Assembly (NCBI GenBank): GCA_965649825.1
Contig: OZ287715.1
Span: forward strand, 62,001 to 126,000
Origin: Penicillus capitatus
Taxonomy: Eukaryota > Plantae > Chlorophyta
Direction of reading: 5' to 3'
DNA: 64,000 nucleotides
The position numbers and the translations under genes are program-made. The notes beneath the pieces were generated by a model, which saw only the letters and a list, made by a program, of their open reading frames with translations, ran no database searches and was not told the DNA's origin. Shown piece by piece: positions 1 through 64,000 of the stretch. The stretch's first letter is position 1, and each line of letters opens with the position of its first letter.

Positions 1-75
1 CGTTTAATCTGTGTTGTACTGTCAAGCGTATGTCGTGCATAGAATGCCTATGATGCTAAGTAAGACTCTCGCTGT

Positions 76-2827
76 CTATAGTGGTAGCAGATCTTCTCCC
101 AGTGCCCCGTGTCCCCAATCGTCGACATGAGATGGCACAGTTGTCGTCTTTGGCTGAAAGGGAAGAGGGGTTTCGTAGCTGATCGCATGGGAGACATGGA
201 AGAGGTCAGATGATGGCTTGGCAGAAGGGCCGTTCGTTGTTGCCGTCAGATTGCTCTCAGCCTGTCGCAGCTTCTCTTCAAATCCTGCTATCCTGTGTGG
301 ACTGCCAACGTCCTCGCATAGAGAAACGAGAAATCGCAGACATTCGACGCTGTCCGGATGCGATCGGTGAATACGTTCATACTCGTCGAATGCCTGATAC
401 AATAGCCCGGCTCTCCTACACAAGCACGATCGGATTTGTGATGCGATGTCTTTTGTGATGGACCTGTAGCAGCTAGCCACCATGAGACTCCATTTGATTT
501 CGTTCGGCTCCATCTTGGATGCCAGTTTGAAGTACTCAGACGCCTTTTCGTACAACTCGCTATTGACATAGAATGCTGCTAGCCAACAGAGAACTTCCAT
601 GTTGGCAGGAAAGGCTAGATAGGATTCCTGGTAGTGATGTACGGCCTTGGCCTCGTCTCCAAGTCTGAGACAGCCTTCCTCAAAGACTTTGCTGCAGAAG
701 AAGAGATCTCACGCAAAGTAAAGGCCTCCGAGTTTTGACAAGACGCCAGCGTCTTCGGGAATCAGACTGTGCAGTATCTCAAACCATTTCGCCGCTTCTT
801 CCAAGCGCTGATCGAGTTCACAGATGTGGCCAATCTGCCGCCGCCATAAGAGGCGCTGCCGAGAAAGCACCTAAGGAATCGAAGGGCAGAACCTGATAAA
901 TAGCTTCTGCGTATTCTGGCAGGGCAGAATGCACCCGACGAAATGCACGCTCCGCTGCTTGGAGACAATCGGTAGCTTGCTGCTGCGTGTCCTTTTCCTC
1001 CATTGCCCTTCTCTTATTCACCAATCTATATTGACCTCTCTGTCAGATCCGCAAAGAACGGCATGGTTTATGTGGTTGACCCTTGATTGTACAGAGCTTC
1101 CACGTTTTCCGGGTCAAACCGTAGAGCCTCTTCGTAGCAGTCCTGCGCCCGAGTGAGCTCGTCGTTCAGGAGAGACACGTTGCCTTTGTTGATCCAGTTT
1201 CCTGATTCGTATCTGTCGAGTGTCGTCGACACGTGCGCATACTCTGCAGCGGGACGGAATGCGCCCTTCAAGCAATGCAGGTAAGCAAGACGCTTTGCAA
1301 CGGCGTGTTTTTGGTTGGGCGCCCTCTTCTCGACATCCTAAACATAAAACCGTGCAGACGTCCATCTCTCTTGCTAGAGACATTGCCTCGTAGATCTGAA
1401 TCGCTTGCGCAAAGTGTCGTTCCGAGACAAGGGCATCGGCTTTCGAAAGGAGAACCTCATGGACCGTCTCGGTGTATCCATGGCGGCGCAGTTCCTCGAT
1501 GCACCAATCGTAGGACGAAACGAGATTCTGATCGCCATCTGCCCCAACGAGCAGTTCCACGCAGTCGACCAAGAGCCTGATAGAAAGGACATCGTTACCC
1601 AAGTCCGTCAGAGGAATGCGAATTCAGTAGACCTGCTGCTGTCCGAAGAAGACAGTGTTTCCGCTTTAAACGCGTCTTCGTCGCACGTCATTACTGTCAA
1701 CGCTTTCGTAAAAAGCCGTCGCATTGACTCGATGTCTTTCAGTTTGGCATAGCAGAGCATCAAATCGCCCAGCACCTAAGTCGACGATCACGAAAACGGC
1801 GCCTGTGTGGGATGAGCGATGTCTCACCTGTGCATCCACGATATCCTGTTCGGCCAGTCGTTCATATTGCTCTACTGCATTCTTTATTCTGTCCATTTTC
1901 AACAAGACGACGCACACATTCTTCGAGATCTTGTTCTTTAGACTCCTCTGCGACTCTGGGATCTACACATATACCATAACACCTTTAACTGCTCAATCGC
2001 CATACACGTGTTGGTTTTTACCTTGTCTAGGGCCATTCGATACATCTTGAGCGCTTTGGCGTAATCTCTTCGTTTGAAGTATAAGTTTCCCAGGTTCAAA
2101 CGAAAACGGCCTGTATCGCCGCAGCGTTTGTCACCGATTAGACGCAGGTACGTCTCTTCGGCTTCCGCTTCCAGTTCATTGTGTTCGAGAGCCGCAGCAA
2201 GGGTGAGCAGAACAGATGTGTGGAGTTCGGGACAGGTGTCCTCGTCTCCTGCTTGCAGCAACCAGAGAAGTGCATCGCACTCTTCTGCCTCCCTCGCCAT
2301 CTGCAGTCCTGTCGAAAAGGAGCAACGACTCTTTCAGTCTGCCGGAAAACGCAGAGCCACCGGCGACAGCATCTTTCGTGGAGAGTTTTTCGGCGGCTTT
2401 GTCGATCAGGTCATGAATGCGCAATTCCGTCTCGCGTATTCTGTCTTCTCGTTGTGCGTTTTCGGACTTGTCGGAATCTCTGTCCTGCACAGTCATACCC
2501 TTTTTACTCGATATATCTGTCGTTCTTTCACACCAGATACCCTTCTTTCATTGGATTCTGGCATCGTCTTTTTGTCGGATGTGTATCCGGCTCCCTTGTA
2601 AGATGTCATCGGTCTGTCACCTGACGTTGCTGCCGTTTTCATGCGCCGCGCTGCCATGTGGAAGAAAATAGGCATGAGTTTTGATCGAGGGGTTAAAGGA
2701 GGGGACCTGAACTCGGAGGACGCGGATAGATCGACGGTGTGGCTGACCGTCGTACCATGGCATCACCCGACGATGTCCGCCGTCCGGCAGAGGTCGATGA
2801 CGTCTGTCTGTCTAAGCAAACATTCAT
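76..2827 (-). CDS. IFT88: Intraflagellar transport protein 88 (TPR protein), multi-exon; start codon uncertain
   Basis: Spliced exons give RPMTSYKGAGYTS, GRFRLNLGNLYFKRRDYAKALKMYRMALD, ANMEVLCWLAAFYVNSELYEKA...KWSLMVASCYR and the C-terminal DDWGHGALGEDLLPL, matching remembered IFT88 motifs (Chlamydomonas ends DDWGNEQLGDDLLPM). Short introns restore the frame. Confidence 0.95.
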
Positions 2828-3609
2828 GAAAAGACACTAAAGGTGTATGTTCTCGCCTGGAGTTCGGCCGGCGCATGTCTGAACTCGATGAACGAGAAGT
2901 CATTGCGCATCCTCCGGCTGTCCCGCGACTGCTGGTCGTCTGGGAAACAGCCCAGTACATAGTGAGTGATGTGACGCGTGTGTGTGTTTTACCTCTGAAC
3001 TGCTCATTGTCTATGAGTTTGGCAGAGACGCGTGGTCGTTGCAGGACGCTACTGGTTGTGGTAAAATAGTTGACTTTCTTGAACAGTAAAGATGCTACAA
3101 AAGATGCGTCAGAATGTGAACAGAATTCAGCGATGGCGGTCGATTTTCGCGGCTGAATGATTTTGCTAGACTCAGCGATCTTGCACACAGCGAAAAAAAA
3201 TCTTTTCCCTAGCTGATCATTTCCTTGTGCGTCGTGATAGGAAGAGCAGCCAATGCACAGAGAACATTCTTCCAATGGAAAATGGTTTATGTCTTTGCGT
3301 TTCTCATTTTTCGAGCAGTTGATCGTCATGACTACATTTTTAACTGCGTGCGTGTATTTGCGATGTAGAGGCGAGTCGATCGAAAAAGAGAGGTTCATTA
3401 CAGCAAGTCTATCGCAACCTGACTGGATCAATCTTTGTGAGTAGACAAACGGACATTTAAAGAAGACCTAGAAAACGTTGCTGCGATTTGACAAACATGT
3501 GTAATGTCTTGATTGACGATAGATAACTTCATTTGACTGTGTGGAAGACCCTTGTTTAAAAAGACACGTTTAATGCCGCATTCCATCCCGTAACTCCTTC
3601 AGTTGGCGC

Positions 3610-5770
3610 CTAATCGGCAGAGTTTTGCACGCTGGTGTCCGTCGGTGCACGAACGCGTGTGAACTCAGGGGACGGACGCGATCCTATTTCATGGCTGTCT
3701 TGCCATTTCACGTCATCGATATCATAGTCATCGACATCATCCAAAAAATCCACTGTGAACAAATCCTCCTCCACTGACGCTGGAGCCACAGCACTTCCGT
3801 AACCCTCAGGCACAACTATCTCGTCATCTAAGTCACAGAAAACACCTCCCCTTTGTCAATTGCTCTCTCGTTTTCTGGATCTTCTTTGTTACTTGTAGCT
3901 TCCAAAGATACCTCCAGGCAAGCATGCTCATCCGCAGCTTGCGTGCATTCTTCACTCTTCTTCAAGAAATCATCCAGGATGTCGCTCGTCGCGAGTGCAT
4001 ACTCCACTTGTCCTCTGTATGCGACGGAACACGTCTCTACAGGAACATGCTTACGGAAAGCGCTGTCACATCGATTGTCGACCCGAAACATCGTCGTAGA
4101 AGCATCTTGCTTGCTCGGCACAGTCCTCTTTGTCTTCGAGATCCACGCATCCGTACTCGACATTCAACACAAAGTACTGGCACACTGGATCCTTCTCTTT
4201 GCGAAGGAGACGGTATTTCTCTTTCTCGATCCAACTCGATGACAGATCACATTGCTTGACCGAATCTGACCACAGACAAGCGTCTTTTTCTGAACATGAA
4301 AAGGCATCTATCCTGCTGCCGTGCATTTAAAACAGGAGACGAACTTTCACAGTCTTTTTGTACGTAGGTGTGCTGGCAGTCCGTTCTGTTCATCTCGAAG
4401 GTTCTGGCGTCGGGGTTTTCAATAGATTTGGCAAAGGCCTTGTAAAAAAGTTGCTGTTGGCAGGTGGAAGGAGGCGACGCTTACCATCTCGCTTTGGCGG
4501 AAAGCAGGCACGAGCGCCTCGCTGTTTTGGCCACAGGACTGTTGGGCATCCGCCGGGTTTAGCACACAGTATGCATCCGTCTCGCATTCGGAAGCATTGT
4601 TCGCCGACGGGTACTTATATAAACAATACCTTCCATACGTAATAATCGGCGTCAAAGCCTCGACATAGTTGCAAACCTGCACAGAGATCACAAGAGTGCG
4701 TGGGATGGGAGGATAAGAGGACTGACCGCTTGTTTCAAGGAAGGACAGTCGAATGGAGGAGGATCCCAATCGAGCAGATCATTCCACTCCTCGATCACAC
4801 CCGTCTCACGAGCTGACTCTATGGCTGCATCAATCTCCGAGGTTCTCGCCTCGATGCCCTGATCGCAACAGTATCGTCGAAGACGCGTCTATACGAACAG
4901 ACCATACCTCTGGGGTGCCTTCAGGAAACATGCCTTGGGTTTTCACGTCGAAAAAGAAATACCATTTGTCAAAGCTGCACTGATCATCATACCTAAAAGC
5001 GATCATTTGAGAAGGCGGTAGACAGTGGAACAATACACGGACCAGTAGCAACGATCGTCGGCAGCGCAATCGTCTTCCGAAGATTTTGAGCGGCACTCAG
5101 CCGCCACCGTCGTTCTTTCCACGATGTGTCTCACTTTATCGAGACATGTCACCGAACGGAATTCTTGTTCTGTTTTGAATGACAGAGTGCAATAACTGTT
5201 GTCCCTGGAAAGGCATCTAACTGAACAGCCAGGCACCAAATAGAATGACATACCAGCGGCAATCCAATGCCTCACAGTAATCCTTATCGGTAACTTGACG
5301 GCATTCCTAAGCACCGTGCATTCCTTAAGACATGGCGACAAGTAATACGGGAGCTGTACCAGTGTCTTATACACGTGGTCCGCAATGGAATTGTCTGCAG
5401 TTTTGAGGTAGGCTTTCGCTGTTTCTCCTGATAGCCCGCACAAATCTCTGTCGTTTATCCAGACACAGGCACCGTCATGCTCTTCTTGCTTGAGAGCCCG
5501 ACGCTGAACGATGTCTCGGGACTAGGAACGGAGAAGTGCCGTTTGGGCAACGTACAATGTCGAAAGACGCGATCTCGACGCACAAGGGCGTGCGTAGCTT
5601 ACGTTGAGCGACCATGCCGTGTCGGAGAGACCGGGTTCGACAGCCGGAGGCAAAATGCGTCGTCGTAGGGAAGCAAGTAGGTCCTGCACGTTCTTCGTCG
5701 TCAGACTGCTTTGAGCAACGGCGGTGTGTAGAAACAAAAGCAGGACGAGGGAACGACGACAGGTGAACAT
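3610..5770 (-). CDS. Secreted-type Cys-rich repeat pre-pro-protein, paralog A (unknown family), acidic C-terminal tail
   Basis: Signal-peptide-like N-terminus (MFTCRRSLVLLLFLHTAVAQ), RRALK motif, repeated C-x8-C-x4/5-C-x-W-x(4-6)-C modules, and exon-by-exon similarity to the genes at 26.7-29.1 kb and 49.5-51.4 kb. The 5' exons and last splice are only approximately resolved. Confidence 0.75.
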
Positions 5771-6049
5771 CGTGAGAGGCTTGCGGAAAAACACAATACC
5801 CACACGACGGTCACTCTAACCTCTTCCTTAACGAAATTTATGCGCTTCTGTGGTACATTACGCGTTGCCAGCTGTCCGGTCGAACGCAGACTGAAGCTGT
5901 TTGCGAATGTAACGCGTTATTTCATGGCAATTGCCTGGCAGCGGTGGGCGAGAAGGTCCATTGCGGAGAAACGCAATGCTCATCAACAATCAACGCGTCA
6001 CTCACCCCGTCGTCTTTCGAAAAGAACAGGAAACGTTTATGGCGTCGGT

Positions 6050-7843
6050 CTAAACTTCCCACACCAGAGTCAGCAAGGAGTCATGCACACCAGCAGATTC
6101 CAACGTTTCGGCTAGACATTCGAGAAACTGTAAACCTGTCGAACAAACAAACATATACACGTCGTGTAGAACAGAAAGAGTGAGATCGTGGATGACCTGG
6201 AATGCGCGGTTTCAATTTGTAAGGCTTCGATCTCTCCTCGCCGATCTCCGAGTTGCAGAAAGCATAAAGACCCTGAAGCCATCGATCGGGTCAGACAGAC
6301 GACGTCAGTTCTTATACCGACCTCGACGGTGTCGTGTTTGTAGAAGCGTCTCTGTAGACGCCGTCCGTCTGGAAGAAGGATGCCGACAATACAGGTATCC
6401 TCTCCTGTTGTCGGAGGTGGCGGCGGGACGACAGGTTGCTCGGTGATAGGCGTCGAGCACTTCTCTTCATCGCTTAGTTGTACGTGTCGTGTCGTCTCTT
6501 GTCCTTCTTCGATTTCTTCCTCATCTGACGCCATGAAATCGTCGGCCGCGTATAGCACGTCCTCTTCTTCTGTGAAGACAAGGAATGCGTCGATCTGTAT
6601 TTGCGTCAGGTGTATTCGATTGGCTCTCGCCTCTCTTTCTTTCGGCGTTGTCTTCTGTGAGGGCATCGGCGGTCTCCTTCTCCGCTTCTTCCTCTTTTCC
6701 GGCGTTGTGATGCCGTCTGACCAGTCGACTGGCTGTCCCATCGGTAGGATGGCAGTCCATAAATTCCACCAGATCTTCGATCAACCTACGCGTGACCACC
6801 ACCCATCGTTCATTTCTCATGTACCAGCAACGGTTAGAGACCGATTGGCCTCGACAAATCCGGTGAAGCAGCGCATAAGTTCGCCTGTGATTGGATCAAT
6901 GACCAACACACAGGGGAAGCTCTTCAGCTTGTAAAAACTCGTCAACTTCCGTCCACTAATGCCATCGTTGTATGTCTGCAGGAAAATGAAATTGGCCTTG
7001 ATCATCTCTTTCAAAGCATTGTTTGAGAAGGTATCACGGTTCAGTTCATGAGAAGCGAACTCATTGGCCGATTGAATATTCACCATCTGTACGGCAGGCA
7101 GTCCATTTTGGAGGATCGTGTAAGAATGGTGCGTTTACCAGCCAGGTGTCTTCCTTTGCTGCCTTCTCTTTGGCGTCATCAAATCCCTTGCGGTACAGAA
7201 TCTCGATGGGCGCTTTGTAGAGTCTCGCCAATCCCTGATGCACGAAACAGCGGATTTGATGTGACGTCTCTCCGACAGCAATGCCAGAGATGATGATACC
7301 GTCGTCCCTCCTTGTGCGTTCGGCCCGTGTTCATACTCTGCCAGCTCGGCTCTGTAAGCATCACACAATGTCTCACTCTTTTCTTGACACCATGCATTCC
7401 CATTGCATACGTGTGATTCCTGAAAGCTTCGTAGATTGGCTTCTGCTTTGTCTTTCGGTGGAACAAATGGTCATATTGTGTATTTTGGTCAACGAGTCTC
7501 TCGTATTTTGAAGGCAGAGGCGGACGCACATCTTCGTCCTCTTCCTCTTCGGCCGCGACAGACGTACTTGCTCTAAACGCTCTTTCTAAGGAGATGGGAT
7601 CAATGACGGAGGGCATTCTCACCCGGCGTCACTCGGTTCTGCCGCGAGCTGCTGGGCATAGAACAGATGGACGGCTTCAGACAAATCCCAGTTTGCTGTC
7701 TATCGTCAAAACTCCTGAGCGCGTTCCGGACCGACCCGGAGACTCACATCCAAGTAGCTGAGTGCCTTGTCTTCGTCGGACGTTCCCGTGAAATTGAGAA
7801 ATTCGTGGATGAGCTTGCGACGCTGGTCGGTGCTGTTCTGCAT
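6050..7843 (-). CDS. UBA-UAS-UBX domain p97/CDC48 adaptor (UBXN7/PUX7-like)
   Basis: N-terminal UBA-like LIHEFLNFTGTSDEDKALSYLDTANWDLSEAVHLFY; UAS domain WLMVNIQSANEFASHELNRDTFS...FPCVLVIDPITGE; UBX domain IVGILLPDGRRLQRRF. GT-AG introns join the exons in frame to TAG at 6050. Confidence 0.9.
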
Positions 7844-7896
7844 CGTGGCGACACACGAACGTAATTCGCGAAGGAATTGCTAAGATTGAATCGTCG

Positions 7897-8562
7897 ATGT
7901 CTCCCCCAAATGACGATGTCGTCATCGATGTCTCCTACCAATCAATGATCAGACCTCAGTCAGCCGCTCTTTATGCCTATTGTTATTGCTCATACATATC
8001 GCATCACACATAACTGTCTCCTGCTTTATCGTTGAGCATCAGGTTCATTCACGAATTGGCGGAATCTATGGCTGTGCATACGGGCAATGCACGCGATGCG
8101 TTTAGGACGATCGCGTTGTTAAGGCCATTGACCTGTTCAAGATTCCTTCCACATCTTCTAGTTCATGTTCCCTGCGAAACAGTCCCATCACTCAAACGGA
8201 TGACGCACACAGGTACGTGCCAGTCTCGAATGCTGCGTTCGATGCGGTCTTGTTCTGCATGGAAGCTGAGAAGCAGAGTGCGTTGCTCGGGCGTCAGCTC
8301 TGGCAGACAACTATCCAACAGCAGGGCGTGATGAGGAGGCGAAGCGTGTTATGTGTGTACGTTCGCCAGTCGTCGTGGTCTGCGAAGAACCTCAACGCCC
8401 TTTGCTCGAAACTTGCCCACTTGATCCGTACACTCTCAAGGTTCGCACGCATATGCTCCACCTTCTACGCAGCATCCGACCGTTGGGCCGCACACGTCGA
8501 TCCCCCGCGAGACATAGTGACGCACGCGTTTCAATTCTTCCCATTTTAGCGCATCGGCATGA
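7897..8562 (+). CDS. Possible small multi-exon ORF of unknown function
   Basis: Several GT...AG segments (e.g. gtacgt...ggaag at about 8213-8265) can be joined into a ~120 aa ORF containing AEKQSALLGRQLWQTTIQQQGSSWSAKNLNALCSKLAHLIRTLS. No recognisable homology. Confidence 0.25.
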
Positions 8563-8666
8563 CGGCCGTCATCGAACAACCTTCCCATGGCTAAGAACAG
8601 AACTAGGACATGTCCTCTCAGATGACGGCATTTAACGCCTCCATCATTTCGCCGCGGAGAAGATCC

Positions 8667-11600
8667 ATGTCGAGTGGCGGTGGCCCTGATGCCTTCACCT
8701 TTGTTGTCGTTGCCTATGACCTGCCAGAACGTATCGAATCGGTCTGTCCATGGCAAGACCGCGTTTACGTCGGCCTCGCGGACGGTTCTCTCATCGTACT
8801 CGAGCCTGAATTCGAACTGCATGAGGATGGACCCTGGAGTGTGGAACGTCACATCAAAGGCGTGGGAAGGAAAGCGATCACACACATGGAACCAGCCCCA
8901 TCACTCTCTTCTCTGTTTGTGTTGTCCTCCTCTGGGCTTCAGCTGCTAAAACTCCCAGAGCTCGATGTCGTGCCTCAGGTGGGCAGTGTGCATAAGAGGA
9001 GAGGGTTTCTAGACGATGTTGTGCAGGTGGCCGTGCCTGGAAGTCTGTCTCGATTTGCTTGGAACGACGCCAAGGCGCTTCTCTGTGTGGTCGTTCGCAA
9101 GTCTCTCGTTTTCTATACACTGGAAGATATGTCGTTGATCGAGACGAACACTGTCGTCATTCCAGACACTCTGAAAATTATGGCATGGTGTGGAGACCGT
9201 CTCTGCTACGGTAGATATCTTATGCGAACAGAATGCAGAAGTATCTGACGACGTGTGTGCATTGCTTAGCCTCTCGTACACGTTATGTCTTTGTGGATTC
9301 GTCCACGGGGCAGTTAATGGAATCGATCGTCGTGGGACGCGGCAATCCTGTGATGACGCCCATTGCCAGCGACGAGATCTTGCTGACGAAGGACAACTGT
9401 GGGATGTATGTTCGTTCGGATGGAAGATTGGCTCGAAACGTGAACATCACATGGAGCCAGTTCCCGTTGGGCGTTGTGCTCTGCGAGCCATTTGTGGTCG
9501 GCGTGCTCGATAACTTCATGGAGGTGCGCAACGTCAGTCCGACAGCACGTCAATGTGTGATTCAAATGTTCAATGATGTCGATCGCATCAATTTGACATC
9601 GCTCTTCTTGGGGAAAGACGGCAGCATCTTCATGGCTTCCCGCGACAGACGCACCGTATGGTTATCTTTGTGTGAGAACTGAGTGGAAAAGAGTGAGATG
9701 ATCAGGTCTGTCGACTGAATCCGGTTCCGTTACGTCAGCAGATCGACACGCTCATCCGAATGAAAGAATTTCAAGATGCGTTGCAAGTCGTGGATTTGCT
9801 GGAGGATGAGGATCGTACCGCAAAGGAAGATGACATTCGCGTGTCGTACGGAATCGATCTGTTCACAAACAAGGAATACAACGAAGGCCTCATGCAGTTC
9901 ATGATGCGATCACAACGCACTCCCCTTCTGCTCCTAAAGTACTAAAATCTCTTCTCCGTGCGATGTTCGCTTGGCTAGAGAGCTGTGTTGGTGGATGCAG
10001 ACTGTTTCCATCTTTGTTGCCGAAGCAGATGCTTGAGAGTTTCCCCTCTCCTGTTCCAGAGATGTATTTCAGAGACTATGAAGAACCAGAAGGGGAGGAT
10101 TATGCTCTGGCTGTATCAGGTCTTCTGCCGCTGCTATTGGCAGATCGGACGCGTCTGGCATCCAGAAAACGCGATGACATGGAAGAGGAGGAACAGGAAA
10201 GACAGCAGGAGGCCTTAAATCTCGAATCGATCGCCGAAAGTCAGGAGCTCTCAGATGATATCGGTGTGATGGAACGAGGACCACCGAAGGAAATGGTACA
10301 GCGAAGCACCTCGCGTATGGAATCGCGAGCAAAGCGAACGAAACTTGCTGTGCTGGTCGATACGGCCATCATGAAAGCGATGTTGGTATGCCCCGATTCT
10401 GGCGCTCTGCTTCAGTTTGTGAAGAATGAAAATTCGATCGATCTCGTGGAAGGAGAAAGATCTCTGAAACCCGCAGGTGATTGTTTCCGCGGTCACTCTT
10501 TTTGGCAGAAGAGTGAGGTCACCCTGTTTCAGGGAGATATTTTGAGCTTTCGGCCTTGTATCAATCGAATGGACTGCATGACATGGGGCTCGAGATTCTG
10601 AGACTTGTCAGCCTTGACCCAGAAAAACTAGAGTACCCTCCAAGAGGAGCTGCATCCGACTTGCGTGGAGTGACAGGCGTCTGGGCAGCCGTTCAATACC
10701 TCTCCAAACTCACCGGTGTGCTCTTCTGCACGTCAGACATTATCTTGATCAGAAAATGGTGATCAGTGGAGGACAGCGCGGTGATACAGAAGCACTCGAG
10801 TTGGGTCCTGCGTCAAGATCCAGAAGCAGCTTTGGAAGTTTTTGTCGGTGCAGCCAAGCCTCTGCCGCCGACTGTTGTTTTGCCTATTCTCCACGAACAT
10901 GCGCCACAGTACCGTGCAGTGATCCCTCTTTTGTCCAGAAGAGGATAGACCTCTGACGCTAATGCCACAGGTGTACTTGGAAGCAATGTTGGAGACAGGA
11001 ACGGTGGAGAGAGAGGAGTATGACAAAACACTTGTACAGATTTATCTAGAAGAGGCACTGGTCAATGAAAAAGAACAAGGGGCACTGCATAACCTGGCCG
11101 CCAAGGTCGAATCCCTAAACATCTCTGTTCTGACAGCATCGCTGGGGGTGGATGCAGGTGGAACGCTACGATTTTGCTTCGATGAACGAGAAGAGCACAA
11201 AGAGACTGTTACAGAAAGATGCCGTTTTTCACGGAAGCAGTGAGCTGTTGTATGACGATGTTGCCAAAGCCCAGGAACAACCCGAAGTCATCCATCCACC
11301 CAAGCATTCCTTTCTCCTTCACTTGATCTGCCTTGTGCTGTAGTTTTCTGGATCGTTTGATCCGCCGACGCCATTGGAGTCCTACACTCGATTGAGGGAA
11401 CTGCTCATCGAATCGCCTTTCATCGATCCGGCCATTGTACTGGAGTCCATCCCCCAGGATCGTCTGTTGGAGCTTCGAGCCCTGTTGATGGAAAGGAAAC
11501 AGAGCTATCGCAGTGCACTGGCCGTCTACGTTCAACGACTGCACGATCTCACCCTTGCCGAAAAGCTCTGCGATCGCGTGTGGGATCGACAAAAGTCATC

Positions 11601-12147
11601 GTCTGTTGAGACGGGGCCCGTGAACGAGAGCTTCGATGTGTCTGAGCACACAGACAATGTCTATATGGATATGATCCGTATCTACCTGGAGCCTGAGAGA
11701 ATGACCAGTCATTCGATTCGAAAGCTCTCGGACGAACAATGGAGTGAGCTTTGTGTGTTGCTCTGTCGTAAGCGTTATCGCATTAACATCGAAGAAATGT
11801 TTCAGCTGTTGCCAGAAGATGTCGATCTCTGTGTTCTCATGCCATTTATTGAAGGCGCATTAAGGACATTGGCAGAACTACAGCGTAATCTCCTCATCAA
11901 GCACAGTCTCTATATGTCTGAGCATTTTCATCAAACGGAGCAGTTGATCCAATGCAATCAGAGAAACGTGCTGGTCACTTATGAAAGTGCTTGTAGCATA
12001 TGCCACAAACGCATTGGCAATGCTGTCTTTGTTGCCTATCCAGATGGTTCTTTGGCACATCTTGCATGCTATAATCATCAAAACAAGGCAGAAACTGGAT
12101 CACATACTGCCAAGACCCCCAAGCGCTATCACGTCCGCTGGGAATAA
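8667..12147 (+). CDS. VPS39: HOPS subunit Vps39/Vam6 (CNH domain, Vps39_1, clathrin-like repeat, Vps39_2)
   Basis: CNH start (IESVCPWQDRVYVGLADGSL), LVDTAIMKAML, ELSALYQSNGLHDMGLEIL, HSSWVLRQDPEAALEVF, and C-terminal CSICHKRIGNAVFVAYPDGSLAHLAC. About 8 short introns. Confidence 0.92.
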
Positions 12148-12200
12148 GCATGACGTTAGCCGAATTGAATTACACACAGAAAGTGTTCGTTTGCTGCTGT

Positions 12201-14378
12201 TTATGCATCCCTTTGTTGCTGTCTTTCTGCGTGAAACGAGACGGTTTCGGGGGATCGATGATCGTCCCCTCTCAATCTCTTGGCCACATGGGAGGACACT
12301 TCAGTTAATGTATGATCTGCCGTACCGGCGGCGGCGGCTGTGGGCCCCTCGATTTCCATGTCGCCTGTGCTGACATGACTCAGGTCTGGCATCTGATCTG
12401 TATCGTCACTGCCTTCGGCAAAGTAGTCCTCCTCCTCTTTGTCCATCTCCCGCGAATTCCGTTTCACTCGCACACTGCTCACACTCATCATCGATGCATC
12501 CTTCTGTTCCAGACTACTACCGCCTTCCTGTTTCTTATCATACTCTCGCTTAATCTCTTTAAAGGTCGCGACATATGAGATCGTGCACAGTCGACCGTAG
12601 TACAGTTCCACGACAGTGGCAATGTGCTCATGTCGTTGCTCTTTCTTCAAAAAGTCAAACACCTCCAGAATGGTGGAATTGAGTAGATTGTTGCGATCGC
12701 CGTTTTCCAGAAGAAGATCTGCCAGACGACCCAGAACCTCTGAGCGATGGATGATTCGATCGTAGAACGTGTCTTTCATTCCAAGCAACGTTCTGAGAAA
12801 ACGCACGGCAGATGCCACCAACCATTTCTCACGTGCTTTCAACAGACCCAGAATACGATCCAACACAGTACTACGTAATATGCAATACTTCATGGTGTAC
12901 GAATGCGTCTGTACACAAAAACAGAGCAGATCAACAACAGCAACTTTGGCACGGGGGGACACATAGTCGGGTAATCTGTCACGGGCAGGAATATCTGCAT
13001 CCTTGATCAGTCCAATGGCTAAGACATCGAACAAGTCATGAATAAAAGTGCCATAGAATATTTCCAGGAAAGAATCGAATTTGCTAACGGGTTCGTCTGC
13101 CTGTTCCATCAGCGCCTTGATGGCTTCGAGACTTTGTTGCGTGAGGCCCATTTTGTCTCCTGTGATGAGACAGTCGAGAAGGAGCTGCAGCAACGGGTAC
13201 TTGGGTGTCAAGGCAATGTGCCTTCTCACGGCGGCTGGATCTTGAGTCGTGGCCGAATGGAGGATATCGATAACTTTCATCTTCATTTCCAGGCAGCCTT
13301 CTCTCAGGACCTCGGTCAGAACAGAGAAGAAACCCAGTTTCTGCATCTTGACTAGAATGCCCAACTGATTGGACGGCTGCAACTGACGCAGAAGCTGACA
13401 ATACTCTTGCAAGAAACCCACCAGATCGGTCCATTCCTTCGTACCGGCATCCTGTTCGCGAATTCGCCGAAAAAGATCTTCGAAAAATGAAGACTGAACA
13501 GAAAGAGCATTTACGATTTCCATGTTACCAACCATGATCATATGCGATAGGCAAGAGAACATGGGTTCGTCCATTAAACGCGGCAAAACCACGTCCTTGA
13601 TGTACTGCATTCGATAAACCCGATGGATTCTTCGGATGATCTCTGGATTGGAGATCGTCATCACTTCTTTGAAACGGACCTTCTCTTTCAGATACTCCCT
13701 GTGCTTGATGCGAACAGGAATGTCTGGATCGTATTCTAAACAGCCAACAATGTGTATGGCATGGGCATCGCAGAAGAGCTCTTCGGCAGCGGCAAAGTCG
13801 GCATGGATCACCAGCGTCCGAGCAATGCGACAGCAGTTCTCCAGACTGGATATATCCTCCAAGTCTTCACACTGCTGAAAGACCTGGACGAGTTGAGCAA
13901 TGAGTTGGGGCGTTCCAGATCGTTGGAGGAGTTGATCTTTTGCAAAGGGTTGTTGGCCATCATCGAACATCTTGGTCACCATCTCGAGATTTGCCAGAGT
14001 GAGTTTGGGAAATGCCTTTTCGGCTTTTGTCTCCTCTGCTAAACTGCCTCCCGATTCTTCAGTCCCTTTCTCCACTGTCTTCTCTAAGACCTGCTGCAGC
14101 TTCGCGTAGACTTCTTTGCAGTACGAGCCATGTTCAAAACTCAGAGCGTGTTGCATGTTAGATGTGACATCTGTCCAGCGAATAATTCTGCTATCCTCTT
14201 GGAGCGTATAGCTTTGGCCAGAAACGCCGATTTTATGTTTCAGCAGAACACCCCCGTTTTGTTCTTGAGTCACAACGAACCCTGTGGTCTCGCTCTCAGG
14301 GTCAAATGCAAAATGGCCCGTGCCTTCATCTTCCCATTCTGTATCTTGTTTGGAAGAATACAGCTTGACACGTTCCAT
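12201..14378 (-). CDS. PPP4R3: Protein phosphatase 4 regulatory subunit 3 (SMEK/PSY2)
   Basis: EVH1-like RVKLYSSKQDTEWEDEGTGH; SMK-1 domain HIVGCLEYDPDIP...HREYL...IHRVYRMQYIKDVVLPR; NNLLNSTILEVFDFL. One uninterrupted ORF, first in-frame ATG at 14378. Confidence 0.93.
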   Translation of the reverse strand: MERVKLYSSKQDTEWEDEGTGHFAFDPESETTGFVVTQEQNGGVLLKHKIGVSGQSYTLQEDSRIIRWTDVTSNMQHALSFEHGSYCKEVYAKLQQVLEKTVEKGTEESGGSLAEETKAEKAFPKLTLANLEMVTKMFDDGQQPFAKDQLLQRSGTPQLIAQLVQVFQQCEDLEDISSLENCCRIARTLVIHADFAAAEELFCDAHAIHIVGCLEYDPDIPVRIKHREYLKEKVRFKEVMTISNPEIIRRIHRVYRMQYIKDVVLPRLMDEPMFSCLSHMIMVGNMEIVNALSVQSSFFEDLFRRIREQDAGTKEWTDLVGFLQEYCQLLRQLQPSNQLGILVKMQKLGFFSVLTEVLREGCLEMKMKVIDILHSATTQDPAAVRRHIALTPKYPLLQLLLDCLITGDKMGLTQQSLEAIKALMEQADEPVSKFDSFLEIFYGTFIHDLFDVLAIGLIKDADIPARDRLPDYVSPRAKVAVVDLLCFCVQTHSYTMKYCILRSTVLDRILGLLKAREKWLVASAVRFLRTLLGMKDTFYDRIIHRSEVLGRLADLLLENGDRNNLLNSTILEVFDFLKKEQRHEHIATVVELYYGRLCTISYVATFKEIKREYDKKQEGGSSLEQKDASMMSVSSVRVKRNSREMDKEEEDYFAEGSDDTDQMPDLSHVSTGDMEIEGPTAAAAGTADHTLTEVSSHVAKRLRGDDHRSPETVSFHAERQQQRDA

Positions 14379-14522
14379 TTCGAAGATACGAGCGACAGCA
14401 ATGGAGCGGCTGACCGCAAAGAATGGCGTTGAATGATCAAAATGATGACGATGTGACGGCCGAAGGGGGGACCGATCACCAGACAACGTGAGGGATCTCT
14501 TATCCGCCCACTGGCGACAGCA

Positions 14523-15817
14523 ATGCCTTCCAACACACTTCAAATCTCCTGCGCGTCTAGTCGAGCACATCGCACGGCTCTACACTCGTGTGTCACAAGA
14601 CGTGGATCCAGACACGTCGACGAACGGTCTGTGCGTTTTCTGGGCCAACTGTCGGTGGAGAGTGACCGAGTGGGTGTCTCTGCTCGGTCTGGTGGAGATG
14701 CAATGGTATGTGTGGAGATCAGTTGAGGGCTGTCGTGGTGGATCAGGAGGCCAAGGCAGAGAGCACTGCTGAGGAAGTTCCCAAACGAGCAGGGCTGCAT
14801 CTGACGGATGCAAGCGCATGTGAGGGCGTGTCTCACCAGCATGTATGGAATGAAGGACTGGAGATGGACAAGAATGTGAAACACAAGATGAGCGTGACAC
14901 ACACTGGAAAAACGCATTCCATGAAGGCGATGAAAAAACTGTCCGAGAAACTCACAGGCGTAGAAAAGAGTGCCGAACACCGGATGAAGATTTCAGCATC
15001 TCAGAAGAGAAGACATGCTGCCAATCCAGCATGGCAAGCCACCGAGGAGGCACACAGAGATTTTGAAGGTCCTTGTGGGACACCACGGCAACAAACGACT
15101 CCCAATTCACACTTCACTGCGCACGTCAACGAGAAGGTCCATTCAAAACAGTACTCCAGAAAGACGAAGACGCGTGCCGAAGTGAGAGTCTGTCACAAGA
15201 TACTCTGTCATCTGATGCTTCCTGTGCCTGTGAGGTGTTGAAAATGTACAAAGACATGTTGCGACAGTATCGCCGTTTGCAGTCTGAGCTGTCGCCTTGG
15301 ATGCAGACCTTTGAAAAGAAGAACGGACGGCAGCCGCTCCTGTTGGATGCGGAGGCAACCCAGATTGCATGGCTGACGACGACCTTCAAGCAGTATCTGT
15401 TGATGAGAAGCAAGCTCTTTAAAGACATCCCTTCTATGAAAAGGACAATAGCAGAAGCGCCAAAGACAACGCCGGAGAAATTATCACCGAACAAAGAGAG
15501 GTGTCCTGTCGCTAGCCCAGAGGCGAGGATGACGTCGAACAGCAATATTGCTGCCCTAACGCATGGGCTCATTCCCTCTTCTTCGATGTGTCAGTATCTC
15601 ACACTTTCTCAGTGACGGACGAGATTGAGATTTGTTGTCGGTGGTGTATGTAGCGAAGATGGAGCGGATGGAGATGCTGGCCAATTCTCCTTTGTCGTCC
15701 GATCGAGTGAAGCATGCGATGTCGGCTGCTATAAAATACAAGAGAAACAGGTCTCCTCTGTCACATACTGAACAGCGGACGTCTTCGCCTCAGTTGGGAC
15801 CATTCAAGAGTGCCTGA
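14523..15817 (+). CDS. Putative organelle-targeted NUMOD3-motif protein with a downstream helical domain
   Basis: Ser/Arg-rich transit-peptide-like start; NUMOD3-like repeats KHKMSVTHTGKTHSMKAMKKLSEKLTGVEKSAEHRMKISASQKRRH; then YRRLQSELSPWMQTFEKKNGRQP. Introns near 14705, 15069 and 15590 restore the frame. Confidence 0.65.
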
Positions 15818-16172
15818 GGTGATCCTGAAAAATCACCAATGTGTGTGACTCCCTGTCCTTCCAGTTATCTAAAGTCCAGACCAAAGCAATTGCCGCTGTT
15901 TCCTCCGTGCAACAAACGGTGGAGGATAAGGCGATTTTGTGAGAAGAGGCCACAGTCCAACTGCAACGTAAGGGCAGTGTAGGAGCAACTGTTTTTTGGG
16001 ATGCGTTCAGCGATTCGTTGCTTGGCATTTTTGGGCAGAGGTGTTTTTGATGATTGGAAGTGTTGGTGGATTCTTTACGAGCCAGTTTTGTGAACGGTGC
16101 GCGCACCGTTGTAGTAGATCGCCTTTGCAGATCTCGAACGCGTGGAAGGGCGTCTGCTCGTCGCGTGTCCAT

Positions 16173-18384
16173 ATGACATTTCGCCATCTCCTTGTCAAGC
16201 AACCCATTCTTGCGGCACCTTCTCCAACCGAACGTGGCCTCACACACTTCTCATCCCTGCACCGTCCGTCAGCGCGACGACATCTGAAGCGAACCGTCTC
16301 GACGCATATCACAAACGCCGCTGCGAGTTGGAGTGGATTTCCAGAAAAGGATGCTTGCGAAGTGGCCTCCACTCTCAACGATGACGGACAGAACGCGGTG
16401 ACGGCACGCGTTCGAATTCAGGCATCCGTTTTACAAGTCTGGCAAGTATTGACGAATTTCGAGAAGCTTTTGGACGTGGTGCCATACCTCATTGCCTGCG
16501 AAGAAGTGCCAAGCCCAAATCCCGAGACAAAGAGACTGCGACAGAGCGCCGGCATACAATGCAGTTGGTGGAAACTCTGGGCACAGGCTCTTCTCGAAAT
16601 CCGTTTCCAAGAGCACTCTTCCGGCCAAAGAAAGGAACTTCATTTCAACATGATCGAAGGAGATTTCAAAGTCTGTTCCCTCTGTATGTCCACATACAAG
16701 CGAGGAATGAGAATAACCGCGTGTAGGAATACAGGGGGAGATTTCTTGTTGAAGCGGATCCCGGTGGGTTCTCGTCTGTTTTGGTATTTGATGCGGTGAT
16801 CGAGCCACTAGAATGCATTCCACCCATGCTCTTTGCCTATGCTGTGCAAATTTGGCTGCCTTTCAATCTGAACGGCATTGTTAACGAAGCCGAACGGGTC
16901 GGTGTCTATTCTGTCAGATAAAAAAGGTTTCGAGTGATGACGCAACAGGTGGCGTTAGTGGAAACGTCTATTGCGACTTTTGCGGAGCCATCGACGGAAT
17001 CACAAGTCCCACCCTTGGAAGAGGAGCCATCGATGGAATCGCAAGTCCCACCCTTGGAAGAGGAGCCATCGATCCAACAGCACCCCAATCGCCAATTGGT
17101 GCGCAGAATTAAATCTCGACAGTGATGTTTCGCCATCCAGATGCTGACAGCAATGACCTTCTGTTGGTGTAGAAAGAGAGCGAATCCTGTCGATTACCTG
17201 GGCACTGCTTTTATACCTCTACCGACGCCTCCTGCTGATTTCAGAAGACAGACACTTGATCAGGAGTCAACAATACCTGCTTTTGAACTGGAAGCGAGTC
17301 AGGTGAAAGGCGTGGAGGTGCATCTAAGGAAGTTCGATACAGCAGAGTACCTTCATCGTCGCGTTGTGTGTTTGGTGCGCATTGGCGCCCCTGTCACATC
17401 CGTCTGGAATGTACTGACGGACTACGATCGTCTGGCGGACTTTGTACCGAATCTAGCCACGAGTGAAGTTCTTCCCTGTGCTCCCGGGGCACCAAAGGGA
17501 TACCGCCGAATTCGACAGATCGTTAAAAAAGTCCAGACATACATCCAGCTTCAAGCAGAGGCAGTGTTGGATGTTGTGGAACGCCCCGAAAGAGAGATTC
17601 AATTTCGACAGGTGAATGGCTTCGTGAAAAAACTACAAGGCAAATGGCTTCTGAAATCGGTGAACAATACATGGAGCAAAGTCGAAAAGGATACCCTGCT
17701 TACCTATGCTCTCGAAATCCAGACCCCGCATTCTGAGATTCCTCTTGAGCTCATTGAACCTGTTTTTGAACAGGCAGCTGTCGAAGGTCTTCCACTCAAT
17801 CTGACAGCGCTCAAGCAGGAAGTGCTGCGACTGCAAATCAGACCTTCTCCGGCTCGTCTGTTTGGAGAGTTTGAAGCCTTGAGGATGGAACTGACGAAAA
17901 CCTACTGGCTGAAGAACAGAGGCGTCTTCCCCACGCGGCGACAGCTGAGAGAAGACCGACGATCAGATCTGGAAAGAGCTATAACGGCACACGGTGGTCC
18001 CGTCGCAGTTCCAACTCCAACACTCCCTCTGTTCCCGTTGGCTTGAGTGTGGTGGTGTTGGTTGATTAGGTGAGTGAACGTATGGGATGGGAATCGCTAA
18101 CCAAGCACCGAAAGCCAAGAAGCTACTGGCGAGATTTTGAGAATCTCAAGAGAGAACTCTACGACTTTGGTGTAGAGAATGGGACGGAGGGCATTCCGTC
18201 GATGGGATCGATCAGACGGGCAGGAAGGGACGATCTACGGCGAGCCATTGAGAAATGGGGTGGGATCCGGGCGGTGAAGGAAATGATTGCACTGGACAAC
18301 TCTCTGTTCCAAGGCAACGTTATAGAGCTCATCAACCAACGGCGGAAAATGAACATCGATGTCCGGGATATGGACACACTGTGA
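16173..18384 (+). CDS. Plastid-type double START/polyketide-cyclase (SRPBCC) protein with C-terminal repeat domain
   Basis: Two cyclase domains (VTARVRIQASVLQVWQVLTNFEKL; CLVRIGAPVTSVWNVLTDYDRLADFVPNL) and C-terminal RKPRSYWRDFENLKREL...IPSMGSIRRAGRDDLRRAIEKWGG, as in plant At5g08720-type proteins. Confidence 0.85.
16984..17073 (+). repeat. 39-bp in-frame tandem repeat, about 2.3 copies (EPS[T/M]ESQVPPLEE)
   Basis: ggagccatcgacggaatcacaagtcccacccttggaaga followed by ggagccatcgatggaatcgcaagtcccacccttggaaga (2 mismatches), then ggagccatcgat. Confidence 0.95.
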
Positions 18385-18488
18385 GCCAGCAGACATTCTT
18401 TAACGGATGATCTCGTCCGTCTTGTTACGGCCTCTCTTTGATACACGACTGTAAACATGGTTCTGTAATTGCCGAACCTTGTCTTTCT

Positions 18489-21400
18489 TCACGACGAATC
18501 GCTCAAGTTTTCGATGGACTGGACAAGTGCCGATGCCAGAATGTCTGTCTCCTGAAACTAAAGGCGTTTGCTCACATTCGACGCGACTGGCAATTGGCGT
18601 GTACCATATTGGAAGAGAGACGCTGGATGGACGCAGCAGTAGGTTGTCTGGTCGTCTGCTCGTTTGTGTGACCTTCACGGTCGGATACATTCGCAGGCAA
18701 TTCTTCGCCGTGCTGTTTTCCAGAGATCGTCGTCGTCTGGTGACGCGAAGCATCCACTTCTTCGGACAAGGTATGTCGACGATCCATGCCATCATCTTTC
18801 TCGTCTGGGCTTTCAAAGATCAACGAATAAACATCAGAGCCAGTGGGGGAAGAACAGGATCGCTCTCCTTGTCGACGGTTTTCTGCGGCCTGTTGCTCAG
18901 CAGGGAAGGTCTGTTCGATCGAGTCGCCCTTCTCAAAAACAGACGACACATCAGGGTGCTCAGGCGACGAAGGTTTGCTGTTCTGTCTCGAATCCCCGTG
19001 TTCCGTATCCGAGTCTGAAGTGAAGTCGGCAAGATCGGTGTCTGGATTCTCGTCCGTCTCCGACGCCTTTCCCGCTGCTACTGTCGGAGTTTGAGAATTG
19101 GAAGACGCGTCTTTCTTTGGCGCTGCTTCTTTGAAAGGAGCTGCTTCTGTCGTCTGATTGAGAATCGACCAAAGTCTCTGAGTCATGGGTGCCTCCTCCG
19201 TCGTCAACGACCTATCGTGTGACAGATTCGATGTGACGTTGTTTGGCGAAAACCACCGCAGCTAACCTTTTCTCCTGCAAAGCTGGAGGCTGGATCATCC
19301 GATCTTCGCCGTACTCCGTTGTCGATCGCCATCCATCGGGCCCACGGTCGAGACCACGTTTAAGCCCCGTTCTTAGTGGACTGAAGTCTGCCTCCACTTT
19401 TGTCGGCGAAGACAAGGGCGTGTGGACATTTGAGTATGTCAGTGGCGTAGAGAGAATGGCGAGTTCATCTTTTGCTTCTTCCTTCTCCGAAGAGCTCGTT
19501 GGCAATGATGGGACGTATGGCTCAGGACAGTGCTCGTCGAGGTGCTCTTCCAAACAGGCGTACAGACTCAAATACTCTCGTTGCTTTGCTTTGGAGAGAA
19601 TCTTGAATCTGTTATGGATCTCTTGCTCCAGTTTGTTCCTTGCCTCTTGATAATCCGCATCGGTCACCCTATCCACTGCAGGATCCATTCCAAACGCGCT
19701 AAACTTGTGGTTCAAGTCTCCAAGCAGCGTCGTGATGATTGTTTTCGACTGCTCTTTGAAGACCTACACGAACAAGAAATGGCATCGCATCAAACGATAC
19801 ATGATATTGTCCGGGGGTGGTTGCCTCTTCATCATGCGCTCGTCGCGACCGTAAGGCCTTATTCCATGGCATGACCTTCGGAAAACGTCTCACAAACATT
19901 CGCCATCTCTTCTTCCTTTCCGCATCTGTGGTTGGAACGCTAGAGCCGAGAAATCAAAATCTCCAGTATTTCTTAGATAAGAGAGGAGATGTACGTAGAT
20001 GGCTGGGGCAGTGGGTCCGATACATTTTCGGCCGAGATGTCGGATTCTCTATGAGCATCGAAACATGACGTCATCCTTTCCGTAAGGCCACTGTAAACAG
20101 ACCTCATTGTATCTCGAGGTGCATCCCTCTCGTCTGTGCCGACTGTGGAACTCTTCGCAGGCGAGGGCAGAGAGAAGGCATGTCGCTGTTGTTCCTCAAG
20201 CTCTCTTGTACGTTTCCTAAACAGATGAATGCTCTCTGTATCCAAAGGAGCCTTAAAACACACGCGAGTTTCCGGTTGGAAATTTTTAAAGTGCGCAGCG
20301 TCTCATCCTTCTCAGAGTGAGCTTTGTCGAGTGCATCTCGCAGCTCGTGCACTTTCGACTTCTCTTTCACGAGCTTTGCCTGTAAACGTTCAGCCGATTG
20401 GATCTTCTCTTCTTGCAACTGCTGAATCTCTGGGAACACCGTTGTGGATGGCGAGCATCATCGATATCGAACGCACTCTGTTCGGCGCTTCTCTCGCAAG
20501 CAAGTCTCTCCAATTCACTCTTCAATTGAATCTCGGTCCTGCGCTGTTCGTTCAGAGCCATCTCGCACTGATCGGCTTTCTTTTCATCCTCTTCCGATTT
20601 GAGTTTGTATCTGTCTCTTTCGACCGTCAACGTTTCGATACAATGAGCAGAGGTGATGCTCTCCATCTTCCTGTGTTGGATTCAGATCGCAGACAAGAGG
20701 TTAAAGAAGACAGATCCTTACAGCTTTTGCGTTTCCTGGTCCTTCTCCGATGCGACTGCCTCGTATTCTTCTTTCTGATCTTTGAGCTTCTCGTTGTCCT
20801 CTTGAAGCTGACGAACAGAATCCTCGAGCTCCTGTCGACGTGCTTTCAATGACCTGTCGATCCTCCATCACACGTGTGCATGCAAAGAAGGGCAAATGTC
20901 TACGCAATCTCTTTCTTGGCGTCATTCAGATCTGTTAACAGACTCGTCAGCTCGCCGAAATCGTTTTTCAGTCGCCTGATCGCACTCGCTGCATCGCAGC
21001 AGGAACAGAGCAGTCAATCCACCTGGTCTCATCGAAGTGCTCGTGATGAACATCGGACTGAACTGAAAGGCGAACAGAAATCGTTTCAGCGTCGCAGGAG
21101 AATTGCTGGCAGACCTTTCCAGAGTTTCTCCAGCTGTTCTTTCATGTCGCACATTTGGCTTCGAATGGCGCTCTTTTCGTTGGAGAGGACTTTGAACTCT
21201 TGCAGAATATCCAGCATCCGCGGATGCCATGTCGCTCCCTGAGTGCGTTCCACAGCATCTGTCTGTAGACCATTCGCGGACGTCGCGGCACCTGACTGTC
21301 GCCTGTCGCATCGAGGTTCGTTGCCGTGTCGGAGAAAGGATTGGCCGCCGCCAAGATTTCGTATGTCTGCACATGTCTTTTGATTTGTCGCAGTTCGCGT

Positions 21401-22003
21401 TTGGTCTCCTTCATCTCTGAATCCTGTTGCTTGATTTTCATACGGCAAGCTTTCAGATGCTGACGCAACTGCTGCCTGTCCATACCCTCCTCACCCCACG
21501 TCCAACAGAGAAAACACAATCGCACTTTTGCTGCGAGACGTATTGAAAATCTTCTGAGAGTGTGTCCTGCACGAAGAGCAGGTATTCGATGATCAGCTGC
21601 GCCAGGCGAAAGAGTTTGAGGAAATTGGCAGCGCTGAGACAGGCAGGATCTTCTGTTGCCAGATCAGCGTGGCAGAGATGGACGACGATGCCGTCCAGCG
21701 TATTCACGTCGTTCTGGGCAAACTGCAATGGATGCAGTTTAGCAATGGGTAAGGAGAGAGGTGAGGCCAGACCACTTGTTGGGGATCGATGCCGTAGATG
21801 GCACCCCAGTCAAGCTTGGTTCGATGGGCTGAGAACTGAAATGGAGGTCGTTTGCTATCGTGCAATGTCGATCGATACGTCACACGCGGCAACGTCTCTT
21901 CCTCTTCCCACGCATACTGGTCCCCGTCTCGAAAAGCAGATGTCTTAAACCCTTCACTCGACTCTGTCTGTGCGAACAATCGATCCTGCGACGCCCGCAT
22001 CAT
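18489..22003 (-). CDS. DZIP1: DZIP1/Iguana-like ciliary basal-body coiled-coil protein
   Basis: Dzip-like N domain (PPFQFSAHRTKLDWGAIYGIDPQQV...NFLKLFRLAQLIIEYLLFVQDTL), long coiled coil, then LNHKFSAFGMDPAVDRVTDADYQEA. Introns join the exons in frame to TGA at 18489. First ATG is at 22003 (the ORF-track start at 22048 is TTG). Confidence 0.8.
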
Positions 22004-22089
22004 GATGAAGTCACGTGCCCAGTCAACGTGTCCATCATTATCCGACAAATGCTCGGCATTTCGTAGAAACGTTGTGTGTGACGGTCACG

Positions 22090-22809
22090 ATGGCTTATTC
22101 GTATTTGAGTTTATTGATTGTGCTGTTTTCTGCGGTGACGGGGTTGGTAGCTGAAGGTCTGTGTTGGTTACTAGTCTACCGCACATCTGCTTATCGACGA
22201 CTGGAGGTCGAAATAGAGAAAGCCAATCGTCGAGTGGCAGAAGCCTCCGGCAGTCATGGAAGTGGAAAGAACAAGAAGACAAAGCAGGAACAGCGCAAGG
22301 ATGAACTCATGAAAGCCTCGGCAGGCGAAATCTTCAAAATTCAAATCAAAACTGCTGTCATTGTAAGGCACCTGCCTGCCTTCCGATACCTCTCTGTTTT
22401 GAGCCGCTGTTCGACAGATGGGAGTCACGCTGTTTCTGTTCTACAATGTCCTCTCTCAGTTGTGCGTCCACTGTGGGTAAGTGCGTCCGGTTTTGAAAGG
22501 GTTTTGTGTAGCTTCGACGGTATCCCTGTGGCGAAACTGCCGTTCGACCCACCGGCGTTTGTCCGAAGAGTCGCACATCGCAACCTCGCCGGAGAAGATT
22601 TCACTGACTGTTCCGTGGTGAGCCGCAAAAGACAGTTGTTAAGAGACGTCTGAATCGACGGGTCGTTCTCGTAGGCATTCGTCTACATGCTCTGTGCGAC
22701 GAGCGTGCGGAACAACATAGCGAAGGCGCTCGGTCTGGGGCCATCGAAATTTCTGAAACAGAATATGCTCTTCGATCCAACACGCGCGCAGGCGGCGAAG
22801 ACGCAATAG
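22090..22809 (+). CDS. TMCO1: TMCO1 (DUF106/Oxa1-superfamily ER membrane protein)
   Basis: LVAEGLCWLLVYRTSAYRRL; FDGIPVAKLPFDPPAFVRRVAHRNLAGEDFTDCSVAFVYMLCATSVRNNIAKALGLGP. Three GT-AG introns. Confidence 0.92.
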
Positions 22810-23005
22810 GTGTTTTGGAAGTCGAAGTGACAGCCAGCCACCTTTTACTCGATCGTCCATCTCTGTGACAGACGTTATATCCATGCGACTGTTGAAAATG
22901 GATTTCTTCCGTCGTCGTCGTCGGACGCCGCCTTATCGCAACCTCGCTCCATCGCCCGAGAGAAGTTCTCTTATATAGAGGCGATTCGCTGTTGCGAGTT
23001 TGAGC

Positions 23006-25154
23006 ATGACAGACGGTGAGGTCATGAACGAACACCCAGTTGGCTCTGAGCCACTCTTGACGACGACATCGCGCTTCATTGACATTGGAAAGCAGCCCTT
23101 TGGTAGACAGGAAGCATGTTTGTCTATTGCCCGTCGGTGCGCCACTCTTTGCACATCGCTTGACTTGTTGACGGCGCGCACGCTCTACAGAGAGACGCCT
23201 GAAAAGAACGATGCGTCGACGGAGAGGCGTTCCAGACTGTCCGTCGCGGCGGACATCTGTCGTCAGCGCAGAAGGGAGAGAGGCGCAGTTCCTCGGGAGG
23301 TGTGCGCGGACAACGACAGTACACGGTCTTGCCGGACAATAAGAGTCGAGACGATCCGCCTGGACGACATCGGCGAACGCACAGCGCTCGGGGCTCCGGA
23401 GATCAAAAGCTCGTGCAGTTCGCGTGCGAGCGCAAAGAGAGATACCGTCGAGAAAACAATGATGCTCGATACATCCAGCGAGCTCGTTCCTCCGAGCACA
23501 CGCGAAATACAACCAAAAGCAGCTCCTGTCAACTTCAAGTATGTCCCCATCGTGCACTCGGCCGTTGGTATGCGGTCGAATACAACAGGGCCGAATACAC
23601 TCCCGATCGACAGTGGAAGGAGAGTCCGAGTGCCACAGTCACGGTGCTTCGAACGGAAGTTGCTCGGCTTCAGAGTCACAACGCCGAAAGAGAGAAAGCC
23701 ATCGAGCGCGCACATAACCAAGTCCCACCCGCCCTTTACGCCTTGACGCTCCAAAAGCGGCGCTTTCAGATAAAGGAACAACAGTCCTTTGCCTTAGACC
23801 TCCAAAGGAAACTGCGCACAGCTGAAGAAGAGGTAAAGGAGGTAAAGGAACGCGAAGAGAGACTCTCATCGCACTTATCCCATCTTCAAGAAGAACTCAG
23901 AGAAGCGAAACACGAAACACAATCGACACAGTTACAAGTGCAGGATCTCAAGTCGGATCGCGCCGTCCTCATGGTCTATCGATTCACAAAGGACTGTGTT
24001 CGTCAACAGGCATCAGTTGGGAATCCGAAACGAAGAATTGAGACAAAAACAGTCCGAAATCGAGAGACAGAAGAAACGACGGCAGACAGAAGAAGTGGAG
24101 GTGATCAGTCTGAAAGAAGAGTATCTTCGTCTGCAGAGATCTCTGAAAGAAGAGCTGTCCAAAATCGAGACAGCCGCCGCAGAGGAACGCCAGCAGTCAC
24201 AGACACTGCTCGCGCTGAGGTGGCTCTCCTTCCGTCGATGTCTCGTCCACCTGTCCACCATCGTTGCTTTTGCGGCAGGAAAGAGAGAGGGGAAATGCAG
24301 GAAGAGCTAGAGAATGTCATCGATCAGAATCACGATCTTCTTCGACGCAATCGAGAGCTGGAGGATTCGTGCACTTCTCTGGAGAAACTGCTGATTGACG
24401 CGCGATCGTGCAAATCGAGATGGGTGGGAGATAAGATCGACGCGTCTTCACATCCAAAAGGCATTACCCCGCAACGATGCATATGCATCTCGCCAATGGC
24501 TTCTCCTCTTTTCAGGAAAGGAGAACCTGTCCTTTCAACGAAACCTTTCTCCAACAAGACGAACGATGGCGTTCGACGATCGAAATCGGAACAAGGCAGA
24601 CGATCGCCATCGTCTGGCACAAGAACATGCCGCACATCTGACGGCCTGCCCTTCGAACAGCGTTTCTGAGGATTCAGAGAGTGGCTATTCGACGCGTCGA
24701 CTGCAGAATAGAGAATCGATTGTGGCAGAGTCGGATGCCTGTCAGAATCGCCACTCAGTTTCGCAACACGGCGGTGCGTCCTTGCTCAAGTGGGACGAGA
24801 GCGGAGCGCTTCCTCGCCAGAGCAGTACGCACATCACAATGCGAGCGCCTTACGCCACACAACATTCGCTTCAAGTTCGTCAACCCCAATCACCGTTTCC
24901 ATCTCCGTCAAGATCAATCCTCTATCTAGGACATGCAACATCTCACTCATGAACTGGAGAATCATCTCATGCAGCTCTCTATGAGAAGGAACCAGCTTCA
25001 GAGTGAATACGCAAAGATGCCAACCCATGCTGGTCGGACCCTTGCTGCCAGAGCCAGAAAGCAAGAGGTCGAGCACCAGATGGAGACCATCACTCAAGAA
25101 ATGAGTCGCATTCGATTCAGGCTCAAATGCATCACGGGAAACATAACCATGTGA
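23006..25154 (+). CDS. Coiled-coil protein with MPHOSPH9-like C-terminal domain (likely centriolar); 5' end uncertain
   Basis: Long heptad-rich exons; terminal ELENHLMQLSMRRNQLQSEYAKMPTHAGRTLAARARKQEVEHQMETITQEMSRIRFRLK resembles the MPHOSPH9 C-terminus. Confidence 0.6.
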
Positions 25155-25165
25155 AATCCCTTGTG

Positions 25166-26401
25166 TTACATATCTGGATTCGAGAACGGAAAAATCAATG
25201 CCCGCTGTTTGAGAGTGTAATCCGCTTTCTTATCGGGAGACGACGTGTCAGGAATGCACGCAGCTGCAATGGCATGCGTAAATTCCTCTAAACTAAGGAG
25301 CCCATTGTTGCCTTTATCGGCAAAAAACAGGACACTCTCCAAATCACTGACGGACACATCCATACCAAACCTGCTCAGAAAGAATATTATGTATGGAAGA
25401 GTAGCGATGTGTGTACTGTTGGAAGAATGTCTTCCAATCTTTGATAGAAATCTGGCCGTCGCCGTCTGCATCCACCATTGCAAAGAACTCCTTGATCTCC
25501 TGCTCTGTTTTCTCTTTCTGATCATCATCCGTTTCTTTTGCTCGCCGTGGATAGCGTCTCTGAATGTAGCACCCTCTAGACTGTTTTGCCGGAAACTTCG
25601 TTCTTCCCTCCTTTACGAGTTCGTTCACAATTCTCATCACTTCTCGGCGATTGTCTTCACGTTTAGGGTATTTCTGACTGGCCAGTGTCATCAGTCCTGT
25701 CTCTGGGTCATACCTGTCGTTCCTCCGTGATGAACAGTAAAGAGCCAACGATGCGGACCTGTGTTCCACGATCTGAATAATGTGTTGGATGGCATCATCT
25801 GACAGGGAGTATTTTCTCTGCAGCTCTTTTATAAAGACGCGCATCTTCACGACCTTGTTCTTTGGATGCTCATAGTCTCCTTTGGTGAGGACATGATGCA
25901 CTTCCCAGCGAAAGATGCTCGGTGCTTTAGCTGAGATGACAACATATCTGTATCCGTTTTGAAGATTGAGATGTCTGTGTACTTCGAGATTCTGACAGCT
26001 GTACGAGCTCAGCCAGTTTTTCTGTCTGTTCCAAAGAGAGTTTTCGTTGCAGATGTGCGAATCCCGCATTGTTGGATTCAGGATAGAACTGAATGCCTGT
26101 CCGATCGATGTTGTGCGAGGAGACGTACTTTTCTCCTTTTTTCCCCAAGTGCACACCGACCCTGTCTAACTAAACACCCGCTCTCGTGTCTGTGCACGTC
26201 GTTCTCTACCTCGGCGTCCAGCGTTCCGCGCATGCCCAGATTACGCCGCTGTCGCTTGATCTCTTTTGGGTCTTCTTCTTCCAGAGATGTTTCAAAGAGG
26301 CCCAGAGGTACGTGGTTCTCTGGACCCGTGCAAAAACATCGACGCAGCACCTTTGGCCCGATCGAGCGACGAGTGATCCGCCTCAACATGAGTGCGTCCA
26401 T
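25166..26401 (-). CDS. MRPS35: Mitoribosomal small-subunit protein mS35 (MRP-S28 domain) fused to a C-terminal EF-hand pair
   Basis: Mitochondrial presequence-like MDALMLRRITRRSIGPKVLRRCFC; HPKNKVVKMRVFIKEL...IVEHRYDPETGLMTLASQKYPKREDNRREVMRIVNELVKEG; the same frame continues into DADGDGQISIKDW and, after one intron, DKGNNGLLSLEEF. Confidence 0.8.
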
Positions 26402-26743
26402 TAATGAAATGTATTGCATTTGGCTGTAGAGGGAATAGACCACGCGGGTAGACGGATATGTCGCCGAAGTAGGCAATCGTGACGCCGATCTCGCTCTTCT
26501 CTTCAAGGCGGCGAAGATACTTTTCGCGTGTTCGCTCTTCTATGTAGAAGAGCTGCATTGTTGACGTGAACAGTGTCCTCGGTTTTCGCACTTGGTATGT
26601 CGATTCCTCACACTTTGACATATCCGTTTCTTATCTCTTGTCCACTAGGTCAGACTTAAATTCTTTTGAGACATGACGGTTCATGTGGTTGACGCTTACA
26701 AGACGCTTAGCTGTTTAGGCGACAGGCATGCTTTCCTCGCAAC

Positions 26744-29099
26744 ATGAACGGTCGACGTGTTTGTTTTACACTTGCTCTTCTTTTCGTCGTCGCCCTCGGC
26801 AAGTTGGGTGAGAAAATCTCCTTGAATACGAAACGCCTGCTCGCGCCTCATGACCAGACAACAAGAATCTCCGTTTTCACCCCTGCACTTCGAGACACCC
26901 GTTTCTATGCACAAGAGGTGAACCTCCGTATTGCCGACTGACCCCGATGCAATTCGGCCGCGGTGTATGCCTTTGTTAAACGCGATGATTTTTTCCATTC
27001 ACTGTAGGAGCTAGGCATTATTTCGCTTAGAAGCCTTAAGCAAGTTAACACGAGAACGTGTTATTGGGATAAAGACAGTAAAGATTGCATGTTCAATGAC
27101 TTGGCATCCGAGCCGTTCCTCGACGTTGCAGATAATCCCATTGCCGACGACGCTAGCCGTTCCCTCGTTGGCTTCTCTTAGTCATTACACACATCGTCGG
27201 GACATGCATGGCTTTGCAGGAATGCTTCCGCATACGACAAGAGGATTCGTGTTCCGAGGTGGAATACTGTGAATGGTATGGCAGTTGCGCCGGAAACACT
27301 TTCCTAAAGCATCCGCTTTTCCAAGGCTTAATGGGTGGTGCGGCATTTCTACCGAATACTCTCGCAAATTCCATTCAGTGGACTGCATGAAAAAACTGCA
27401 GTTTGACGTTGACATGTATACTGGCAACCGAGAGTGTTACGCGAAGAATACAGAACTTGCCTGTAATGCCACTGGCATATGTTTCTGGTGAGTATGCCCT
27501 TCCAAACTCTCCCTAAAATATGTCACTGTCTAGGGTTGATGACTCTTGTTATTTCGATGAATGGTATTATTTCCATGGCATCCGAACCGATGAAAGTTTT
27601 ACACGAAGAGGAAGGTTTCCAGAAGGAGCTGTGGAGGTATGTTCACCCAGATCAACCGCATTTTGACATTCCTCTGCTGCAAGTTACTCGATGGGAGATT
27701 TAATTTAATGATTGATACCATTCAGAAGGCCATTAATGATGAAGAGATCACCACATGGAGCGCTGTTCTGGACTGGAAAGCACCGCCTGTTAACTGCCCT
27801 CCCTCCTATAAAGCAGTGGTATGAGCATCTCGTTTCTCTCTCGCTCTTCTGACTTCACACGATGCAGCTGTGCGACTACGTCGAAGCCTTCACACCATTC
27901 GTCGTCTATAATATTTATTGTTCTCATAGATATGAGTCGCTGGATCCTTCACTCTGCGAGAGAGATGCGTACTGCTCAGTAGACAGAGAAGATCCAACTC
28001 TTCCATGTATTCCTTCCATTGAGAAAGTGACACTGATCGCCCATCGCGCTGATTATGTGCGTTTTTCTTCACTTCTTGTTCTATGACGTATACTGAGTCA
28101 TTACACAAGGTATTTGCGGATGCAATCGAAGATCCTGAAGCCAGAGCCTTTGCGCGGAAGGCTCTCCAGTGTGAACACATATCCGATTCAGACAAATGCG
28201 AAGGTTTAGCCGAAGGCATTGGTTTCGCCCCATAGCATTCTTTTCATGTGTAGATGAGGATGATTGTACGTGGATCGATACTGATGGCAAATGCATCGTC
28301 TCAACAAAATGGACCGAGGACAAATTCTACAGCATTGTCGGAAAAAAGAAGGATCCAGTATGCCAATCGTATACTCTGGCTTCTCGGTACGGATGCGTCG
28401 ATCTCAAAGATGAAGAGGAGTGCCGCAAAAACCCAAGATGCTCCTACCATAAATCAACAGGTATGTATGTCTATTTATGATCTCTGCTGATCCCTCAACT
28501 TCTGTGATACAGAATCGTGCATCTTGGCATTTTCGGGAACGGTAGAATTCGCACTGTCTCTGTCGGGGGTTGATGACGCATATCGGTACGCTCGAAGCAC
28601 GTGTATGGATGCCACCACCTCGATGGACTGTCAGATAGCAAGTTCGCACGTCGACATACCGACGTCCGGGGATCTCTCCTCCGTTGCAAAGAATGCAGCT
28701 CAAATCAACGAAACCGAAGGAGAGACGGAGGCATCTCTTATTGCCGAGGCTCCAGATTCCATCGAAGGGTTGTCCGATGAATTCTTGGAGCTGAATGAAA
28801 ATCTGAAACACGACGAAGAGGAAGAAGACGACGATAAGATCAGACGTACATCTGCAGGAACATCCGACTCCGACGACAGCAATGACGATGCGACGGAGGG
28901 AGAGGGGGTATACGAAGTTTATAGCTCCGCCGCCAACACCGCCATCGCCATCGCCGGCGTCGAGGCTGAGGTCAAGACCACCGTCGCCGCTGCCGCCAGT
29001 GCCGCTGACATAGTCGCAGGCGCCGGTGGCGGCGGCGACGACTACGACATATTCACAGGCGGCGACGACGATGACGCGACGTGGTCAGTATGGGGATAA
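26744..29099 (+). CDS. Secreted-type Cys-rich repeat pre-pro-protein, paralog B, Asp/Glu/Ala/Gly-rich tail
   Basis: Signal-peptide-like MNGRRVCFTLALLFVVALG; LRSLK motif; modules collinear with paralog A (e.g. KKKDPVCQSYTLASRYGCVDLKDEEECRKNPRCSY versus KEKDPVCQYFVLNVEYGCVDLEDKEDCAEQARCFY). Confidence 0.75.
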
Positions 29100-29414
29100 G
29101 AATATTATTATGACGACTAAAACCGACCGAATACATACAGAATGAGAGAGAGTCTGATAGAAAGTCATGGAGATAGGTGTTCTGCAAGAGAAGTTTTCGC
29201 CATCTGAGAACTTCGATCTCTATCTGCTGTCGTTTCTTGGCCGTTTTGCGCGCCTAGTGCTTCTCTGTTTGTTCTCCGAACGCATTATCTTTGCAATTCG
29301 TGATGGGAGCTGTCGTCTGTGTCTGTGAATTCGAATGTATGTAATAATGAACCTTTCATGAGTTAAAGGCGAGTATCGATTCTTCAGCCGCCGTTGCGTA
29401 GCGAACTGAGAAAG

Positions 29415-29864
29415 ATGGCAGAACAGACCTTTATCATGATCAAGCCCGATGGCGTTCAGCGCGGACTCGTCGGAAAAATCATCAAGCGCTTCGAACAACG
29501 TGGCTACTTCCTACGCGGACTCAAGATGATGACAGTCGAGAAGGCTTTCGCCGAGACGCATTACAAGGACTTGGCTTCGAAGCCATTCTTCCCCGACCTC
29601 ATTGCCTACATCACTAGCGGCCCTGTCGTGGCAATGGTATGGGAGGGAAAAGATGCAACATCGCAAGGACGCAGGATGCTGGGCAAGACAAACCCTCTAG
29701 ATTCGGATCCCGGCACAATCCGTGGAGATTTCTCTTTGATCATGGGACGCAATATCATTCATGGCTCGGATGGAGTGGAGAGTGCCAAGGCGGAGATTGC
29801 GCTCTGGTTTCCGGAAGGACTCAACGAATACGCACACCATTCAAAGGATTGGATTTATGAATAG
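29415..29864 (+). CDS. NDK1: Nucleoside diphosphate kinase, cytosolic type, intronless
   Basis: [18 protein letters not shown]...PGTIRGDF...[22 protein letters not shown], with the catalytic His motif. Confidence 0.98.
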
Positions 29865-29955
29865 AGAGACGATCTACTTACAGCAACAGGCACTTCATTG
29901 TTTGGATGTTCAGCAGATACAGTACTGAATTCCGTTTAACCCATTAGGCTGCTGT

Positions 29956-30822
29956 CTACTCCCCCGATCGCCGCTCGAGTGTAATGATATCCCTTGACTC
30001 TTGCAATGTCAGAGAAGTGAGCACCCAGGACAATACATCAGAGGCAGCGCGGATGTAATCTGCCAGCCATGACAGGGATCGATATCAAGAAGGATCGATG
30101 GGTGGTTTTGGACTTTGGCGTTCGATGACAGGTCCCTGATTGGATACCGTCAGATCAGATGCGCGTAGCAGGAGACGCATGAGATCCTGAAACGAAGCTT
30201 TCTCTCCATCGAATGCGCGATAGTATTCCGAGTAGGTGTTTTGCAAACGCATATAGGCACTCAGTAGTTTGCGCTCATACTTACCAACCAATCGCACATG
30301 GGCCAGACGTCGCAGAGAGGACGTCGGGATAGCAGAAAGCATATCTGGCTTCTGCCTGGCATTCTCACACATGAGTCGAATCTCGACGAGCAAAGCATCG
30401 ACTACCGTGCGAGATTGAGAATGGCCTTCTTCTTTTCTGTATACTCTTGTGCTTCGTTGAGGTTTGTCGCACGAACATACATGCCATTCTGTAGCATGTA
30501 TTGAGACAAGAGCTTCCATTGATCGACAAAGGGGAGATAATTGTATCGCATGTTGCTCTCCCCCGTCACTCGGTTGTCTTTTCGAAGAGCCTGTATGCAT
30601 CCTGCACAAAATACAGTTAAGTCGTATGCAGTGTATAGGCGTCGACGCATGGATCGTCATGGATATCCTACGTGATGGAAAGCGACATCGCTCAATGCGC
30701 TGCAGCCTGAGGCCTCGTACCGCATGTCGACGTCGTCCGCGCAAAAGATGACGGAGACGAAGGAGAGGTCGAGGCACGACGTTTGGCAACGTAAACGTTT
30801 GACCAGACAGTAGTCCATTCAT
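29956..30822 (-). CDS. Organelle-targeted protein resembling the conserved non-zinc-finger domain of plant OZ1/OZ2/VAR3; no RanBP2 finger
   Basis: Arg/Leu-rich transit-peptide-like start. Spliced core FVDQWKLLSQYMLQNGMY...EYTEKKKAILNLARQKPDMLSAIPTSSLRRLA...ERKLLSAYMRL...KASFQDLMRLLL aligns by eye with remembered plant OZ-family blocks (WPEW..LMERL; ACLNFGKDRFDILRSL; DRKVV; ARTIDLMRIL). Three GT-AG introns. Confidence 0.6.
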
Positions 30823-30924
30823 TTCGTCACCCTGATGGGCCGTTACGTAATAATGATCATCTATAAGAGCCTAACGTTGGCGTTTGTGGGTGAATTCGAC
30901 TATCTGCCTTTTCGTTGTTCGGAC

Positions 30925-33153
30925 ATGATGCAGTCGAGCAAGACCTTAGGCAGGACTACCATCTCAACGCGATTGGCGCCAATTCGGCCTCGTACTGTCT
31001 GGCGGCCAACAAGGATCGTCTGCCGTGCCACATCACACCAGGTCCATATCCCGATGTCCCTCGGTACTTGAACCCGCATCCTGTTCTGTTCTGTCATAGA
31101 CGGAGAGTGCAACGCAATGGGCGTCGCTGATACCTGCCGCAGCGCTGGCAGCTCTGGTTTCAGCCACGCCGGTGCAGGCTGCGGATTATACGGCTCCTCC
31201 ACCTCAGGTTCAACAAACGGAGCCGCGTCGTGCGATCGAGACGTACACGGCACCCTCGACGGCGCCGACCGAATTTGTTTTCCCGGAGTCGACACAGTGG
31301 CGCTACTCAGAACTGATTAACGCCGTCGAGGCAGGAAAAGTGGAACGGGTCCGTTTTGCGAAGGATGGTTCGCAGTTGCAGCTCACAGCAGTCGATGGTA
31401 GACGTGCTCTCGTGACGTTGCCCAACGACCCAGAACTCGTGGATATTCTCGCCAAGAACGGCGTGGACATCTCTGTGGCCGAAGGAGAGCCGCAGGGCAA
31501 CTTTGTCTCTCTTCTGGGAAACCTACTCTTCCCTCTGTTGGCCTTTGGCGGTCTCTTCTTGTTATTTCGCAGTGGATCTGGGTCGAACGAATCTGGAGCT
31601 GGTGGAATGGGTCCCCTAGGTGGACCGGGCAACCCGCTGGACTTTGGTCGAAACAAGTCCAAATTTCAGGAGGTTCCGGATACAGGCGTGAAATTTGCAG
31701 ATGTCGCTGTAAGGCCACCTCTCTGCCACTCTGACATCGACATGGATGTTTGATGCCGTAGGGTGTAGATAATGCAAAGTTGGAGCTTCAGGAAGTGGTG
31801 GATTTCTTGAAGAACCCTGACAAGTACACCCGTCTGGGCGCCAAGATTCCCAAGGGCGTTTTGCTGGTCGGCCCGCCTGGAACAGGAAAGACACTCATTG
31901 CCAAGGCCGTGGCTGGTGAGGCAGGCACGCCCTTCTTCTCCTGTGCCGCTTCGGAGTTTGTGGAGCTGTTTGTGGGAGTGGGCGCCTCCCGTGTGCGCGA
32001 TCTCTTTGCCAAGGCCAAGAGCAAGGCACCATGCATCGTGTTCATCGACGAAATCGATGCCGTGGGTCGTCAGCGTGGTGCAGGAATGGGCGGCGGTAAT
32101 GATGAACGCGAGCAGACCATCAATCAGCTGCTGACAGAGATGGATGGCTTCGAAGGCAACACAGCCGTCATTGTGCTGGCAGCCACCAATCGCCCAGATG
32201 TATTGGATCCTGCTTTGTTGCGTCCTGGACGCTTTGATCGACAAGTAACCGTCGACCGACCAGATGTGCAAGGACGCATTGCTATTCTCAAAGTACATTC
32301 CAAAGGAAAGACCTTGGGCAAAGACGTCGATCTGGATAAAATTGCCAGACGGACACCAGGATTCACAGGAGCCGATTTACAGAATCTGATGAACGAGGCC
32401 GCCATCTTGGCAGCAAGAAGAGATCTGAAAGAGATTTCGAAGGAGGAAGTGGCCGATGCGCTGGAGCGAATCATTGCGGGACCTGAGAAGAAGAACGCCG
32501 TCATGTCTGATAAGAAGAAGAGTCTGGTGTCTTATCACGAAGCGGGTCATGCATTGGTCGGTGCTCTGATGCCGGAATACGATCCGGTCACCAAGATCTC
32601 CATCATTCCCCGCGGTCCTGCCGGCGGCGTGACGTTCTTTGCTCCGAGCGAAGATCGATTGGAATCGGGTCTGTACAGCCGCTCCTATTTGGAGAATCAA
32701 CTGGCTGTTGCCTTGGGCGGTCGCATCGCTGAGGAATTGATCTTCGGAGAGGACGACATTACCACAGGTGCCTCGAGCGATTTCCAACAGGTGACCCGAA
32801 TCGCACGCATGATGGTGACGCAAGTCGGCCTCAGCGACAAGATGGGTCAGATTGCATGGACACAGAGCGGTCCTTCTTTTTTGGGCAGCCAGATTGCTCA
32901 GCCGGGAGAATTCTCGATGCAGACAGCAAGCGAGATCGATGACGAAGTGAAGAGTCTTGTGGAACGTGCCTATCGTCGAGCCAAAGATCTCATCCAGAGC
33001 AACATGAATCTTCTGCACAAGACAGCCGAGATGCTCATAGAGAAGGAGGTTGTGGACGGAGACGAGTTTGAGAAGCTCGTCATCGAATCCAAGGCGGAGC
33101 AGTATCTGAAGAAGGACGCTCCAAATGTCACCATTCCCTATCAGGCTGTCTGA
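30925..33153 (+). CDS. FTSH1: Thylakoid FtsH ATP-dependent Zn metalloprotease, type A (FtsH1/5)
   Basis: Transit peptide; [25 protein letters not shown]; Walker A GPPGTGKT; Walker B IVFIDEID; HEAGH zinc motif. Two introns. Confidence 0.97.
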
Positions 33154-33225
33154 CCTTATCAGCCAACCCTTTGCTGCCCACCATTGACGATTCTTCATTA
33201 TTGATCGACGGATGGTTCTGGTTTT

Positions 33226-33230
33226 TGTAA
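33226..33230 (+). promoter_or_regulatory. TGTAA putative polyadenylation signal after FtsH, 13 bp before the next ATG
   Basis: UGUAA is the established main poly(A) signal in Chlamydomonas and many chlorophytes. Here it lies 72 bp after the FtsH stop. Confidence 0.55.
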
Positions 33231-33243
33231 ACGACGAGCGCGC

Positions 33244-34392
33244 ATGAGTGAGCCAACGAAACCGCGTCGACCCAGCAGCGACATACACCGCGTCGCTCGG
33301 CTGTCTTTCCTCATCGCTGTCTGCCTTCTTGGTTTTCTCTATGGCAATCATTTCGTGAGGATTGCAACGGCACCGACTCTGAACAAGGTCATTGGAGAGA
33401 CGCATCGAGTGATGACGGCGTTCACTGAAGAAGAGATCCCTTCGATTCGACCCGGCCCTCAGAAAAAAGCAGGAATGGTACCAGAGGTTTACTGGAGACG
33501 CGATAAATCGAACATTCGAAAGGAGTTGTTTGAGACGTGGCTCTTTCGCTATATCCATCACAACATCCTTGTGCATCCCGCTGTGCCCTACCCGACCTGT
33601 CAAGTCTATATCAATCACGAATACAAATTCATCTGGATCAAGGGACACAAAGTGGGCAGTACGGCGTTAAGGGAGCCACTGGGATGGCTATGTGATGATC
33701 ACTGGAAGATTCCATCCGATGCCAAGTTCGATCATTGTAGTCACGCCTTGTGGCGTCAGACTGTGACGACAGATGACGTGCTAAAGTACTGGAGAGAGTA
33801 TTTTGTCTTTGGTGTCGTTCGAAATCCCTACGATCGATTTGCAAGTGCCTTTGAGTATATAAAAACGAGCAGGAGCTCCGGACCGTGCGAGAAAGTGATT
33901 CAGAGGCTGTCCTTCGACAACGTATGCCACGATCCCTACCTCCACACGCTTCACTGTGCCCTCGGGCAATGCTGGTGTTCGACGCATCACTTTCGTCATT
34001 TCATGCCTCAGGCTCCCTGTCTCCTAACAGAGTCCCTTCTGCCAGCGGTCGATTACTTGGCAGATATATCGACGTTGGATGCCGATCTGGAATCGATTCT
34101 GGAAAACATCAATGCACGGAGAGACAAATCCCTGCCGCCGCTTGAGATAAACAAAGAACGTTTTACTCATGTCAATGCTCACGGAAATGGCAATAGCACA
34201 TCTGTTGCCAAACAACTGCTTTTGGAAGAAGAGGATCGAGTGGTCCCGAAAAAAGATCAGCCGCCTGAGTACGTTCAGCAGCTTTACCAGCAGAATCCTC
34301 AATGCTTGGAACGTGTCGCGCATTTTTTCCACCAAGACTTCGTGTTACTAGGATACGACAAAGGTAGTCGTGGGGAGTCACTGGACCGTTAG
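33244..34392 (+). CDS. Golgi-type carbohydrate sulfotransferase (Sulfotransfer_2 family), intronless
   Basis: N-terminal type II TM (LSFLIAVCLLGFLYG); 5'-PSB motif FIWIKGHKVGST; 3'-PB motif FVFGVVRNPYDRFASAFEY; terminal FFHQDFVLLGY. Confidence 0.85.
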   Translation: MSEPTKPRRPSSDIHRVARLSFLIAVCLLGFLYGNHFVRIATAPTLNKVIGETHRVMTAFTEEEIPSIRPGPQKKAGMVPEVYWRRDKSNIRKELFETWLFRYIHHNILVHPAVPYPTCQVYINHEYKFIWIKGHKVGSTALREPLGWLCDDHWKIPSDAKFDHCSHALWRQTVTTDDVLKYWREYFVFGVVRNPYDRFASAFEYIKTSRSSGPCEKVIQRLSFDNVCHDPYLHTLHCALGQCWCSTHHFRHFMPQAPCLLTESLLPAVDYLADISTLDADLESILENINARRDKSLPPLEINKERFTHVNAHGNGNSTSVAKQLLLEEEDRVVPKKDQPPEYVQQLYQQNPQCLERVAHFFHQDFVLLGYDKGSRGESLDR

Positions 34393-34404
34393 TGGTACTG
34401 TTCA

Positions 34405-34409
34405 TGTAA
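34405..34409 (+). promoter_or_regulatory. TGTAA putative polyadenylation signal in the 18-bp spacer, 1 bp before the next ATG
   Basis: Spacer sequence tggtactgttcaTGTAAc followed directly by ATG. Confidence 0.5.
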
Positions 34410-34410
34410 C

Positions 34411-35322
34411 ATGCGTATTATATTGCAATCCGTTGCGTGTTTCTTCTGCGCCTGTCTGTTAGGGACACTAAGCCATTGGGTGTTTGTCGACAAGGGCGAG
34501 AGCACCACGCGTCCACTCTTTGCCCCGAGCGCCTTACACGGCACGGAACTCGAGAAAGAGGGTCCCATTTCTCTGATGCGATGGCTCGAAACGTACAGCT
34601 TTTCCGACAAGACAGCCTTTCCAGTTTTGGATCGGCTCGTTCCCAAAACGGATGTGATGCTCGGTACGCAGTGCGCCAGCCATGTCCAGTACGAAGAGCG
34701 GCTGGTATGGGTCTCTGATGAAGGATCGCCATTTGGCATATTTTCACCCGACATGGAATCTCGCCTCCTGGAATCGTGGCTCCTGACGCTGCGTAACGTC
34801 GAAGATGTCGCGTATGGTTGGAAAGTCTCTCTCGTGTTTAGCGTCGTCTGGAATCCTTACGTGCGATTTGCGGCAGCCTACGAGCGTTTCAGGCAACATC
34901 TGAAAGAGGAGGAGAATGAAGTGCCCATATCTTTCTCGCAATTTTGTACCCGGCCCCTGTCCCTTTGCGAAGACTACGACGCGGATGTGTGTTGGGACAC
35001 TATCCAGGCAGCACCCTCTTATGCCATGGCACAGACCCTCTGTACATTCAATGAGAATATGCATCCGAGCGTTGACTTCGTGCTGGATGCTGCGAAGCTG
35101 ATGGACAACAGCAATGTGCCTGCCTCGTGGAAGAATTTTCTGAGCAAAGAAATGATCAATGAGCTGCAGTTGCGGTTTCGGGAGATCGGCAAAGAGCATC
35201 GATGGATTGAAGAGAAGGCCGAACGCCTTTATCGCGAGAATCCAAGCTGTTTGCAGACGGTCTACGAATTCTACCATGCAGATTTTTTGCTACTGAAGTA
35301 CCCTAAACTGACGTTGTTTTAA
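34411..35322 (+). CDS. Sulfotransferase-like paralog with degenerate PAPS-binding motifs, intronless
   Basis: N-terminal hydrophobic anchor; LVFSVVWNPYVRFAAAYE (3'-PB remnant); terminal FYHADFLLLKY. No KxxST motif at the expected position. Confidence 0.7.
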   Translation: MRIILQSVACFFCACLLGTLSHWVFVDKGESTTRPLFAPSALHGTELEKEGPISLMRWLETYSFSDKTAFPVLDRLVPKTDVMLGTQCASHVQYEERLVWVSDEGSPFGIFSPDMESRLLESWLLTLRNVEDVAYGWKVSLVFSVVWNPYVRFAAAYERFRQHLKEEENEVPISFSQFCTRPLSLCEDYDADVCWDTIQAAPSYAMAQTLCTFNENMHPSVDFVLDAAKLMDNSNVPASWKNFLSKEMINELQLRFREIGKEHRWIEEKAERLYRENPSCLQTVYEFYHADFLLLKYPKLTLF

Positions 35323-35346
35323 GTCCCTATCAAACGATTGTGCGAG

Positions 35347-36681
35347 ATGTCCACCACTGCCACCACACTGTCGTGGATTCTTCCAGGACGGTCGACATGT
35401 CGAAGACCGGCGCTGTCGCGGTTACGACGACGGAGTGGATCGTCGGAAGGGACGACGCGGCTGTGTTCTGTATCGCCGAGGCGACGCTTTGCTCCGGAAG
35501 CCCGTCGGGAAGTGTGGGCAGCCGGTTCGAATTCGGCAGCATCATTCGATCTCGTGCCCACCTCCCCACAGAATCATTCCTCGACAGCCAATGGTGCTTC
35601 TCCACGCTGTTCAATATAACTCGGCAGGAATGTGCGAGGTCGCCTGTGATGGGCGGCGTGTTCGTGGATGTAGTCTTTGTCCAGATGTGGTATCATCTGC
35701 GCGCTATCTGCTTCTGTATGGTGACGTTTGGCCTGTCTGCTCTGTTGTTCACACTCATGATTCTTATGGCGCCTCTTGTCTTTATATTCGACAGAAACAG
35801 GTCCATCCCTGTGGCTCTATGTCAAAGGAATGGAAACGACTGACGCGCTTTCTGTGGATAGACGCAGTTTGTATGCTCATATCAACACGCTTTGGGCCAA
35901 ACTCTCTCTTGCTCTTTTCTGTAACGTCAAGGTCACTGTCTTGTTTTATCTCTTGGCAGTTGCGAGTGGATGTTGTGAATAGGTGGAAGGCACAGAACAT
36001 TTGGCGAAGGAAACGGAACCAGCTGTCTACGTTGCCAATCATCAAAGCTTTATGGTCTGCTAATACCCTTCGATCGTCGATTGGATTCGACAACGAAGAC
36101 GGTGTGCGTGCAGGATATTTTCGCTCTGTTCTTCCTGAATCGGCCGATCAAGTTTATTTCGAAGAGCAGCGTTTTCCTCTTCCCCTTCCTCGGATGGAGC
36201 ATGTTTCTGACAGGTATGTCCTCGACGGATCCATTGCTTTGGTGTTTAAACACAAGAGCTTATGTTGCCGGACAGGTCACATCCAGCTGAACAGAATCGA
36301 TCGTCGCAGTCAGTTGAAATGTCTGAAAGATTGTCAAGCCATGCTTGAGAAGCGAGTTCCCGTTGTCTTCTTCCCTGAAGGAACGCGAAGTTCAGACAAA
36401 AAGATGCTGCCCTTCAAGAAAGGCGCCTTCACGATTGCTGCGAAAACGGACGCCCCTGTCATTCCCATCACGATCAACGGAACAGGTCTGCCACGAATCT
36501 ATGCACAATTTGGAGATCTTGGACGTCTTCAGGCGACGTCATGCCCAAAGGCAGAGAACTGGAATTGCGCCACGGCAGCATTCGTGTCATCGTTCATCCG
36601 AGAATCGATTCTAGAGGACGCAATCCTTCAGAACTCTGCCAGGAAGCACAGGAAATGGTCGCATCATCTTTGATTATGTAA
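35347..36681 (+). CDS. LPAT1: Plastid 1-acyl-sn-glycerol-3-phosphate acyltransferase (LPAAT/PlsC)
   Basis: Transit-peptide-like start; PAVYVANHQSF...DIF; IKFISKSSVFLFPFLGWSMFLTGH; VVFFPEGTRS; PFKKGAF; VIPITINGTG. Confidence 0.92.
36677..36681 (+). promoter_or_regulatory. TGTAA putative poly(A) signal overlapping the LPAAT stop codon
   Basis: att aTG TAA. The same arrangement occurs on the minus strand at 25166-25170, the stop of the mS35 gene. Confidence 0.45.
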
Positions 36682-36743
36682 TCTATCCATCTGACGGTGC
36701 ATTTTGCCGGTGCCATTCGAAGAGACGAACGACATCATCCGCG

Positions 36744-39686
36744 ATGGCGACGCAAGAAGAGGATCTGGCATCGTTCTTAGCCATTGGACTGGTGGAAACA
36801 ACGGCAAAGTGTGTCTCTCTGTTGGAAAGTGTATAGTCGACAGCAGAATGCCATCGTAGAAATGCTCTGAAAAATCAAAAGTTCTGTTCCGCATTGAAAG
36901 AGGTGATCAATGAAGCCGATGTCCAGTCCGGTTGTCCAAAACAGATGGGCAGCCTGCTCTACACTCTGGCAGCCAGGGCAAGGCGACGAAACGTCACATC
37001 TTCAACAAAGCTGAAGGATAGATGTTGTGCAGTGTCCAGCCAAGGCGTTGTCACATCGCAAGAAAGTGGCTGTTTATATCAAGGATGAAAAGATTAAGGT
37101 ATCAACGACAGAACGATGCAGCCTGCAAACGTCTCAATTCTGCGCAGAGTAATGCCCAATTGGACGGAGGATTGGACTATCTCAAGAGCCTCGGTGACGC
37201 CGAGTTTGACATGGAAAGCTTTGAGAAGGCAGCTGGTGTTGGTGTTGAAGTAATGCCATCCTAGACATGTCTGTCTTTGTTCAAAACGAGCGACGGTCTG
37301 CTGCTCTCTAGATCGGTGAGGATGAAATCAAGGAAGCCATTCAAGCAGTCATCTATTCCGAGAAGGAACGTCTTGTACAAGAAAGGTAGAGATCGTCGCA
37401 CAGCGACCGTCTCCTGGTGTGTGGTGTGACGGATTCAATGTTCTGGCAGGTACTTAGTAAACATGAATCAATTGATGGGCCGAGTCATTCAGACTTTGAA
37501 GTTTGCTGATGGGCCATTAGTGAAGCGCCTGTTTGAGGAAGAGGTCACGAAATTGCTCGGGCCAAAAACAGAGGCAGATCTGAATGCCAAACCCACAAAG
37601 AAGAAGAAGACCAAAGCTGCAAAAGCAAAGGATGCACCAGACGCTGCGCAGATATCAGAAGAGAACGGTACGTTGACGGAAGGAGAAACGGCAGATCCCT
37701 ATGCCTTCTTCGCAAAGCCCGAAGAGAATCATCAAGTGCATACCACCGTGCATTTCAGTAACGGAGAGAAGATGCATATCTCGAACTCGGAGGATCAACT
37801 CAAGGCGCACTTAGCCGCCACAGGCGGAAAATACTACACGCGATTTCCGCCCGAACCGAATGGCTATCTGCATATTGGCCATGCCAAGGTGAATGGGATA
37901 TCCCGTCAGCTGATCTGCGATGGAATGGACTTGACTTCAGGCAATGTTCATCGATTTCGGATTGGCAGAGAGATACGATGGTCGATGTTACTTGAGATAC
38001 GATGACACCAATCCCGAAGCGGAGAAACTCGAATACATTACACATATCCAAGAGATTGTGTCATGGATGGGATGGAAACCGTGGAAAGTGTGTCAAAGCA
38101 TACATCCACTGTGCAAATGACGGATGCGGTACCATGACTCTTAGGTGACCTATTCAAGCGACTATTTCGATCAGCTGCACAAGCTGGCCGTCAAGATGAT
38201 CGAGTCGGGTCATGCTTACGTCTGTCATCAGACGCCTGACGAAATCAAAGATCATCGCAAAGAGCTCAAGCCAAGTCCTTGGCGCGATCGTCCTGCCTCC
38301 GAGTCGCTGAGGCTCTTTGAGGATATGCGTCGGGGTTTGGTGGATGAAGGAGAGGCGACGCTTCGTATGAGACAGGATCCGAAGAACGAGAATCCGAACA
38401 TGTATGACCTCATTGCGTATCGAGTGAAATTCACAAGGCATCCTCACGTGGGAGACAAATGGTGCATCTATCCATCATATGACTTCACACACTGTGTGGT
38501 GGATGCTTTGGAGAACATCTCACACTCTCTCTGCACCCTGGAGTTTGAGACCCGTCGCATTTCCTACTACTGGTGTGCCTTTTTCCGTTCTATGATGGGT
38601 AAAGGGAGTGACCTTCGATGTTGGCGATCAGGCTGTTAGAAGTGCTCGGGCTGTACAAGCCAGTGGAGTTTGAGTATTCTCGACTGACCATTACGTACAA
38701 CGTGCTTTCGAAGCGGAAACTGAAGGCGTTGGTGATGGGTGGTCATGTGCGGGGATGGGATGATCCGCGTCTCTACACACTGGCTGGACTCCGCCGTCGC
38801 GGTGTGACACCTGCTGCCATTAACAGCTTTTGTCGCGAGATGGGCATCACACGTTCGGATAACGACATCCCCGTTCACCGATTTGAATATCACATACGCC
38901 AAGATCTGGATCTCAACTCGCCAAGAACCATGGCCGTTCTAAGACCTCTAAAAGTCACACGCGTCTTTCTTTGTTATCTGATTCTGAAAGCGTGTGTGGC
39001 CATACTCAGATTCTGATTACAAACATGAAAGATGATCACGCGGAGACAGTCAAAGGAAGACGCTTCCCAGGAAGGAATGAAGATTCCTATGATCTTCCCT
39101 TTGGTAAAATCATCTTCATCGAAGAAACAGATTTCAGAGATGCAGACGAAAAGGGTTACTTTGGACTGGCACCCGGAAAGTCTGTCATGCTGCGGTGGGT
39201 TACTTTGAGATGGGAATCTGTTTTAATGGACTGCTGTGTGTTAGGTATGCTTATCCCATTACATGTCAGTCTGTAGTGAGAGAAGAAGGAACAGGAAGAA
39301 TCCTTCATCTGGAATGTACATACGATGCCGATTTCCATTCCTCTGGACGCAAACCACCAAAGGGCGTGCTCAACTGGATCTGCCAACCTCCAGCATCGTT
39401 ACCTCAGCCCATCAAGATGGAAGCACGTCTGTATGGACTGCTCTTCACATGTGAATCGCCGGGAGATATCCAAGAGGATGCATGGATCGAGGCGATCAAT
39501 CCGGAATCCGAGGTCGTTGTCAGTGGAGTGCTCGGAAATCCGAGTCTCCGAGAGACCAAAGCTGGCGATCGATATCAGTTTGAGAGACTCGGTTACTTCT
39601 GTGTCGATCCGGAATCCACTTCAGATCTTCTTATTGTGAACAGAACCGTAACTCTGAAGGATTCTTTGCCGAAGTCCTTGAAATAG
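36744..39686 (+). CDS. QARS1: Glutaminyl-tRNA synthetase, eukaryotic type with N-terminal extension
   Basis: [17 protein letters not shown] (HIGH motif), [58 protein letters not shown]. Confidence 0.97.
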
Positions 39687-39762
39687 CAGCTGTTGTTGTT
39701 GAGTATGGATGACACATGTAACAGAAAGGCGTTACGCGTGTTCAGTCGAGTACGACACAGCG

Positions 39763-40842
39763 ATGCTGCGACTCTTTCGATCTCAGTGTCCTTTGCTGCG
39801 ACGAGACGTTTTCGCAGGACTTGCGGCGGCCCAAGCCAAATGTTCACACGTTCAGCGGTGTCTTTTTGCCACGGGAGACAACGGTACATAGAAATGATCA
39901 CAAAAGAAGGCACCCTTTACGAAAATACATTGTGTAGAGAGTGGAGAAGAGGATAGTGCCGTGGCCGGCGAGGCAGCTAACGAGGTAGCTGGCGAGGTTG
40001 CCGAATCTATTCCATCCGTTTCACCACCGCCACCAACTTCCACAGATGCGCAGAACGATCAGCATGAAGGCGACAAGAAGGAAGCCTCGTTCGTCGATGA
40101 TGAAGACATTGAGAAGGCTGTGCTGGAATCGCAGACGGCCTCTCCGGATGAGACCGCTTCTCCATTCGAGAGCGGTTTTCCATTGAATTCTCCCCTGACA
40201 AGGAAAGAGGACAGTTCCGATTCGATTTTAAAACGGGATCAGTTTTTGAAAAATCTCTTCGAAAAGCGGAAGTCCCTTGCCAAATCTAACAACGAGGCGT
40301 CTGATGATGAGGAAGAGAAAGATGCCGACAAGAAAGAGAGTCCAATTGACGTAGATACAGGATTTGCGGAACTAGGCGGATTTTCCACGCAAAGTGTAAC
40401 AGGACTAGTGCTCGACGAAGATCCAATGCGAATCCACCCGCGTCGATACTTTCAGCCAGGGCAGACGTATCAGCCAGAGGTCCGCCAAACACACTTCCCT
40501 TGCAAATGGGCATCTTTGGAATGCTAACAGGAGCTGCATCCCTTTGGTGCTTATCGAGAAAAACGTTTGCCGTCGAAAAGTCGAACCATTCGAGACTCCT
40601 ACGCTGAAGATGACATCAAAGACAAGCTCAGCTTTAAGAATCTCTCGTTATTGAACAACTACTTGTCGGATGCTGGATTGATTCTGCCGAGAAGAATTAC
40701 CCGACTTTCAAAGAAAGTGCAGACGAAACTCGAACGAAGTGTGAAAACTGCCCAGGCGTTGGCTCTGCTGCCTGTCTTGGATCGAAGGGAAGAATTCAAA
40801 AGAAGGACGCGGAGAGTGTCCGAAAAGGATCTTATTTCTTAA
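39763..40842 (+). CDS. MRPS18: Mitochondrial ribosomal protein bS18m with acidic N-terminal extension
   Basis: Presequence-like MLRLFRSQCPLLRR; S18 core LSFKNLSLLNNYLSDAGLILPRRITRLSKKVQTKLERSVKTAQALALLP. Two introns. Confidence 0.85.
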
Positions 40843-40997
40843 GAGGAACGATCTGTTTTGCCAGCAGCCTTTCTCTTTTCCCTCAACCATGCAGCTCGTT
40901 CTCTCCACGATGTGGTCTTCTGACTCTGAACAATATGTTCCGCAATTAAGGGCTTTGAGGTCTCTACAGATCAATCTCAGTGAAACTGGGCATCGTC

Positions 40998-41634
40998 TTA
41001 CTTAACGCGATTGGACACACCCTCTTTTTCAACAGGGTTATTCCCGCCTGTGACCGCTGTCTCCGCTTCTGGACGATCCGACGTGGCTGACATTGTCGTG
41101 GTCAGTGCGCCGAAGATTGCATCCTGTCGGTGCGTGAAACGGCTGTGCCGCTTTGAGAAGATGAAAGAACCTCGTGCGATGACTTGATGTTGTCAAGACA
41201 AGACATCGGCAGGGGATCGTCATCGTCCATCCATTCTTCCATCTGTCGAGGTCTCTGTTCCAGTTGCTTTACTGCACCATATCTTTGTTCCAAGTACCTG
41301 TTGAGCACGCATAGCATCCTTGAGAGATGCCTTCATGAAGAAATGGCCAGGCGGACTTTGTCTTGGCTTTCAGTTTCTCCAAGGGCGTCATCTTGTCATA
41401 TCCCTTGATGGCAGAGCTGAAGTCCATCCCTCTTGTGCTGGGACTCGTCCATTTCACTTTCGGCCTTCTCTCATGCGTCAACGCATTTCCTTCTCTCTTG
41501 GTGCCTTCGATTCGAGATTCCTTTCTTTGTTTCGTCGCCCTTGGCTTCTCAGAACCGCGAACGGGTTTTCTTTTCTTGTCATTCTCTCCATCGTTCCGTT
41601 GCCCTTCACGGGAAGATTCGGCGATACGTTTCAT
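40998..41634 (-). CDS. Small basic low-complexity nuclear-type protein (RSRC1-like motif)
   Basis: Arg/Lys/Glu-rich start; GYDKMTPLEKLKAKTK; spliced HEDAIFG motif. Two GT-AG introns give an open frame to TAA at 40998. Confidence 0.45.
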
Positions 41635-41691
41635 ACGACGACGACGACAGATATTGTTGTCATTTCACGCCACAGTCGTCGTGCTTCCAAA

Positions 41692-42789
41692 ATGCAAAGG
41701 GGAATGTCGCACAGGAAGAAGGACAAATCGTCGAGGAGTACCACTCCCGAACGTCCGAGAAATCGAACGTACGCCGTACCTATGCCCCTACTTCGCGTTC
41801 GTCTAACCATACCTCTGATATGCAGAGCTGCGTCGTCGAAAGATACGAAGAAGGTGAGGCACTCGGACAACGATCCGGCGCCTTCTCTGGTATCGGGAAC
41901 GCAGATCCCGCGTGGGAACGTATCGATCGGGACGTCTATCAGAGGAACGGATCCTGGTCGCAAGAAACAGCTTCCGTCTTCCGATGTCGCCGATGTTCTG
42001 TTCCGAATCAAAATGTGCATCACCCAGTGGAAATTGATGAACAAGAAGATCGAGATCGCTTTGCAGAAGAGGAAGAAAAAAGTAAGAAGGCGCTGAAGGT
42101 TGTTGCATCGTCCTTTCCACTATCTCTTAGGCCGTAACTGATATTCGATGCGCTACACTCGCCCTCGTCCAGAAACAGGGGGTCATTACAGAGCTGCAGT
42201 CCCGTGTGGATAAAGCTAAGTTTCGAGAGAGGACGGCACATGTTCATGAACAACTGGATCAACTCATCTTTGCTTTTGGAGACATACAGGTCAAAACAGA
42301 TATCGCCTTGAATGCGATGCTATGGTAGAATGGGCGTGTTCGATGCAGGGAGAGTTGAAAGAGAACGCTCAGATTCTGAAACAAGCGATATTGTCTACAA
42401 TGGAGCAGATTCCTTTGGTGGACGGCGCCGTATTGGGTGACGCAATGTGTCCGGACGTTACTGCCTTCTGTAATGTGCTGCAAGAGACGCTTGCCTCTCT
42501 GGAGCGATGCTCCCGCGTGCTAAACAGGTTCATTGTGCCATCGAATACATCGCCTATGAGACGGTCCGTCATTCGAAGCCCAAGTCCACGAAGATCTCCG
42601 TCTCCGGGCCCGACACCCTTGCAGAGACTGAAGATAGCCGTCCGAGCTGGACAAGAACTGGACACGGTCGTGCAAAAGGAAGTGAAGCTGATGAAAGAGG
42701 TTGCGTCTTTGCTGGAAATGAAGCACAAGAAACAGTTGCATCTGAATTCCACGAGAGCCTATCGTATGCGAGTTAAATCCAAACATTGA
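41692..42789 (+). CDS. QWRF-domain / augmin subunit 8 (AUG8)-like microtubule protein
   Basis: RIKMCITQWKLMN corresponds to the QWRF motif, followed by a helical region and IPLVDGAVLGD (compare LPVxxGAxAD). Ser/Arg-rich N-terminus. Confidence 0.65.
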
Positions 42790-42809
42790 GCCTTAGAAAG
42801 ATAAGGGGC

Positions 42810-44040
42810 TCATTGTTGCAAGAGTCCTTGACTTTGAAGCACACTATGGACTGCTGCCGACAGTGGAGACTCCGTGTCGTTGTACAGTTTGACCAGTACT
42901 TTAGCAGAGAGTGCTCCGATGGATGCTTCTTCCTCAGAGCCGCTCTAAGATTCCTGACGTCAGTGTGTTTAATGAAGGTAATCGCTCACTTTTCGCATTT
43001 TGGGATGCGAACTGCACAGACAGATGCCATAGAGTGCCTGTAGAGATGTTCCCTCCGATGCCTCTAGCGCATGAACGTAGTAGGTCTGGGCAGTCGTGAT
43101 GTCTTGCACTGTGCCGATCGTATACAACGTATCTGCATAACGTAGATGGTACGTTAGATGTGACGGCGCCAACAGTAATAGCTCTTCATAGCAATGCGCT
43201 GCCTGCTTGTACATTTGCATCTGCAGGCAATGCACACACAAGAGTGAGATTGAGTGAGATCCGGAGGAGATCTCGACACCTTCAAGTAGATTTCTGCCAG
43301 TTCCTCCCATGCGTCGCGGTCCATCATGAATGTGTCCAAGTATGTGTTTAGCGTCTGCGCAGCGGCGACTAGGTCTCCACGCGTCTTGCAAATTGCCACC
43401 TGTAAGCAGGATCTCAGATCATTACAGAAATGGGATTGAGCGACACCCACTTTGCGTTTGAGAATGATATCATTGGATGGGTCTTCAGACAGAATGTCAT
43501 CATAGGTACTTTCAGCACGAGACAGGTTCCCTGTGGACTCAAACTGCATCGCCTGTGCTACCACAGCAGTACGGTCACACGATCTTGACCGTCAGCATTG
43601 TGCCACAGACTTTTAGGCGCTTTGCCCGAATGCTCTTGGGGAATTCATTGCAGATCGCATTGACACAGGCTTGGGCACACCCGTTCGCCTGAATATCCAT
43701 GCACGCCAATGCCACTTGCTCATAGACTAACCACACTGCAGAAAAACATAAATAGATGCGAAACAGGTAGGGCCGCGGACATTCTTCGGCACTGAGTTTG
43801 CCTTTGTGCTTTTGCAGGAGCAAGGACCCATACTTCGCCACAGGTTCGCTCTCCCTTGTTCGAAGCTCACGGACCTACAGAGTATTCTCTCATGCCCAAT
43901 GCATCCGTTGTAGAAAAGTCGTTCACGAGTTTCAGATACCGACGGATAGAATCCGGAGCAGGTCCCGAGGCACCTGCGCCATCCAGTTCTGCGATCAGCT
44001 GCTTTTTCTCTCGCGACGCATCCATTAGTACAGATGACAT
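42810..44040 (-). CDS. EMC2: ER membrane protein complex subunit 2 (TPR)
   Basis: WLVYEQVALACMD; FPKSIRAKRLKAMQFES; LNTYLDTFMMDRDAWEELAEIY; YKQAAHCYEELLLLAP; HLRYADTLYTIG; ALYGICLC. Confidence 0.92.
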
Positions 44041-44097
44041 GATCAACAGGCGCTGTCGTCAAACCATAAACAGAGTCTAGGGATCAATTGGCAAAGC

Positions 44098-44994
44098 ATG
44101 GAAACCAAAGGGCACGACACCGGGGCCATGACTGCTCCCGTTCCTGTTCCGGAAATGTCACGCAACGCTTTGGACACCCTCGAGGCACTCGATGCCGTGG
44201 CGATTCGTCAAGACCTCCAGTGGCTGGAAGAAATAGTCACCTGCTGCGAACTGAAGAACAAGTATAAAATCTCGACCATTCCTATCGGCCAAGAGAATCG
44301 CAACTTTACCGATACGGAGCTCCTCCAACTGCCGATGATTTTTGATGTTCGTGAAGACTCGACGCTCTGCTGCAGACTCTGCTGCTACAACAGCAGAGAA
44401 CTCAAACTCGGCCTCTTTCCACCAGGAATCGCTCAGAAGCCAAGATGGCCCAGCATGGAGCCTCTGTTGACGCTGGATCGTCCTTTTAGATGTACCTGCT
44501 GGTGTGGCCGCCTCTACTGTCCACAGGAAATGTCTGTCTCCGCCGAGGGGCGTCGTTTGGGTCACGTGGAACAGGACTGTCGCTGTATCGATTGCTGTTG
44601 TTCTTGCACTCTCTGGATGAAGAGCTTCGATGCCAATGGCAATCCTGTCCATGCATTTAGGAGTCCACTCTGTGGTCAGTGATCTCCACATCTAAACCCT
44701 CTTCCATTTACTGTGTGCCTCTTTTCAGGAAAGAACTGTTGTGCTCCTTCTTGCTGCAACGAGGTCTTCGAGATTGATATCCTCAATCCCTGGGATGAGC
44801 AGCAACAGACGGGGACGTTTAGGAATATATGGCCTGGATGGAATTGGCGAGGTATCTGTTCACCGAGCGTTTCCAATTTTGTCGCGGTGTTCCCTCGCAA
44901 CGCTTCCAAAGAAGAGAAGGCCTTACTCATCGGATCTCTCTTTTTGCACGACTTCTTCTTGTTCGAAAAGAATGGAGATGATAGTGGTAGCTAA
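44098..44994 (+). CDS. Phospholipid scramblase (PLSCR) family protein, copy 1
   Basis: VREDSTLCCRLCC...RE; LTLDRPFRCTCWC...CPQEMSV; LGHVEQ; KEEKALLIGSLFLHDF. One intron at about 44677-44728. Confidence 0.88.
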
Positions 44995-45655
44995 AAAGTT
45001 AAAGAGATTCGCATTGTTTGTTTGTACACACATGTCATGGATGATCATCTGCCACCAACCCACTGCCGGGTTTCATTCACTCTTGCACTGAGTCCATTGT
45101 TTTCTGTTTTTTTTCGTTCTGTTCCTTCATAAATGCAAATTATCGTTCAAAGATCGTATCAGACATCCCATGTCCTATCCTTGTGATAGCTGTTGTTCAG
45201 ACATCAGAACCGATAAGTTGATGTAATGCCCGCCCTTCATGCTGCAGAATACTTGTGTGTTATGCCGATCGATAAAGCCAGCTGGCTCATGAGGCAAAAA
45301 TGGTCCATGAGGAGAATTGAAATGGATAGTTGGTCGGCAGTCAGCTGATGGAAGAAGTTCAGTGGCCGATTTTTCTAAGTTGTCGCCTTTCGGCAAATCT
45401 GCTGATGCATTGACAGCGAATATTGTAGCCAATTCGCTTCCCTCATCCCCATTCGTTCTGTTTACATTCCACCAGTGAAGAGTGATTAAAGCAGCAACAT
45501 AAACCAGAGCCGAATGAACAGTCAGTCGAGTGTCCTTTATCTAGCAACCGCTTGGACAATGTAATACTTTTGCGAGACAGCTAAATTGCGCGCGGTGTCC
45601 TGTCAAAGGCCGACCTTGAATCCAGAAGTTACGTTTTATAGATTTTGTTGACGGT

Positions 45656-45685
45656 CAAAAGCGAAGTTCATCCACTTCGCTTTTG
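45656..45685. repeat. Perfect 11-bp inverted repeat (hairpin with 8-nt loop)
   Basis: caaaagcgaag-ttcatcca-cttcgcttttg. Confidence 0.8.
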
Positions 45686-46192
45686 TCACATAAGTGGCGG
45701 GACAATCGCTATTCTAGGCATCACACGTCTTTGTTTGGCGGATTGACGTCTGTCGTGTAGAAACCACAGTACGACTCGACTCACCACTCCTCTGTTCGTG
45801 CAAGTGGATAGTGTTTTCTCTACAATCACACATAGAAATACGTCGTCGACATCCTTGTTCAAGCTAGCGCATAAATCGCTGCGAGTCGCAAGAGGACTTG
45901 TCGCAGTATGAAAGTAACTGAACGAGTGGAATCCTCACGCAAAGTTTGTTTCTGTCGATAGAACGCGTCCAACTCCCCCCCCCACCAGCGACACTCCGTT
46001 GCGGAACATCTAAGTACCCATTCAACCAAGAGAACATATGTCCGTCTGACACGGATGCAGCGAATTTGTTGGAACACAAGCTCCGTGTAAATGCCTTCGT
46101 CAGCAGCGTTTCCTTACAGCTTCAGATAACCGTTTACTGATGTCACCACGTCCATATAGCGTGGAAGTTCACGTGTCGGCATTGTGATTGAC

Positions 46193-47163
46193 ATGGATGA
46201 AAAAACTCAGAGTCTCACAGTTGCCACTTCTCCTCCCCCTGTCGTCGAAGAAATGGCACGCAATGCTTTAGAGACACTCGACCCTGCACAGGCCGTTTTT
46301 ATCCGCCAGGATATCGAATGGATTGAAGAGGGCGTCGACCAACTGGGAGTCAAGAAAAACAAATACCAGATTACAAGCATTCCTGCCGACAAAACAAATG
46401 ATACGTTTACTGTCGAGGAGCTCTCGGAATACCCATTGGCTTTTGAAGTGCGTGAACAATCGTCGTTCTGTTGCAGTCTGTGCTGTGGCGATAGCAGAGA
46501 GTTCAAACTCGGACTCTTTCCACCTGGACTCGACAAGACACCGGGTTGGCCAGAAATAGAGCCTCTAATGATGCTGGACCGTCCGTTTAAGTGTACCTGC
46601 TGGTGTGACCGAGTGTACTGTCCCCAAGAACTATCGGTCTCCGTGGAGGGACGCCATCTGGGGCACATCAAACAAGAAAACCGCTGCATTGATCGATGCT
46701 GCTCCTGCGTTATCTGGATGAAGAGCTTCGATGCGAATGGCAACCCTGTCCATGCATTTAGGAGTCCACTCGGTGGTCAGTAGCCTCTGCATTGAATACC
46801 TCACTGTACACTCTGTGTCTTCTCTCAGGGAAAAATCGCTGCGCTCCTTCTTGCTGCAACAAGGTCTTCGAGACAGACATCTTCGACGCCCACGACGAGA
46901 CTCGGAGATTGGGGGTGTTTAGAAACACCTGGACCGGGTGCAATTGGTGTGATCTTTGTGATTACAACAATCTTTGCTGTCCGACAAATACCTGTTGTCA
47001 AGCTCCTGCCAACTTCGCCGTGCAGTTTCCTCCGGATGCGACAAACGAACAAAAAGCATTGCTGATTGGATCTCTCTTCTTGCACGATTTTGTGATATTC
47101 GAAAAGGGAAATGATGAGAGTGATGGTTTGATTGATGAGATCTGCGACTGTATTTTCGACTAA
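46193..47163 (+). CDS. Phospholipid scramblase family protein, copy 2
   Basis: Collinear with copy 1 and with the same intron position; extra Cys-rich insert CNWCDLCDYNNLCCPTNTCC. Confidence 0.88.
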
Positions 47164-47415
47164 TCACGAATAGCTATTCAATTCATCTACATCCTCCCAC
47201 ATCCTTTAACTAGACCCATTGCTTTCCTGTTCTGTCCCCATTCTACCATCTTCTTTAATCAGCGACCGTTATTATTAAACATTTGAAACGGGATACATGT
47301 GAACATTGAAAGCTACATTCTTTACTGGAACAGACAATTGGTTTGTAACACGAGCAGCATACCTTCTGACGATAAGATACGCTTCTACTATTGAATTGTT
47401 AATACGTATCACGAG

Positions 47416-48291
47416 ATGGACAAAGCAAAGAAACAACGTCCTCCCAAGGAGGAAGAAATGACTCGCGTCCCGTCGGGGAACTTAGAAAACATACACACTC
47501 TGGCCGTTCGCCTTGAGTATCCACCAACAGGGCTTCCCTGCTGCTGCACCCGAAACGGTGTTCGATACGGCGTCTCGGAAATCCCTCCTGGAACAGAAGA
47601 CCGTGTCGTCTCCGACGCGGAGATGCGGCGTCTGGAACGACGGTTTGTAATTCTCGAGGATCCATCTCTCTCTTGTAGCTGCTGGTGCGGAGTCCAACGC
47701 TGTTTTCGACTCGGGATATTTCCGAGTAACACATCCAAGCCTCAGAATTTCTCCAACTCGACACCTATGCTTGTGTTAGAGCGTCCATATCAACCTTCAT
47801 GTTGGCTGGGGAAGCTGTATTGTCCGCAAACGATATTCATCCATTCCAGTGGCAAAATGGTGGGTCACGCCAAGCGAGAATGCCGTTTCTGGGATTGTTT
47901 CTTTTCCTGCACGTATTGGACCCGAGTGTTTGACGCTGATGGAAATCCTCGGTACACAATTCGATCACCTGGATGTGGTAAACACGCTTCCTCCTTTTTC
48001 ATTTCTATTGCTCACTCCATGCATGATACAGGAGACAATTGTTGCGCGCCTTCATGTTGCAAGAAAATTTACGAAATGGATGTGTTCCGTCCAACAAACG
48101 AGAATGAAAGGGTTGCCTCGTTGATGAATATTTGGAGAGCGGGCAGCGATGGATCCTATACTGCTCCGACAGATACCAATTTTGTCCTTGTTTTTCCATC
48201 CGATGCAGATGAGAATGACAAGAGTCTGCTTCTTGCAGCTCTTTTTTTGCAGGATTTTAGCGGAAAGCGCGAACAAGACCCCTGCATGTGA
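47416..48291 (+). CDS. Phospholipid scramblase family protein, copy 3 (more diverged)
   Basis: LERPYQPSCWLGKLYCPQ; DNCCAPSCC; DKSLLLAALFLQDF. Same intron position (47978-48031). Confidence 0.8.
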   Translation: MDKAKKQRPPKEEEMTRVPSGNLENIHTLAVRLEYPPTGLPCCCTRNGVRYGVSEIPPGTEDRVVSDAEMRRLERRFVILEDPSLSCSCWCGVQRCFRLGIFPSNTSKPQNFSNSTPMLVLERPYQPSCWLGKLYCPQTIFIHSSGKMVGHAKRECRFWDCFFSCTYWTRVFDADGNPRYTIRSPGCGKHASSFFISIAHSMHDTGDNCCAPSCCKKIYEMDVFRPTNENERVASLMNIWRAGSDGSYTAPTDTNFVLVFPSDADENDKSLLLAALFLQDFSGKREQDPCM

Positions 48292-48508
48292 AACACCTCG
48301 TCATTGTTTTACCTCGCCAAGATCATTGTTTTCCTTACTAAACGTCGTTTCTGACTCCTCATTTCAATTACCCGACTGCGAACTTAACTTTGAATTTGAT
48401 GTGACTGTATTTGTCATCATCTATAAAACAAGAAACTTCACTTGGCATCCAGTGTCTGTATGCCGGCTGTTTCTTTTCGCCACAGCGAAAACCGCCCATT
48501 GAGAGAGA

Positions 48509-49430
48509 ATGCTCCTTCACTTTTATTTGTTTCTCGTTCCATCACTGCTGCTGCCTAGCCAGGCAGTTTATGCAAACGCGGCCCGCAGAGACGGATGCAT
48601 TTCATCACTGCTTGGAGTCCATGCGTCGTCGCATTGGCCACAAGTTGAACAAGTCACATGAGAGATTTCCTGTCGCAGCGGCAGCTGTCGCTCTCTGCGC
48701 TTGTATTCAATAATACTTTCTTCTCAGTCCACAAGAAAAGAACCACGCTAACCGCCGACAATTGCTTGGAGACGATTCTTGCGAATCGGACGAAGATGAC
48801 GATAGCTGTTCCTTTTTGATGATAACGCTCTTCGACATCATCTCTCAAGCAGGAAAAAACTCCAGCGATGGACTTTGTAGTATGTTCCGATTTTTGCACA
48901 AATCTGGTTGCGACGAAAACCATACCAAAGAAATGTGTCAGAAAAACAAGCAGTGTGAATATGATCCAGTATATGGTAAGAGAAAACATTTCCTGATTCC
49001 GCCCATTTACCGTCCTTGATCTAAGGTTGGACCGAGACCGACGTGAGTCTCTTCCATACAGCATTCAAAGACGAACCTAGACTAAAAAAGAAATACAACA
49101 AGCTTGTCTCCAAGTGTGAACGTCAAGTTGAGTGCACGTCATTGACTTCATTGTGCGACAACGTCGGGACTGTTGGCTCATGAGATTAATTGGTTTTGTG
49201 GGGGTGCTATCGTCGCATGTGTTCGATGATTTCGTCCAACTGCGAACATGTGATTGTCTTTCTAAATCTTGTAATTTGCACAGATTTGAAGTCTTCACGC
49301 CTTGTCTGCGCAACAAACGGAATGAAAAGGCTATTAAACAAGACCGGTAAAATCGCACGGAATTGCGGAGCCGCAATCCTCCGTACGAATCGCGTTCTGA
49401 CGCGACACTTCTTGATCGAAACTTAACAGC
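48509..49430 (+). CDS. Short Cys-rich secreted-type paralog D (truncated, or a pseudogene); both ends uncertain
   Basis: Signal-peptide-like MLLHFYLFLVPSLLLPSQA. NRRQLLGDDSCESDEDDDSCSFLMITLFDIISQAGKNSSDGLCSMFRFLHKSGCDENHTKEMCQKNKQCEYD aligns with the last modules of paralog C. The splice from the signal-peptide exon could not be resolved cleanly. Confidence 0.5.
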
Positions 49431-49506
49431 CATTCAAATCCATCTGTTTTAAGGTCAAAGCCGCCGCGAATAGCTTTACCGTTTTAGCGGAAACACTACT
49501 AATACA

Positions 49507-51395
49507 ATGGCTTTTCGTTTGGCCCTGTTTTTTATGTTCGCGTTTCTTTTGGGAGTGTCTCGCGCCACTAATCTTCAAAAGAAGACGTTGGTTGAACCAA
49601 GGCTCCTGTCCCTTCGTCGTGTCTGCAGAGGACTCACGAACTTTCGGGGCAAACTGCCCGCGCTTCTGGTGCATTCGCATGCTTTAATGCTTGAAAGTTA
49701 GTTTTGTGAATCAGTCGAAAGGCAAAGGCGGCTCTTCACGTCGCCAGTTGATGAAAGACGCCAAGTGTAAATGGAATGAGGAAGAGTCCGAATGCGTTCT
49801 GTCGGACGATGTCCTTATCCAGTTACTGATCAACTCGAAAAACGGAATGGCTCAAACGGAGGCCAGACATCAGGTGAGAATCGATGCTAGGAGCTGTACA
49901 GATTGTGTGAGACAAGGAACTAGATGTGTGAGAGGACGACACATAAGAAAACGTGCAACTCAATGGGCTTTTGTTCTTGGAAGAGGTAATCGTCATCTTT
50001 TTTTGTCCGATTGTCTGAAAGCCATGATTGCGGGTGTAGTGATGCTGCCGCCTGTGACTTAACCAATCTCTTTTTTGGTAATGAAAATGCTCCTTGTGTC
50101 GCCAACGCTCCTACAACGACATCTATGTTGACTGCCGCGCAAACTTGTCCGTTAGAGACATCAAAAAAGACATGCACGTCTGCTGCCCTCTGTGCATGGT
50201 GACCGAATGCTCATCGAAGCCACTCTCGATTGTTTTGGATGGATAGGGACGCCGACGAGAAACTCTGTGATGCAGACGTGTTCAACATCTCTTTTGGAGT
50301 ACCTCAGGATGAATTCCTTGAAACTGAAGTATTGGTACGACATACAGCCGTACATTCTCCCATGCATGATTGTGTTCATCCACTAGATACTTCAGAGACA
50401 AGGGACAATAGCATTTACAGAATTTGCAAAAGAATTCGATGTCGAAGAGGATGACTTTGATTGGAAAGTTGTTTTAGAGTGGGACATGCCAAATGTCAAG
50501 TGCCCAAAGAGAACAAAACGCATCGTATGAGGGGATCCCTTCCAACAGTCGCACATATAGTGAGTACTTGTGAGTTAATAGGTCTGTAAGTTTTTGACAG
50601 CATTCGCAAAATTGTACCTGTCGAAACTCATCTACTGTTCTGGGAGATATGCGGATTTTAAGGATACGTCTAAATGCAACAAGGATCCGATCTGTGCCAT
50701 AGATCCTGAATATGGCTTATGCTTTGTGGCAGAATCGCACCTCGATGAAGCCGTAGTAAAAGCATTTGATGTGATTCTTATTCCTAGCCTATATTGGCAG
50801 TAACACAAGGATTCTGCATTGCACCACTAGGTTGTGATGAAGAAGATACCATTTGAAGCTGATCGAGAGTTTTGGTCAACGGAAATGAATTGTTCTAGTA
50901 TTTCACGCAAAAAGAAATGCTCAGGTGTTATTAAATCACTTAAGGAGGACCGGCAAAACTGTGTTTGCAGGCTCTTGCTTATGGGACGTGGCAGATCGCA
51001 GTTGTTCAACTTCACCAGCAGCAATGTTTGATATCATTGCCAACGCCGGGGGAAACTCTACTGACAGCTTTTGCGCATTAATGGCCATGATAGCAGACTC
51101 GGGGTGCGACGGCATTCAAGATAAGAAAGCATGTCTGGCGAACGATCAATGCATGTATGAAGCTGACTCCAAAGGTAACAAGTTCCAATCCTCATTGTCT
51201 CGATTATCTCTTTCTACTATTTCGGCAGAATGCTCGCTGTCCAGGGAAGTCATATTGGATAGAATTTTCACGGAAGATCCGAAACTGAAAAATCGCATTG
51301 TCGGCGCCAATGCGACGTGCAAGGAATTTTCCACAAAGAAGAGCTGCACCGGAGAATCTTTAACGGATCTCTTTATCGCTATACCATTCTCCTGA
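49507..51395 (+). CDS. Secreted-type Cys-rich repeat pre-pro-protein, paralog C
   Basis: Signal-peptide-like MAFRLALFFMFAFLLGVSRA; RRQLMK; modules CKWNEEESEC, CERTTHKKTCNSMGFCSW, CPLETSKKTCTSAALCAWDADEKLC; WKVVLEWDMPNVKCP block shared with paralogs A and B. Confidence 0.72.
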
Positions 51396-51877
51396 CATCG
51401 TTCCAGTTTGTTTGACATCCTTTTCGCGTTGTCCATCGTTGTTGAAGATTATTTGGTTGATGCCGGTTCTAATGTGTTACCTGGCCTGAAAGATTTATCC
51501 TTCAAGCATTATTCTCCGATGAGAGAAAACATCGACAAGTTTTTTCCAGTGATTTTCGGCAACACCTCTCACACGATTGGCATGTCGCGCCTACTTCACA
51601 GCGAGAAATGCCACTAGAAAAAGTCATACTTGCTGTTCATGACGGAATGAAGAAGATGTTCGACAGTACTCTTCTGTACACGAACGACATTGCACTAACT
51701 GTAGGAACTTTACGAACGAACTCAGTCTCTCTCGTCGTAGATCGGTCCGTCCTTACGGTCCCTCAGAGACACGCTCACTCCTGTCAGGAAAAATGCAACG
51801 GGATTCTTTGATGTGAACCGATGATGCGACGGATGAGCGTCACCTGATGCCATTGCTCGAAGCATTTAGCGACGGAG

Positions 51878-53580
51878 ATGGAAGACACACAGCCGAACAA
51901 GACAACGCGAAAGAGGTCTGCCGATGTCCCCGGACTCCTTTTGGGCGATCTGCTCTATTCCTCCGAACCGAGCCGACAAAACGAGACGGATGCGCGATTG
52001 GTGTTGCGTATGGCCATGACAGGGGTAATGTTGGAGACCAGATCCATCACACAACCTCCTAATCTCACACATAACATGCATGAATAGGAATCTCTGGATG
52101 AACTGACGAACAATCTGAAGAAGACGTACGGTCCATTAATGGATCTGAATGTACTCACGAAGCTGATGGCAGCAAAACAGGAACAGGGCCGGACACTGTT
52201 TCACACCGAGATCTCAGATTGCTTACCACGAGCGGAACCAAAGTCACGAAAGGCAAAGAAAGAGAACCACAGAGAGAATTTTGGAAGAATCTCGACAAAC
52301 ACGGTGCGGTGTTTTGGACGACCACCACCGTACCCGCTGTCACAGAATCTTGGAACACGTCTGCTGAATGGACAAGGTCTATTGGGATACTTTCGAGCTG
52401 CTTGGCGTGTCTGTGGCCGTCTTGTCCGTCCAGCCCATGGCCGAAGAATCCAACAGCTCGCATCCATGTCAACAACGATGATGGGCAGCGGCGACCATCT
52501 GACTCCCAAGCCGCAGTTCTCGGCAGACGGTGCACCGACTGTGTTGGATTCGGACTTCCCTATCGAAGACAGCGTGATCGAGTCCGTTCCTTTGGAGGTG
52601 AGGCAGCTGTCGCCTGGTGTCTTGTGCTGTCTGGATTTAGCAGATTGCACTCAGATTGCTGACCGGTACCCGAGAGAAGTATGGGCTGGTCGTGAAGAAA
52701 GAAGACACGATCCCTCGAGGAGCGGAAAAGGAGAAGACACCCGTCTTTCCAGTAAGGGGATTTGAAGTCTCCATTGACACAAACAAGGGACCAGTGACGT
52801 TCATTCCCATGTTCTTCTCGAAGAGAGAACTTCAGAAGGTTAGGAGTCACCTAACTGTTTATGTATAGCCTGAGTCATCTCTCCTGTGACAGACATTCTC
52901 ACTGATCCGTGATTTTTTGAAACATCTATGGTTGAGTAATCGATCACAAAAGAGATCGGAGATCTGCGCGAGCTTCATATCTGCTGTGTCATCTGCAACG
53001 GGTGAGAGCTACGTTTGTTTAAGACGAACTGCTGATGGCGTGGTGCATGTTGAAAGGCATGGACAGAATATTCTCTGATCAGAAACCTGTCATGCGAGGT
53101 CCAGTAGATGAGCAAGATGACGATGAAGGATTTGGCAACGGCGAGCCGCCTGAAATCAAAGAGTTTATCGAGGAGTTGGGCGAAAGTGGACCAGAATTCA
53201 TTCCACAGTCGACTCCTCTTCTTCTTGGGTTGCCATTGATGATGTTGCTGGGATGCCTGACTGTGTCGGCAGCGATCTGGAAGGAGTGTGGCAATCTGTT
53301 TGACATGATCTTGTTGAACTCGCCTTTGGGTAATATCCTCATTCCAAAGAATGTATCCAGCAAATCACAAAGTGTTTCTGTCGATACAGAGGCCGCTGTC
53401 CTTGGAGTGCCAAAACGCCTTCCATCTCATCCGTTTCCTCTGGAATCCTTAGTCGATCTGTGTCAGAAGCACAATGCGGACAGGCTTGCTGATAGCGAAA
53501 CTGCAGAGAGTCGACCTGCTGCATCGGAATACGTCGCCGCCACACAAGGTCGGAGATTGGCTTCCTGGCCGATGATGTGA
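51878..53580 (+). CDS. Tic22-like family protein (At5g62650-type); start uncertain
   Basis: KTPVFPVRGFEVSIDTNKGPVTFIPMFFSKRELQK and GEPPEIKEFIEELG resemble remembered At5g62650 blocks (GVPVFSAQNLDIAIAT...YTPYFFDK; EPPEVQEAMEEIG). Confidence 0.6.
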
Positions 53581-53793
53581 CATAGAGATTGGCAAAGGTG
53601 TGATGGAGGAAGAGGAGAGAAGACTTGGCAGCTTAAATGCTCTGCAGTTACTACTAGCAGGAATCTGGCAACTGGCACAGCTTCCTCGACGTTATTTGGC
53701 TCTGCACATGATCGTAGATAAAACGTTTCTGAGCAGCCCATTACCAGGTGGATGAATGACTGTTTCATGGAGCACCCATCCTATATATGCTTG

Positions 53794-56700
53794 CTATTCT
53801 TGACACGCCTTTTCTGCAGACTTGCGGACGCTGAGGAAGAACGAGACGAATGCAATACTGTCGACCATCATTGAAGTTGACAAGAGACCTGACAAGACGT
53901 CAGACACAGAAGCACAATCGTCCGATTCGGAGAAGGATAGGATGGTCAACGTGGAGCTGGCCTTCAATCTCAAGACGGCATTTGGTACAGCTTCGACTGT
54001 CTGAGTATAGCTGACCATGCATCGGCATCACTCTAGATGACGCCTTGAAGAAAGAGATACCGAAGCCGATAAACAAGACGACTGCGTTGGGAATCTGTCT
54101 TATTGGAAATCTGGGGTTCCATCAGCTCCATGCAAAAGCGCCTTCTTTGGGGTTTACCGATGTATCCATTCTAGAGAATGGCATTCCATGTCACTTGATG
54201 GAGTCATAAGCTAAGCGTTATCTGAACGATTTTCTTAGCCACACAACGCCATTAGAATAATGGTGAACATATTGGACAGAAATGGACACTACTGTCCAGT
54301 ATTCAAAACTTCAAAAGCGCGGGTACAGATAGATGGAGTGCGGTTCAACACGTCAAGAACAGCAGTGCGGAACCACTGTTCGTTGATGGCATTATGGACG
54401 TTTGGAGGAACGGACAGCGGCCCCTTGGTGAAGATACTTAGATAGGACTGAAGGAGTGCCTTTCCACTCGTTGTCACATCAGCAGCGTCGTGAAGATTGA
54501 GTTTCTTCGAGAGCAATCTGACTGCCCTGTCTGCGCGTCCTTGCAGAACGACTGATGCCATGACTGTTGGAAAACAGCATGCTCCTATGGCCATGATATC
54601 TTCCTGCTTCATGTCCTCTGCATAGAAAACCGTGATCGCTTGAATGTCTCTCATGTGATACACGCAAACCTGATGCGTATGGAGGCAGATGCCACTCTGT
54701 ATCGTCGAGGGTTGCACGGACAGATTCTTTCACTGCCTCATCTCCTGCAGAGATATCCCTCTCCACGGTTTCCGATGCTTCTCCGACTGAAGGTCAGACC
54801 TGTGTCAGGTGCGTGTTCAGCAGGGGTTATGCTTACGCTCTTTTGTGCTGCTGCTGGGATCAGTCTGAAGGACTGCGTCCAGCTCATCAACATCGGACCA
54901 ACCTTCTGAACCATCGGCTTCTATCTGTTCCTCGAGTTCTTTCTCGGTCGTCGTTTGTTCCTCCAGGATGATGGTATCATCGATATCCCAGCCATCGCCA
55001 GATGCTGAGAGCGACATGTTGACATCCTCCTCTTGATCGTGGTCATCCCCATGAAGAAGTGGTGGTGGAATTCCAGCAGTCATGCGTTCGACAGGTTTCC
55101 AATCGTTTGTCAGTCTAGGGTGAGGAGGGCAATTCTGTAACAAAGACATGAGCCATGTCTTCTCTCCAAGCAGAGGCTCGAGCTGCACATCTGGTTGGTT
55201 TTGCAGTAGGATGGCCATAGTCGATACATCGCCGTCTACAGTACGGATATCGACCAGGCTTTCTTGTTGAATAGACTCAAACGGCAAGAGCATTCCGAGA
55301 CAGATCCAGAGATTCTTTGAAATATATTTGAAGTTCCTGAACAACATTTGAGCATCGGATTCTGCTAACGCTGCCGTCCAGCATTTCGCTTCCACCCTCT
55401 TCTGTTCGCTGAGATACTGCAACACGTCCAGCGGACGAGCGCACTCCATCGCCTGTTTAAAAGCTGACAGATAATAAGACGACAACCAATACTCTGTGAT
55501 CTCCGTTCCCAAAAGCCCTTCTGCAGAGGAGAGCACATCCAAGAGTGCACACATGTCAGCCGTCGAAGCAGTTGGAAGTGAAGACTCCAAAAGTTTATCC
55601 ACTGCATCACGAGAGGAGTAACTCTCAATCTTCTTTGTATGCGTCATCTGATGTGCGTCCGAATGAGAGATCAGCTCCAACAGGACTGTCCATGAGAATA
55701 GAAGCCACCGATCTTCCTGAGCAATCTCCCACAATCGACCCTTCCATATGCTGTCTTTGATCACAGCGACAAGGTCTTCGATGACATGTCCTGTTTGCAC
55801 CTCTTGGACTTCAGAGAATTGCTTCAACGTTGACATGCATCGCTGCCAAATGTCCTTCTGAAGTTGTTGCCGTTCATCTGGATGTCCATCATCGTCCAAG
55901 CAACCCAAGATCTTACGGAACCCGCTATCTCCCTTACTGATGCATTGGACTGTCCAGTCTAAGAGAGTGTCTGAGATGTGCTTGGCAACCACATGCGGAT
56001 GACATTCTTCTTCTGATCTTTCTGCAAAACTCCTCACCGTTTCGAAGACAAGTGCATATCCATTGTCTGATAGAACCATTTTTCGAACCACGTTCCTGAC
56101 ATTCTCTGCGAAATCGTCTCCCCTGATCTGAACTCCGAGGTCAGTAAGATCCTGAGTGGCATGAAGTCGTCTCATCCTCTTCAGTTCAACTCTCCACCTT
56201 TCGAGTTCAGAAGTACACGAGTCACTGTCGTCTTGTTTGAATCTGTCAATGCCTTCTTCGAGCAAAAGCTTCAAGATGGCTATCCTCTTCTCTTCTGGCA
56301 TAGCAGAACTATCCCATGATTGGATCTCAGTCCATGTCTTTTTGTCTAAGGCCTCAAGCCTTTCTTGAAGGATCGTCACATCGCCAAGAATAACGAAATT
56401 GAGCAGTGCTTTCGTATCGGGAAATCCAAGCTGCTGAAAGATGCCATTCCAAAAATCTCTGCTCTCTACTAAGTCACCAGAAGCCGCATGGAGCAGTTGT
56501 TTAACTGAGATCGACAAACAGATCCTAGAGGATGAAACTCTGTCCATAGCGTCGTGAAGATTTGAGGAGTGCTCCAGTATGCGATAAAGATCAACAATCT
56601 TTGTGCAGTTTATAGAATCGATAGATGCATAGACATTCTGCATTTCCGAGACTCCAGGATTCCAGTCATAGTGCCACTCGAACGTTTCAGAGACAGAGCG

Positions 56701-59700
56701 TTGAAGCAGAGAAAAAACAGGAATTCTGAAGTCCATGTCGCCACAGTCATCGGCAAGTTCGATGATCGCGGCTGCATATTTGAGCAACAACGCCGTCACC
56801 GATGACGATTCAGATGTCTCTAAGCATCGAGCACAGATGCGCAAGACAAATGCAACCCCAAATGGATTCTCTGCCTCTGGCCACGACGTTTTTACGATCT
56901 CTTCAACATATGTTGCCTTCTTGCTCATTAGATCACTTTCTACTGAGAGTACTGCTTCTTCAATTGCTGGAGCATTTGTGTCGACCAGGTCACTAAGTGT
57001 GACCACAAAGTGTAATCTCAGAGACCATAAATCCACACCATAGATTTTCCCTTCTTCGAGAGAGACGGAAAGGACATCTTGCCAGCCACGATCTTCTTCG
57101 CGCACCGTTCTTCTCAGTCCTTCTTTTGCATAAAGCAATTCTGCGGCGTACTTGGCCAATTCGAGAATGATTCTCTTTCTGTAGTCGACAGCATCCTTCC
57201 CACAGAAAAGCTCGGATTCGAGACCTGGCAGGATAGACCGGATACGTCGGCATGAACGCTGCATCTGTTCTCGTTCCTGTATTGTGCTCAAATGCTCTTC
57301 GAATGTGTCAATCTCCTGAGGTTTCTGCTTTCCTTGGTGCAAAAACTGAGGGGATTCCTTCAGCATCGTGACGATTTCATTTGGTGACGCCTCGAGTAAT
57401 GCTCGCACAAACTCAGCAGACGTGGATGTGGTATTGTTCACAGATGCAAGAGCACCAGCAACAAAATCATAGGCATTGCATTTTTGCTCTGAATGCGCTA
57501 ACGTCTGTGATTTCAATTGCTGTCGATAGACGGCGTCCGCCAAGTACAGATACGCATCGTCGTGACAGGAAAGCTGGTCTGGACCACCCCATTCCAATTC
57601 CACATCATCAGCTTCGTCTGAGCCATCTAGAGTGCTGTCAGTTCTCATCTCTTCGATGCAATCCTGCAATCCAGCATCGCAGTGGCGGATAATAAAAGTC
57701 CAAAGATCACGCTTTTCTGGCGCACTCAGATACGCCAATCCTTTATCCATGGCCACAAGATCTCGAGCCAATGTCCATGACTGAACCATATCCCGCTCTC
57801 TGAGGTCAGATAAGAATTCCTTGGCTGTGAGAAGGTCCTTGTGACGAAGAGCTGTTTGGCATAACAGTTGCCATGCGTCAAAGAATTCGCCGTCAGAGAA
57901 TTGGAGTTCCTGGGCGAGACTCAGAAACGCATCTCTCTTCTTATAGTGTTTGTCAGAGTTGACCAATACACCTTTGACCAATTCGGATTTCGATTGGAAT
58001 TGTTCCATCTCCATCGGAAGCATGGCAACTGAAAAATCCAGACGGATTGAATTGAGAGCTTTGAGCTTTGCAATTTCATTCCTGGCTCGTTGTGAAGAGG
58101 GAAAGAGGTCAAAGCATTGCCTTGCTTCTTCGATAGATTCAATGTTGTCGAGATCTGTGATGGAACACATCACCTCTCTGCCAACTTTCCATGCAATCTC
58201 CTCAGCCATTTCCCGATCCAGATTATCGACCATGTAGGTATCCGCCAAGGAAAATTGCGACGATCTGAGCAGCGTCCGAAAGTAGTCATGCTTTAATGTG
58301 TCCATGTCAAATGCGGCGTCTGAAAGGTGGCTCATTCTGAACCCCATGGACATGAGATCGGACAGCAGGTCATCCCATTGCATATCTGACCATTTACCGC
58401 CAGATCTCATGGCGTAACCCAGGATCGATTGAACAAGGCGATGACTGTCTGTGGTCGACATATTCTTCAGTTGTTTGTAAGTTATATGCATTTGGTACTT
58501 TTCCAACAGAGCACCCAGATGACAGTCTTCCATCAGATCTTCCAGCTGTCTTGTCGTTTCCGAGTCATGAGCAGACAGAAGATCGTCTTGTTTGGACAGG
58601 AGATCGATTGCATCGTAGACAGTATCCCATTCCGTGACTCGATCGACGGTCTCAATGGCAACAACAAGGGTGCTCAGGAATGCAGAGAGTCCAGAAGGTG
58701 ACGCATCGAAAAGTGCATTGTTGATGCACTCCGTCGTGACAAGCTCTTCGAACAGTTTTGCATTTTTCTGCAGGGCATAGAGAAAGAGTGTATCGCGGAG
58801 CGTCTCTTTATCTTCTTCGGGCAATTGACTGCACAGTGGGAACAGAAATGTCTCCATCCTCTTCAACATACCTTCTTGATCTGTGGCTGCGAAAATGTGT
58901 TCGAGTCGCTGTTGGGTGGTGAGCTCAAAGAACGCCGAAGAAGTCCAGTTCCAGAAAGGGCTTCCATGTGAACTCCATGACTCAAAAAGTGTGAGGTTCT
59001 GGAGCATCTCTTCGATTTCCCCGCAAATATTATTCTCTATGCCGCACTCCAATACACTCTGTGCAAGCTGCACACTTCCAGTCTCTTTCTCAATGCGTTG
59101 AGCACAGAATACGTAAAACGCAGACAAGTCTTCTTGCGAAAAAATCGGGATGTCCAGAGATTGCTCTTTGTGCATTTGAGACATAAGAACGTCTGGAAGG
59201 GTGTCTGGGGATGTCGAATCGAACGGAATGACTAGCATCTCTCTTATCTGACTAACAGATCCGTTATCGATTTTTGAAACAAAATCAAAACTTGTCAGAT
59301 CCATATCAGCACTTGGCAGGATGGCCTTGTACTCCTTTGCAGGCATCGTACAGGGCAGTTCCAACAGAATGGACAACATTTGCTCGAAAAGCGAGAAGGG
59401 ATGGCGTTCAAATAACACCTGCCCGAGTAATGACGTGAATTCACTCTTGCTTCCTCACAGGAGTCTCACCTGCAAAGCGCGAACGTTCCCCATCCTTGCA
59501 AAGCTTCGAGCACTTCGCTTGCGGCTGGAACATCTGAAGCTCCTGAAGGCCTCGGAAGAATAACATCCCGGATGCAAGGCTTCGAATGTATGCAGCAGTT
59601 CCAAGTCTTTGAGCAAGGAAAGAGAGTTTTCTGTCAGTTGCTCTTCAGAAGACGACTCTCTGCGGACAACAATACATGGTATGTTAGATACGACTTCTTT

Positions 59701-61114
59701 AAAAGCAGGGATGGATACTCTTGGTGGAGGATGCATGCATTCAAACCGTACTCAATGATGCGTTGCTGGTCGGACAGAGCATCTGCCATCGCCTCTTTGC
59801 AGGCTTGAATGATCCATTCAGGATCGGAAATGTACTTGAAGAATTCTTCCAATTCAGAAAATGAAATGGCGGCGGAGGACCTCGATTTCCACACCTCCTT
59901 GTAGATATCCTCTTTTGGAAGTCTTGCCGTTTCTGCAACTCTGAATGCTTCTTCATAGTCATTCTGCATAAGCAACGATGATACATGCTCCGAAGGCGAT
60001 CGTCTCTGGAACACTCCGAAATTCAGTTCTTGTTCTCCAGACCTTCGAAAATCGAAATTCAGACACCCAAGATCAACGTACAGGTAACAACCTACTCTGT
60101 GGTTTGCTGAGGTGTCATCGTCATGATTCCGTTAGGAATACTACGCCCAAGCAGTTGCATGTGTGCATGTGTCGTTTCTGTTGACAGAATACTAAATGCT
60201 CCATCTGTCGATCCAACAAACAGCATCCTCCCAATGTCCGTCGTTAACGCCAGAATATCATCATTCCAGAACAATGCATCGTTGGATGTCCTCAGAACAT
60301 CATCTGGTATGCCAGTGAGTGGCACTTCCACCATTCGGTCCCTCTCCATGCAAAAGAAAACGGGTGGTTGACCATGTCTGGACACCAACAGAGACTTCCC
60401 ACTGGGAGATAAATCCATTCGACACCACGAGGCACGATCAGGTACAGATTTTCTCCATGACTCAAATCCAGAGAGCGGATCTCGAAGGTTGTACAGTAAT
60501 GACCATGCATCGAATGTTCGATTCATTCTCCACACAGTCATATTAAAATCAAGGTTCTTTGCAACACCGCCAACAGCACAGATGCGTTTTTGTGGGATCA
60601 CTGTCATTTGAGGCCAACAGTGGTAGCGATGAACAGACAAGACAGCGTCTGTCCGGCTTGTCAGGGTATAGTGTGTCCATAACTGACCGTCGGAAGCAGC
60701 AAGGAGCAGTAGATTCTCCTTCAGAAGTGCAAGAGTTGATAACATCTTCACATGAGATGACAGATCCAGCGCCTTGATCTGGACACCCGTGCATGAAAAC
60801 AGCAATACTGTTCCGTGAAGTGTTCCCACTCCTAACGTCGTTCCACTGCCGGACCAAGACATATCCACCACCCTGTCGTCTGCACCCATCATCTCCAGTG
60901 CGACAAGCACCGAGTTGGCAGTTAGAGAGGGGACTGCTGAGAGTGTTATGAGATGTAGTTCTGTGCGGTGTTTGAGCACAGCCACACGTGTTCCATCCTC
61001 CGACATCGCCGTCACAACATCGGAAGGATGTGTTCTGGGAAGGAATTCGTTATCATCCAGGGCAGTCTTCCATAAGGACTCGTGGTGCTCATAGAAAAGC
61101 AGTGGCGTTGACAT
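53794..61114 (-). CDS. NBAS: NBAS/MIP2 (Sec39-domain) Golgi-to-ER tethering subunit
   Basis: N-terminal beta-propeller-like exon; YEEAFRVAETARLPKEDIYK..W; ARMGNVRALQVLFERHPFSL; one 4.6-kb exon with Sec39-type helical repeats. An intron at about 54787-54836 links it in frame to the 3' exons. Confidence 0.88.
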
Positions 61115-61417
61115 TGCAGGACGTGTTAGTAATGATGTGACATCATGGACTGCTGGTTACTTGAACGTCGATGGCTCTCTAATGCGTTTGGATTCGTGCA
61201 GCGGTGTCGCTGATTTCGCATCTTCATTCTTTCAGAGCGAAATTCCAGAGAACTGGTGATTTGTCGTCGAGGGACTTCGGAGAACCTCGTTTCTACCAAC
61301 GTTGCCCTAAGTGGTCGTCTAGGTACGCGTTTAACACTGCCTCCGTGTGTACGTTCGTTCGCCTATGCGTTTCTTTCGCCGAATCCTGTGTTCTGAGACA
61401 GAAGTGGCTGTCATCAG

Positions 61418-64000
61418 ATGGATACAAGATACTTTGGTGGTTGCGGCGATCCCTCTAACCCAGGATTCCTCGCGACAGGGTTTGACCAGATGAACCCGTT
61501 GTCGGTGTTCGACCAAGGGTATCCTCCTCAAAATCACACGAGTCCTGCGTGGTTTGGCTATTCCCCGAGTCAGGCACCTCAGCGTTTTCCGTTCGTTCCG
61601 CCGTCGCCTGTTGGAACGCCATTCGTCGACCTGTCCGGCGAGTCTGTTGGCTGGGGTGGCCAAATGATTCCAGACAATAGTGGGTATCGTATTCCATGGT
61701 TCGGGAAGACCAAAGGAAAAGGGAACAATACAAGGGGTGGTCGAAGGGGTCGCAACAACAATGGCAATAATGATCACCATTATCAGCAGCAGCATCAACA
61801 ACGAAACAGATCACAATGGAATCGAAACAGACGCAGCCATGAAGGTCTGCCTGCTGAGTCTGATGACGTCTTGACAGTGGAAGACATCATACGCATGGTT
61901 CGCAATTCTCCTGAAAACGCACCCCTTGCGCATGATATCTATCAGAGCATTCGTCATTTTGACAGTCGTACATGCTCGGTGCTTTTGAAAGATCTCAGCA
62001 AATTGGGACTGGGTATGAGGGCCATGGAGATCTTTGACTGGTTAAGGAATTCAGATGAGGCTAAAGATCTTAAAAGCCTTTGTGATGTCTATACCTACAC
62101 TGCAATGATTTCTATGTGCATCTATCAACAAGACGTAGACAGAGCATTGCGTCTTGTTGAAGAAATGCACGAGAGACGGATCCAAAGAAATGTTCATACC
62201 TATACAGCCTTGATGAATGTCTGTATCAAATGCGGAAGGTGTCAGTTGGCGCTGGAGTCCTACAGGAACATGCGTGAAGACGGCATTGCACCCAATGTGG
62301 TGACCTACAACACACTTATTGATATTTATGGAAAGATGGGCCAATGGGAACAGGCTGTCAAGGTCTTGGTCGACATGAAGAGTGAGGTCAGTCGCAGTGC
62401 CTCTGTACATTAGGTATCTGCTCACACGTGTGTTGCTGCTATCAGGGTGTCGAGGCTGTACTGAGAACATACAACACCTTGATCATTTCGTGCAACATGT
62501 GCAATCAGCCAAGAGAGGCTCTGGCTGTGTACAATAGGCTTTTGTCCGAGGGTTTCTGTCCAAACGCTACAACGTACAACGCATTGATCTCTGCCTATGG
62601 CAAAGCTGGGCAGCTCGACAAGGTCATGGAAGTCTTTCAAGAAATGGTCTGGAAGGGATGCGAGAGAAGTGTCATCACGTACAGTTCCTTGATTTCTGCC
62701 TGTGAGAAAGCGGGTCAGTGGGAGATTGCACTGCAGCTCTTCAATGAAATGCAACACGAAGGATGCATTCCAAACACTGTGACATACAACTCTCTTATCA
62801 CAGCCTGCGCCCAAGGTACTTTAACTGAATGCCGACAACGCATCGCGTGAGCACATTTTTGACCTGATAGGGGCTCAGTGGGAGAAGGCATGTGACGTGT
62901 TTGAGCAAATGCGTGTCCAAGGCTGTGCCCCAGACGTCGTCACCTACACGGCGCTTATTAGCGCGAACGAAAGAGGCGGTCAATGGAGACGCGCTCTCCA
63001 GGCATACGAAGAAATGCTCACTCAAGATTGCAAACCGGATGCCATTGTCTACAATGCCATTATCGATGCTGTCTGGGAAACTGGTGTCATTTGGGCTCAG
63101 CGAAAAGCACTCACAATTTTCGAGTGTGCCAGAAGGCAAGGGCACTTTAAACAGCAACCAATCCGAAACGTCCATCGAGCAGAAGTCAATCTTCATGCAC
63201 TGACGGCTGGAGTCGCTGTAATGAGTCTGTACAGCTGGCTGTTAGATTTGAAGTACATACACATATGCTCTTACTCATTCACTAACTCTATACTGTGTCC
63301 TCTCTTCAGGATACTGGCGTTGAGAGAGGGAGCTCAAGCACTTCCTGTCCAGCTGTGTATCGTGACGGATAAGGGACGTACGAGTAAGGAACAAGGAAAC
63401 TTAGTTGTCAAGGAGGCTGTGGCTGCAATGATGAACTCATGGGGAGCTCCATTCAGGCCCATGCACGATTCGATGTATGCAGGCGTCCTGGAAGCATCGG
63501 GACGAGACGTAGCTTTGTGGTTGAGTGAAGAACGTTTTGAAGAACGACTTTTTGGGTTTTTCCCCTGCACGAATCTCCTCCCTTCTAATGCAAATAAGGT
63601 AATGATGTGACGTCTTTTACTGTTCTGTCATCTGACGACGGTGTCTGTCCAGTTACCCTTCAAAGAGGGATTGGCAACGGACATTCCAGTTTTGGCAGAT
63701 GATCCTTCCTTTGCCAACGAGGCCGCCGTCGAGACGCGGTGCACTGAGGCATTTGCTGCTGTTCATCATTTTGAGAGTTCCCATTCTCTGACTCTTCAAG
63801 CAATGGGTTTGGCGTACTTACAGCACAGAACCGTCCTCGTGCAGCAGTTGTTTCAATATGGAAAGAAGCTCAATCTTAGAGAAGAGGTTGCTCACGATGC
63901 CGTTCTGCTGATGGACAGAGCCATGTCGACATCCATTCAAATCAAAGAGAACCTCCTGGAACTTCTGTCTGTCGCATGCCTGGTGCTTGCAATGAAGCAG
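61418..64000 (+). CDS. PPR-Smr-cyclin protein (3' end beyond the window)
   Basis: About 9 P-type PPR repeats (DVYTYTAMISMC, NVHTYTALMNVCIKCG, PNVVTYNTLIDIYGKMG); Smr-like VNLHALTAGVAVMSL...IVTDKG; cyclin-box start RTVLVQQLFQYGKKLNLREEVAHDAVLLMDRAMS...LLSVACLVLAMKQ. Confidence 0.9.

Follow-up and report, generated by a model that had tools for sequence, protein, structure and literature searches.

Introduction

Spliced-leader operons occur in kinetoplastids, nematodes and tunicates, and we know of no spliced-leader trans-splicing in Chlorophyta. Prasinophytes such as Ostreococcus have compact genomes, and we take Ostreococcus to be the gene-densest alga in the comparison table of the Caulerpa genome paper. 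The gene-densest alga in that table has 1.6 kb per gene (PMC6476727). Overlapping or abutting transcription has been described in the compacted genomes of microsporidia and nucleomorphs (Williams et al. 2005, PNAS 102:10936, as cited in PMC6009652).

In the polycistronic loci of green algae described by Gallaher et al. 2021 (PMC7896298), the upstream ORF has a median length of 444-600 nt, total coding sequence is about 1.5 kb, the median inter-ORF distance is 212-260 nt, and the upstream genes lack UGUAA. For leaky scanning, the downstream ORF has to be preceded by few AUGs, and ORF 1 must have a weak start context (PMC11291117). UGUAA is the chlorophyte poly(A) signal, ulvophytes included, most frequent 17 nt upstream of the cleavage point, and in Acetabularia UGUAAU is a frequent hexamer (PMC1868727).

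Here we analyze six tightly spaced genes in a 64,000-nucleotide stretch of DNA ("the window"), whose host is an uncultured bryopsidalean green alga close to Caulerpa. The original prediction was that they form an operon-like, co-transcribed chain.

Layout of the chain and support for the gene models

The chain comprises six nuclear genes, all on the + strand (Table 1). Their number, strand, identities, coordinates and spacer lengths proved to be as originally predicted, and the green-algal nuclear character of the sequence was supported. From FtsH to bS18m the ORFs measure 2,118, 1,149, 912, 990, 2,388 and 975 nt (8,532 nt in sum). Coding sequence makes up 86.0% of the chain, introns 11.3% and spacers 2.7%, giving 1.65 kb per gene.

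Table 1. Coordinates of the chain, its spacers and flanking features (positions in the window).
Feature	Position	Strand	Details
TATA-like TATAAGAG	30862-30869	+	56-63 nt upstream of FtsH ATG; conserved in L004
FtsH	30925-33153	+	exons 30925-31041, 31100-31708, 31762-33153; 705 aa; clean ORF
FtsH-ST1 spacer	33154-33243	+	90 bp; TGTAA 33226-33230
ST1	33244-34392	+	single exon; 382 aa; Sulfotransfer_2
ST1-ST2 spacer	34393-34410	+	18 bp; TGTAA 34405-34409
ST2	34411-35322	+	single exon; 303 aa
ST2-LPAAT spacer	35323-35346	+	24 bp; no TGTAA
LPAAT	35347-36681	+	7 exons; 329 aa; PF01553
LPAAT-GlnRS spacer	36682-36743	+	62 bp
GlnRS	36744-39686	+	11 exons; 795 aa; clean ORF; tRNA-synt_1c domains
GlnRS-bS18m spacer	39687-39762	+	76 bp; TGTAA 39717-39721
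bS18m	39763-40842	+	3 exons; 324 aa; clean ORF
Convergent gene, terminal exon	40839-40963	-	function unassigned; 57-nt GT-AG intron 40964-41020 conserved in L004

For comparison we used L004, which was assembled independently from another species and shares about 86% nucleotide identity with the window. Along the chain, identity between the two is 93.3, 94.7 and 78.4% at codon positions 1, 2 and 3 and 73% in introns. The six genes contain 20 introns of 47-65 nt, and the GT/GC-AG ends of all 20 are kept in L004. The models of all six genes, introns included, are thus supported by the sister genome.

FtsH encodes a chloroplast-type protease (Pfam AAA and Peptidase_M41) that is 89% identical to Caulerpa lentillifera g1350.t1, and both of its introns are conserved in L004. 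Upstream, at least 400 bp separate it from a divergent minus-strand gene, and no other intergenic region of the chain is sizeable; the TATA-like box upstream of FtsH may act as a promoter element. ST1 is a carbohydrate sulfotransferase-type protein (PF03567) with an N-terminal membrane anchor and has orthologs in L004 and in a more distant relative, L002. ST2 is its divergent tandem paralog (28% identity, E=1e-16), with a weak PF03567 match under the family cut-off. A database of 5.8 billion proteins held one ST2 homolog only, in L004, so the gene is lineage-restricted; its identity to L004 is 90.6% at codon positions 1 and 2 versus 77.6% at position 3.

LPAAT would be a plastid-type lysophosphatidate acyltransferase, judging from its transit-peptide-like N terminus and from motifs known from ATS2/LPAT1. 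GlnRS is the cytosolic enzyme and shares 73% identity with the Caulerpa model, 65% with its Bryopsis counterpart and 64% with that of Ostreobium; its introns are conserved in L004, including a GC-AG intron at 36978-37032. bS18m belongs to the ribosomal protein S18 family (PF01084 on the L004 ortholog), has conserved introns, and is putatively mitochondrial, following the name it was first given. The six products (a plastid-type protease, two sulfotransferases, an acyltransferase, a tRNA synthetase and a ribosomal protein) are functionally unrelated and likely differ in compartment. Searches of databases returned no FtsH or GlnRS product identical to ours over its full length, and a scan of metagenome contigs (JGI and other public assemblies) with the C-terminal exon of GlnRS gave matches of at most 49% identity, apparently to bacterial GlnRS.

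One possibility is that the spacers only look short, owing to a collapsed or chimeric assembly or to wrongly chosen start codons. The window does derive from a metagenome contig, and the LPAAT start, the sole doubtful one among the six, was initially ambiguous. However, the independent L004 assembly has the same gene order with similar distances, all starts and stops of the chain are conserved with the exception of the ST1 stop, displaced by a few codons, and GlnRS aligns with its homologs from residue 1. The LPAAT start was resolved by the same comparison. A start at ATG 35397, which would leave a 74 bp spacer, was rejected because its frame has a stop in L004, whereas the ORF from ATG 35347 is intact in both species and both frame-shifting indels relative to L004 lie within the 65-nt first intron (35609-35673). 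We therefore accepted ATG 35347, and we consider an artefact of assembly or annotation extremely improbable.

Another candidate, fusion of the ORFs by stop-codon read-through, was suggested by the first three spacers, whose lengths are multiples of three. It was rejected, as the first spacer contains an in-frame stop and the L004 distances of 88 and 34 bp are out of frame. Co-orientation of the six genes could by itself be due to chance: runs of six or more co-oriented genes arise in about 36% of random 30-gene orders.

Poly(A) signals at the junctions

TGTAA is present at all four positions at which it had been predicted (33226, 34405, 36677 and 39717), that is, at four of the five junctions, and all four copies are conserved in L004. 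Together they amount to four copies in 285 nt of junction sequence versus three in 9,633 nt of sense-strand genic sequence, an approximately 45-fold enrichment (Fisher p=2e-5; with the rate in the window as reference, Poisson p=1.8e-5). Of the three genic copies, one is a splice donor and the other two are not conserved in L004. The most frequent form of the motif in the window is TGTAAT. A search for pentamers enriched near ORF ends was discarded as confounded, since any word containing a stop codon was enriched, and a frame-specific conservation scan was too noisy at 86% identity.

The junction signals lie 0-72 nt past the stop codons of FtsH, ST1, LPAAT and GlnRS, and we predicted cleavage sites from them by the spacing rule of 17 nt (PMC1868727). 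For FtsH, whose signal is 13 nt before the ST1 ATG, cleavage is predicted at about 33243, the base preceding that ATG. The ST1 signal ends one base before the ST2 ATG, and the predicted site (about 34422) is 11 nt inside ST2. At the ST1 and ST2 starts, 3'-end formation would thus fall at or within the next coding sequence. The LPAAT signal (36677-36681) overlaps the LPAAT stop codon, with predicted cleavage at about 36694, some 50 nt before the GlnRS ATG. For GlnRS the predicted site is about 39734, some 29 nt short of the bS18m start codon; in this spacer, three ATGs are upstream of TGTAA and none lies between TGTAA and the start codon.

The spacers themselves are conserved to different degrees. 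The FtsH-ST1 spacer is 71% identical to that of L004, with a conserved TTTTTGTAAA block, while identity reaches 18 of 18 bases between ST1 and ST2 and 23 of 24 between ST2 and LPAAT. Near-invariance of the two shortest spacers would fit a dense packing of signals and would fit a processing site equally well. Within coding sequence, synonymous sites of the upstream genes are 75.5% identical over the final 120 nt versus 77.4% in gene interiors (p=0.54), giving no signal of embedded promoters there; over the first 120 nt of the downstream genes the value is marginally higher, at 83.5% (p=0.048). After FtsH, TGTAA is absent within 450 nt in L002 and within 134 nt in L003, likewise a more distant relative and the one metatranscriptome contig among the relatives, whose FtsH is 94% identical and which ends 134 nt past the stop without a downstream ORF. 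Use of TGTAA may therefore vary within the group.

These data bear on whether one transcript is read from the FtsH promoter through all six genes, to be translated as a polycistron or cut at UGUAA into monocistrons. Such an operon would account for spacers too short for conventional promoters, for the two almost invariant shortest spacers and for the position of FtsH, which alone has a sizeable region with a TATA-like box in front of it, and green algae do have polycistronic nuclear mRNAs (PMC7896298). On the other hand, FtsH, ST1, LPAAT and GlnRS carry conserved poly(A) signals, which the published algal polycistrons lack on their upstream genes, and the chain's ORFs (912-2,388 nt, 8.5 kb in all) exceed those of the published polycistrons (PMC7896298). 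The five upstream ORFs contain 31, 18, 24, 17 and 56 ATGs, as many as expected from codon-shuffled sequence. With ORFs this long and ATGs undepleted, leaky scanning cannot feed the downstream ORFs. In the variant with UGUAA cutting, 5' ends would have to be made by another route such as spliced-leader trans-splicing. No Rfam family or tRNA was matched in the window, although genes for a spliced leader could lie outside it, and folds of the six junction regions were ordinary (z-scores -1.2 to +1.7).

A narrower alternative is that ST2 and LPAAT alone are bicistronic in the manner known from green algae, and that ordinary single-gene units meet at the other junctions. Theirs is the only one of the five junctions without TGTAA, and downstream of the ST2 stop the first + strand TGTAA to be conserved in L004 is that of LPAAT, at 36677. 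The 24-bp distance is the same in both species, and the flanking coding ends are, like the spacer, near-invariant. However, ST2 has 912 nt and 24 ATGs, so that scanning ribosomes would miss the LPAAT start, and its own start context (AAC ATG C, with A at -3) does not look obviously weak. ST2 arose recently, as a lineage-restricted copy of ST1, so its adjacency to LPAAT is recent too. The same observations are explained by an ST2 mRNA that reads through, with LPAAT as its untranslated 3' part, alongside a separate LPAAT mRNA. A bicistron at this junction is in our view unlikely.

Gene order in relatives

L004 has the whole chain in unchanged order, its spacers measuring 88, 34, 24, 58 and 88 bp; the ST1-ST2 distance of 34 bp becomes 21 when aligned to the stop position in the window. 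Retention of the chain there speaks for an operon, and it does not extend far. In L002, about 4.7 kb with NACHT genes splits FtsH from ST1 while both flanking genes are intact. We attempted to use this insertion to divide the FtsH-ST1 spacer into a 3' part and a promoter part, and abandoned the attempt as the flanks could not be aligned.

Of the chain, Caulerpa shows the GlnRS-bS18m pair alone. In Caulerpa lentillifera model g1324.t1 (EukProt EP00210 series), S18 comes directly after GlnRS on the same strand, and the two are so close that the model fuses them as a 1,029-aa protein, which is probably an annotation artefact. FtsH is g1350 in Caulerpa, 26 models away from g1324 by model numbering only. 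In Bryopsis and Ostreobium the neighbors of FtsH and GlnRS are unrelated and the chain is absent. The order of the chain is evolutionarily labile, with colinearity limited to close relatives.

Convergent neighbors are packed as closely

The chain ends against a minus-strand gene whose stop codon (40841-40839) overlaps that of bS18m (40840-40842) by 2 nt in the palindrome CTTAAG, an arrangement kept in L004. The terminal exon of this gene has 2, 1 and 8 mismatches to L004 at codon positions 1, 2 and 3, and 41 of 43 residues are identical. Elsewhere in the window the stops of the convergent genes Vps39 and PP4R3 are 53 bp apart, and another convergent pair is separated by 220 bp in which the poly(A) signals of both strands are interleaved. 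The chain's spacers of 18-90 bp, far below those of model green algae, are therefore like other junctions of the window whatever the orientation of the genes. Convergent pairs are as tight as the chain, and co-transcription cannot account for the packing of such pairs.

TGTAA also follows the stops of convergent genes, where no co-oriented gene lies downstream, and the motif is conserved there. PP4R3 has a minus-strand copy at 12170-12174, 26 nt past its stop, NDK is followed by two copies on the + strand, and the gene opposite it also bears the motif. No + strand TGTAA was found for 1.6 kb downstream of bS18m.

We roughly estimate some 30 genes for the 64 kb of the window. They are not evenly compacted: divergent regions measure at least 400 bp, and the interval 45-52 kb is lower in GC and looks sparser. 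The segment 26457-29125 is specific to the window; mobile-element ends were sought around its edges and nothing convincing was found.

Discussion

The most probable explanation is that the six genes are separate transcription units in a compact nuclear genome, with 3' ends that abut or overlap the 5' end of the next gene. Each of these functionally unrelated genes would be transcribed separately by RNA polymerase II, intergenic DNA having shrunk until a 3' end and the next 5' end occupy the same few dozen bases. The FtsH, ST1, LPAAT and GlnRS mRNAs would each finish at their own UGUAA signal. If upstream mRNAs end at or near the next start, the next gene must initiate within or upstream of the spacer, which would leave very short 5' UTRs and would place downstream promoter elements within the 3' UTR or the coding end of the upstream gene. 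Neighboring transcripts would meet end to end or overlap, by tens of bases at most. The two genes without a canonical signal would behave differently: the ST2 transcript probably continues into LPAAT in sense and the bS18m transcript into the convergent gene in antisense, and in such read-through RNA the downstream ORF would be left untranslated. We infer these transcript ends, start sites and overlaps from signal positions.

This explanation had been offered as a fallback in the original prediction, and it is the reading that the evidence favors. The underlying argument, that the gaps cannot hold a separate 3' UTR, promoter and 5' UTR, is sound. The main claim of operon-like co-transcription was not supported. 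Conserved TGTAA at four of five junctions, long ORFs with 17-56 ATGs each, a chain that is broken or absent in relatives and equally tight convergent pairs all speak against it, and we judge a true nuclear operon very improbable.

A further possibility is that UGUAA cleavage and polyadenylation are mechanistically coupled to the starting or maturing of the next gene's mRNA. This could take the form of a processed six-gene primary transcript or of termination-coupled re-initiation at the same few bases. Such coupling would amount to a nuclear operon-like organization of long unrelated genes, unlike the known leaky-scanning bicistrons, and we think it improbable.

Separate but abutting transcription units would resemble those of compacted eukaryotic genomes in having unrelated neighbors, spacers of tens of bases or less in any orientation, and 3' signals beside or within the neighboring gene, so that transcripts must overlap. 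In those genomes overlap has been described for transcripts, whereas here it is deduced from sequence signals. In gene density the chain is close to the densest alga mentioned above. Unlike the owners of such genomes, the host is a bryopsidalean and neither a parasite, an endosymbiont remnant nor a picoplankter, the chain keeps its introns, and compaction is uneven.

The loci of Gallaher et al. share with the chain a chlorophyte nuclear setting, co-orientation, short inter-ORF gaps and the UGUAA signal, and the ST2-LPAAT junction also lacks an upstream signal as theirs do. They differ in having two or three short ORFs instead of six long ones and wider inter-ORF gaps; the colinearity of the chain, moreover, stops at close relatives. 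Spliced-leader operons likewise combine co-oriented unrelated genes, spacers of about 100 bp and a 3' end beside the next 5' end. Unlike them, the chain has a spacer (ST1-ST2) with no AG acceptor past the stop codon, and its convergent neighbors are equally tight.

No new kind of gene expression emerges from these results. They do have a practical side. Our home-made ab initio gene finder (codon bias, splice matrices and dynamic programming, with a conservation term added later) fused the whole chain and was rejected; neither codon bias nor splice signals are strong here, and the spacers resemble introns. Since automatic annotation also fuses such neighbors, as in g1324.t1, gene counts and apparent fusion proteins from this group need caution.

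If our explanation is correct, a relative of the giant-celled siphonous seaweeds has nuclear gene packing near the level of picoplankton, with poly(A) signals one base from the next start and convergent genes that share stop-codon bases. This raises the question of how RNA polymerase II finds promoters and terminates without intergenic DNA, and the locus would offer a good natural case in which to study both minimal promoters and the overlap of transcription units in green-lineage organisms.

Gene models of the chain and their validation

The window sequence belongs to ENA metagenome contig ERZ25074695 (308.9 kb). All six gene models of the chain were rebuilt from it (see table), and the gene names agree with Pfam assignments. 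The original prediction had placed six plus-strand genes at 30925-40842, separated by 18-90 bp. The rebuilt models match it in genes, strand and position and reproduce the stop-to-ATG spacers, which are 90, 18, 24, 62 and 76 bp in order. The chain is 86.0% coding, 11.3% intron and 2.7% spacer, and each of its 20 introns is 47-65 nt long. ST2 is 28% identical to ST1 (E=1e-16); its single homolog among 5.8 billion proteins searched is located on a 4.08-Mb contig of L004, the sister genome used as our main comparison.

Genes of the chain and the convergent gene at its 3' end
Gene	Position	Strand	Features
FtsH	30925-33153	+	3 exons, 705 aa
ST1, Sulfotransfer_2 gene	33244-34392	+	382 aa
ST2	34411-35322	+	303 aa; divergent ST1 paralog
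LPAAT	35347-36681	+	7 exons, 329 aa
GlnRS, glutaminyl-tRNA synthetase	36744-39686	+	11 exons, 795 aa
bS18m, S18-family ribosomal protein	39763-40842	+	3 exons, 324 aa
Convergent gene, function unassigned	40839-41192	-	stop 40841-40839; conserved protein, intron and overlap in L004

L004, another ENA assembly, is collinear with window positions 21993-26457 and 29125-45294 at ~86% nucleotide identity and keeps the whole six-gene chain. Across the six genes, identity was 93.3, 94.7 and 78.4% at codon positions 1, 2 and 3, as compared to 73% in introns. GT/GC-AG ends are kept in 20/20 chain introns, and GlnRS intron 36978-37032 (donor GCAAGG) is GC-AG in both genomes. The only uncertain start was that of LPAAT. 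From ATG 35347 the ORF runs uninterrupted in both species, and both frame-shifting indels between them sit within the 65-nt GT-AG intron 35609-35673; a start at ATG 35397 was rejected because the alternative frame has a stop codon in L004. On this comparison we consider ATG 35347 settled. Because the L004 comparison validates the models, the six-gene observation is confirmed, and an assembly artefact as the source of the tight chain is excluded by the collinearity, the codon pattern and the conservation of introns and start.

LPAAT exon 1 (35347-35608, transit-peptide-like) is ~90% identical to L004 in nucleotides, and its mismatches lack codon periodicity (5/6/6 over the first 178 nt, 35347-35524). 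LPAAT third codon positions are the most conserved among the six genes (85%). Exon 1 may be under extra nucleotide-level constraint beside the 24-bp junction. A 423-aa ORF (32377-33648, minus strand) lies antisense to the FtsH end and the ST1 start; since codon-position conservation favours the sense genes, it is probably a side effect of codon usage. Segment 26457-29125 (~2.2-2.7 kb) is absent from both L004 and L002, a more distant relative. It holds a 202-aa ORF (28491-29096, plus strand) that scores well as coding sequence and matches no Pfam family, and a search for terminal repeats of the segment found none.

Spacing in the chain and elsewhere in the window

At least six same-strand genes in a row occur in ~36% of random 30-gene orders, so the co-orientation is no more than chance. 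The spacers are far shorter than in model green algae, where co-linear pairs lie a median of >3 kb apart and polycistronic pairs 212-260 nt apart (PMC7896298). Judged against a handful of curated neighbour pairs, tight spacers are peculiar neither to the chain nor to co-oriented genes. The bS18m stop (40840-40842) shares two bases with the stop of the convergent gene in a palindromic CTTAAG, an overlap also kept in L004. Compared with L004, the last two exons of this minus-strand gene have 2/1/8 mismatches by codon position, 41/43 residues are identical and the 57-nt intron 40964-41020 is conserved. Similarly, Vps39 (plus strand, stop 12145-12147) converges with PP4R3 (minus strand, stop 12201-12203) with 53 bp between stops. 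FtsH is preceded by a divergent region of at least 400 bp, with a conserved TATA-like box, TATAAGAG, at 30862-30869.

Two plus-strand sets of scramblase-domain ORFs, probably tandem paralogs, lie within 44038-48288. The lower-GC stretch at 45-52 kb (GC ~45-48%), which holds the second set, looks gene-poorer, unlike the packed chain.

A candidate poly(A) signal at the junctions

TGTAA is depleted across the window, with 40 copies on one strand and 27 on the other where ~65 would be expected per strand. The chain has seven on its sense strand, of which those at 33226, 34405 and 39717 fall in spacers and the one at 36677 overlaps the LPAAT stop codon. The original prediction had noted these four copies, at four of the five junctions; all are present and L004 keeps 4/4. 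Among the three copies within genes, two lack conservation and the third forms a splice donor. Density is ~45-fold higher in junctions than in genes (Fisher p=2e-5). UGUAA is the established chlorophyte poly(A) signal, ulvophytes included, with a peak 17 nt before cleavage (PMC1868727). Conserved TGTAA is likewise present past the stops of convergent genes, for example PP4R3, NDK and its partner, and an EF-hand gene and its partner; at such sites a role in the promoter of a downstream gene is excluded.

Cleavage sites were predicted by adding the 17-nt rule (PMC1868727) to the TGTAA positions. Predicted cleavage falls at ~33243 for FtsH, the base preceding the ST1 ATG; at ~34422 for ST1, 11 nt within ST2; at ~36694 for LPAAT, 50 nt upstream of the GlnRS ATG; and at ~39734 for GlnRS, 29 nt upstream of the bS18m ATG. 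No TGTAA was found near the ends of ST2 or bS18m, or near the convergent partner of bS18m. For PP4R3 (TGTAA 12170-12174, minus strand), predicted cleavage is ~10 nt from the Vps39 stop. Convergent spacers 29865-30084 and 25155-25343 each have conserved TGTAA on both strands, with each gene's signal close to the opposite gene's stop, which would imply antisense-overlapping 3' UTRs.

Gene order in relatives

Window FtsH shares 89% identity with that of Caulerpa lentillifera, 87% with that of Bryopsis and 85% with those of both Ostreobium and chlorophycean algae. GlnRS identity is 73% with EukProt g1324.t1, falling to 65% with Bryopsis, 64% with Ostreobium and no more than 61% with other classes; we assigned g1324.t1 to Caulerpa lentillifera as its model numbering matches the Caulerpa set. 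These best hits for two proteins point to an uncultured bryopsidalean nearer Caulerpa than Bryopsis or Ostreobium.

In L002 (Logan SRR33785046), whose FtsH is 92% identical to the window's, ~4.7 kb (11387-16084) separates intact FtsH from an intact ST1 ortholog. This insert holds NACHT-domain and adaptin-like ORFs, with more NACHT/NB-ARC ORFs downstream. ST2, LPAAT and GlnRS were not found within 4 kb following the ST1 ortholog, and no TGTAA was seen after ST1 or in the 450 nt past FtsH. L002 spacers are longer and AT-richer than the window's. GlnRS sits next to S18 in Caulerpa, and the published 1,029-aa model g1324.t1 joins the two, omitting the GlnRS stop codon, the intervening spacer and the S18 N terminus. 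Given the tight spacing, this joining is probably an annotation fusion. The model also shows the adjacency to be older than the split from Caulerpa. Neighbours of FtsH and GlnRS in Bryopsis and Ostreobium are unrelated to the chain. The gene order is labile.

Separate units or a polycistron

One possibility is that the chain is operon-like and co-transcribed as a polycistron, as originally proposed. In algal polycistrons described so far, the upstream ORFs are short, coding capacity totals ~1.5 kb and the upstream gene lacks UGUAA (PMC7896298); in addition, the ORF 1 start lies in a weak context and AUGs ahead of ORF 2 are few (PMC11291117). In contrast, the chain ORFs are 0.9-2.4 kb long and 8.5 kb in total, the upstream ORFs contain 17-56 ATGs, equal to the shuffled expectation, and 4/5 upstream genes carry TGTAA. 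The order is also broken in L002 and absent from Bryopsis and Ostreobium. The chain thus departs from green-algal polycistronic loci in four of five defining features, the fifth being a spanning transcript. The junctions showed no match to a known RNA family, no tRNA and no unusual RNA structure. The operon-like reading was not borne out, and a processed or coupled six-gene relay is improbable.

The most likely explanation, judged from the DNA, is the fallback of the original prediction, that each gene is its own polymerase II unit in a highly compact genome. The 3' UTR of an upstream gene would double as the core promoter and 5' UTR of the downstream gene. At FtsH-ST1 and ST1-ST2 the mRNAs of both genes would have to overlap, because the signal is <20 nt from the next ATG. 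At LPAAT-GlnRS and GlnRS-bS18m, where the signal is 40-67 nt off, a short 5' UTR could fit past the cleavage site. Transcripts of ST2 and bS18m probably extend into the next gene or terminate at non-canonical sites. A search of upstream coding ends for embedded promoters gave no sequence support, although the single pairwise comparison behind it has little power. GTAATAATGA occurs at 30850-30861 and 29340-29351, ~65-85 nt upstream of the FtsH and NDK starts, and its core, AATAATGA, occurs reversed at 33196-33206, ~40-50 nt upstream of ST1. Every copy is conserved in L004, and a shared promoter element is possible.

Overlapping gene expression has been reported from compacted genomes of eukaryotes, including microsporidia and nucleomorphs (Williams et al. 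2005, as cited in PMC6009652). We liken the chain to these, inferring its transcript ends, start sites and overlaps from DNA signals. At ~1.65 kb per gene, its density is similar to that of the most gene-dense comparison alga in PMC6476727 (1.6 kb per gene) and above that of Caulerpa lentillifera (3.2 kb per gene; PMC6476727). The chain is useful as a warning for annotation; we rate it as no new mode of expression, belonging with the known compact-genome arrangement.
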